A stretch of 64,000 nt of DNA from Ophelia neglecta (taxonomy: Eukaryota): assembly GCA_965285935.1 (NCBI GenBank), contig OZ260667.1, positions 29,574,001 through 29,638,000 on the forward strand, read 5' to 3'. The notes beneath the pieces were generated by a model that did not search any database, had not been told where the DNA came from, and saw nothing but the letters and a program-made list of their open reading frames with translations. Position numbers and translations under genes: made by a program. This document shows, in pieces, positions 1 through 64,000 of the stretch (its first letter is position 1; each line of letters begins with the position of its first letter).

Positions 1-2862
1 CGCACTCTCAATTGATCGAATGGTCTGTCTAATCTTAATGTTCCATATTAAATAAGATGGTTGGAATTTCCAGTTAGATTTTCTATTGCTGCAGAGCGCT
101 GCGCCACATACAAAACGTTATAAGACTCATTCAGCCCCATCTGAAACAGACAATCAATGTCGATTGGCCTGCTCCCTAATAAAAGTGCGGAGGCCAAAAC
201 GATCGAGACCGCCATGAAGGACGCAAATTGCTTCATCTGACAGCCAACATCTTCATAAGGACGATGAAGGGACGATTTGCTAGCCAGGCTCGAGCTATCC
301 GTCGCCATGAAGAGTGTATCAGGCAGCGACAAGCGATGATTAGGCGGTCAAACATCGGAAAAGGCAGATTTGTACCAAGCGGCTTTACAGACAAACTACT
401 TCACTTTAAACATGGCATCCTACTAATGTTTTATAGTGATCATCGGGATTTCCTTTAAAATTAACCATTTTAAACAATATTTATATTCATTACAATAGTA
501 TATGCAAAGCCTGTCTTGAAAACGTCCGTTGCTATTTATGAAGGGAAATGTATTAGTGTCAGACTGTATGATCAGGCCCCGTGTGTTAAAATAAGTGGAC
601 ACAAGTGTAAGTTTGATCTAAGAATTTTTAGTTGAGATCTTTCTTATTGTTGAGGTTCATCTGCAATTACTTATAATCTTAGGTGAAGCTCTGCTAAGCT
701 GGATTTGAGTACCCTGGTATGTTAAAGTAGTGATGCTCATTTGACGAGTTCCAAATGGGATGTTTCAATGAATAATTTTCCATTCAGTGTACATGTTAGA
801 AATAGTCACCACTGCTTTTAAAATGAATCAGACTTCTTTTTATTTAAATCAGCTTAATGCCCATATATTTATATTGACAATAAGTGTTTGCAGCATGTTT
901 AGCCCTTATTCCTATATTCAGTGGTATTGAAAGTTAAGACAATGAACTAATAGAGATTGATTCAATAATTAACCAAAATTTTCACACTCTAATAATATTA
1001 ATGGAGGCATCAAAGTGAACAAAAACAAGCATTACACAATTTGAGCACACCCTAAAATATCTGTACCCAATTCTTTAGCCTAGATTGAACAAAGCTACCA
1101 TGTTATGATAAGAAAAATATTATTAAATGCTCGAGCAACTGTAGTGGGAAGATCAATGAAAAATGAAAGAAATAGGAGGGTTCTAGTATCAACCCTTAGG
1201 TTACTCCGAGGATTATTTCAACATAATATGAAACTATTCCGTATCCCAGTCCACAGACTGTGTTCTAGGCGTCAGATTGTGCTCAACCATCGATGACAAT
1301 TATGCGGATACCTTATATTTCCAATCTAGTCAATAAAACTTATGTTCAAAATATATTTTTAAAAATATAGTGTAAAAACACTTTAAATTGTAGATCATAA
1401 CACATAATTATGCCCCTAGAATAGTTTATTTTCCAAACGCAGCGTGATCCGGAGTTATTTAGTTGAGATTATACAAAAATATGATTTGAGCTGATTTTGA
1501 ACCATATTTTCAAATAATCTTGCAAGGTGAGAAATCACACAAATAGGCCGAGAGTTATCTGGTTCATCCCTTGGACACTTGCTTCTATATATTAATGTCA
1601 TGCGGACAGTCTTGAAAGCAATAGGAAAGCAAGCTCCGCTTAAAGATGTTCTAAAACATCAGTCAAAGATGAGGCGGTGACGTCCGAAGACAATCTTAAG
1701 CCTTTATGGTCAAAGCCTATAATATCGAGGTTTGACTTGTCTCCCAGATTTAACAATAACTTCTTATAGTTTCCAATATATTTATACACAAGCAAGAGGC
1801 GCCACTGATATAGCGCCATTAACAATTATGCGGGATGTTTTGATAATTATAAACTAATGGGGATGATATACATTATATGTCACAGTAGCACATGCCAACA
1901 TAAACGACTAGGTACTGTGTTTTTTTTTTACAAAAACATCAATGTTTATTACTGACTTAACAAAAATTGGCGGAAGATTCCAGAGTAATAGGGTAAATAC
2001 ACAGCATGTTCTCTTGCCAACATAACTTGTTCGAATGTTCTAAAGCACAGGGAATCTCCAGTATTACATGTGAGACTAATATACATAATAAGATAAATAC
2101 AGTAATAAAAACGTATCGATAATACGATATAATCTCTCCATGTGACAATGTTCATTGACGACATGCTCGCTCCGTTTTGGAAACATTGCGTGTATGCAAA
2201 GAGGGAATGAAGATGAAATACAATACAAAACTGCTGTCAGTAAAAAGCAACTTTCCTGGTCATGGATCGAAATATGATGCAAACAACTGCATAGACCATT
2301 CGAGTCAACAACCAGAACTTCGCCTAGATCTTTATAGAGCTTTGATTACCCAAGAAAAAGACATGCGTGAATTTGCCCAAGATAAAAATCAGGGTTGGCC
2401 TTGCGATTTTTATGGGTGTAATATTCGGACACGTCAAACTGATTTTGTGCAACCTTTCCTTGCCACTTAGGCTGTATCGATTGTAACAACGTTGATGTCA
2501 TATCACTGTAAGCTACAAGATGTTAAGTAAAGACACAAATGTGGCCATGAGAGAGCAACATCTTGCAATCGGCAGGAGAACCAAAAGGGCGAAGTCGTTG
2601 ATCATGCGCTATAGATCATTTCAGGCAGGGCGTCCTTGAATGTAAATGATGTATGGTGAAAATGCTGCCATCATGGCAGTTAAAGCTGGGGAAGTGAAGT
2701 ATTGTAGACTACATCTAGTTTAACCATCAGGGAGCTTTTCCATTTAAATGGAGGGCTGCTGTACCCCCCCCCCCTCCCAACTCTTCCCAACCACACCCAT
2801 TCTGGGCGAGCGATGCCCCTACTACCCTTTTGCCCATATCCAGCACTTCTATGTTTCATATA

Positions 2863-2879
2863 TGGCGCCCCCTGCCGCC
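2863..2879 (-). promoter_or_regulatory. CTCF-like motif
   Basis: Minus strand GGCGGCAGGGGGCGCCA. Motif match only. Confidence 0.35.
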
Positions 2880-5800
2880 TTATTGTGATTTTTCAACCAC
2901 ACCCCACCCCTAATTCTTAACTAATACATTAATCCGCATACTAAATGTAAGAGCCATACTGCCACGCCTCTGGTTGAAAGTCCATATTGACTCGTTGTGG
3001 TAATAAGCAGTATGGAATATAAAGCTGAGCCTTTGGGAATTGATTAATAGCACAATATAGGTACAGCGGGGAATGCCATGAAAAATCATCCAAACAACAA
3101 TTACTTGGAGTGGGTGCCCCTTGGTCGGCCTCCTCTGGGACGGTATCGGTTTGGGGTTATTCGTGAACGATCTTCTCTGGTGTTATATTCCGTCGATTGA
3201 GAAAATAGCGTTAGTGACGGATAGACTATCTGATCCGGGGTGAAACGTGGGTATTAACTTTTGGAGTCATCTCGTTGACTTCATTATTCATTTGGTGTTC
3301 TTTGCAAAACACGTTTTCCTCCATCGATACAAAAAAAAAGCATATTTTTCAAGCTCAGGGTTTACTAATAGAAGTACCAGAAATATCTTCCCTGTTCGTA
3401 TAGTTCCAGATGGAATTTAGCAGCCATGATATCATTAACATGCCTGCGGCCGATTATTCATCCAGTTTAAGATATCTCACTTTAATAGAATTATGAATTA
3501 AATTAAACGAGCAAGTGTCTACATATGTAGTTTACTCCAGTTTAGAGAAAAAACGTTTTACCTTTATATTTTGGTTCAATGGAAAAACAAACGTTTGCAA
3601 AAACAATCGAAGAAATCAATAAGCTAAAATACGTTCAACAGGTTGAGTTGGGCGGTTTGGCTGAAATAAGGTGTGTTTCCCGCCACCATTGTTTACTGTG
3701 CCAGCCTCTCTTTAACTACCATCTGTCGTTTCACACATTCCTCATCCCTGACAATCTTCTGAAAAGTGTCTGCTGAATATTTCATTGATCAATTTTCGAG
3801 CCAGAAATGCTGCTTATCCTAGCTAACGTGTTGCCTCTGGGTATCAATAAATGACTATTGTCGAATTTTTTACAGACGTGAGCAGCCCGTAGGTTGATAG
3901 AAGTGCATGGAACGAGCAAGCAGGTGAAGCCTTGATGAGCTGAGCTGGACCTGCCAGTAGGCTGATACATGGAGTAGTGTCCATACGCGAGCGAGGTACA
4001 GCCGACAGGTCGCAAACCAGGTTCGGGGCCAAAGAGCCTTTCCACATCGGCCTACTTTTCCATTCGGAACATTCACATCTGCTTAAATATCTATAAGCGC
4101 CATGTTCGACAACTTCAAGACAGAAAGGCATTGGGCATTCAATATCAATTAGATAACACGCAAATGTTGCTGTAAAACTCAGAAACCAGGACTATATACA
4201 CACAAATACTCGGGACACCTTGGGACTAAGTTGACGATATTGTATTAAATAAAGTGAATCACTAAGTATTCTAAATTAATTGTACAACTGCTACAATAAA
4301 AATCATACTACGACGAATACATGTGTGTCTTTGATTTTGACAATAATATGACATGCAGATTGGATCTAAATTCCTTCCCAACCCCCCATTGGCTGAAATG
4401 TTAGGAAATAATTTTAACATAAATTCGAAACTTTCCCGAACATTAACTAACTAGTGGGAGGTATAGAGGTTAATGTAATTATTTGCGGATTTACTTGGAC
4501 TAGATTTGACAACTATCTCAAATATTTTGTTTAGAGGGATAAACCGGGGAATCATTATTGTGATATAATTTTATTTTCAAACGGAAGAAAACGGTTTCGG
4601 TCATGATTAACGCTCTCCTACAAATATATATATATATATATACATTAATTATAACTAACCATTTTAACGACCACGTTTTCCCCCCAGTCTAGGATCTACT
4701 TTCTCGTGGTGTCCTGGGTAGTTAACACACTCAAGGGACTGATATATGTTTCAAAGCCTAGAGCAGCACATATTGTTTAGCAGCCTTTTTACATACACAA
4801 CAATATCGCAGATGCCTCAAAATGTGAGGCTATCAGATTAGATAAAGTTCACCATATACGATAGTGAGAGAAAATGGTAATTATCAGTGAAGGTTGAGGA
4901 TCCAAGTCTTCAACACAAGTGCTGTTGACGTTGAACACAAATATCGATGACGTGAGTGATTTTCGTAATGACATCACAACGTTGACCGGCAAATGCCTAC
5001 CCGATAATTCCCAATAAAGTCTTCAGCAATATTACATAGGGACGTAAAGCAGAGGAGCTTCCTTTGGTTCCCCAAACACAGGTTGTCAATTGGCGAAAAC
5101 ACGCAATTTCACCCTTCATTCACGGCCTGCCACATCTAATAGACGCCTAGAAATTGAATTATCCACACTGGTGAATTATGACAAGCCTTGCTCGGCATGT
5201 AATAGGCTTGTCTAAAGCTATTTGGGTCGGTCCCTTATAGATTTGGTCATTCTCAAACTATGTTGATAAGATAAAAACCTGTATTTCGTTCTATAACATG
5301 AAGGCACTAGTATTAAAACCATTAAATATGGTCAGTTTTCCGGCAGACCGCCATGGCGTTTTGAACCTATTTCAGGGAAGACATATCGTATACTGGTAGC
5401 ACAGCAATTGTTTAAACTAACAGCTCATATTTCATTTAGAACAACTGATCAACACTCGGGGGGTGGGGTTGGAGGGGGAGGGGTCCTTTTATATTTGCAC
5501 CGACATTGATACTTTGGGCCTTAGGATACATCTTTTGATCTCGGGGAGGGGATACATCTTTTCAATCGGGGAGAGAGGGTTTCCTTTATATTCGCATTGA
5601 ACTGAGTAAAGAAGTGGATATTGGCTTTTGGTTACTGGTATCATTGTGGACCTAAGGACCTCTTCTGACCTCGCACAGAGATTAGCCACTTCTGTCCTGT
5701 AGGCATTATATCTTACAAAAGTCTGAACTGTCTAATTAATTATGATATCGTTAAAGAAAATAATGCTTTTTATGTCAGGATAAAAATCCATTGTTATCAG

Positions 5801-8324
5801 CTGAAATGTCAATAAACGCTCAAATATATTCACTTCTTTCCGTCAAATCAGGCTATCCACAAACTCTGTAACGCACTCAAACAAGTAGAATTTACAAACC
5901 CCGCCGGACCAGGGCCTTAAAGGCGTCGAGATATATTCCCATTTCATCGCATGAAATAATGTAAAATGAAATTCAGAGCCTCTGAAGGACAGATGAGCCG
6001 GTGATGACAAAGTGGCTCTAGTCCCACGACGACTACTACTTTAGTGGATCACATAGTCTTCAGTAATAAACATTTCATAACTTATTCGAATGCAATAGGT
6101 TGCGTCACTGTTCTTGTAATTTCTAAATTGACTGTAAGTTATCTTTATTTTTTGAAGTATCTGCAACTAATATTTCGTCTTCCGCCACCTAGACTGATCT
6201 GTGATTGTTTGTATACTTGAAGAGGGTTTTACTTGACTCTGTAGAGATTTGACTATAAACAAAGGAAATGGCACAAAATAGGCCTAATAGATACCTTTAG
6301 CGGAGCAATGTCAACCAGCCTGAGTCGACTGTTTGTCCAGTGTCAACAAAAACCTCTCTAGATGCACGAGATCTTGCATGGTAGTTATTCGGGCGAGCTT
6401 TATGCAGCTATTCGCATCCTTGGCCATCTCGGTGAACTAGATTAGCGAGCACAACAGCGAGCAGCACTCAAAGACACTCGGAAATTGCATACTGTCCTCA
6501 AAGAGCCAGAATGGCTTCTTCATAACATGTCGGCCTATTTTACGAGCCTTTTATAAGCAGTCATCACTCATTGAGACGAACAAATTTCTTCTTTGCTTAG
6601 TTTTCCATAATTAGCATTCTAGTTTCTACTGAATGTCCTATTTCTGAACTACTATTTGTTAGAAGGAGAAAAAGCGAAAATTTCTAGGGACAGGAAATGA
6701 AAATAGCTGATGCAATCACTGCACTCTGACTTCTTGCAAGGGCCGCAAGACTTCCACTTATATGAAGATGGTTGTTTAGTGCGCCTCCTCTTTGGTACTT
6801 TTTAGACAAGGGCTTACAGCAACTAAGTTATTGTTATGTAAGTTTCACTAGTCATTGCTGGTAGGTTCACATGTCCCGCTGTAGAGCACCATGCACAACG
6901 TGTCTTTATGACGCCGGAGGAGGCTGTGCTGGCATGCCACTCGGACGATCTTAGTGCAATTTTCCCTGATCTATCTGATAGGCCGACCAAAAAAGGTTGG
7001 CTTAGAGAAAGGCATGTTTCCGTCTTAGTTGATGAGCCCGTCATTCCTGTCTGACAGATTGAGGAATGCAGCCGGGCGTGATTCCAAGGCAACGTGATTC
7101 CTTTAAGTTGTGTGCCGACTGAGGATGGCGAGCTAGGAACCGGTAAATTTAAAGCAATGGCTAGATGCTAAAATAGCAAGAGAGTAACATCAATACTATA
7201 TGATGATGCTACACTAAAATACCTGCAATTCAAACCAGACATTTGTAAAAAAAAAAAAAAATAGGGCAGGCATAAACTCGGTCAGATAATTCGGCGATCC
7301 ATTTCCGCTTCTCTAGACCAATTTACTGAAATAAAGTCATTCTTGTCTACTTTCATTACAGCAGTAAAGCCAACACGCAATGCCGAAATGTAGATTAGAA
7401 AAGGTCAGATCGAAATGGCCATTGGGGGGCGATCTTAATCAGACGACACGGCGACACAAGCACAACAAATTGAGAGATTCCAACTTGGGGGACAAGTCAA
7501 GCATACAGGCTGAGCAACGCCACAGCTATTCATCAGTCTCTCCTGGTGGCTTGGTCTTCAGTTTGAATAACATTCGCTGCTTAATTGGAAAGTCCTGGAC
7601 AAGGCACGTCAACATCAAAATTGGTGCTGCTTAGTTCGAGCATTTCGCTATGTATCACTGGAATGGTGGACATGCTATTAGATGTACAAATAAAGGTTAT
7701 TGCCTGATAAAGACATTGTTTGTCGTTTCTAGTAGCTATCTACAGTTCCAACCTTAATAATGAAAGATATGCCCACAAACACACATCAAAATCCCAAATA
7801 TTGTAATGATTCTAATGTGCAATGCTTTAACACATTCTAGCAAATGATCACGAGATCTTATTTTTATTCTTTCTTACTTTCTTTCTACACGCAGTAAGAA
7901 GGGAGAAGACAAGAAACGCATGTTTAGACACAACGGATATCATGGTAGCTAGCACGACTGCCAGCGCACAGCACAGTTCAGTATATGTTAATACACCCGC
8001 TGGTGGCTCCTGGGTGCTTTCCTGTATGACCAAGAGCTTATTTACCATTAATAGCGAGGAGCAATTATCAAAAACCACAATCAAAAGCTATATTGTCATT
8101 GAGAGTCGTATTCATCAGTGTGTCTAGCGAGTAAAAAGAGAAATACCCTCCTTTTTTCGCTGTGACTGTGATACTGAAAATGTATCTCCATATGAACTCA
8201 CCTGCCACATCAATCAGCGACATATCTCGCTGAGAATATAACAGCCAGTGCAACTGATAAAAGAACAATATCTTTACTAGCGGCACTGTTCTCAATAAGA
8301 AATAAACAATATTCCATGTAATTA

Positions 8325-8501
8325 CAGTGAAACCTGCCTTAAAGACCAACTCTTTAATCAGACCACCTGTCAATTCAGACCACTTATATGAAGACCGTGC
8401 TGCATACTTTCAGTATTTAAAAACCTGTCTAAACAGACCACCTCCAAAATCAGACCAGCATTTTCCAGTCCCAAGGTGGTTTCAATTCACAGGTTTCACT
8501 G
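8325..8501. mobile_element. MITE of Tc1/mariner-pogo type (177 bp)
   Basis: Perfect 12-bp TIRs, CAGTGAAACCTG at 8325 and CAGGTTTCACTG ending 8501, each flanked by TA (8323-8324, 8502-8503). Internal repeated AGACCA(C) motifs. TA TSD plus CAGT termini is the established Tc1/mariner/pogo signature. Confidence 0.85.
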
Positions 8502-9253
8502 TACATGTATATCAAGGTAAAGAAGAAAGTCTGATAGTACCTTTGCCTGAAAAAAAAAATCCAGGGATCGACTATTCCCATAATTGAATTGAGCATCATA
8601 ATGGTCAAAGTTCACTGTAAATGTCAGCTTTCCCAAAACAGTTGCTTTTTCCGTTGAATTTGTCAAAGAGAATGGACAATTGTGGCTAAGTTCAACAAAA
8701 GCACTTTAGAAATCGAGCGTGGTTGGAAGGGACTAGGTTTGACAAGTTCTAGTGTGGCGCGCTGGCCGCGAGGCACTTCATCCCAGTCAAACGTGACCTC
8801 TGCCATTCCACAAGATGGATAATACAACACAGACGCTTCATGGGCTTTGCTGCTAAAAGAGTTCGAAAAAAGATTCACCGCCGCTTTTTCGGGATTCGGT
8901 ATTACTCCATTCATTGGAAAACGGGAGCAGCTCTAAGATGTCATGGGTGACAATTAAACTAACACCGACATTGCAATAGACTTAAATACCTCTCTGGCGA
9001 CCCAGGAATATTTTTCGGAACGTTGTAGTGAGCGCATAAAATGTAATGTCTATGAGGTAACACAGTCGTCCGGTAAATTTAGTGTCCGAATTGCCATGTC
9101 CGTGCTCTCATCACAACTGCTTTTCAAAATGTCAACAGCGGGCAATGTTTGCCGATATTAGCCGTGTAAGTGGCTGCTAGTGCTTTATTTCATCCTTAAT
9201 AGTAACGCGCTCTAGAGATGTAGCCTGCATTATCTTTTTGTTGATGACTACAC

Positions 9254-9268
9254 TGGCCACCAGGGGGC
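9254..9268 (+). promoter_or_regulatory. CTCF-consensus motif
   Basis: TGGCCACCAGGGGGC matches the canonical CTCF core. Motif match only. Confidence 0.45.
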
Positions 9269-10254
9269 AAGCTCGCAAGGAAATCCATTGAAAATTTATG
9301 GACAGGCTCAACTAATGTTAACGTTGTACTCTTATTAGGGAAGCACTGCGCGATGTCATCGATGTCGAAGCTTAAATTATCGGATCAGGCAAGTATAAGA
9401 TGATGCTCATGTGACCAAGGTGTTATTATAGCGTTCAGTGTACGTAAATAGCCTGACACTCGCCCACTTTGGTTGTAGCCAGCCGACGAATATAAGACTA
9501 CATTTATTATTAGAAGCGAACGGAATGAAGTCCCTGTTTGGTGTTTTTCCAAAGCTATACCAGTAGAGGTGGACTTATTTATTAGGAAAGTCAGATCGTT
9601 GTAGGGCGCCACATGTGTGTTTTAAGAACTCATTTAATTTGTACACATGATGTCCATGATATTGAGATTTCGGCGACGATGCAAACTTTTTAACCGCCGT
9701 AGAAAAAAAGAGCAGCCGTTATCAACCAAATGATTTGTACCTAACCTCTTGTGTACTCCCCATTTGTCGTCCATTGTCCGACAATTTTCTCTTCCTTTTT
9801 TCAACGGCCAAAAAGCATTGTTGCTTTCGATTGCTCGATAAGCCATTGGCGGAGGTGAAGGGCACATTCAAGGCCACAGAACAGCGCCTGCGCGGCGCAC
9901 GGCTTGTGTAAGAATGGTCATGATCAATCTCTCCGATTGCTTAGTCAAGGGATTCGTGTCTGCGCCTGAAATCAGAAAGTGCCCACGCTACTTGGCGGAG
10001 ATGAATGGAGTTCTTGTCCTCCTTCGGCCGGCGTGCGCTCTATCTATAATGGGATACTGTGCGACTTCCTGTTCGCCTTTAGAGCAACAAGGCCAGGCAT
10101 ACAGGGCTTTCAAAAGAATACATTAGAGTGCACCGATAAAGGATGGAGCAAATTGGCAACGGTACGACTGGACATATTTATGCTTTGCGAACGGACCATA
10201 TTCAAACAAGCATAGTGGCAGTGAAATAAGTCCACTTGTGTAGTTCCTTTGATA

Positions 10255-11443
10255 GGAATAGACGAGCGGTAAGCGATGATGCCCTGTTTTTAGAAGAGTT
10301 AAGCGGGATGGATTAATGCTCTGATATTAAACAAGATAAGAGAGTTTCTCTGTGGATCCCGAGAAACCACAAACGGCTTGCCATGAAGCCCTGTCAATAT
10401 ATTAGACAACCCGCTCGCAAAGAGGCCCTGTTATTAGACTTGACACACGGGTTGCGATCAAGCCCGGTTATAAGATTAGAAAATCGCCTTCAGTTGAAGC
10501 GAAGCTTGACTCACGCATTTCGATAAATCTAGGTCAGACAATGCAAACTGCTTGGATGACACCCGGTTTTTAGACAAGATAGTTTGTGATATTTGAGTCA
10601 TTAGACTAGAGACATAGCTTGCGATGAAGCCCGGTTATTTGACAAGAGACATAGCTTGCGATGAAGTCCGGTTATCAAACTAGAGACACGGCTTTCGATG
10701 AAGTCCGGTTATTAGACAAGAAACACGGCTTGCGATGAAATCTGTTTATTAGACTAGAGCACGGCTTGCGAAGAAGTCCGGTTATTAGACTAAAGATACG
10801 GCCGGCGATGAAGTCCAGTTATTAGACTAGAGGCACGGCTTGCGTTGAACTCCGGTTATTAGACTAGAGACACGGCTTGCGATGAAGTCCGGTTATTAAA
10901 CTAGATACACGGCTTGCGATGAGACTAGAGACACGGCTTGCGATGAAGTCCGGTTATTAGACTGGAGACACGGCTTGCGATGAAGTCCGGTTATTAGGCT
11001 AGAGACACGGCTTGCGATGAAGTCCGGTTTTTAGACTAGAGACACGGGTTTGTGATGAAGTCCGGTTATTAGGCTAGAGACACGGCTTGCAATGAAGTCC
11101 GGTTATTAGGCTAGAGACACGGCTTGCGATGAAGTCCGGTTTTTAGACTAGAGACACGGGTTTGTGATGAAGTCCGGTTATTAGACTAGAGACATGGCTT
11201 GCGATGAAGTCCGGTTATTAGGCTAGAGACACGGCTTGCGATGAAGTCCGGTTTTTAGACTAGAGACACGGGTTTGTGATGAAGTCCGGTTATTAGACTA
11301 GAGACATGGCTTGCGATGAAGTCCGGTTATTAGGCTAGAGACACGGCTTGCGATGAAGTCCGGTTTTTAGACTAGAGACACGGGTTTGTGATGAAGTCCG
11401 GTTATTAGACTAGAGACATGGCTTGCGATGAAGTCCGGTTATT
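10255..11443. repeat. 37-bp minisatellite (AGACTAGAGACACGGCTTGCGATGAAGTCCGGTTATT) with 112-bp higher-order trimer at the right end
   Basis: Unit period 37 (e.g. 10861 to 10898). The variant CACGGGTTTGTGATG recurs at 11043, 11155, 11267 and 11379 (period 112). Units become progressively degenerate leftward from ~10600 to ~10255, so the left boundary is approximate. Confidence 0.95.
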
Positions 11444-14271
11444 CATCTGTCTGACGTTAATGTGACCATTTCATCCTGCGGTGAGTCGTAAAGCGTTGAC
11501 TATGCGGTAATCGTCGCCTAATCTGTCAAACACCGCCTGGAATATCTTCAGGTTGCCATGGCAACGAAGTGGTAGAAGAAAAATAGGACAAGATGAGTTT
11601 TGATCAGTGAACCTCAATTATTATCATTTATATGACCACACCAAGCACTAAATATATAAAAGATCCAAAACCAGACAAACAACTGTCAAGTATTATCTCT
11701 GTTCACTTGGGAGTGGCAATCAGTTGACAATGAAAAGATTGGAATACTTGTTAATAATATTTCTACATATATTTTAACAATTTTATTTATTTGTTTTTTT
11801 TTAAGTACGTTAATTGTTGTAACATGAGGAATAAACAAAGCTCATAATCATCCAATCCTCCCTCTCAGAAACATATTTAACATGCCCATTCAGTACAAAG
11901 GCGTAAGTACTTACATATAACTTTATTCAAGATAATGGGCCTTTATACAACCTTTTTTCTAATTATACACAGAATCTTACCTTTCTGAAGGTAAAACTCT
12001 TTCAGGCTAGATTGGAATTTATATATTTTTGGTATTATATGACAAAGGATAATTGTCATATTATTATAATAATTATATGACAATCATGATTCTACAGTGA
12101 AATGTTTTAGATGAATCTATTGTACAGTTATAGATGGTGAATTGGTGAATTATTATGTTAAATATAGTTAAAACGACTCACATTGTATACAAAACCACTC
12201 CTGTTTAATTTAATGGCTTTAAAAAATGTATTCCTACTATTTGAATCCGTATTTGAAAATATGAGGGGAAAACGGCACATGCCAGGCCATAACGGTTGTA
12301 GTGATAACGTCTTACAGCCTTACTAGCATCGAGCTTATAAGTTATTCATGCACCTATGGTGGACTCTAGACCTAAAAGGCTCTGCTTCCTGCCGACTCGA
12401 ATCGCAGATTCCTGCCTGGGAAAAGGCAGGACTTCTCAGTCCCGAATGAGGCAGTGATTTGATGGAGATGTTACTGACCAGGACAGAGGACAGAGGACTG
12501 TCACCCCACTGCCAAGGACTTGGTATTTGACAACTCCTAATGGAGGAATGAATGTATTAACTCATAGCTGCTCATCGAATTCGGCGCTAAGGTATGTATG
12601 GTAATCTTTATGTCATTAAGGTGCCCTCCCCCTTCCAATGGTTCCGAGGAGGAGCGCTACGATTGCATTATAAAGGGTTACTCTGAACCCCCCACCCCCA
12701 CCCCTACCCCTTCTCCTCCCTCCCCTCCCTCTCTCTCCTTTTTACAATTAACATCCCATATCCTCGAACCTGTGCACCCTCTGAGCATGACACGCTCTTA
12801 TCTGAAGATTTTATTTTTTCAAAATTTGATGCACATACTATTGGAGCAATAATAAGCCTTTTCATACTACTTACACATATTATCCGTGCCTCTCCTTAGA
12901 GGCTTATGAATTCTTTCAAAAACTATAGCCCTATTGCTGTCTTGAGATTTTCAAGGGTATACTAGTACAAAAAACAAAACAACAGTGATATAGCTATTGT
13001 GACTACCGAATGCCAGTGTGGGTTGGCAGCCTCCTACGACAGATGGTGTCCTCGGTGTGTCCCTTGTTGGGTGTGTAGGACCTGGTAGGTCCAATGGTTA
13101 GATGGCGCATGGCCACAAGACAAGAGTATAGAGCTTGTCTGAATTGATCAGGCTAAACTGTGATTCATGACTTTCGGTTGGCCTTCGAAATTACTGAAAA
13201 TTTGTTATTATGCATTACGATGTAAAGGTAAATTACTTGCTTATTTTCCATTCATAGAGTGAGTATATCAGGCCTACGTCTGCCGACATCTCCTTCTGAT
13301 ATTAACCCGCTAATAACGTTAGATGCCAATTTATAATAGAATAAACTGTATTTTATGTTAAGTAACCCCCTGCATTTTCCGCGGATAAGTTTTAACACTT
13401 CCATTGGGAAAGCAGGCCTACTTATTACCATAACCAAGCGAATTTGTTGCCGTCTAAGTGAACCATGGAAAATCTCATGTGGAAAAAAAGCATAGAAATA
13501 TTACTTGCGAGTGGATGTACGTTGTTACTATGCTCCCTCGTTAATCTGTTTTTTAGGGTGCCCCGACCTGCTTAGCCTCAAACGGCACAATGTATAATTT
13601 ATTCTGGGACAATTAATCACTTATGTAACTCACTGGACATAATGCCTAAACAGGAAGGAACACTGAATGGGGAATTCAAATTCCTGTCAGTGAAAATATA
13701 ACATAACAATAAACAAAATATCTGATCTATATATCCTATAATTACGAAGGGAAAATAGATAATACGGTCATGCATAAATGGAAAAGATGGTGGGGGCGGG
13801 GAGGGGGAATTGGAGGCTCTCTTTAGATCGCAAATGAAACAACATAGGAAAATAATGCACTTGGAAAAGTATGTAAGTCTTTTAATGGAGACTTCCATTC
13901 AAAGTAAGAGTATATCTATTTTCCTCTATGCGGTACCAACAATACGAACAAGGGGACAAGTTGAAAAGCATTAGAAGGGGTAAAAGACGGAGCTTTGCTG
14001 AAACTAATATCGAATGGCTTCAAACCATAAGCTCATGTGTCAGATGCGGAAACTATAATCTCAACGCCGTTGGCTAACTTCGATAAAAAAAGTTCCCGGT
14101 AGCCTAATAGAAATAAAACGAAACAAACAAACATTTGTTAATGATATCAAGTAAGAACAAATAGGCATAAAGCAGACTTAGGTGTTAACATTACAGCTTG
14201 ACTTTTCACATCACTAAATTAACTTCTTTTAATTGATAAAGTTAACTGTTGTTAAAAAGTTTCCCCTAACC

Positions 14272-14323
14272 CGAGGATATGTAAAACCTGTTGCCTTCGA
14301 GGATATGTAAAACCTGTTGCCTT
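14272..14323. repeat. 26-bp perfect tandem duplication
   Basis: CGAGGATATGTAAAACCTGTTGCCTT at 14272 and 14298. Confidence 0.9.
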
Positions 14324-15044
14324 GTTATGAATACCAAACCATATATGATTTGTTTATGATTTATATGGCATTTGTTATCATATATTATTCCTTAATCCCT
14401 ATTGCTCGTCCATCCGGATACGGGCGCCTCCTGAAAGGGGATATCTATGTCGACTGGCAGTACCCATCGACGTCCCCGCAGTTTTGACTACAGTTTCATT
14501 GGTTTGTGAGGTTCTAGCTGCTGGATGCAATGTTTCGATTCAACTTTATTTTTCTTCGAAAAATTCACTTGCTTGGAAGTGAATTGCGGATGTTTATCAT
14601 ACTGACATTCGTATGCAGTAAACGCGGCCCACAATGATCTCGACCCAGTTAGTAAAGGTAGGATATAGGTCATGGCTAAGGTTATTAGCATAATGTTAGG
14701 TAGTGTCTGGCAGGTGGGGTAAATGGCACGGGAGAGGCATATTGATTTTAATCAATTTTAAACAGACTGCGATCATTAATTTTTCTGCAGATAGTCGTTG
14801 GCCGCGATCGCTTGTGTTCAAAATGAAGTAGGACGCGTCCCCTTTGACCTGGAGGACGCAACTACCCTGAACCCTGCTCGACACACTGACTGCTTTTAAT
14901 CAATTCAGTTTGCCAATTTTGAATTCTCAGGTATTAATATGAGTACTGGGTCTAGGTCAGGAATGATCCTGTAGATGGGTCCGAAATAACGAGGAACCAG
15001 CGGCCACAGCCCAAAGAAAAGTTCTATACACAAGAACACAATTA

Positions 15045-15125
15045 GGTACTCACCAGGAATCGAACCCGCAAACAACAAAAGCGTTTCTTAGGTGTCGGTC
15101 GATTCTACCGACTCGGTTAGCAGAT
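15045..15125 (-). pseudogene. tRNA-derived remnant (SINE head or tRNA pseudogene)
   Basis: Minus strand has an A-box-like TAACCGAGTCGGTAGA (15104-15119) and a B-box GGGTTCGATTCCTG (15054-15067) at Pol III-compatible spacing. No complete cloverleaf. Confidence 0.45.
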
Positions 15126-18100
15126 CTAGTTGTGTGACGATTGTAGGCAAAGCCAAATCTGGTTTTGGAGCGACAGTTGCGGCCTCGCGATACCTCTAGT
15201 ATTTGTATAGGTGGTATTTAGTACTTGTTTTATTCGGTAGTTCTTGGGTCATTTAGTTGTTATAATCCCCATTATAGACAATTTGGTGGTAGTTTAGATA
15301 TTAGCGAGAAGTAGCATCGATGTGCTTAATATCTAACGTGTCTCTTGCTCTTGACAAGTGACATCCATATTGGCAAATATGTGAATGACACACAAAAAAA
15401 CTAAGAGTTTTTTAGTGGACATTTTTGTTCAATCTTGCGAAATAGAGGAGTATTTAATATCATAAATGGGCCATGAATTATACTTAATATGAATAGGTGG
15501 GAATAGGATGGCGAGCTTATTTTATTTGCCACAACTGATCTATATATACATATATATATATATTTAAACTGCCGATGTGCTGTTTCCGAAAGAAGTGCAA
15601 GAGCGATAACACCCGCGATACTCGCGATACTCGCCTCCGTTTATGACCTTGACCTTCTAAATAGCGAAAACAAACTGGCCGACAATAAAACGCTATTTTT
15701 ATTCTCAGCTACATTTGGAGTTTTTACTTTTAAACTAGAACGCAATTTGTCTTTTGAGTTTTTAGGACCATCGATGGTACCATTATTATTATTGACAACA
15801 TATTATTGAAGTGAATGGCACTTTCATGATGGCCACTTTATCATGAATTGTGTTTTCCCATTCATCAAATTGTCATGGCAATAAGATTGAAAGTATAAAT
15901 CCATGCCTCCAAAAAAAATGCTTAAAGATATTTTCAAATTGTCGTTCAGCTGATTCATATTAAAATTTGGCATGGGAACAGTCTGTTCATCTAAATTAAT
16001 GGGACCATTATCTATTTAATGTTGGTCGATATGCACATGTGTTATATTGTTAATCATGGCATTCATTGCACAATACATCGAAATAATATTGTCGAAAATT
16101 TCAATTGTTTGGCACAGAAAAAGAAAAAACGAGGCATGAATCACTGTGGATACAGAAAAATTGCTTGCAATATTTATAATCATTTGAATGTTTGCGATGA
16201 TGCATGCGCTAGAATGAGTGCAAGTAAAGACAGCGTCACTAATTGTATAGAAGCTATTTATCCACACATGCTAAGGCATTCAATGTCATTTTTACGTCAA
16301 ATGTATTGCAAGGAATTTTGCCACTTTAAACATGTAACATCTTCCTGGCTATACCCGATTACGCTTTTCGTAGGATACATGCTTGGTAGAGTCATTTTGC
16401 TTAGAAATATGTTTTTAATATCATTAAAAATGCGGATGTGGCTACAGGGAGGGGCAACTAAGTTATAAATCAAGGATAGTTAATTAAATCCGGCCGATTC
16501 GATTCAATCACCTCTGTGCCTACAAACATCAATCCTCAGTTTTCGAATTGTAAATAAGGTTGATATGAAAATAAAAACAGATATCACCTGCCATGAGAAA
16601 TACTCAACCGTTTTCCACAATATGAGTTAAAGGAAAATTCAAATGAGTCAGTCACCGCGGACAAAATATATATGTCCTAGAAGTGTCTGACTGTCTGAGC
16701 ATGCCCATGATTTTGAGACAATAGATTGGTCTCGATTTACGTAAGAGCAAAGAACAATGTAAAGGGGCCAGGCTTTCTCGAAAAGGATATTAAATCGTAT
16801 ATTATTATGTAAAGTGAACAAGTTATGCTATATTGTGCAGTGCAGTGACATCATACGACGTAAGGCCTACATCAGTGTGATCACATGTCCTCATGAAGCC
16901 GGGGGATAAATGACAACATCACTCAAAGCCATTCCAGTCTTTTACAGCGAATGTTTGAAGACAATGTCCACCAGAACCACGAAAGGTTTGTAAGAAGGCC
17001 ATGGGTTGTATATAAACAATGCATGATGGACTCCTTTAAGGGGACTCCAGGCGATCTTAAGCTTTGTTATACAAACGGAAGAAATATGTATCTCTGAATT
17101 TTGTACTTGTCTGTTTTTAACCTATAGAGAATTCCTAAGTGTACACAGGATTGAATATCAAGCTGGCAAATAATAATCGTTAATCTAGAGTATTCCATTA
17201 CAACCGTCAAAGGTATGGGCTTGAATTGCAGCAGGGATGCTGGCAGAGCCCTTATAAGACAGCAGGTGTGTCAGCAGGCCAACTGTAAATGCAGCCGGAT
17301 CTGCAGCAGTGATTACTTCGCAGAGGCGTTTGTCCCAGCTGTTCTTGCTGCTAGCCTGCTGTTGACAATATAGTTCTACTGTATGTTTGCTGCCAGGGGG
17401 TGGTTGACCTGTTGACCACAATTCTTAAGCCTGATGATTGCATATCATATTCAATTAGCTCCATAATACCCTCTAATGTGATACCTCTTGCCTACTTCTG
17501 GCCTCCTGCGATCTGGTTTGCTGAACCAGACTAACTGAGATATTAGACATTGCGAATTCGAACAACTGAAAAGGCACAACAATCATCTTGTATTCGACAC
17601 GGATGTAACTATCACAAAAGGAGACCTGGTATTCCCTGGTATTTCTAAAATGTTAAAAACAGGAGGAAAACATCTTTGCTGTGTACTAGTCTACCAACAA
17701 CTTATTCTTTAATTTTTACATAATTATATAAATCTTTATTATCAATGAACAGTCATAAAATGGAACGGGAAACACAATGAGCCAAGCAACCATCTGAATT
17801 GCACATCGGCCAAGCCCCAAAATCACTATGACCCCTGGAACTTAATTTTGTCCCACATGCAAAGCATCAAAGGTGATTGGTGTTATATAAAAATGTCTTG
17901 GCAATAAACATTCATATTGTACTCCATCGTACGAATATATGCCTAGCCCAGATCAAAAGGGAAATGGCTATATTCCGTGGATCTCTTTTTATACTGATCA
18001 AAAAAGGTCGTATCTTTAAATATCCATGTCGGCTGTCGTATGGGAGTGGAGATGGAGTGGAGATGGATAAGCGGGGTTATACGACTGGTCTGATTAGTGA

Positions 18101-21100
18101 TCTATACTAGTCCCGAAAGCAGCGACATGCCGAGAACATGCTCCCCTCCAAGACTGTAATGGCAGTCAGAGAAAGAATAAGAAGTCCATTGAAGGTGGTC
18201 AGGTGGACTTTCAAACAAGAGCCGCAGGTTATCTCTCCTAAATACAACTACAGGGCCTGTGGATTATTCCATCATTTTAGTCATACCATTTAGTTATGTG
18301 TATACAGGCTGCGCCATACTAAAAGCCAGAGAGTACACCATTGAATGTTACCAAATTTTCCAAATAAAAGAGAAAAATGCTATATAACCAGTCGGCCGTC
18401 TAAATGGTATCAGAATTATGAGATGACAAGACAAGATCCCATGACTTTCCGAGTGCCCGTGATACAGCCTAGGGCTAGAGTTACGAAGGAGGACCCGTGT
18501 GTGGCGACTGGCCCTACACTAACTACATCTGATTTACTCGGTAATGCACCACCTGCATAGCATAGTTTCAGGAACCACATACCCACCAGGTCACTAGCAC
18601 GTCTAAATATCATGTATCTTTGCCGATAGAGCTGTCCGACACCAGGCGCTTTCAGATAGCAACAGTCGTCTGCGCTGACAGACCGACCAAGCATTGGGCC
18701 TGCTCAACTGAATCCTCCGACCTAGTTTTGTCGAGTTTCAGGTTTGAATTTAACACTATGGTTATTCAGGATTAGTAGAAAACAAATAAAGCGAAGGTTT
18801 TTTTGGTAATTGGGGTAACTTGAAACGTTACGAGGCTCAACGAATGGCAAAGAGCGCTGGGGGCACAGCTTACTTTCCAAATAGGATGAACCTTTAAGGT
18901 TTTTATGGCAATAGATGTAGGAAAAATAAAAGAGAGAATCCACCTGTCGAAATGGGAAATAAGAGCGGTCTTCTCAGGAGCATTGGGCATAAATCGATTT
19001 TTTGACAATTCCATGAAGCATTGCTAACTTAAGAGTGGAGTTTGGTTTCTGATCTCTTCCAGCGATTGTTTGATGGTAAACTCAAGGTACTTTGACCTAT
19101 GCTAGCATCCGTTGTGCAATCCCACATGACCAAACTCATTATCTTCATTCGCCTTGGACGCTATATAATATACGCATGCCCATGATTCGATTTTTTCCCT
19201 TGGCTGTGATGGTAGAATACGATTTTTATGAATAATAAGAACCTGCTGAAAAGGCAAGCTAATACCAAACCTCTACAGAAGTGTACGTACCAATGACGTG
19301 AATAATGGGGAAGTGTACACATCTAAGACACAGTCCGTCAAATTGACCATTAGCCGAGGGTGTCCCCGGTTTATTTATTTCGGGAAAGGAGATAAAGGGG
19401 AATTGAAGCCCCTTATTCATTACTCGTGTCTTTTTGGCGCTAGGAATATTATTCCAACCCAGTCCCACCGAGATCCAGACAACGAAAACTTTTAATAACA
19501 AAGGCTGATGAAAGAATCCAATATCTCTCGCATTTTTGCGAATTTAAGAACTCCGATGAGGATTTGGCACATTTAAAGGGAAAAATAAGGCTGCCAAGCT
19601 GGTAGACTATCGATTATTTCTGGTTGATATATTATTGGCGTAACATTTATTGCATTCCTTATCTTACTGCGTATCAATTCAGTCACAGGAGAATATAATT
19701 GGAGACAGTTCGTCAATACGTTTCTGCCTTTTAACCGTTAGGAACAAAGAAAATCCATAAATCAGTCAAGGGGTATGGTTTTCTTGTTTGTTTTCACGCT
19801 AGCATAGCGAAAGACATCAGTCATGGATAACAGAAGTGCCAATGTGTGGTCAAGATCAGCGCGTCCCGGAGGACTTGGCTGACGACATTTACATCGAGTT
19901 GGTGCCTACTTCACCAGACTCGATGCTGCAGAGCGGAACTGAATTATAGAGACAATTTTGTCTATTCCGCAGTAAGAGCCAAGCACCATAGTGACAGCTC
20001 AGTCAATGTTCACATACATAACAGTATGAAAACTACATAAGAAAGAATATTGATTGTGAGTGGATTTGATGAAACAACACGGTCGGGTCATCACCAAGGT
20101 CAGGTCAAGAAGTTAGAAGTAAATAGGTATCTGGATACAAAGAAGGTGTTTGAGGGAAAATTACCTAATTTCATGACTTGAGTGTAAGTCAGAGGGTAAA
20201 GTATGTTTTTGTGGCTACTCCGAGGGGTATAACTGAGCCGACGAGAGTTTTTAACACCGACGGGCGGCCACAGAACAGAACATTAGTGCTACTCTGACGC
20301 TGAGCACTCAAGGGTGTACTTAACGTGCCCAGATACCAGCAGTGGGTAATACAGAACGGAGACTAAGTATAGGATAACGATCGGAGGTTTCTGTGGCTGA
20401 TCCGATGGGTAAAATACGTGCCGAAAGCGAACTTTTTATACAGACGGGCAGCTATACAACCGTACATTACTCCTACTGCCACAATGACACCTAGCACTCT
20501 AGGGTGTCCATGGATATGTGCCGAGATACCAAAAGTGAGTAGAAAAAGTAATGTGTGGACAGACTCTTCTAAACCTGAAGTAGGCTTTAACTCTTACCGT
20601 TTCTTGAGCGTTCCAGTTGGATGTGGTATTTTTTGTCATCCCTTTAAGGGAGGACAACAAATTTATACAATGTGCATATTCCCACAATTTGCTGAAGTTT
20701 CCTACCATTTATCTGCTAACTCAAAAATAATTGTGGCTTCGCGGCATGCTTCCGAAATATTAAATATATGAAGTAGTATGCCCTCTAGCGTCTGTCCTAG
20801 GAAGTCCGGGGGGGGGGGGGGGGGTAAATCTCTTTGAAAGGGTGTTGGGATTTTTTTGCTTTTAGGGGTGGTTTAAAAAAAAAGTTAGATTGATCTAGTA
20901 GCTAGCACGCCTACTCGGTATTATCCTCACACATATACAATAAACTACAGTGTTGACGTACGGAAAGGCATTCAAGCATATTTTGCTTATCCATCAGGGC
21001 GAGGTGATTATGCCTAAGTTTAGCCATCAATCAATTATCTATTGATCATTGGCATGCCGCCAAGTAAAAAGTAACGTAATCGATGTGTGATTTTTTGGGT

Positions 21101-24100
21101 GAGATATAATACATAACTATATTGATAATCAACTAGTCCGCCTTTTTTCTCTACTTGATGTAAAGAAAACAGTCCTGGCTATCAGGCAGCATTGTGGTAC
21201 GTGCGTATAGTGAAAATATTTCCCTGACCTTCAACAACTGCCTACAAAACACCTGTATGTCGCTGCTTGCAAACTGAACCCATTCCAGCATGGACAGGTC
21301 GCTGTACGCTTTTTAATACTGTAAATGACTGAACATTTTCATGCTTAGGTAAGTTATCCAATATGTACAATTTAGAGGATTCTTCATTTGAAAAGTCAAC
21401 ATTAACAAATGTCTATGTTTTGGCGAATAGGGCCTGCCAATTATTCGATGTTTTTCTTTGTTTTGTTCCAGGTTCCAATCGAAGTGGATACACGATTCAA
21501 TTGTTCTAGAAATATTGAATCACACCATCCGAATCAAACTCAGTTAACGTTAACCTTGGCAAAAAGGAAAGCACCAGTTAATGTAGTCCGGGACACTAGG
21601 TGGTGTTTCTTCCCTGAATTTCAAGTCGATATTCTATCTAAGACACGGCTCTGCCCCGTTGTTTATCGGGTAATCCGACCTAAAACAAAATATGCTTGTT
21701 TCCGGTTACAAGCTGAATAAAACAAGGGTATGATTGGCCTGCTAGAATGAGTCATTTTCTTTCAGGATTGCATATTTATTTATATTCATGTTTATAATGA
21801 ACTAAAATTATATTTACAGAACTTTAATGAAGTTCTAACAAGCATTCATCTAATGTATTCTTATTTATATTCTAGTTTAAGTACTGTATAAGGAGCATTG
21901 TATTTATTTAAAAAATTGTTGCTAGAACTATGCAATCTAGTAACATAAGTAGATAGGAGGGTCGGAAGCCCAAGTCCCTAGGCACCCTCAGTCATGGCCA
22001 AGGCCCTGGGCCAGTAGCTGCTCTACGACTTGTTCTGCTGATTGGAACAAGGCAATGGGCGGAACTGCATTGCCATACCACCAGCTGTGAGCAAAACACT
22101 CCACAGGGTACACGTGGACGCCAAATTACCAACATCTCACAGGATTTGACACGTGATGAGATTGGGCGAGAAGGATGTTGAAATAATCAATGATTGACAT
22201 TTCTCCGTGTTTTTATTTTTCCTGAATATGATAGAAAAAAACATTCGACATAGATTCTCACTTGAACCTAATATATTAATTATATGAATATTTTTCTCAA
22301 AAATATTGACTGATCATCAGGGTGTATCGTGAATTTAGCCTAGCACTATAACTGCATGGTAAGATGAATGGTGACCATGCAGTAACAGACAATATTCCGC
22401 GAACAACTGCTAAATATCATTCACCCAATACATTTATGACGCTAAAGTGATATGATAGAACAACTGCACATGTCGAACTAATGGACAAAAAAATCACTTT
22501 ATTCGAGCAAAGGCACATTTTTAGGTACATGGTTTATGTCAAACCAAAATTTTGCAAGTAGGTTTACTCGTAAAATTGCGCTATTAGTTCTAGAATTTCT
22601 CAGACTAAGTAAGAAGAGCAGTGACACATTCATAGGATGATATTACATTATTGTTAACAGTAATTCTTCTTAAACAGGACTGGACACTTCTAAATGGAGT
22701 TAGAAGATTGCAATATTAAAGAGAAATTTATAAACAATACTTCTTTCAACAACTGTAACGACCTAACATTGGTGCTGATTGCCAGAAGGTAAGATGGCCA
22801 ATTCACGTTTTGATTCTGACTGAACTATTCCATCTACAGCAGACGAACTAACATCCGATCTTTATCAAGAGAGTGGCTTATTAATTAGAAATCAGTAGTG
22901 TTAGTACAAATATAGTTAACTGAAGCCATTGGCGATGGGAACCAATTGAGTCAATGGCAGCATATTGAGTCCTTGTGAGCCAATGGGAGCAAATGGAAAC
23001 CAATGGGAGACAATGGGAATATAAACCCGACAAACAAAACGAAATCTACAATTAATAATGAACCACATTCTTCCGGATATCAGATGCAGACAATATGAAG
23101 TAACAAGCCCTCGGACTTTATGTGCCAGGTCTTCAGTTAATCATATAATAGTGCATTGTTTTAGGTTAACCAGTTTTGTTGTGAGTTTATGTTGGCCTAG
23201 AATCAGGCCTGATGAGCAGTGATAACAAATCATTAGCTGATACAGTCTTTAAGACTATTCATCAATAGGTGGCCAATTAAGCCAAGCGAAACAAACAGCC
23301 CGAAATAGCACACATTTTGTTTTTCTCCTGCCGAAGGCAAGGGCTACCTGTAAAAACTCGACTGAGCATCGCCCAATTGACTCAATTAAATGCCGAGCTT
23401 GACAAACGAGCGTCAACATGCGAGGGTATCAGCACCCGTCGCAGCCATACCGGCTGAACGCATGCAAGCAAAGGATCAGATTAGCTGAGATTAGTCTCAT
23501 CAACCTGCCAATGCTAGTCTTCCTGCATGAGAAAACCTCGCCTCATATGGCGAATCACTGCACTGATAGATTTAGTTGAAATGATTTGTTTTTTTATACT
23601 GCCATTACCCATATGCATAGAAACAAAATCACCTATTGAACATTTATTATTACCTCAGCTATGACTGTAGCGATTCGAGACCATAGGACAGGATTTTTGA
23701 ACAGGATAATGGCAAGGGTCAACAATTCTCCTTCATCACATGCCGACAAAGAGTGAACGCGAGGACTTCGGTTTGAGCATGCACGCTTTATTGGATTCCA
23801 ATGAAAGGGCAACGTGTTAATTATTCACGGGCCCATGGCGATCCATGAAATTACCATCGTGTACCTTTACGGCAGCCACGAAGAATGGTGAAACCAAGAG
23901 GTCGGCAATAAACAGCTAGTTATTGCATTGTTTTAATTCTGGTTGATTGACTGGTACAAACACAACCAGCAACATAACGGTTTACTATATACCTGTATAT
24001 TTTACCTACATCAGAGTAATGAGGCCAGTCTGTTAGACTTTGGAAGATGCAGGCTTTAAGCTTATGAGCTGCTGCTACAGCGCGGAGCGATATTTTGCAA

Positions 24101-24168
24101 TCCCTCCGTGTGAATTGGTCACCTTTTGAGGTTCGATATTCCGTTAAAAAAGCAAAAGAAATTAGCTT

Positions 24169-24235
24169 TGGCGCGCCCGAGAATCGAACCCTGGGTCGTC
24201 CCATTAACAGTCCCAAGACTGCTTAATCCATATTG
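24169..24235 (-). pseudogene. degenerate tRNA-like sequence
   Basis: Minus strand: CTGTTAA anticodon-loop-like heptamer, GGGTTCGATTCTC T-arm/B box, followed ~20 nt later by T-runs. The acceptor and anticodon stems do not pair. Confidence 0.3.
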
Positions 24236-27200
24236 CAGCAGTCCAGGATACATCGTCTATCGAGCAGCCTCGGCCAACAAGAGCATAAACCAGTGAGCTT
24301 TTCTCAGTGGTTAGAACCTATATTCGGGACAATAAAAATGCACCTTATTTAGAAGCCCTATCATTGAACATAGAGAACTAGGCACCTTATATATCGTCTA
24401 TCGCGGGATTTTCGCGTCAGTGCCTTCGCACAGGGTATTACAAAGAAAACAGGTTATCAACGAGTGAGGAAGTCGAAGGAGTCAGTCGAGTTTATAAGTA
24501 TCATCGCAATATTTTCTACATTTACGAAAAAGATATTCGTTCATTCTTTCAGTGATTTAAAAGTCAAGTATTGTCTCAACCCAAACCAGTGCCCGTCATC
24601 TTTATATAATTAAGGAAAAAGGGGAGATGGAAAACGTCACCCACAATATTTACTGGACGTACATACTTAAATTATGTTTGTGACACCATTGAGATAACTC
24701 TCTTCTCTCCATCCTAGAAAACTCATTTTACTTCTCAAGAAGAATATTGTCACGTACCACTATTTTCAGGGTAAGAGTAGCAGCTAAAATGTTCATATAC
24801 GTCCACGCATCTATCTGTGTTTAAAAGAATTTTCCTCTGTTTACATACAGTCATAAAGTTTACTAACACGTTTAGTACTTGTAAAGAATGAGCCATGCGT
24901 GTTTTCATTGGGATATCTAGAGAGACACGATTTAAATTATCGTTTTGATAGCATCAACACAATGTGTTCAGGCCCTTAGGGTAATTATTTTATCCTTAGC
25001 CTAATAATCTATCAAGTTTAGAAGTTGTTTTAAAGCACATTGTATCTAAGGTTGGAGATGAAAGGGTAGTCAAAAAACTAATTAAAACACTATTAGTGGT
25101 ATATATATATAGCAGGACGGTGAGGTTGACTAAAACAAGTGTTAGTATTATGCTTTGCTTCTCAAATATTAAAAAACTATATACTATTTGTCAAATGAAG
25201 TATTTCGGTAAATCTCAAAAAGGTAAGCCAAATAAAATGCGATTTAATGTTATTGTCCAATGCTTCCGTAAGAACTAAGCTCAAAAATGGGCATATGAAT
25301 GCAAAATTTACTTGATACAATCATAAATTAAATACAATCCGTCTATTTAGGGTTAGCGGTGCTGAGCCTTGTCCAGCTTGTAATCTAGCAGGGGATATGA
25401 AGTCCTGCATACGACTGTAGTACACAGTAATAATATGGCTAGAATAGAGCCTTTTTGTAGCGGAGACATGCTTTATGAAATCCAAGTAGACATCAGAGCA
25501 AAATGAAAATTACATATATGTGAAAAGCATTCATATGCATTAAATCTCCTCAGGTTACCTTAACCGAATAAGTAAGAAAGAAATGCCAGTTAAATCACGT
25601 GGGCGGACTTGAAAGCATTTGCAGTGTCGCTGTGATTCTGGATGTAGTTGAAAAATGCTTTGGAATAAAAAGACATCGACCATCACACCTCACCACACCC
25701 CGACCAAAGGTTGTCCCGCTAAACTGTTGTCTTTTCATTAACGTGTCGAATGACAAGTAATGAAAACATTCCGACAAATGATTCACACAATGATAACACA
25801 ATACAGATTCTGCAACAGGTTCTCTGCTGCTGGAGATATATCTGCTATACACAAAGAGCTCTAAATATGCAAAGGACAATGCTCGGTTGAAACACGCAAC
25901 AGGGGCTCTTATCAGGCGCACGCATCTATTTTTGTCCTAAATTGTCGTCTGCAGACAAATTGTCACTTGTCAGTTTTTTTAACTTGCCTATGTCTATGTG
26001 CAATATCAAATCGAGGTTCTCGGTATCAAAATTGACCACAAACAATATCCATGATTCACTGCTTTAAAACACAAATACATATACATCAATGGCCCCGACC
26101 TATACGTATATATGTGATTGTTAATCGATCACATACCTTGGTCTCAAATCTCCCTAAATGCTTTTTTCACAGATCCCTTCCTAGAGCCTTATGTTTCAAT
26201 GCGGGACCGAGCCTTATGTTGGAGCACGAGGGACGAGAGAAATTTTACGGTGTTCGCTTGTAATGAACAAATGGCTTGCCTTTTGCCATTTCTAGCAGGT
26301 CGCATGGGTGTCTAGGCGGTCTATGTACTAGGCAGGTTGATGGGCGAGCCGGAGGGGAGAAGAGGAGTCCGGACCACCGGAACCAGCCGCGTGATGGCTT
26401 ACCGTGATGCATTGCTCGTCCGGCTACCATCAAGCCCTGCAGCCTGAATCGTAAAAAAAACAACCGTATATCCCTACTCAAAACGCAGCTGCTCCTTCCC
26501 CTTTGGACAAAGCAATAATGCAATAGCTCTATATCTGACAAGGGCAGTGCCTGTGGGCTGCGCAAGATGTTTTCGAAGGAATAAAAACTGCTTGAGGTTA
26601 TTAACACATCAGAAATGGGTTAAAGAAGCTAAGACATTGGTGACCAGACCTTATCGTGGTGATATATAAAGCCCATTCTGAAACTAAACATTGTGGATAG
26701 TCTCTAATAGGTATTTGTATTAAGCTACCCACAATATAGTTTTTGTTTGCACAATACACTGCGATGAAACAACGAAGCTAAAAGCAGCCGATTATCATAT
26801 AAATTAATTGTTTACAATCAAAACGTAGACACAATTTCATGTCATGCAATTAATTCCCAGAATTGGTTTTGAGGAGTTGATGGAGTATCAGTCATTTATC
26901 AGTCTAAACGACACTGACACTACCAAACACAATGTGATATGGTAGTAACAACCTTTGTCTTGTTTTTATGGATTAATAATTCAGACAGACTTTGTTTAGA
27001 GGGTGGATTTCATTCCGCGTTTATAGCCGGAGATACTTTGTTCAGGCTTTATTCCGGTTTTCAGCTGACTCTGCCATTCACCAACAGTCCGTCAGGCCTG
27101 GCCAGCGATCCTGGACGGAGCAGCGCCAAATAATACTGATGTGTTAGTTTTCAATGATTAATGTTTTTGGCATTCACGTTTAATCTCTTTTCAGTTTTCA

Positions 27201-28514
27201 ACAGACAGTAGTGAGGAAAGCAACATATTTCCATGCGTGATCCTATGAACCTCGAAAACTAACCAGAGTTTTCCTTATAAATGGAGCGAAGCTTTCCGTG
27301 TTTGAATATCAAAAAAAAAGTTAATTACAAATTACCGTGGCTTTTAAAGCTTTAAGGAGGCATTACTTTTGAAATCACAATATAATAAAGTATTAAACCT
27401 ATAAATACCAAGATAAACCAAGTACGCGTTTGAGATCAACGAGCAATCGCCCGTGTCATTACTGGGATGTATAGAGGGTCAACAACTGGCTAACGATGAC
27501 TTGTCACACTAGACTATACATTTTGACTGGTTGCTGTGCGCGGGGGCAGGCAGTCAACTGCTTTCCGGGGGAATGTAACAGGTCTACAAACGCTAAGCAG
27601 TTATGATGAATGAACAAAAACCAAGAGCACCAACCTTTGTGATGAACCAAGGAACGTCCAATCGAAACAGGTTTTTATTTGTTGTATACATGCCACACTG
27701 AATCCTCGGAAACGACAAGTAATACGCACGCATGCGCCTCAATATAACGTGTGCTCATCGCAAGCCCTGCATCTGTATCCATTGAAGAAGCGAGTGGCTT
27801 TGGCACTGGACGAAAGCAACACCAAACGAGGACATAGCCCGAGCAGTTCCTTACGTCGTTGGTTTGTGATATCAAGGCGTTGGTAACAGGCTCAGGCAGG
27901 TGTAAATGACTGCCTGTGTCACCGACAGTCTGAATTCTCCATTAGGGAGCAGCCGTCGTTTAAGCAGGTCCCGTAATCCACCCCAGTTGCCGTCCATGTG
28001 TTTGGCATGCTAAGCGCACTGCTGATGACGCGCTGGCCAGCAGCGTAGGGAGTAAGTGGGTGGCTTCGCCGCTGAAAAGCCGTTTTCTGACAGTCAACGA
28101 CAGGTGCCAAGCGAGCACCATACATACTCAAAACTCAATGCATGGACCTTTAGCAAGACCCCTCATCATAAAAAGAAAAAAATACAATTTATTGAAGAGG
28201 CCTCTAGTCTGATAAAATTGTCAAAATCCCGTATAATGCTTATGTAGGCATTGAAGGGAATCGGGTAATTATATAGTATGGGGGACCGTGTTTCAGATGA
28301 TGGCATATACATCTAATATATATCTCCTAAAGAGAAAACCAGCTTTAAGATAATGTTTCGAATTTCCAACAATATCTGCACCTTGCAATTGGTAAAAGAT
28401 CAACCAGTCGGTTGTTTAGGCAAGTATTCTTTCTATAAGTAGCCCGGCCATGTTCTGTTAAATGTTTATACAACATTCATGAAATTCAGATCGCTGCAAA
28501 TTAAAGGTGTAATT

Positions 28515-28860
28515 AAGGCTGCATACAGTATCCGATACTAACGGTATCGTATCAATTTTGTGCTCTCGATATCGTTTGGAACTGACTATTTCGATACTTC
28601 GATACGATACTTTTTGCATGCAAAAGAGTTGAAATTAGAATCTAGTGTATAAAAAGTGGGGCAGATTTACAAATGTGCTCTTTTAATCAGTATATTTTGA
28701 TTTTTGTTTTAGCTCAAGTGTTGCATTTTGGAATGGTTTGAAAAATAAATGTAATGTAAACATACAGCCATATTCGCCTGAAACACTGCCTGTTTAAACC
28801 AAAGATCTTTAAAAATATATCTGTATCGGTATTGTTTTGGTATGGACACACAGACACGTT
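28515..28860. mobile_element. possible decayed non-autonomous DNA element (hAT-like MITE) with CGATAC subterminal repeats
   Basis: Begins TAAGGCTGCA with clustered CGATAC/GTATCG motifs at 28528-28610, and GTATCG recurs near 28823. No clean TIR or TSD recoverable. Confidence 0.3.
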
Positions 28861-31800
28861 TAATTATTTTTATAATATATATTTTTATATACATATATGA
28901 TATCTATGTCTGTGATTGGCTGACTACCTGGGGCGAACCAGTCCATTTGCCGTGGGTTAATCCATAATGCGTGACCAAAAGCGTATGTCGAGGCCGGGTC
29001 AGAACGATGCTGTGGGGCTAGGAGACAGTAACAGCTGACATCGTCTGGCATACGGGTTTTCCTAATAGTGTATACATTTCAGCCAGCTGCTTCAAGCCAA
29101 ACAGGTCCTAAGGTTTCATGGGTTTTTTTTTTGGGGGGGGGGGACATTTGCGAAAAGCACTATATACGTACCTTATTCTGTTTAAGGGATTATACGTGTG
29201 TCATGCGGAATTGTAAGCCAAAGAGAATGATTTACTCGCAGAAAGATTTTGCTTCACCAAACTAGCAAGTATTATTTGCACGAGTTTGTGTAAATACTAC
29301 GCTACGCTTTGATAACGTGTCTCGATGTATTTAACTAAATAACTAAAATGGATTAAATTTTCAAGCGTTTGGCTAGAGCTTAATTTTAAACCTAGAATAA
29401 ACATTTAAATCACTGCAGGAGCGGTACACCAATTTTGGCACGTTTGAAGTAAATGAGATCTTTAGGTGGATTTAGAAGAGGTCAAAGTGCAACTAGGGAT
29501 TTGTGCAGAAAATGGCAATTATATGCAACGACAAATTACTTTGAATGGACTTTTCACCTAGCTGAATTAAAACATATGTAGCTAGTACCAGTCAAGGTTC
29601 AGTAAGTGTATATATCTTGTGGCTGATCAGGGAGCTGCAGTCAAATTGGTGGTCGAAGCCTTATACAGGCCTTGGTGCATGAGGGCTTAATGTTTAATAG
29701 GCTAGTAGCTGTGTACCCGATAAATGTGAGAGTAAATAAGGTAGCCATAGTCTTTTAGATTATTAACCTAGCAGACTTCATATGGCATAAAAGCAGAATA
29801 ACGATTATTTAAAATTGGTTTAGACATGCTCAACACTGAGACAACACAACGATATTCTATGTTTTGTATGTTTTTTAATTGTGCATCTAAGCCACATGCG
29901 CTTCAAATTTTGCACTAATGACATTTTGGCTATCATATAGTCAAGCCATCTCGTACGTGTAAACATGCACTAGATCTTGAGCAAAATACTTCTCATGGTC
30001 TACAAGAAATATTTATCAGGACTTCATTGATAAGCGATTGCAGCCCCCATTAAGTCCCAAATTAACTTTATAGACATGCTTGGTTTTTCGCGGAAAAACC
30101 TATATGAAGGCCTTTTACAGAATCACATCCTTTGAATCGTGATTAGAAGTGATATTTATGTGGTTTATTTGGCCTAGATTACTGCGACTAATACAGTGTA
30201 CCTTTCTCACAGATAGACTGGGTTAGTAGGGCTCGTGTCTGTTTACAACCCTAGTTTGGACTCATTTTGTAAGTAAATAGCCGGATACATCAGGACTGGC
30301 CTTCCGGATGGTCCATTTGACATGCATGACAGTTGGTTAGAGCTCGTAAAGCGGAGAAAGGCAAAAAGAAATGCAGCCAAATGACTACTCAGCCGGACGT
30401 CTGCTGTCTAACAACATCTCTACCACTGCTCCGGGCTAGATTGCTTCCTCTGCAATATGAACAAACCGGTGAAGCCGGCGGCATCTGGTGGGCGGGAACT
30501 CAACATGCTAAGTACGAACTCAGCACGAGCGCAAACAAAGCTCAGGTAAGCTCGTATCCTGTTTAATTATAGAAGGCAGGTCATTGTTTATTTTCCGCCA
30601 TGGTGAGGTAAACATCTAGGGGGTTTTAAAAACCAAATCGGTACTGCCAGAAAACGCTTGCTTTGTTTATAATTGACATAAGTTACAATTTACTAATCAA
30701 TCAATAAGTCCAGGTCTTCCAGTATGTGTTTTCAGCATTGTTCTTGCAGATGAAGTTGAGCAAGATTGACTAAAAGAAACGTAAATGGGTAACCGACACA
30801 AATAACTAATCATTGAATAAGCCAACTCAATAAAACGGTTACAGTTCATCAGCCGAACTACATCGTACCTCAACTTTGCAAAATCAGTTCACGAACTGCA
30901 CATAAATGTTTGATACTAATTGAATTCTGAATAATATTATGATAGGGCCTAACTATATCAACGAGATCACTGGCGATATGAAAGACCACGAAACTAACAT
31001 AAGGTAATGGCAATACGAAGTAGAAATACGTTCTTACAGGGCCTTAAGACGAGCTAGGCTATCAAGCTTTAATAACAGTAGACTTAAGACAACAAACATT
31101 GATTGTCCTGTACATACGAATGCACGAGAATGTAAAGGATTCTTCGAAGCTGTTAAACGAACATTGCTATATTTTCACATGATGTATTGTATATATAAGA
31201 TATGTCAACCCGGCAGAGTGAACCTAACACACTTTTATTGTTAGTGGACATGTGCACCAGCAGCACGTGCTTGATACGCTTTAATAATGAAGTACGAGCG
31301 TATGACCACTTGTTATATAATATATAGAGCAGAATGAATTAGCACTCTTAAAATCAAATGGGGTATTTTACTGGGCATGTTTTGAAGCAAGAGTAATCTG
31401 CAACACACTTTATTGTTGCATTTGGACTACCCTACGTGTAGCGGCAAGCGGTGGATTATATTCTATTGTAGAATCCATACACTTTCAAGGTGTTAGATAC
31501 CAGGGTAATACCTTATTAAATTCTGATTCTTAAGCACAAGCTCTTGAAAGGGCAGAAGTCTACAAATGTATATCCCATATGCTGAAAATAGGAAAAGAAT
31601 CCACCAAGGGATGGGGTTTATTGTGGAAGGTAAACATTATCACCTTTGTCATCTAGCAATAAAGAAAGGAAGTCCCTATGGTTCAAATCTCTTTAAATGT
31701 ATAAATATAATGTTCAAATATGAAGAACAAATCGATAAATAACATCCTACTGAACTATCGTTGGTAGATTTAATCAAACTGAATAAATGGAAGCATTTCA

Positions 31801-34800
31801 ACCGTTTACTTAAAAAAGTCTTAACAATTATTTATAGACAACGGTCAGTTTAGGCCAATTTCACCACAAAATGTCGACCAGTCAATCTGTTTGAATGTTA
31901 TTACGATCATAGATATAGGCCTATTTGAGATTCCGCATCGTGTTTCTGACCTCCTGGCACGATGATTCCTTCGGTCATTGATAACTCAATCAGGAAGGGT
32001 GTATCTAAGATTGGCTAAGACGATAAGCGAGACTAGAATTAGCGTTACTGATCACGTACATCGAGGCAAACGTCAATAATTCATTGAGAAGGCGTTATAT
32101 GCGAGGCTGAGCAGGAAGGTTAACTACCTCGGCGCAGACAGAGGGTGAAACGGATAGCGGTCATCGGTGATGGGCCGGGGTCTCAGTTTATATACTCACT
32201 GATACTCCATATCGGATAATTGTCGACCAGGGAATTGTCAATGCTATAATAAGGTACCCAATCGCCCCTTGGACCGAGACCTGATGATGGGTTGCTTGTT
32301 TTAGCGTCGCCTGGTCGCTATTCTACAGATGGCGTCTTATACCATCATCCCAAATCAGCTGCATGGACATGGATTTGGAGGCGGCCATTTTTGTCACCTT
32401 TATCAAACTTTTACACCTTTCAATTAATTTCCTGGTCTTAAAGGAGACCGAGCCTAGCTTCACTGTCTACTGTCAGAGCATGATGTTATACGTGTTGAAT
32501 TCATACCTGACGTGATATCATAGTTTTTCCCCTAGGTGTAAATGATCATCGCTGGCCAAGCCGTGCACTCACATTTTTTTTACCCACTTGTAAACAAATA
32601 AAGTGTGGGAATTTACACATTGAATATGCCATGTTCGGCGCAAATTCGATTTGCAGCCACGTATGGAGAACCAAATACACGTGGATAATACGATTTTATA
32701 AGAGTAATGTGCTGCATATAGGCCACTAACAAGAGAAATGATATCCTATAGCAGCGACAAGAGACACATCTGTAAAGAAACAGAATGGCGTTCACCTCAC
32801 CGACAATTATATGGTTAAATTGAATTCCTCCCTTTGCTTCTGTCTTGGTATCTCTTAAGATATAAAGTTCTGGATTGAACACTAATCTAATGTCGATAGC
32901 ATGGGTAGAATAAGGCCCGATGGACCAAGACTACAGCGTGAGCAGGGTTTGATCTATGATCGCGACAGGCGGTACGAGATGCTGCTAGTGCCCGCGATAT
33001 ATCGATATGTACTGAGCTCACATATAGGGTACATTGTGAATTCCCAACCCTACCACTCCACTAAAACGCATTTATATGCAGCGATATCAAATAAAGAGAG
33101 CAACCTCTCGAGACACTCAAATGAAGAGATCCAAATGGATCGGGTATTGATGATATAATAAAGCCATTTTGACGAGGGGTGTTTCATAGGCCGATTATCC
33201 CTCCGAGGACCAGAACTTTCTCGACTGATCATCCTGGAAGGCCGAAAGATCTGTTCTCTGCGCACATTGTTGTTTTTCATCACAACCGCCAGTTTTTAAT
33301 CATTATTGAGTTATCAAAAGCCTCAAAGCGATTGGTAATGTTTATTATAATAGATCACATGCAGAAAATCAATATTAATTTTACTGATTGTGATATATAT
33401 GCCGGCCGCCATTAAGGTACGCCCCAATGACGTCTTTGACTCGTTTGCTTCCGGTCTTCCCAATTTAGGCCGGCACATAATATAAATGCAATCGCGCCAA
33501 ATTCCCCAGGACGAAGGCATTGTGTAAATCTGATGTTTCTCACAACAACTCACATTTAAAGAATGAATAAAGACATAATTTCATGCCTTTCCTGAAGAGA
33601 AAAAAACGATACGCTAGAGATATTGTATACATTTCATGCGTAATACTGCTTCATGTCAGGCCAGGCTTGGCTCGGCAGTTATGCTAAGTGACATTTGAAT
33701 TATAGGATAAAACGCCCACAAGGCGCTAAAAAAGTTCTTTTCGGATGTGTTCATAAAGGGAAACACCGCAATATTTAAGTAACCAAAGAAGCGTGGGAAT
33801 CCCGCTGAATGCTGCCAGCTCGGGCTAACCTAGTCTACTCGGGATTTTGAGCACACTAATGGGACGGATGGTAATATAGAAAGCCAGACTCTAACAGTAT
33901 TGGAAATAAATACAAACCAGTTGAAAAATGTCGCGGGCCACACGACAATTGATACAATACAATGCCATGTGAATAATGCCTCTGGTTTGAGTTTATTAGC
34001 TACCCAATACCAAGAATGTCTACATGGTGTCGGCCTACTAGGCGCGAGTCGATGAGAACCCAAATATCCCTGTACAATAAAGGGTGGGTTAAACACTGAT
34101 GATTGCAAGCAGTTATAAGGCCACGGGCAAAGTACCAGGTGAAGTCGAAAAACACACGCGTTCTTCACAGGAAATGCTTACTGCTGGCGAGGGATTCATA
34201 ATCCAGGGCTTCACCAATGAGCAAACAGCCTTGTCTGTTACCCGGATGTAATATCTCATGATCAATCATTATCTGACTTGATCTAAAACATGCGCAAGTT
34301 GAAGATCAAGGATGATTTATGTTAAACTTTCAGATCAAAATACCTGATACTGCAGATGAGCTCCCCAAGGAACCCTGAATAAAGAACAAACTGGGTTTTT
34401 TTGCACGATATTGGGGAAAATATCACCAAGGGTATGATAGACTAATGTAAGTAATAAGTAAGCATTCTGAAAGATGGTAACCCCACTTTATTTGTGGCAT
34501 AAACGTAAATCCTGTGGGTTTTCACCAAGGAAGGAATGATTTGCCTCTTGAAAAAAACATATATATTGAAATTGTGAGGATAAAACCTATTCATAAGACT
34601 GGTGTAGGCGTCCCCGCAAATATGTGATGTGCTCTGGGTCAATCTAACATTATTGCCTGACAACTATGTTGGGGTCAGAATTTACACTGATTGGATAAAA
34701 AAGTCGATTGTGAAAAGTATAGGCTTCAGCTTTGGCTTAACTTAAGTAGGATGATAGAGTACAAGAGTAAGTTTAGTTCGTAACTATTGCATATGAAGAA

Positions 34801-35129
34801 ATAACATGAAATAAACCAATTCACATACACATCAGGACGTAAACATCAATAAAATTAACTCAGTAATGTGAATATAATCCCACGACATGGCCTCTTTTAC
34901 TGGTAGTGTCACGAGTGACCCTTTAAGGTCGTTATTTTCAGTTTCGCCTTTAGAATGAATTTTAAAACTTATCTCCCATCACTTAGCGACTTTTCACATT
35001 TCTTGTTTACGAAATGAAATGATCTTTTCGAAAGCTTAATCACATAACAATAAATATGGCGCCGTGCTTTACCTAAATTTTGAAATTACAAAATTAAACT
35101 ACCTTATAGATTTGATTATCGGTCGGTTA

Positions 35130-35790
35130 AATCTGACCTGTTGAAAAACAGGTCGAGGTCAACGAAAATGCCATCAGTAGATTTCTAGCAAAGATAATTA
35201 CACCAAAAGGCCCAATGTCATATACACGTGACACGAATATCTTACCCCATTAAAAAAGGAGCCTTTGAATTGCTGAATTTGACCTAAAGAGAGGAGTTCT
35301 AGGTCAATGTCAAGGTCACAAGTAGACTGATTGTAAACGACACCACAGCTATAAGGGTGGTCAATACATTTGGTATGCATGTCTGCCAGCGAGGCGCCCT
35401 CAAAAGGCAAACAAACGATCGCAAACAATCGAAATGCGGACATTGTTCTTTTAAATCACATAATGTCAAATCCCTGGAATTTACTTGGTGAAGTGCAGGG
35501 CCGTCTTTGCCGTGCTTTATATATGTAATCGTGGAAGCAGGAGGAATTAATTTTTGATGTCATTATATATTAAAGATAGTTTAAGGTGGAAACTATCATA
35601 TGACCAATGAATACTTGATATAAGTAATGGTTTGGAGAGGAAGGCTAATGTAATTGATGATAGACAAACGGAGCGACAGATACACTGACGAAAGTGACGG
35701 ACGGAGCGACGGACGGATGGGTATTCGTCCGACTGATCATGACGCCATCACGACTTGACAAGCTCAGAAAATTTAGCATTCTGAGCTAAG
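35130..35790. mobile_element. non-autonomous Helitron/Helentron-like (HINE-type) repeat remnant
   Basis: GGTCAAGGTCA/TGACCT-type motifs (35133-35320), a degenerate GACG/GGAC microsatellite (35660-35720), then a terminal stem-loop AGCTCAGAA...TTCTGAGCT (35761-35787). This arrangement is typical of Helentron-associated elements in invertebrates. Boundaries approximate. Confidence 0.55.
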
Positions 35791-37545
35791 AAACGCAATG
35801 AAAATGTGCTCTAATTAAGCGCGCGAAACGTTTCCAGGTGCCCCTCCCGAGTTTTATCTCTGACATCATATGCCGGGTTTACTTTTTTCCATTAACATCC
35901 GGGTAAAACAACATCATTTGATTTTGACTCAACTCAAAACAATGCATTATCTACATTAACATCAGAAGCAATAATATTATGAATGTACAGACATGCCGTA
36001 AACTGATGAATTCGCTCCTGAGTATAGACATTTGTGCATTCCGCTGATCCTGCCAAAAGTTTTTAAATTAATCAGTGTGGCTGAGGATATGGAGAATATT
36101 TTCAACAGTCAAAATATACTGCAAACTGTATCACTGACCTTCTTGTGGCTTTGAATGTTACAGATATATCACCGACCACCAGTCCGTTCCGCCGCTTTTA
36201 AGAAAACGGCAACCATCGGTTGCTTCCTGTAATAACGACCTAGTTTTCTGGAAGATAAAAAAAGATAAGTTGCTAAGATTTATATTACATATACAATCAA
36301 TATGACTAAGAGACTTACCATCCACACACTGAAAAGTAATAAGGACAAATTTGCTTTTGATTGGAGGTTAGTTAGTTTTGTATGTTTATAGTGACATGTT
36401 AACATTGCAAGAAAAGGTCCAAAACAGCTATGAATTTGAGCGTTTGAAGCTTGCCTTCGCCACGGCAGCCGCTCCGCCGGGCTGAAGGTACCATATCAGC
36501 AATTGACGCTACTCCAAGTCATGCAAGCAATGCTTGAAAAGATTGGCGCAAGATAAACACAATTACCGAAAGGCGAGTAGCATATTGGAGGTGGTACTCT
36601 CTGAGGAAAACCGCTCCCATCCGGTATTAACGTGCCTGGGCTTTTATCATGTAGGCTAATAGAATAGAAATATACTTTCGAGTAGAAAAATCCTCTCAGA
36701 AAGATAATGAACAACTCGGCTGACGCACCTTGTACATCATAATTATGGCCGTATAAACGAAGGCTGTGTTTACTGGTGCCTTCCGTTGTAGCTTCACTGG
36801 TATTCCAGGTAAACAACGCATACGCCTGTAATATATGAAGACTAGAATTCTCAGTTGAGGAGAGCCCAGGAGTCAAACATACTGTACCTAACAAAGACGG
36901 ATCGCCCGCTCAGCCACATTCTTGGCTGGCAGTGAGAAGGCTACACAGCTGAGCTTCATTGTGCTCAACGCTACTCAAAGTGACTAGAGGTTGCTTCTTT
37001 CTTGCGCGGGCAGTTAGTTTTCCATTTATGAGATACATAATTATTAGATAAACATAAAGGCAGGGTATCTCTTTTATAAGTGTACGTGCCTATCTAGTAG
37101 ATTGCAATAGCTTCAGAGAAAATCCGATCCCAACCTATGACCAAAAAACCAATCAACCACGATTTTCTTACACCAGAGCGCCTCTCCCCATGGAGAGCAG
37201 TTCGCAGAAAGAGAAGCAGAAAAACAACATCTACAAATGTTTCTAATAATTTCTTTAGTGTTCAATTTTGGTTATCATAGGTCATTTGTCTATGGGTCAT
37301 GTACGCCTTTTTCAAGGTTATTATTAGCTTTGTCGCCCTCTTCTTTTGTAGCTACTGATACAGTCGTGTTCATTGACCATAAACGCATTCATATTTCCAA
37401 ATTTCATCCAGTTGTTGAATTGTCCAGGCCAATTGTCCCATTTTTCATCTCCAGGGCGTAATCGTATAAAGCACTTAACAAGCCATGTTCCATCAGTCAC
37501 ATTTTCCATGCTATTGATAAGAAAGCTGTATCTGACCCGTTCTCT

Positions 37546-38706
37546 ATAGGGTCATAATCATTTCACCCACGTACTATGCTGACCAGGTCTCTTCAGGGTC
37601 ATATTTCACACACGTACTATGCAGACTGGTATATTCAGGATCATATTTCACACACGTACTATGCAGACTGGTATATTCAGGGTCATATTTCACACACGTA
37701 CTATGCGGACTGGTCTATTCAGGGTCATATTTCACACACGTACTATGCGGACTGGCCTATTCACGGTCATATTTCACACACGTACTATTCGGACTGGTCT
37801 ATTCAGGGTCATATTTCATCCACGTACTATGTTGACCAGGTCTCTTTAGGGTAATATATCATCCACGTACTTTGCGGACAGGTCTATTCAGGGTCATATT
37901 TCACCCGCGAACTATGCGTACTGGTTTATTCAGGGTCATATTTCATCCACGTACTATGCGTACTGGTTTATTCAGGGTCATATTTCATCCACGTACTATG
38001 CGTACTGGTTTATTCAGGGTCATATTTCACACACGTACTAATAACTATGCGTACTGGTTTATTCAGGGTTATATTTCATCCACGTACTATGCTGACCAGG
38101 TCTCTTCAGGGTAATATATCATCCAATATTAAGACGACTGGTCTATTCAGGGTCATATTTCACCCGCGAACTATGCGTACTGGTTTATTCAGGGTTATAT
38201 TTCACACATAAACTAATAACTAGGCGTACTGGTTTATTCAGGTTCATATTTCACACACGTACTAATAACTATGCGTACTGGTTTATTCAGGGTTATATTT
38301 CATCCACGTACTATGCGTACTGGTTTATTCAGGGTCATATTTCATCCACGTACTATGCGGGCCATGTCTATTCAGGATCATATTTCATCCACGTACTATG
38401 CTGGCCATGTCTTTTCAGGATCATATTTCATCCACGTACTATGCGGGCCATGTCTATTCAGGATCATATTTCATTCACGTACTATGCTGGCCATGTCTAT
38501 TCAGGATCATATTTCATCCACGTACTATGCGGGCCATGTCTATTCAGGATCATATTTCATCCACGTACTATGCGGGCCATGTCTATTCAGGATCATATTT
38601 CATTCACGTACTATGCTGGCCATGTCTATTCAGGATCATATTTCATCCACGTACTATGCTGGCCATGTCTTTTCAGGATCATATTTCATCCACGTACCAT
38701 GCTGAC
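37546..38706. repeat. 42/43-bp minisatellite (CAGGGTCATATTTCATCCACGTACTATGCGGACTGGTCTATT), about 27 units in three sub-domains
   Basis: The 42-bp period appears as 14-aa repeats in the ORF track. A 43-bp variant (GCGGGCCATGTCTATT) runs from ~38355 onward. The variant GCTGACCAGGTCTCT recurs at 37578, 37831 and 38091. Confidence 0.95.
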
Positions 38707-39734
38707 TGTGTCTCACTATATACTTATACACATTCTGAGTAGCCTGGGAAAAACTGAGGTCGAAGGTTAAGATATATTTCTACCTCAGCCACTTTAAATG
38801 TATTAATGACCTGAATCAAATCGTGGAAGGCGGTGGACCTCTCATTGCTTATGATCTCACATGTTATCTTGTAAACATTTATTTGTAACTTGCGACACTG
38901 GCTTTTGATAACGTTGGGGAGTGCTTAGTTGAAACTAACGGTCCCTCGTGGATTGGAATGATATGTGTTTTTCTAAAATCATGTACATGTCTGAAATCCT
39001 ATTAGTGTTGTCTGCCAGGTTCACACCCATTCACGCTTGCAAAGTTTGAGGCCTCAAATTTTCACAGATAACCAGAGAATATAACGAATACGGATAATAA
39101 TATAAAATTAAACAAAAGGAAAGTCAATATATATGCAGAATGCGAACTTGCTCTGATATCTAAGTGTTATTGTGATACGTGTAGTTTGCTCTACCCGGAC
39201 ACGACGTATTTGCGTGTAACCCGAATCAGTGTCGTTCGTCAAAGACAGTCTCATATCCTCATCTGCCCATGCGAAAATTGACATCAGTGACACCACACCG
39301 CTGGGGACGAGATTAAATTCATGTCACTCCTGAACTTGACAGGAACTGTCGCCCCTCTGTGTGTTCATGGCTTGCTGGGTATGTGGACACCATACTGCTT
39401 AGATCCAGCCTTAGTTCCTGCTCATAATTCATATGTGGCCTCAGCCAGACGCGCCACGTAGCGCGATTTGAAGTCGTTTTAAAAGCCCCGTTATTTTGCC
39501 ACATAAATTGTTATTCAATATATGGTGTTGTTACGATACTTGTGGTATCATATGGCATGTGTGTGTGGTATTATTAATTTGAGCAAATAAACGAAAAATA
39601 ATGATAATAACTAAAGCAAAGCAGCCAACCGTTCCCACCATACATGCAGCAAATGATTTAAAAATGATCGGTCGAGTACTGTGGGTGTAAAGCTTATATT
39701 AACTAAATGTATAAGTCCGCCATGCCGTCGTGAA

Positions 39735-39790
39735 ATAGGGGCAACCATTTAGAACAGCTGAATAGGGGCATCAATTTAGAACAGCTGAAT
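39735..39790. repeat. 27-bp tandem duplication
   Basis: AATAGGGGCA(AC/TC)(C/A)ATTTAGAACAGCTG present twice. Confidence 0.8.
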
Positions 39791-40155
39791 TTAGTAGGTC
39801 ATTCTACAGGTACTCATTTTAACAATTCCCCATACAGATATATGTGTATTCTGTCTACCTATAGAAGGCCAACTAAGAATCAACTGTTGTTAACTGTTGC
39901 TTCCACTTCTTGATAGTATGGTGGAGTCTTCCCCTAAATCGAGCTCATTGCCATAATCACTTTTATTGGATATTCTGTCCACCTCGTTATTAAAAGCAGT
40001 TCGTCTCCATGCTCCAAATGTGATATGAATAGTTACCCTGGATATAATGTTTGAGGCAGAGCAGATTTGTGTGGCAGAATAGCATACCTATCTTTTAATG
40101 TTATCGAAGATGCTGATGAGATATGTGATCTACTGTCTAAGGCACCATCACCAGT

Positions 40156-40436
40156 CGACGAGCATATAAGCCTAGCGACGAGCACATGTAGGCCTACCGA
40201 CGAGCACACATAGGCCTACCAACGAGAACATACACACCTAACGACGAGCACGTATACGCCTACGGCGAGCACATATAAGCCTAACGACGAGCACGTATAC
40301 GCCTACGGCGAGCACATATACTCATACCGACGAGCACGTAAACGCCTACGGCGAGCACATATACGCCTACCGACGGGCAAATATAGGCCTACCGACGAGC
40401 ACATAGAGGCCTACCGATGTGCACATAGAGGCCTGC
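40156..40436. repeat. 21/22-bp minisatellite (CGACGAGCACATATAGGCCTAC) with 43-bp dimer core
   Basis: About 13 units. The dimer CGACGAGCACGTATACGCCTACGGCGAGCACATATA recurs near 40241, 40284 and 40327. Confidence 0.9.
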
Positions 40437-42382
40437 CAGTAAAAATACTTATTGTTGCCATCAGGTGGAGTGTCTTGCCAGTTTTAATAGGCATAGCGCC
40501 TGTCTAATCGTCCTTCTTTGAGAAGTCAGACAGCACGACTTCCATGATATTAACACATCCCTAATCATGATGCCAATGAAAATTTTGGCTTCTTAGTGTT
40601 ACAGTAAGCGGCTTTCATCTTTCTGAAATATGAATCAAAGCCGACCACATCCATCTCCACCCAACTGCTCCCTATATCCCTCTGTAGTATTGCTATTGCG
40701 ATAAATCCTTTATCGTCAAACCATCAAACGTCTTTACAACAAACAAAAACACCTCGTAAAAGGAGGTCAAACCAGGTACGGAGACTCCATTTTAAGTTTC
40801 CTGGTACACAAGTACATTTTGATGAGCAATCTTCAGCTGCCAGAAATTGAAGGTCGCAAGCAAAGTGTTAGGTTTTCGTTACCCACAGGAGGTACATACC
40901 GTAGATATGGTATATGTTTTTTACCGGTGGTGGGAAGACTCCCGTGGCGGCCAAAGCTGTCGTGTGGAGAACCTGGAAATACTGGTATATATAATACCTG
41001 ATAACCTCTCCACTGGATCACGCTGTGCTTTGTGAGAGGCAAATACTCACCGTGGAGGTTTTAATTCAGTTTCTTATTCTGTTGCTGACAAGCTACCCGT
41101 TTATGTTGACTAAACTGCCTTGTTAAAACACACACTACTGAGTTTATTTAGTTAGAGCAGATTAAGATATTATTAGGAGTCAAGGAGACAGGTTTCATTT
41201 CAATGCCGTACCATGAACTGGTCTTTTACAATGTGTGCGCCCTAGCCTCCACCAATGCGTCATTTTTTCTGTCGTCATAACTATGTCTGAAGGCAGACTG
41301 CTCAGTCAGGGGGGGGGGGGGTCATTGTTAAATACGTTTATTCTCGAAGCGTTCGTATCGATTTTCCCTAAACAATATACGGTTTCAAAAAAAGCAATTC
41401 CTGCAAGGTGCGAAAAAGTTGATTAGAAAACCGACCAAACGTCGGCGCCGTGTGTTTGTTTTAAGAAAATCGACAACCACGATTCGACTGCACAAGCACA
41501 ATGTTTTATATTGCTGTCGACCGCTTTAAACAATATAGAGAATAGAGGTTCTTGTTGGAACTGGCATATTTAATCGAATCATGAAACATGCTTTTTGGTG
41601 GTTCACAACGCTGGTTTTAACATGGCCAATGCAGCTGTTTGAAACATCTTACATTCTTGAAAATCAATCAATGCTTTTGCAAACAGATTTGAGGGTAAAA
41701 TGTAAGGTTTTCAATCGCTTTTGTAGTGGTATTTAGTACATTAGCAAATTTAGGAATTTTCCCATACACTGATTGAATCATAAGACAAACGTAATTCCAA
41801 GAGTGATCTAAGTATAGGTCCTTCTAAGGTCATATGGACCACAGTATCGGAGCCGGTGTACCGTGTACAGTTGTTCAATTAGCTACAGTAAGCCAAATTG
41901 CATGTTGAACAATAACCTAGCAATAGCCTAGTCACGTGACTGAAAATGACCCGTACAGGTAATTGTTTAATAAGTATATCAGCTTTTTAATTGCTAAGGT
42001 AAAAACAATGCATAGGCGATAAAAGAACGATTTCTATGATACTCGTTTTGATAGTAATTGGTTTGTGACAATTGATTGATTATAAGACTGACAGATAATG
42101 TATATACCCAATTTCTGAACACTCCATATCAACTCACCACTCGTCATTGACTGAAACCAACAAATAATTAGATCATCGGCCGAAGCCTAAATGCAAATGC
42201 ATGTTTCAAACTTGTTGACATTGGCGGTACAAAGCTAAGGCCAGGGACACGAAAAGATGGCGAAAAACTGGAAGGCCAATTTATCGACATGATTGATGAA
42301 CAGGCAGCGGGGTAATAGGAAAGGCTGAATGTAGCATCATCAACGACAGCATATTGCAATCAAAAGGGCACAGCTAGTGTGT

Positions 42383-42543
42383 NNNNNNNNNNNNNNNNNN
42401 NNNNNNNNNNNNNNNNNNNNNNNNNNNNNNNNNNNNNNNNNNNNNNNNNNNNNNNNNNNNNNNNNNNNNNNNNNNNNNNNNNNNNNNNNNNNNNNNNNNN
42501 NNNNNNNNNNNNNNNNNNNNNNNNNNNNNNNNNNNNNNNNNNN
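42383..42543. other. 161-N assembly gap or masked segment
   Basis: Run of N flanked by GTGTGT on the left and CTCTCTC on the right, suggesting an unresolved or masked (GT)n/(CT)n microsatellite. Confidence 0.95.
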
Positions 42544-45500
42544 CTCTCTCTCACTATGTCCCTCACCCAAGGATGCAAGCATTATGAAATCAATGAATCA
42601 CAATCGACCGCTTGTCACAGGCAATTCCCGCAGAAACAACCGGTAGATTTACCATTCAGCAAATGTAGGTTATCTAGCGGACTGGCTACTCAAAATTCAG
42701 CCCGACAATGATAGACCACTGGATTATAGACCTGCAGTGCCTAGTACCGTATATATAATGACACAACAGAACCAAACGATAAACATGTGTTTATTTTTGA
42801 GAAGATATTTTATATTTGTGACAACTGTCTTACTTACATGTATGGCGATATTTGGAATCAGTTATTCCGTTTGAAAATAAATCATCCCCACTGGACTGAC
42901 GAGCGATAAGGCAGAAACAAATGTTCCTTTGAAGTTTTCCGTCGAAGTCTTCGGGAAAAGATATTGTGTTTTCCTTGCCTTTGGCTTCCAATCTTACCAA
43001 AATAATGGTCGGCGTTTACTGTATCATGTCTGCCAGTGGCAAACTGATCAATTCAATACGCATAGGGAAAAGTAGGACAGAAGTGAAGTCCGCCCATGAA
43101 CTCTGTCATTTTAAACCAGCTGACGGGCGCTTCGGCGTCACTCAAATATAGTTCGGACATCCCTGAATGTGATATTGATCTACCTTGTGCAGATGTTTAT
43201 AAATAAATTTGTCATCATAAAAAAAGCTCTCTAATTCTTTAACAGCTATCTATACTTTAGTTGGAGAAGCCGCTTACCTTGTTGTGTGGTTTGTGGATAA
43301 AGCTCGTCTCTATTTATCTTCTTCCTACGTCAAGCTTTTTCAATATTATTTAATCAAAACGCATAAAGCGCGCATTCCTGGTTTAAATTGAAGGAAACGC
43401 GTGTGGTAAAGAGGAACTCTTTGAAAGGCCAGACTGTCGCCAATGCACGCTTTATAAACACCTGGGCTTGGTATTGTGCCATTTGCTGCGTCTTCTTAGA
43501 CTACATGATAAATATTTAAAATCTCATCCAGCCATTCCTATACTTGCGAGCCATTCACCACATATCTCATAGACTGGCTCTGGCCCGTGGGACCCACTGA
43601 TACACGATACCTTGAACCGAGAGCCAAAATAGCAAGGCCAAAAAAATACAATCGTTTTCTTCGATTGTGATGTGTCATACCATCTCTTGTCGTCTGGGCC
43701 TATTCTGAACGCTTGTTACTACTCCAGGCTCTCAATATTTTAATCAGAGGAAGACAAACCCCAAAGCACAACCTATAGAATGCGGAGAGGCAGCTTTCTA
43801 TTAATTGGCCCGTGTATCCACACAATTATATTGTTGGCCAATAGCCACCTCAACACGCCGCAAGTGTCTTGGTGCCAACAACCTGCCTGTGGGTCGCTTT
43901 TTGTAATACAAAACGGAGTGGAAGAACCTGGCAGAGATACTAAAGAAACTATAGAAACGTTCAAACCTTAGGAAGTGAAAGGAAATGAATTGGCATAGAC
44001 AAGACCAACTCGCCAACTTCCCTGGCGCCACTTATTTGTCTTTCTTGATGAAATGCAAAGCGCTGCAAACGAACATGGCTTTCAAAGAAATGGCCAGAGC
44101 TAGTCAGAAAACCTCAACGAATTTGTATAATAAGTTGTGACAACTGAGCACACGCGTAATGCCTCATTCGTAACATCTTCTCACATGGGATGATCATTTT
44201 ATTTGTAGCTAGCTTTGCATAAGTGTTCCCCTTTCATGCATGCTTGCGATTAAGATTTTATTCCTTAAACGAACTAAATAAAAAACAGTATCTTCTAGAT
44301 ACAAATAGCATGAACTGTACAACATAATATGAGTTAATGTCTATAAGCCTACCCATAATCTCGATATATATACGTGTAGTTGTATGAAATAATATGAAAT
44401 AATACATCCTTCGATTTGCAAAGACTCGAATTGTATGCCTTCTACACGGAGGAGGATAAGAACATTCATTATACCTTTGCACAAGGTTTAACAAGTTCAA
44501 TATAATTTGTGAACGGAACCACAAGAAAAAGAAGAACAATGTTCTGGTACATTTCAGCAAGTATGTTACTAAGCAAATGTTCATATAAATAATGGATAAC
44601 ATGAAGACCACAGGGGTTTTTTCAATGGTATTTTAAGATTAATGGTTGATAGCAGGTACATGTAGCAGTAATCAGGGAGCGCAGTGCCACGAGTCTTGGT
44701 TTTTATACTTTCTTGACTGTAAGAAAACAAAAGGCGAATAAAAGTCCTATTAAGTGATCAATATTAACCAGATGTACACAATAAATTCTCTTGTGCAAAT
44801 AATTTGCATCGCTAAAAAATAATGCTTCCGATTTTTCAGTTGTGGGCGCGACCCCTAAGCCTATTATTTTGTTCCAGTTCTACGTCACAGCCTAGCTCTT
44901 AGCCATGGTACATTTGGCCGACTTAAAAAAATGCATGAATTTGAGCGGTGGTCGGGTTTTTCTTCCGTATTGAATGAATATATGAAACTATTATGTTTGC
45001 ATTTATGCAAGATACAAAATTGGTAATGTATCAATTGTCGGTTTTAAAGAATATTTCCCTGACACGCCTTCTAAAATTTCATGTAAAGGTTTAGCATATA
45101 TTAAACCGACAAACATCGTGTGACTACAATGGATGATAGCCGCAGTGCTCTATGAAATATTTATGAAGCATTTCCTCCGAGCGAAATCGTCTGACTTAAC
45201 TCCTATAAGAGATTGAAACAATCAAGCAGTGGAAATTGCCAATAATAAAAAACAATTAGGTACGATTATCAGATTATACAATATCCTAATATCTTAATAA
45301 TGCTGGCCACTTAGTTTTCTCCCATGGAGAGATTGTAATTTCGTCATGATTGCATGACATTAACACATGGCTTGAGCCGTTGACAAGGTTTCGTGCCTCG
45401 TGATGGCTTCATGGCCAGATTTTCTGCGTGACGTGTCTAATTTACCATCCAAACCAATCTCACGTTGTCCAAGATATTTACAAATATGACAGTTGACTCA

Positions 45501-48500
45501 ATTGCGATGATGCTACACAACATTTGTCGAGCAGTCCGACGAATGTGAACTCCCCTATATGTCACGATACGAGGACAGTGCTCACTTCGTCATCCACTAC
45601 CTCGACCGTGCGTTTGTTCTGTTGCACCATTTTTAATTGTAATCATCCGAAAGTAGGTATAGCCAATTAGTGGCTGTGAATATATAATAAACTACAGTAA
45701 CTGATTTGGATGGTGTCTCAGATGAATTATGAGCATCATAGGAAATGACGCACCGCTATAGCTTAACTCATTTCGAGCAAGTTATAACTGTAGTGGGTTG
45801 AACGCATTTTGCATTTCAAACGTATAACCAACTTAAAGCACATAAGTTCTTTGCAAAGACAACAACTCTGTACAATAAGCTTACAAAATGAAAACCAGGG
45901 TTACTTTACAGATTTAGCCAAGAAGTGAAAAAAGTGTGTATTTAAACGAATAATGCAAATACAAGTCGTTGCTATCATACATTCTTGTTGGCATCTTGCC
46001 TGAAAATAAAACTTGATAGTTGAACGGACATGATAAATTGCTATAGGCTTGTCGGTGAGAAACTTTCAGTTTCAGTTACAGGTTGATTCCCCGTTAAGAT
46101 AACTATGGGCCTGTAGAGGTTTATATGCTTCAGATATCTACATCATGGCAAGTGGCACAAGACAACCTTGGATGGCTATAAATATGTTGAAGGCTAAGGA
46201 CTATGATGATGCTGTGTGACGTGCCGTGAAAAAAAGGACCGGGACAGAGATTACGGAATGACAAAATGACCTCAAGTGCGATACGCCATAACCCACAACA
46301 GGATAGGATAAGAAAAACGAGCTCAGCCGGCCTGGAGACGAGCGCAGGTGGCTTGTATCCATCGACCAAACCACCCGGACATTGTCTGATTACAGGACAT
46401 TAAAACGCGTATACAGGATCAACCAACCTTGTTGGAATAAAGACAAAGCATTGATACGTTTCTTTCTTTTTCAATTAAAAGTGAGAGTAATTATGTAACG
46501 AGAACGGTACACTATTTGCTGATCAGACAGATTACATAATGAAAAAATAATAAGAAGCTCCTCTATTGGTCAATATAAACAATAAAGCAGCTACTATAGT
46601 TGTATCCAGGGCTTAGTATGGGCACTAATATTATAGTATCTTATATGTCATAGGCATTAATATAGTTGTTACTTGCATACATAAAAGCTTGTTGCTGGAT
46701 TCTTATAGCCAATGCTAGCCACAAAGTCAGGTTAGCGTGGGCGAAAAAACTGATATTTTACTAGCGATCATAACAGCGGGTATAATTCATTGCCACCCCG
46801 AGGGCAAACACCATATACATTTAGAACTAGGTCCAAGGTGAACACACAGGATCATTAAATAATGATAAAGGCCTGCGGAAACCGGCCGTGTGCATCATTT
46901 ACGGAGCTAAATCCTGAGTTTACAGGTGGAGCCGCCTTCAGATGGCTGAGGTTCTGACAGGTGCATCTTGAGTGCGTCAACGCAAATCAAGATGTACGTC
47001 GCCGGACGTTGACTATGAAGGCAGATGTCAACAACCAGATTGGGCTATCTGGGTTGACCATAACGTTCTCGTGCGCTAACCAATATAAAATTATAGGGCG
47101 GCCCTTGGGGGATGCCAGCGTTATTTATATAAGCACAAACTCGGTAAGATGGTGCATAGCACAAAGGCCAAAGAGCACCGCCGACCCCATTCTCTCATTC
47201 TCTCCCTCTTATCCCTCTTTGTCTCTAAGTCACTTCTATTTATACGGCGCACTTAGGGCCTCGGCTATAGTGCTATTACCTATTCTTTTCGCCAAAGAGG
47301 ATTTCGTATGCCCCGGAGGTAAACACGCTTCTAAGGAGATTACTGAACCCAGTGAATCTATTTTGGAACACCCATCGGCATTTATGGACACAAAATATTA
47401 TCATCTCTGAGCGTAATGGAGAATGGCACATTAATAGTAATATGCACTCTGTTGATTAGTTGCGAGTAAGTGACCGGGACTTAAATCAATATGTGATTCT
47501 ACTAAGAGTATAACCTGAAGTGGAGAATTTTCTTCCTTTTCGAACTATTATCAAAATAAAGAACCGCTAATAAAATGTTGACCATATATTGTTTAATATA
47601 TGGCAGAAAAAACAGTTTCTTTCAAATTCTTTCTAATAACAGCGACAAAAACTAATGAATATTCTTGATAATTATGGACTCGTTTCATGGCGCATATCGC
47701 ACTGACTGCCACAGAAATGGTAACCTACCGAGCCCCACGACCAACTATTGTGCCTCATTTAGCGGCATGGCTGAAGGCAACCTGGGAGCTAAATGTGATA
47801 GTCGCGGCAATTATTAACAGCTTTCACACCCGGAGTCATAATATAGATTGCAACAATAAACGCCGAGAAATACGAAACCAATTTCTGAGCAATTTTTGAT
47901 TGCGACTATATGGGGCATGACTGTGAATAAGTACGATAATAGCGGTTTGCTAATACAGATTTCAGGATGCATTGGATTGCAGGCTTGTTACACGAATGCA
48001 GGCAACATTGTTGACAGCAGCACGCCCTACTATCACCCGAATGCTCATTTTGTTTGAACTTGGGGCTCAAGATGCAGCTTAATATATTTCACCCACGCAA
48101 TTCCTGCGCTGACCTCGCTTGAGAAGATTTTGTGCAATTGGTTCCATGTCCTTGAAAGTTTAATAGCAAGCTGCCACTCACAACATCGGCCCCCTCTTGT
48201 TATCACTGCCTTATTAAAGCGGTTAATTCTAGAAGCTTTATTTGATGAAAACGTCAGAGACGAGATAAAACATTGAATACATATTTGCATGATACAGTCA
48301 GTCAACACTCCCGAGGCAATGGAGTAAAAAAATCAGAATAGCAAGACACTGTCTTCATCCATCTCTACGCATAAAGATTGGTGGCTTTGATGAAAATTAC
48401 TCTGCCGAAGCGTACGTCTAGCGAGGCTGTTAAATTGGCCCGGCAGCTGTAAAGAACTATTTCAATTGAGCAAAGCGCTTGCTCAGTCAGCAGTCTTGCT

Positions 48501-49888
48501 TGCTCACTGGAGCGTAAGCCCCCTTCATCGCCCAGACAATTGATAGTCTCTTCTCGTCGTGATTTGCTTGTCGTATTTACATTGTTATGAAGGAAATCTT
48601 GCCCTCAAAATTTCTAGGAACCACGTTACCGACAATTATATCTTGTCCACCCAAACCCACCAGGCAAGGGTCTATCCTCATAGTTTCCTCTTGAAGGCAC
48701 ATTTGCCAAAGATGTTGCCTTTATATAAAGACACACATGTACTCCCATTTGTGGCTATTGATGTGCATGAACTGTGTATCAAGGAAACGCTGTTTTAGCG
48801 GCCGTGCACAATTGTGTCATCCTACTGGTAACGCCCCAGTTACTGATAATAATAATTATTAGCCATTTTTCTAACAAGTCGTAGAGATAATGGTATGTTC
48901 CCTTATCTTTCATGGCCGACAAGTCCTAATTTACTGGTTGACAATGCACAGTGCTGTAGTACTAGGCATGTCATGAAAACCGTGGTCCGTTCAAGGTCAG
49001 TTAAACCAAAAAATACAAGACACTGAATACATATAGCATTCCCAGGCAAACAATCAGGATTCGAACACAATGTTTAACACATCATTCTGCCCGAAGTCTT
49101 ACCTTCTAGTCATTGTATAACTAAGAAATGTGAAGCATTTCTATTAACCAGGGCTCCCTATATTTTGGCGTTTTACCGTCGGCACTGCGTTTCGAGAGTA
49201 CAAGACAGTAACCCTACCCTGGCCATCGCCACTTCCGCTTCCAGTACATGCTAAAGCAGCAACGCCAAGCAAACAGCGTATAACACACTGCGCCCAATAT
49301 ACCCTTTAAGCAGCAGGTGGTGCATTCGAATAATGCAGGTGGCTCTCGCGCTCGTGGTAACCACTCATCTTCAATGATAGCAAATATTTAATAGGCCTGA
49401 AATTGACTGTCACTTTTTTGGCATAACTGCAACACGGTTTATGTTTATGAATAAGCAAACTGCTGTACTCAGTTAGGCAGGCTCTTAACTAGCATTCTAG
49501 TTTTTATACTACTACTCTCCGACAATTTTACGAGTTCATAATTCGCTGTAACAAGTTCACCTGATAGATATCATATTGATCGTTATTGTTAAATTATCTA
49601 TTAAGATATGTTTTATACATTAATAATACCGCGAGACAGACCACGTGATACAACAGGCTATACTCAGTAACTCATTGGCGCCTGAAAGCAAGGCTTGGCT
49701 GAAATAAATATTGTCTGGTTGGGAAGTGAATACATCAACTGCATTGCATTTTGAGAAAAACCTCGCGAACCGACACAGGTAAAGGATTTCCGAATAAGGC
49801 AACACAGTAGTTGAATTGTGTCATTGGCAAAATAACGCACTCAACAAGTACTTTTTAAGATAGATCTAATGTCAATGAGCTCAGAAAA

Positions 49889-49901
49889 TGCCATCTAGCG
49901 G
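49889..49901 (-). promoter_or_regulatory. CTCF-like motif
   Basis: Minus strand CCGCTAGATGGCA. Motif match only. Confidence 0.35.
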
Positions 49902-50804
49902 TTCGCCCATAGATTATTTCCTTCTCTCGATAGCAATATTGGGCTAAGTCTTCTAGAAATTAAGCACGATGTACCCCTGTAATGCCATCACTGCGATATA
50001 ATTCAGCAAATTGGACTCGTGCCCAACGGATGCTCTTTGTGCTCGGTCTAAGAGGTCGATAAACGACAAATAAAACGCCTCCGCATTCATAGAATCAAAA
50101 TATCACCATGGCACGTTATTTTTATTGATATCGGATTTTACAGACTCGCAAATATATAGGTTGTTCATACTTCAATGTTTTGACATTTGCTTGCATTTAA
50201 TCTTTATTACAGCTTTATACTATATCAGATTTATCACTTTGAATCATAAGGTAAATTATAACATTAATTTGTGATGTTTTTAAAATCAATAATTAGAACA
50301 CGTTACAAATAATGTCACGACCATATTCGTAATTAACTTTAATAAAACGTCTTTTATGGGCTTAGAAAGGATATTACCAGCTGAGTTGATGAAGATGTTA
50401 AAATGTCTTTGATAGTTATACCTTTACCTTTCGGTGACGAGTTTGCGTGAGTCCGCCACTTGCCATATCAAGGCGCGCCAGTGCCTTACCAAAAAAGACA
50501 CAAACGTCACGTTACAGGAACAAAAAACAGTCCGGCTGTGTCTTTCACGTTCATTGCTGGCTGGGTAAGGTCGGGTAATTTTGCGCATCACCTAATTCCG
50601 CGCAGTAAGTAGCTTTGATCACGTCAGTAAAGGGAAGTGACTGCAAAGTCTTTACAAACCTTAATTTTTGAAAAATGACCTTGAAATCCGTAAATAAATC
50701 GCGAAAAAGAGATAATGATGTTAATTGGCACCGGACCTTTACTTATAAATTAATTATAAAAAATGTTAAATGTTGGGACAAGCTCACCGTTTACCTGTAA
50801 GATA

Positions 50805-50822
50805 TGGTCGCTAGATGGCGCG
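50805..50822 (+). promoter_or_regulatory. CTCF-like motif
   Basis: TGGTCGCTAGATGGCGCG. Motif match only. Confidence 0.4.
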
Positions 50823-52640
50823 TGGTAACATGAGCTTAAAACTTCCTTCCGCCAAATGTCAGGATCCCTCTGCCGAGAACTCCCTGGGGTGTTTATCAAT
50901 TTTATTCTGCAAGTTGCGCAATGTTTTTCATGGCAAATAAGCCAATTTATATGCAGTGCCAGGAAGGGAAATGCATCTATGAGTTGGTTCTGTGGCAGAA
51001 CTTAAGAAGCGCTTAGAGAGCGAAGACGAACGCAGCCTCACGCGACTGGCAGGCATTACGGTAGTCTATCTCACAACGGTGAATGGGTTCAGCCAGCACA
51101 CTATCAGGTACCTTCATCTAATTGAAATTAGTATTTGGCCCATTTTACCTTTACATTATCAGTTTTTCTATCTTTCAGCGTGGTATATTACACAGATATC
51201 TTACGTTCTGCGGTCTTAAGTTAAGTTAGACTAAAGCATATTGGTAGGTGGGAAGTCTGACCCCTCTCGGGAGAACGCATCGTGGGAACACTGGACTGTC
51301 TCGGGACAACTCGTCGACGGCGTCAGTGATGTAGATGTGGAGAACCATCAGACCCTGCACGCTGGCCAGGTCCTCCAAATACCACCTGTCTATTGTCACG
51401 GAGGGCACTTCGAGATGTATTTTTGTTGGTGTGAAACAAGATATCTAACCCCTCTAATCAGAAAAGCAATTGTATCTAACCACCATACTGGTACAGATTC
51501 CCATATGGCAAAACATACCATAATACCATAGTCCTTCGCAGACAGGCTTTTCTCCCCTTCAGGTGGTGTTTTTAATATTTTGTTTCAATCGATTTTTTTA
51601 GTTGAACACTGTTCCAGTCGGTGGTCCCTTGTATATATTGACAGAAAAAAATACCTTTAATCACCGTTCCATCAATGTCTAAAGCGCTGTCTCCTACTTA
51701 TAGGCCCATATGATTTTAATGGGTTTGGAAGGATATCTTGTGGTGCAATTATGATCTCGAGTGAATTTGCATTATTAAAATTTTTAACATACTACCTTGT
51801 TTGAGTATTCGGAATCCATGCAGATGTGCAGACGGAAGAGCTTGTTTAAAAAAGCATTAAATCGTTATGGATTCCACCTCAAACCCCCTGGAAAGCAAGA
51901 AGTTGGTAACGCTATCCTTCTCGAAAGGATTAAAGCCTCCGGCTCTCAATTTTACATCAATTTCCTACCAAGGAAGGTTCACTCAGGAAGGAAGTTAAGT
52001 GAATGAATCAATGGCTGCAGTGTGTAACTGGGACGACCGGCTGTTGTGAACTGTCGAAGGCGGGGAGAGGAAGACGAGCCAGCAAAACTAGGCAAAATCT
52101 CATTTGCTGGGCGGTGCAATATTTAACAGTCACAATACAAACCTACGCATTATCCTGACTGGATAAGATACCTGCAGTATACATCTAATATGAGAAAATG
52201 ATTGTTTTCGTTCAGGCATCAAAGACTATAAACTGCGTCTAGCCGGCTAAGGAAATATGTTACGTATGTCCACGTAAATAATAAATGACGCTCAGCAGAT
52301 CGGTACCAACTCATGACTGCATTGGTGGAGGCTGGAGGCTGGACCTCCCTTTGTGTTCAGTTGTATTTTTTGTCAGAATCAAACACTCATGATCGCCCTC
52401 CAACAGTACCCAAACCAAAACGACTGCAAAAACAATCTGCAACTGACCATCTAGAACAAAGCACAAGGAAGGCGGGGGGGGGGGGGGATTAAAATCTCAC
52501 CGGAAACAAGTTTTTAAATGCTTTTAGCAGGCATCCAATAACAGTATTATTTCAAGTGTTAACTCCATTTTCTATCCATTTCGAACATTATTGATTGCAA
52601 GGATGAGTTAACCATTTGACTTAGCGGAAACATGTTTTGT

Positions 52641-52901
52641 TGTTTGGGGTTTTTACGTGGCTTTCAACACTTATAGGTCATATCGCCACAGTGCCTACTT
52701 GTGACAGTGGATAGTGGGCTCAATGCCCTCTTTAGAGTGCTGCCTCACTGGAGTACCTGCCGTAGACACCAGACAGGGATCCCCACCCAGTCACATTATA
52801 CTGACACCGGGTTGACCAGTCCTAATACTACCCCCGAAATGCCAGGCGCCTGGCAGGGGAGCTATCAGTACCTATTTTTACATCTTAGGCTTGACTAGAT
52901 C
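52641..52901 (-). mobile_element. 5'-truncated SINE with Meta-domain-like core and 14-bp TSD
   Basis: Exact TSD GAAACATGTTTTGT at 52627-52640 and 52902-52915. The core GTGCTGCCTCACTGG...CCACCCAGTCACATTATACTGACACCGGG..GACCAGTCC resembles lophotrochozoan MetaSINE cores (recalled, not searched). The minus-strand 3' end TGTTGAAAGCCACGTAAAAACCCCAAACAACAAA is a LINE-like tail. The tRNA head is missing. Confidence 0.8.
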
Positions 52902-55900
52902 GAAACATGTTTTGTATTTGACTTGGAGCAGAACCCTCAGTGTACTTATTTAGAACAAACCACAACACTTTTCTCTCGAATGATGACCTATTTTCAAACA
53001 GATCCAAAAGTACGATTTTTTTTGTTCAAATATATTTTATCAGCATGATTGCTTATTGAAATTAAAGGTCTTATTAACCATGGGGAAAATGGGTGATTTT
53101 TCAAACCCCAATTTGTAATCTGAAAACTGAAAAGGTACTACGATGAATATAAAGGTTGTAAAAGAATAAATAAAAAAACTTAAATTAATCTCTGAAATGT
53201 GAACAAGATAAAAACCTCACTCTCATGAAATGGTCATTAAATATATGGACCATTCTTGAGTATTTTCCATGAACATTTAGAATATATTTTCCGCCCTCCA
53301 CGCCCGCCACTACCCTTCGAACTGCACACCCCGCTGGTCCAATACTCCCTGATAAGTGTGTTAAGTGCTAACTAGTGTGACTCCCTTGGGTTTATGCCAC
53401 AGGAAGGCCAGTGGTTTATTGAAGGGTTGTTGGTAAACATAAGTAGTACTTGATCTAACCTGTTTGTGACATCTAGGATAACTCGGCTAATGACTACTTA
53501 GCTTCGAGAACGAGTAGAGAGCATCTTTCCCTGTCCATACTTAAATGTCGTCTGCGACATACAACATGGACGTTGGGGACACTTTTAACCACTCGGTAGT
53601 ACTGTGCAAAGAGTAGATTTGAGCACTCCATCGCCTGCAACGTATTTCATGATCAATTTTCAAGGACTCTGAAGGAACCGAAAAGCTTTGTACTAATACT
53701 CTCAACATAAAGCAGGCCTATGTAATTATGATGCACTGAGTGTGTTTCGTTACTGCACGAAATCCCAAGTCGGTGTTGACAAACTTGATTATACAATGTA
53801 CCTATTGCCAACGTTAGACTCCTCAAATAAGGTACATCAATATTTAATATGTTAAACCTAACACTGTGTTGACTGAATAAAGTGCTGAGGTCTGTATGAG
53901 TACGGAGCTCAAAGCACAATCTCGAGAAAGATGAACTAGTAGATCTGACATCGTAGTCTAGGTTGATTTGAACGATGAAATTGGTGAATTCAGCTTAGTA
54001 TTTTTTATTAAGACAATTTGTGTGATAAAACCATCAATCATACACTTCATATATTTCAACAGTGCTATAATAGGAGGTAATGTCTCATTGTGTGTTAATA
54101 AAAACAGCTTTATAACCAAGCCGTGAGTGTACAGGGAATCAGTTCAGTGAGATCAACGTATTTCACCTTTCAGTTCTGGAAACAAACTTACCCTTGTTGT
54201 AAATTATCATGATCGGAAAACCAGACCTAGTCGACGAAATAAACTGGTCCCGTACCATCCGCGCAATGAGCGTTCTACAATATCTTTTTAACATTTAGCC
54301 GCACTTCATTGGAACAGTTTCGCCGGGGAATTTGAGAAATCCCGAAAACATATTCTACAATTGGGTTGCAAAAGCATGCATTTAATGTAAAGATTAATGG
54401 TTTATAACAATCAAGCTGTGTTGGCGTAAATTTGAAAAGTGTCATTGTTGACTTTTGCTGCTTAAAATGTGGTTCTTATTTAATAACAATATTTTTCATT
54501 CTAGTCTGCGTATGAACCATATTACGATGTGTAGCTTTTTTATGAGCTCCTTTGAAGAACAGCATGGCTGAAAGGGCTAACTACGATTTAAATGTAAATT
54601 CGTTACTTGATGAATAAATAACTACATAAATACATGAAACAACTGTTTCAAGCCATGTAACAGAATATATTACGCTACTCCCTTTGACAAACAACCTCCT
54701 CCCGTAGATTTTCTTTCCTACAAACACACACACAAACATACAGGTTGCTGCATGTAATCTCCGAAAGTCAATCGCATATAACAAAAATTGATTTATATCC
54801 ACGATTTTTCTCTTTGGGACTGAAACCGAGATGCTGGGTTAGGCGCAAAACGCGGGTCTAACTCAAACAGGAACTGGCATGAAACGCTAAAGTTAACCTA
54901 AGTGTGCCAAACTCGACAGCCCCTCGGTGTTATTAACTTAACTTCTCCAATGAAGACAGTGACAGGAGATAAGTTATATGCAGTCAATGCCATTTAAGTC
55001 TTTTGCCAATGGAGTGTATCTGTACGGAAGATAAAGACTCGGATTATTTCTGGATGATAAGATAATGGCTGGGGACATACTTAGGATTTATTTTGTTCTT
55101 ATGGAAGACTATGCATTAAGAAAAATCACCCAACTTCCAAGGCTTGAGAAGGTGACCATGCCCTTGAAACATGCCGGGGTTTACAGGTTGTGTAATATGA
55201 TCAACCGGAGTACCATCGTTGTATCATTAAAGCTAAAAAACAATTGCGGTGAAGGGGGGGGGGGAATACCATCTGATTTGGTATTAATCTTCATGGGGAT
55301 GCTAGACTGCCAGCCCAAAATCATTATTAGAACATGATCAATGCATTTTCAGGAGGCCCCGAGTAAAACCAAATATATTGCAATGCATCGTTAAACACAA
55401 CGGCACCTTTTAAACAAAAACATTATCATAGCAATATCAAACGCCACATCCGATTGACCAAGCCAAAACAATTGAGCTCTATCGAACAAGGTACCTATAA
55501 AATTAACCTATAGGTCTACACAAGTGACGCTTCAAAATTCGATTTTCTACTAAAGATATGCATTGGTTATTTAAATATCTTGGAAAAGAAGTGTTGGTGA
55601 ATCAAATAGACCTATTTATGCTCATTACACCAAATGTTTTATGTACAGCAAACTTTGATCAGGAGAAGACCGAAATGTTATCCTTTTACCTCAAACGATG
55701 ATGAAGGCGTCATTAGCATGAATTGACAAATGTCCGTATATTTAGGAGTACCATTGGAACCTGCGACATCTCCTTAAAAGCAGCTAAATACCGCTGTGTC
55801 TAGTCTTGATAAATTACCAAATCACAGTGTTACTGATTAGCTTGAATCAGAATAAACTTCCTTTTAGAGCAAAATAAACATTATTGAGAACAGTTAGAAG

Positions 55901-56847
55901 AGTGTGAACATAGTTCACGAAAACAGGAGGCAACAAAGAAACATGAATACAAAGTGGCCTATTGGAATGACAAGAATTACTACAGGCCGCTGCAATCAGC
56001 TATCCATTATTTAAACATTCTTTCAAACCAATCGATCGAGTATCAACCCATTAACTAAAAAGGGAGAGTGTTTGGTATAGTCAAGGCCGTGGTAACTGTG
56101 GTGGAAAATCACCTAGCTATATGGCTTTATTTGCGAGGAAGGTTACGAGGGGACTGGGCCCAGATTGGCCATTTGCCCCACAAAACGACGCATCCCTCGA
56201 GCCCACAGCAGGGCGAAAAGCATAAATTGTTATCTGCCTAACTACAATCAGCCACAGCGGCTATCGCTCTGCTGCCATAACGGGCATTAACTGCGTCAAC
56301 GAGACCCGGGAGAAATTACGTGACAGCTGTCTTTGTTTCTGTGAACCCCAATAGAGGTCATATGATGAAAAAGGAAAGTGGGAATTAGCCAAAAAAGTAT
56401 TTCTATGAATACTAGACGAGGCGCAAATCAGTGACCCAATTTGCTCACAGAGATAAACCAGAAGAGTCAATATTGACCCACATTGCTCAACTGAGGCATA
56501 GCCTATTAGCTTTATAGCTGTTGCACTATAGACTGAGTGAATTAATCATATAATTTACGACCCATCAATTAAATTTGTTTATATGATGCCAAACCGAATA
56601 AACTAGAGGAGTTGTCTAGTTTGATTGAATGGCGAATTTAATAAACACGTCTGGTGTCATTTGAGCAATACTAGTGGCTGCCTGCAAATGCCACATTTAT
56701 GTTGCCATTCATGCAGAGAACATCTGCGCCACAAACTGAACGCTTACATTAAACAATAGATCAATACTTTGTTTAGTTTTTAGTCAATCTCACGCTTTCA
56801 TCCAGATGAGGTTCTTTCAAATAAGGCAAGAACCATCTGATATCCAG

Positions 56848-57656
56848 TGGGCGCCCGTTAGCAGTATCGTCTTAAAGCTGGACTGGACAGGACTCGTGGA
56901 CTCATGGACTAATCATAAAACAAACCAACACAAGATATAATAATGTGGAAGAGAAGCTAATATTAAGTGAAGTTTTTTATGGCCAAGGCCTAGGCCAGTC
57001 TGTTTGAAGTGGCACCCCTCTCCCAAGGAAAATTGGCCTAAACAGGTCTCCATTCATGGGGAAAAGCTGGAAGTTGATACATATGCAATTTATCACATAA
57101 CTCGTCGGTATGCAGTTGGTCATGGGCAATTATTGAAAGGAAACAAAACATGTTTACAAATTTGGAGCACAAATTTATTACGTAATTGTTTATTTAAGGA
57201 AATGACGGCCGTTTAGACACAATTGCCCACCATCGGTGAGCATGCTGTACATGACCAATGCTGAATGGTGTGAATATGTGAATGGTCGGATTGAGATGCT
57301 AAAATATATCAAAAGCATGGTGTACAAATGAAGGTCCGGAGATGACCGGGCATGAAATTTGTTTGTACATAGTTGGGGGGGGGGGGGGGGGGGAGCGGGA
57401 CGGGGGCGGGCGGTGCCAGAAAAATTGAGAGTGAATTAACCAGTGTCACGTTTGCACTGTCTGCTTAGGCAAGCTAAACTGACAAGGCCTCCTCTCTACT
57501 CAGCTGACGCTGGTAAGGGTAGAGCCCAACCTCAAATTTATTAGACTTGTAAATCACAGCGTTCAGATTTGCCGAAGTCGCCGAGGGTCAGCGCCACGAT
57601 GTTTAGTAACTCCGGTTTTTGTGGTCAGCAACCTTGACTCCCAATGATAGGACCAT
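56848..57656 (+). repeat. left long inverted repeat
   Basis: Starts GGGCGCCCGTT..GTATCGTCTTAAAGCTGGACTGGAC..GTGGACTCATGGACT and ends ..ATAGGACCAT. Reverse complement of 60885-61662. Confidence 0.9.
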
Positions 57657-58411
57657 GACTGATGAAATACCCAAACACATTGAACATGAAAGGCCCGAAC
57701 TGATAGCTGTGACTTCTCACACCAGTAAACTTTATTTTGCTCATTGACTTAAAAAAGATGATACTTTTATGCCTCTCCCGCAAAGAATAGTTGTATAGTA
57801 AACCGCATCCAAGTATTAGACACTGCAGTGACCGCCATTAAACACTAATTGTTAGTGAAAGGACCAATATTTAAGGTTGTGAAATTTATTCCCAGTTTTA
57901 CTCAGACTGCCTTTTGGTTAACATCGCTCTTCAGTTATCACACTTGAGTTAAACAACGGACTCCTGGTAAAATTGTTTGGATTGTTGTATCATTCTTTCC
58001 CTTTGTTTGTATATAATTCTATAGAATTGTTCTAAACATCATTAGGACTACTTTGGTGTTGTCCGAACCAATTATTTCGAAAAATATAGTTTATTGTATC
58101 AATAAAGTAATTTCTATTATTGTGTTATTATTCAAAACTCTTTGAAACATCACCTTGTAATTCTCCAGTATGTTTTGTATGCTATATGCCATCTAGATGA
58201 CTGCATGTTATTTTGGAACGCTCTGTAGTGGTCAGCTGCAGTGAAATTTGTAACCAGCTGTAGACACTTATAAGGCATATGTTAATGATCACATGATCAT
58301 GTTCAGCCAAGTGTGCCAGACATAGTCTGGGTTGGTCCTTTTCAGCCTGACCCTCCAGAGAGAAGGTAGTACATTTTGCCCACCTCCTCCCCTGCTCCAC
58401 CTGTCTTGTAA

Positions 58412-58526
58412 TTTTGTTTCGACATTTCTGAGGACATATTGTTCTAGTTTAATTTATATTAATTTGCATTTTTGTTTCGACATTTCTGATGACATATTAT
58501 TCTAGTTTAATTTATATTGATTTGCA
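58412..58526. repeat. 58-bp tandem duplication
   Basis: TTTTGTTTCGACATTTCTGA(G/T)GACATATT(G/A)TTCTAGTTTAATTTATATT(A/G)ATTTGCA at 58412 and 58470. Confidence 0.9.
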
Positions 58527-59231
58527 AGTGCATGTATGTTGTTCAAAACACTATTATCTACTCATTTGCAGTAAAATTGTGCATTTATTAATGTTCTTCT
58601 GTAAATGATATTACCAATACTCTTATGTGGTGGGTAAGTTCCCCCACCTTTGTGAATTAAAGACTTGTTATATTTCCAATATAACCATATTCAACACAGT
58701 CACGGCTTTGTTTTCATTCACAAATGTAACTGCGTCGCTCGGTAACACATAGGAATAGAAAAAATATTACCGTGGGATGGAAAATAAAAAAAGCAGTCAT
58801 GAAGCGCTTTGCACAAGCAAGTGAGAAAATAGATCCAATGTCCAATGTCTCGGGGTAAGTTAGAAATAAAACCATATAGGTCTATTTTCACTTTGATGCC
58901 AAATAATACACGCAGCCATGGCCGATTGAACTATGTTGCCATGCAACAATGAGGTTGTGTATTGTGTAATATATGCCATGAAAACTAATTGCATATAATT
59001 TAAGCTACAACCAGGTTTTATATTGGGTACACATCATAGGCTACGAACAGCAATTTGTTTTTAAATAGATCATTTCTAGTCACTTTATTGCTGTACAAAT
59101 AGGAAACTAGTTCTAATGCAGCTAGTAGGCATCATTTATATCATGATTGTAAGCTATTTCAATCCGTATTATTGACAACACACATATTTCAAGTATACAA
59201 AAGGTGACTTCTGATTATACCTTGGCTCATA

Positions 59232-59656
59232 AGGTTGGTAAAGGTGGCTGTGCCCACTGATAGCCACTGTATTTTACCTACTGTCCTTCACTGCTCTATT
59301 GTCACTGACAACTTGACTAGCGTGTAGCAGAGCATCCCGAATGAAGTGAAAGAAAAAAAAAATACTATGTGGAATTCTCTGGCGATGACAACCATGTCCT
59401 TCAAGAGATATGTGTCTGGTTAGAAGACATATGGTACCACCTTCCGTCTGTCGATTTGTCTGACCGTCCTTTGTAACACACTTGCCATTAAGCACCTGAC
59501 CGTCCTTTGTAACACACTTGCCATTAACATCACAGTGGTAGAGATAGTGAAAGAGCGTGTCAGAGAAACCAACTTGCTGCCAATACAGGGAAAAATGGAG
59601 GTGAAAAAAGGATCTGGATAATGAAAAGGGGTGACAACTATAATACCCTGTTAGTA
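59232..59656 (+). pseudogene. disrupted OTU-family cysteine protease (deubiquitinase-like) domain
   Basis: Manual frame-stitched translation: RLVKVAVPTDSHCILPTVLHCSIVTDNLTSV*QSIPNEVKEKK^YYVEFSGDDNHVLQEICVWLEDIWYHLPSVDL^LTVLCNTLAINITVVEIVKERVRETNLLPIQGKMEVK^RIWIMKRGDNYNTLLV. It follows the OTU pattern VPxDGxC..., Y..F, DL...L.N.L.I.I.V, I...GxHY..L. Lesions: TAG at 59325, frameshifts near 59362, 59459 and 59608, and an in-frame 36-bp duplication at 59460-59527. Confidence 0.65.
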
Positions 59657-60184
59657 GGGCAATTTCGACCCTGAAAGAAAGGCTGATGGTAAGATTGTTC
59701 ATATACATGTACATAATAATTTCTTCTTTACAAATACATGGTATAGGCCTAATCCTGCTTGCCTTAGAGGTATTAAATGATTTGGATCGGTAAAACCATA
59801 AGCTATATGGTGGGTACAGGAGAGCAACAAGCGTGGAGTCCTGCAATAAAAAAAAATTATACAAGAAAAGCATATTTGTTTAACAATTCTGAAGATTGAC
59901 AGCGGTAGCGCAAGCAGCCCAAACAAAAAGGATGGTGTTCACACTCGGGGAGTACAGACAAGGAGTCACCAGTATAGAGGGCACTGTTTCCATCAAGCCT
60001 CGTGAGTCCAACCTCTTTTCAATGAATTAAACTAATATGGTGTTTTCTACCTTGCACTAAAGAATGGTTTAGAATGTTGAGCAAGTAATACATGTATCTG
60101 CCTGAGCAAGGAAGACAACTCAAAGTCAGACCAAATAACTGTAGATTATAAAAGCTCATTTAACAAAACGATCTTTTTCAACAG

Positions 60185-60343
60185 GAAAATTATGACCAAG
60201 TGACCGACGCGAGTGAGAATCAAGAAGACGCTATTGCCTTGTCCAGTCCAGATAATGAGGATGATGCATCAAGCCTTACGGGGCACGAAATACTGTCAAG
60301 TTCAGATGAACGTTCTGATCAATCAAATATCAGTGCAATTTAA
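60185..60343 (+). pseudogene. candidate terminal exon (acidic/Ser-rich tail) of the element's OTU gene
   Basis: TTTTTCAACAG acceptor ending at 60184, then an open frame ENYDQVTDASENQEDAIALSSPDNEDDASSLTGHEILSSSDERSDQSNISAI-TAA. Upstream donors GTAAG (59689) and GTGAGT (60002), AATAAA at 60634. Phases do not join cleanly. Confidence 0.35.
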
Positions 60344-60884
60344 TGTTACGATAATATGAAATCTCTGCCGATTTTAGAAGCATCTGATGCAGTACTATTT
60401 AGTTTAAACATTTGCAATCATTACTAGAATCAAAGAAATAATTTCTTTGTTCAACTGTCCCTACTTTTATTTTCAAAAAGGCTGCATTTCTTGTCAGCGC
60501 CTACCAGGTCATTATAAATATTTACACTGACGGCTGGGTGTGTGGAAAAAAGGGGATATGAAAAGGTGTAAAGTGTAGGAAAGAATTATTATAGTAATCC
60601 TCAGATACATAACCAACTTTAAAATATGGTTGCAATAAATCATATCGACTGAAACGTTACAGTTTTGATCACAAACCTAATGACGATCTTCATATAATAC
60701 ATGTCATGCTCTCGGATCAATATGAACAGCAGTTAGTTAATATCTTTGGGAAAATATTACTTTCTACTTGGAGACAGACAGGTAATGGTTAAACCACACG
60801 GTTATTCATAAAAATACTGTGCTATATAAAGGACACAAGGCCCCACAATGTTAAAAATAAAGTCAGTAAAGGAAAGTACAAATT

Positions 60885-61662
60885 ATGGTCCTATTATTGA
60901 GAGTCAATGATGCTGGCCATAAAACCTGAGTTACTCAACATCGTGGCGCTGACCTTTAGAGACTTCCCCAAATCTGAACAATTTGTACTATGTCACAGGT
61001 CCAATAAATTTGAGGTTGGGCTCTACCCTTACCAGGGTCAGCTGAGTAGAGAGGAGGCCTTGTCAGTTTAGCTTCCCTAATCAGACAGTGCAAGCGTGTC
61101 GCTAATTAATTAACTCTCAATTTTTCTGGCACCGCCCGCCCCCGCCCCCCAGCCCCCACAACTATGTACAAACAAATCCTCATGCACAGACACCCCCGAA
61201 ATTTCATTTGAACACCTTGCTTCTGATACAATTTAGCATCTGAATCTGACCATTCACTTAGTCCAGCAATGGTCATGTACAGCAAGTTTACCGATGGTTG
61301 TCCATTTAGTCTAAACAGGCGTCATTTCTCTTTTAATACAACTATATTATAAATAATATTATAATAGCCCATGGCTTATGCATACAACGAGTATTGCGTT
61401 AAACTAGCATCTTTACCCACCACTAGCTTTCCCTCGACAATGGAGACTTGTTTAGGCCCACTTCCCTGGGAAAAGGGGTGCCACTTGAAACAGACTAGCC
61501 TAGGCTTGTCTTCGGCCTGGGCCATAAAACACTTCAATTCGCTTTTATTCCTGATCATAATATCAAGTGTTGCTTTGTTTTATAATCATTCAAGAGTCCA
61601 TGAGTCCACGGGTCCTTGAGTCCAGTCCAGTCCGGTTATTAGACCATACCAACGGCACCCCA
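60885..61662 (-). repeat. right long inverted repeat
   Basis: Starts ATGGTCCTAT on the plus strand and ends AGTCCATGAGTCCAC..GTCCAGTCCAGTCCGGTTATTAGACCATACCAACGGCACCCCA. Confidence 0.9.
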
Positions 61663-61699
61663 TAGTCCGAATTAAGTTTCCTGCCTTCCAAACTACAGC

Positions 61700-62660
61700 A
61701 CATAGTTTTTCCCCGTATAATGTTGCACGCCAAACAATTCGCTGTCAACAGCCTGGGCTAAATCAGCCTTAAGCATGTCATTAAAGAGTAATCCAAATCC
61801 AAAACCTGCTTTGACCTGGTAAAATCTATTTGTCTTTTTCGTTTACACAGTTTCATCTCTTTTCATTACAAAAGTTTCAAATACGTTCAGAAAGAACCGT
61901 CATATTTATAAAATGACCACAAACAATCTACAAAAGAATGTCCAACACTGGTCACAAACAAATGAGCATTCGGCGGTAATTTGAGACTTATACCCTTTCA
62001 TTTATCTTTTTAAGATAATCACCTAGACATTTTCAACATCTCTCAGTTCAGTTCCTGTGCCATTTAACGATGTTTAGTGACCCTCTATATACGAAGTACA
62101 TGTCAGAGGGTTTAGATCGATCCCCAGGTACTCCATATCTAAATGACTTTTATCCGAAATGCATATAGGCCTTCAACGATTATTGCACACAGTTTCCTAT
62201 CAGATATTTATTTTTGGAAAATAAATGTTTTCTAGCAACACCATGCATCTCCAAGTCGAATGTGTTAAACTCATTTATTCGAACACGAGACACCGGTCTC
62301 CAAGCACACTCTTTCTAATAGAAGTTTTCGATTTAATCAACGCGGGCTGTAGCAGTAGAATGGACTGTCGAGGCCTTAAACCACATTGGTTTGTGATCCG
62401 TAGGCTAGGTTGTTTTTTACCGACAAATGTAAACAATACCCATCATTCATTTCTATCGAAAAACTTCAATGCATTTGCAGAACTGATATATTTCTATGTG
62501 TCCCGAGTGCCTCCTTCTTTAAGAATATTTTTGGCACATTTCTACTCTTAGGGGATATCCTCAGACACGAAAGGAAAGTTTAAAATAGTCTTAGGGGATG
62601 GGCCAATGTGCAAGCCCTTCAGGTCCGGAAGCAGGAATCTTATCTCTCCCACTATTAAGA
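61700..62660 (-). mobile_element. highly decayed CR1/L2-type LINE reverse-transcriptase fragment
   Basis: Minus-strand remnants in the expected order: NQCGLRP (62392-62372, cf. NQxGFRP), then GVP-(x)G-SI*TL (62134-62106, cf. GVPQGSILGP). Many stops and frameshifts. Boundaries approximate. Confidence 0.6.
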
Positions 62661-64000
62661 AAAACAAACCAATTTCAATTACACTTCGGCATTATTTTCA
62701 CTTTAATAGGTACTCATTTATGAAGATAAATGATAATACCATAAGATAGCTTGTACCTTTTTTTTTACCTAAACGTATCGTATGTTTGAGCATTCAATTG
62801 ACATTAAATCATATCATGCTATTTACACATATCATACTCATAGATTACATATTGCATTGTGTGCATTTTCCTTGCCCCTTTTGCTATAAAATAAAACCAT
62901 CACGTCAATGTTCTGTTATAGCAAAACCTATCCCACAACAACATCACACGCTGTAACTTGGTAACCTATATTTCATAATTAACTTTCAACTTAGTTTAAG
63001 AAAAAAAATATCAAAGGGTCCTTAAGACAGGGACCGGATAAGAGTCTCCGGGGAAGCACACCGCAAAATGACATGAAACCCTTGACCAATATGAAATAGA
63101 TTGGGTTATAACGAGTGGCTACGGGCAAGTGTTCTCAGGTGGATTGGCTTGAAAGCATTAAAATTGGGATGAACGGACCCACTAACGTTACAAGATTGTC
63201 CAGCCTCCTTGTCCAGTTAAAGATTATCCTCATATATAATCATATTTAATGTTTACTACATTAGCACTTTGTTTCCATTCAGTTGACAAAACAGCCACTA
63301 AAGATGCACTTCTGAAAACCTTATTATTGTAAAGCTTTGTCCGAAGAATTAGCTTTCAATACAAAAAGACCTATCATTTTATCCTAATATATATTGATGG
63401 TCAGTTTGTGGGAACTTCTGGTCTTCCTTGCGAGCAATTCAATTCACTCCTCTCCTCATTGTCTAACTAGAATATACTGGCAACAACAAAAAAATCACAA
63501 GAGGCCATGAAAACACCGTTTCATAACAGGGTCTAAACAATGCTCTAAGAAAAATCTCTCAGCACTGCCTAGGAGAGCTCTACGTGCTGTTAAATACATT
63601 AGGAACGGTAGTGAATTGGTACAGAAGTCCATCGTCTCTCAGATGTCATACATTTGTTGATTAAACAAAAACCAGTAAAGACCTGATGCATCATCTTGAA
63701 CTCTGGGTCCACTGAATACTTGTCTGTTTCTACCGGGGTCTGTATACTTCACTGCCACATGCTGATATAATTTGCGGCTAAAGAACTCGGTAAACACATT
63801 TCGTAAATCATATTATCATTTGATAAGGTAAGAAAGAAAACACAGTTCTTCACATAATGAACATCGAGGTTGTCACTCGTGGACTGCCTCCCCGTTTGTC
63901 GACCTACTTTGCTTGCTCACTCCGGGTGGGGAGTGAGGTGACCTGCCACCTGTCACAGGTCCTTACTGCTCTTTAGAATCCACATAGGTTTGACATCTGT

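What the first reader, a model, noticed from the sequence alone, without database searches (positions are those of the whole stretch)
56848..61662. Long-TIR (~810 bp) element carrying a hidden OTU deubiquitinase-like pseudogene and no visible transposase
Seen in sequence: two ~810-bp inverted repeats with GGACT sub-repeats at their outer ends enclose 3.2 kb. Inside, a frameshifted plus-strand frame at 59232-59656 reconstructs an OTU-like domain, with DxxC (D at 59259, C at 59268) and a C-terminal GDNY where the catalytic His would be (AAC is one change from CAC). Splice-like signals and an acidic last exon follow. Established knowledge: OTU or Ulp1 protease domains are carried by some Ginger, Helentron, MULE/Rehavkus and Zisupton elements. 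However, Ginger TIRs are shorter with TGT ends and Helentrons lack long TIRs. Inference: this is the fossil of a long-TIR DNA transposon family encoding or having captured a spliced OTU gene, possibly one that modulated host ubiquitin signalling or silencing. I cannot place it in a known superfamily.
Basis: partly seen in the sequence, partly recalled or inferred. Interest (0 to 1): 0.75.

Follow-up and report, generated by a model that had tools for sequence, protein, structure and literature searches.

The report
Decayed long-inverted-repeat transposon with protease-like relic
This is an old, broken jumping-DNA element with unusually long mirror-image ends around the remains of a spliced gene that looks like a ubiquitin-removing enzyme, but no database search confirmed that identity or placed the element in a family.

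Summary
The inverted repeats are real. Arms 56845-57656 and 60885-61665 match at 629 of 746 ungapped columns (84%, 27 gaps) and have no other copy in the window. They enclose 3.2 kb and read TG...CA at 56848/61662. No target-site duplication was found.

The interior probably held a plus-strand spliced gene. It has the most acidic stop-free 50-residue stretch in the window (0 of 200 simulations match it), plus four good splice donors, which is weak evidence.

The OTU call is plausible but unproven. Three OTU-type motifs occur in order only here (0 of 300 simulations), but I wrote the patterns after seeing the sequence. Pfam, PDB, three homolog searches, the representatives search and the Atlas gave no OTU hit. 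No transposase was detected.

Best reading: a dead, non-autonomous foldback-type DNA transposon carrying an OTU-like gene (about 0.5). It fails the Ginger1 and Helitron/Helentron end tests. MULE, Academ and Polinton membership cannot be settled from one decayed copy. Long-TIR foldback elements and transposon-borne OTUs are each known; ten literature searches did not show the two together.

The parts
56848..57656 (+). Left terminal inverted repeat (outer edge uncertain, 56845-56849; reads TGGGC from 56848)
56879..56912 (+). GGACT/GGACA sub-repeats (5- and 8-nt spacing) near the left end; candidate transposase-binding sites (inference)
57655..57747 (+). ATG exactly at the inner edge of the left arm, opening a 30-codon frame; possible first exon, unverified
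58307..58365 (+). Possible short exon holding the window's only W-x-G-P-F motif (58328); AG/GT edges picked by eye
58753..58854 (+). Possible exon ending at the joint-best donor of the interior (GG|GTAAGT, 58855)
59194..59688 (+). Probable exon with the OTU-like relic. Motifs at 59250 (Asp/Cys loop), 59502 and 59612 (His position occupied by Asn). Broken by a stop at 59325, frame changes near 59353-59362, 59455 and 59605-59612, and a 36-nt tandem duplication at 59460-59527
   Evidence: no database support
60185..60325 (+). Acidic last exon candidate after a TTTTTCAACAG acceptor, ending at a stop
60885..61662 (-). Right terminal inverted repeat (outer edge uncertain, 61661-61665)
61595..61644 (-). 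GGACT sub-repeats plus a 15-mer that is shared with the 37-bp minisatellite at 10425-11443

Best explanation
One old, dead, non-autonomous cut-and-paste DNA transposon of foldback-like build (about 4.8 kb, about 0.8-kb TIRs with short outer sub-repeats) that carried a plus-strand, intron-containing gene with an OTU-type cysteine-protease domain and an acidic tail. Shown: the arms, the sub-repeats, no detectable transposase, and lesions in the gene. Strongly indicated: a coding last exon. Inferred: (1) the element was moved in trans by a transposase that bound the GGACT repeats; (2) a promoter in the left arm drove the gene (ATG at the arm's inner edge); (3) the protein removed ubiquitin or a ubiquitin-like tag, most simply from the element's own transposase or from silencing chromatin at the element, and so favoured transposition; (4) the gene is either the C-terminal remnant of a transposase-OTU fusion that lost its DDE core, or a stand-alone accessory gene; (5) it was intact at insertion and has decayed neutrally since.
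For: Both arms share both boundaries, with no other copy in 64 kb. Ends read TG...CA and sub-repeats sit at the outer ends. The arms lack conserved hairpins or their own terminal repeats. Acidic exon: 0 of 200 simulations. Candidate exons are 41-44% GC and candidate introns 32-33% (boundaries chosen by eye). Three candidate exons join in compatible phase (post hoc). The OTU-type three-motif chain is unique on both strands, 0 of 300 simulations (post hoc patterns recalled from memory). The frame-2 piece scores protein-like in the Atlas (recognition 2894; 9 in 100 shuffles reach 2300). Arm divergence predicts about 7 indels in 430 nt; 3-4 frame changes, one duplication and one stop are seen. Transposons do carry OTU and spliced genes (PMC2836005; PMC11417382).
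Against: No OTU hit in Pfam for 8 of 8 frame readings or 2 of 2 read-throughs. 0 hits in 3 of 3 homolog searches and 2 of 2 PDB searches. The representatives search gave 1 hit, an unrelated DUF642 repeat protein. The Atlas's nearest clusters were short TIR-domain-like or unnamed proteins, not OTU. The catalytic His is absent. No TSD: the best exact flank repeat is 3 nt, which 273 of 300 random boundary grids reach. The outermost 15 nt of the two arms differ at several positions. Only one copy was seen.
Confidence: 0.5

Rival explanations
1. The long-TIR element is real, but the interior is some other gene relic or captured host DNA (Pack-MULE-like), and the OTU is a pattern read across frameshifts.
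For: All database tests were negative. Loose DxxC...[HN][YF] pairs are common (84 sites). The reading needs three frame changes. Foldback middles are often variable and non-coding (PMC4079207 passages), and MULEs take up host DNA (PMC6446971).
Against: The ordered strict chain occurs only here. The searches used fragments of 38-91 aa from a decayed copy and have low power.
Confidence: 0.25
2. The two arms are independent insertions of an 0.8-kb repeat (HINE-like, solo-LTR-like or MITE) in opposite orientation. They happen to flank an unrelated relic, such as a fragment of a Ginger1 or Helentron OTU gene.
For: No TSD around the whole. Each arm read inner-to-outer runs TGG...CCA like an LTR. Each arm has a 5-nt flank repeat. 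The arms are fairly diverged (K2P 0.176). OTU is best known from Helentrons and Ginger1.
Against: The two 5-nt repeats put the inner end 3 nt out of register between the arms, and 48 of 300 random grids give 5 nt or more. The TG...CA reading has no matching flanks. There are no hairpins or short subterminal repeats as HINEs have. The only two copies in 64 kb lie 3.2 kb apart, and the gene-like features are confined between them.
Confidence: 0.15
3. An internally deleted Polinton/Maverick (long TIRs; vOTU inside the polymerase) or a DIRS-type retroelement (inverted terminal repeats, no TSD).
For: Polinton pPolB carries a vOTU domain (PMC11161782). Long TIRs in Polintons and missing TSDs in DIRS are recalled, not from a call.
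Against: No polymerase, integrase, capsid, RT or recombinase remnant in Pfam. No 6-bp TSD (length from PMC10045372). No internal complementary region (scores 22-28 vs null means 24-28). The gene appears spliced and ends in an acidic exon rather than running into a polymerase.
Confidence: 0.07

Closest known systems
Foldback-type elements (Drosophila FB, Tetris, Galileo; sea-urchin TU elements), mostly MULE superfamily
   Same: Very long TIRs with sub-repeats towards the outer end, a middle segment, no transposase (PMC4079207 passages). Long TIRs and uptake of extra ORFs in MULEs (PMC6446971 passages).
   Different: Only 4-5 short GGACT units rather than a long tandem outer domain. No 8-11 bp TSD found. 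The arms exceed the 14-500 bp of that MULE survey, though Tetris arms reach 1735 bp. The middle appears to be a spliced protease-like gene; the MULE survey has no mention of OTU. TU details are recalled; only the citation was seen.
Ginger1 DNA transposons
   Same: TG...CA ends, OTU domain, GT-AG introns, 2.6-7 kb length (PMC2836005 passages). A W-x-G-P-F motif lies upstream of the OTU-like part, as GPY/F does in Ginger1.
   Different: TIR about 800 bp vs 40-270 bp. Ends TGGGC/TGGGG vs TGTNR. Flanks CCAG/TAGT vs a CCGG/CCGT duplication. No integrase core detected, and the W-x-G-P-F lacks recognisable GPY/F-domain context.
Helentron / HLE2 and HINEs
   Same: Carry OTU genes and short microsatellite-like repeats near an end.
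   Different: They have 12-16 nt (sub)terminal repeats, a 3' stem-loop and T|T insertion. None of these is found here, and there is no RepHel.
Polinton/Maverick
   Same: OTU-fold domain; long TIRs (recalled).
   Different: Their vOTU sits inside pPolB. No 6-bp TSD and no viral genes here.
Academ (AcademX/AcademH)
   Same: A 3-nt flank pair CAG/TAG with one mismatch would fit the 3-4 bp TSD of AcademX (lengths). Long TIRs and YR ends are recalled.
   Different: The 3-nt match is at chance level. No Academ gene remnant. The primary paper was not available, and an OTU in Academ was not found in the searches.

Membership tests
TIR (cut-and-paste) DNA transposon | Terminal inverted repeats | tested here: met
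   629 of 746 ungapped columns; score 630 vs max 31 for 93 random pairs
TIR (cut-and-paste) DNA transposon | Target-site duplication | tested here: inconclusive
   Best exact repeat 3 nt, reached by 273 of 300 random grids; old copy, so decay is possible
TIR (cut-and-paste) DNA transposon | Dispersed copies with the same ends | not testable with these tools
   No other copy in 64 kb; no eukaryotic genome or repeat library on hand
MULE/foldback | Long TIRs with sub-repeats | tested here: met
   only 4-5 short units
MULE/foldback | 8-11 bp TSD | tested here: inconclusive
   None with at most 1-2 mismatches at in-register ends
MULE/foldback | MULE DDE transposase | tested here: not met
   No Pfam hit in six frames; expected for a non-autonomous copy
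Ginger1 | TIR 40-270 bp | tested here: not met
   About 780-810 bp vs PMC2836005
Ginger1 | TGTNR ends and CCGG/CCGT TSD | tested here: not met
   TGGGC and TGGGG; flanks CCAG and TAGT
Ginger1 | Gypsy-like integrase with GPY/F motif | tested here: inconclusive
   No rve hit. One W-x-G-P-F at 58328, chance rate 0.17 per 64-kb strand
Helitron/Helentron | 3' stem-loop, short subTIRs, A|T or T|T insertion | tested here: not met
   4 of 4 arm ends fold no better than shuffles, z -0.74 to 1.70; no shared short IR near the arm ends
Polinton | pPolB, integrase and capsid genes; 6-bp TSD | tested here: not met
DIRS | Internal complementary region; RT and tyrosine recombinase (features recalled) | tested here: not met
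Academ | 3-4 bp (AcademX) or 9-10 bp (AcademH) TSD | tested here: inconclusive
   CAG/TAG, one mismatch, chance level
OTU protease | Match to an OTU profile (PF02338) | tested here: not met
   partial pieces only, low power
OTU protease | Catalytic Cys in a D-x-x-C loop | tested here: met
   59259 and 59268
OTU protease | Catalytic His | tested here: not met
   Asn at 59636; Cys-His dyad for OTU per PMC10318531 and PMC11161782 passages
OTU protease | OTU fold and deubiquitinase activity | not testable with these tools
   No intact frame or alignment to fold; no structure job was sent

The most novel reading that the evidence does not exclude
A so far unclassified lineage of long-TIR DNA transposons whose elements carry a separate, spliced OTU deubiquitinase gene with an acidic tail as an accessory counter-silencing or transposase-stabilising factor, an animal counterpart of the VANC anti-silencing protein of plant VANDAL MULEs. 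Its terminal binding motif would also have seeded a minisatellite elsewhere in the genome.
Probability: 0.15. Interest if true: 0.7.

Novelty: new variant of a known kind. Interest (0 to 1): 0.4.

Why it matters
Several unrelated mobile elements (Ginger1, Helitron/Helentron, Polinton) carry OTU proteases and Mutators carry Ulp1, but in the passages read their role in transposition is only suggested or hypothesised. A foldback-type element with an OTU gene and no fused transposase would add another independent capture. If intact copies exist, it would give a clean way to ask whether transposon deubiquitinases act on host silencing. As it stands it is one dead copy with an unconfirmed domain call, useful mainly as a probe for finding the family.

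Tried and rejected
Protein searches on the OTU-like region:
- Pfam on six interior frames and two sub-frames: only Slowpoke_C at E 0.41.
- Pfam on two partial read-throughs: only Adeno_E3_CR1 at E 0.12.
- Homolog searches with stop-free pieces 59345-59473 and 59493-59618: 1 and 2 candidates, none at E<=10.
- Representatives search with 59345-59473: one hit at E 1.6e-4, 28% identity summed over 4 repeats of a DUF642 protein; rejected as spurious. Its cluster could not be looked up.
- PDB sequences: 0 hits for 2 pieces.
- Atlas on 59345-59473: short TIR-domain-like or unnamed clusters at 0.90-0.91, a level that 4-10% of shuffles reach. The Atlas holds no result for the frame with the Cys loop.
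- An alignment of two frames was out of register and was not used.

Other tests:
- The 201-codon minus-strand ORF (59274-59879) was rejected as a gene: 12 of 200 simulations have one as long, 0 of 68 candidates scored, Atlas recognition 1110.
- My first motif script had a mis-spaced pattern and found no chain; it was corrected.
- Rfam: 0 matches in the window.
- Hairpin, ICR and TSD tests were negative or at chance.
- Pfam of the flanks 47901-57700 and 60801-64000: 0 families. Bases 1-47900 were not scanned against Pfam.
- Paper search for the terminal motifs: 7 unrelated papers by listing.
- Viral and metagenome contig collections stayed unchecked. The prokaryotic collections were not searched, being irrelevant to a eukaryotic repeat.
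Full report
Setting. The window is 34-45% GC per kb, has few long ORFs, several minisatellites and no Rfam match. It reads as non-coding eukaryotic DNA, probably animal (inference). The host was not determined. Pfam found nothing in 47901-57700 or 60801-64000; bases 1-47900 were not scanned.

The arms. A local alignment joins 56878-57656 to the reverse complement of 60885-61630 with 606 of 716 ungapped columns identical. Weaker similarity runs out to about 56845 and 61665. Over the full arms (812 and 781 nt), 629 of 746 ungapped columns match, K2P distance is 0.176 and there are 27 gap events. The alignment scores 630 against at most 31 for 93 random pairs, and nhmmer finds no third copy of an arm or of the interior in the window (next best E 1.8 or worse). 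GGACT occurs 4 and 5 times in the outer 120 nt, where about 0.1 is expected. No target duplication stands out: the best exact flank repeat is 3 nt, which 273 of 300 random boundary grids reach. The four arm ends fold no better than shuffles, the arms have no short terminal repeats of their own in common, and the interior has no region complementary to the ends.

A gene inside. The best independent sign of coding DNA is the acidic stretch near 60170-60322. Its net charge of -14 in 50 stop-free residues is twice the next best in the window, and 0 of 200 simulated windows reach it (maximum 11). It follows a good acceptor at 60184. Four strong donors lie on the plus strand and none on the minus strand, with about two expected on each, which is weak. 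Candidate exons are 41-44% GC and candidate introns 32-33%, but I drew the boundaries by eye, and 20% of windows are as GC-rich as the OTU-like exon. Candidate exons at 58307-58365, 58753-58854 and 59194-59688 join in compatible phase; this is post hoc. An ATG sits exactly at the inner edge of the left arm. The 201-codon minus-strand ORF over this region is not a gene by any test.

Is it an OTU? The region is broken by a stop at 59325, frame changes near 59353-59362, 59455 and 59605-59612, and a 36-nt duplication. Arm divergence predicts about 7 indels in 430 nt, so this load fits a gene that was intact at insertion and decayed with the arms. Three OTU-type patterns (Asp/Cys loop, helix-strand, His strand; recalled from memory) occur in order and spacing only at 59250, 59502 and 59612, and in 0 of 300 simulations. 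I loosened the patterns after seeing the sequence, so this overstates the case. The loose DxxC...[HN][YF] pair occurs at 84 sites in the window.

Against the OTU call, every database test was negative. Pfam: 8 of 8 frame readings and 2 of 2 partial read-throughs. Homolog searches on two pieces. PDB on two pieces. The representatives search returned one unrelated repeat protein, and the Atlas gave TIR-like fragments at near-chance level, although the piece scored as protein-like. These queries were 38-91 residues of a decayed copy, apart from the longer single-frame readings, so a divergent OTU could be missed. The full domain was never scored against a profile. I put the OTU identity at about 0.6.

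How it most likely worked. Shown: long inverted arms with outer sub-repeats around a broken plus-strand gene, and no detectable transposase. Inferred: a transposase supplied in trans bound the GGACT repeats and cut the element out; the left arm promoted transcription inward, as MULE TIRs do (PMC6446971 passages); and the product removed ubiquitin-like tags from the transposase or from silencing chromatin. The Ginger paper notes that OTU and Ulp1 hydrolyse ubiquitin or SUMO and that a role for Ulp1 in transposition has been suggested. This copy is dead: the His position holds Asn and the frame is broken. Overall confidence is 0.5. The rivals are a non-OTU interior (0.25), two independent insertions (0.15) and a Polinton or DIRS remnant (0.07).

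Comparison with known kinds. It works like a foldback-type non-autonomous element (PMC4079207 passages), most of which are thought to be MULEs, but the 8-11 bp TSD was not found and that MULE survey does not mention OTU. It fails Ginger1 on TIR length, terminal motif and TSD, although TG...CA ends, introns and a W-x-G-P-F at 58328 (chance rate 0.17 per 64-kb strand) keep a Ginger1-type source for the gene open. It fails Helitron/Helentron on end structure. Polintons carry vOTU inside their polymerase and make 6-bp TSDs; neither is seen. Academ could not be assessed beyond TSD lengths, because the primary paper was not held. Repbase classes non-autonomous elements by ends and TSD, which one decayed copy cannot supply.

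What I saw of the literature. Passages only of PMC2836005, PMC11417382, PMC4455052, PMC6431247, PMC6446971, PMC4079207, PMC10045372, PMC11161782, PMC4067079 and PMC10318531. For PMC2836005 I also saw the supplement list; its two FASTA files could not be read. All other papers were seen as search listings. Ten searches showed no paper on a long-TIR element with a stand-alone OTU gene. The library lacks most subscription journals and Repbase Reports, where such a family may already be described.

Verdict. A real, old long-TIR element with a probable spliced gene relic. The OTU identity is plausible and unconfirmed, and the superfamily is unplaced. New variant of a known kind; interest 0.4.

Noticed in passing
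window 10425-11443 and 61630-61644: The 37-bp minisatellite contains the same 15-mer as the outer end of the right arm (21 hits with up to 2 mismatches in the array, 6 of them exact; shuffles mean 0.05). The left arm has a decayed version. This suggests a shared binding motif, or a satellite grown from a related element's end, as described for Tetris.
   Followed up: partly
window 37476-38795: Minisatellite of 42/43/49-bp units, about 27 copies; the source of the window's longest ORFs.
   Followed up: no
window 40142-40460: 22/43-bp minisatellite, about 13 copies.
   Followed up: no
window 58406-58526: 58-bp tandem duplication (91% identical) inside the element's interior, in a candidate intron.
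   Followed up: no
window 59274-59879 (minus strand): 201-codon stop-free frame antisense to the OTU-like exon, the longest outside tandem arrays; chance in 12 of 200 simulations, no homologs.
   Followed up: yes
window 58328-58342: The window's only W-x-G-P-F motif, resembling the GPY/F signature of Ginger1/Gypsy integrases, without the usual surrounding residues.
   Followed up: partly
window 57376-57394: G run of about 19 nt in the left arm; the right arm has a shorter, interrupted C run at the matching place.
   Followed up: no
window 42383-42543: Assembly gap of 161 N, well away from the element.
   Followed up: no
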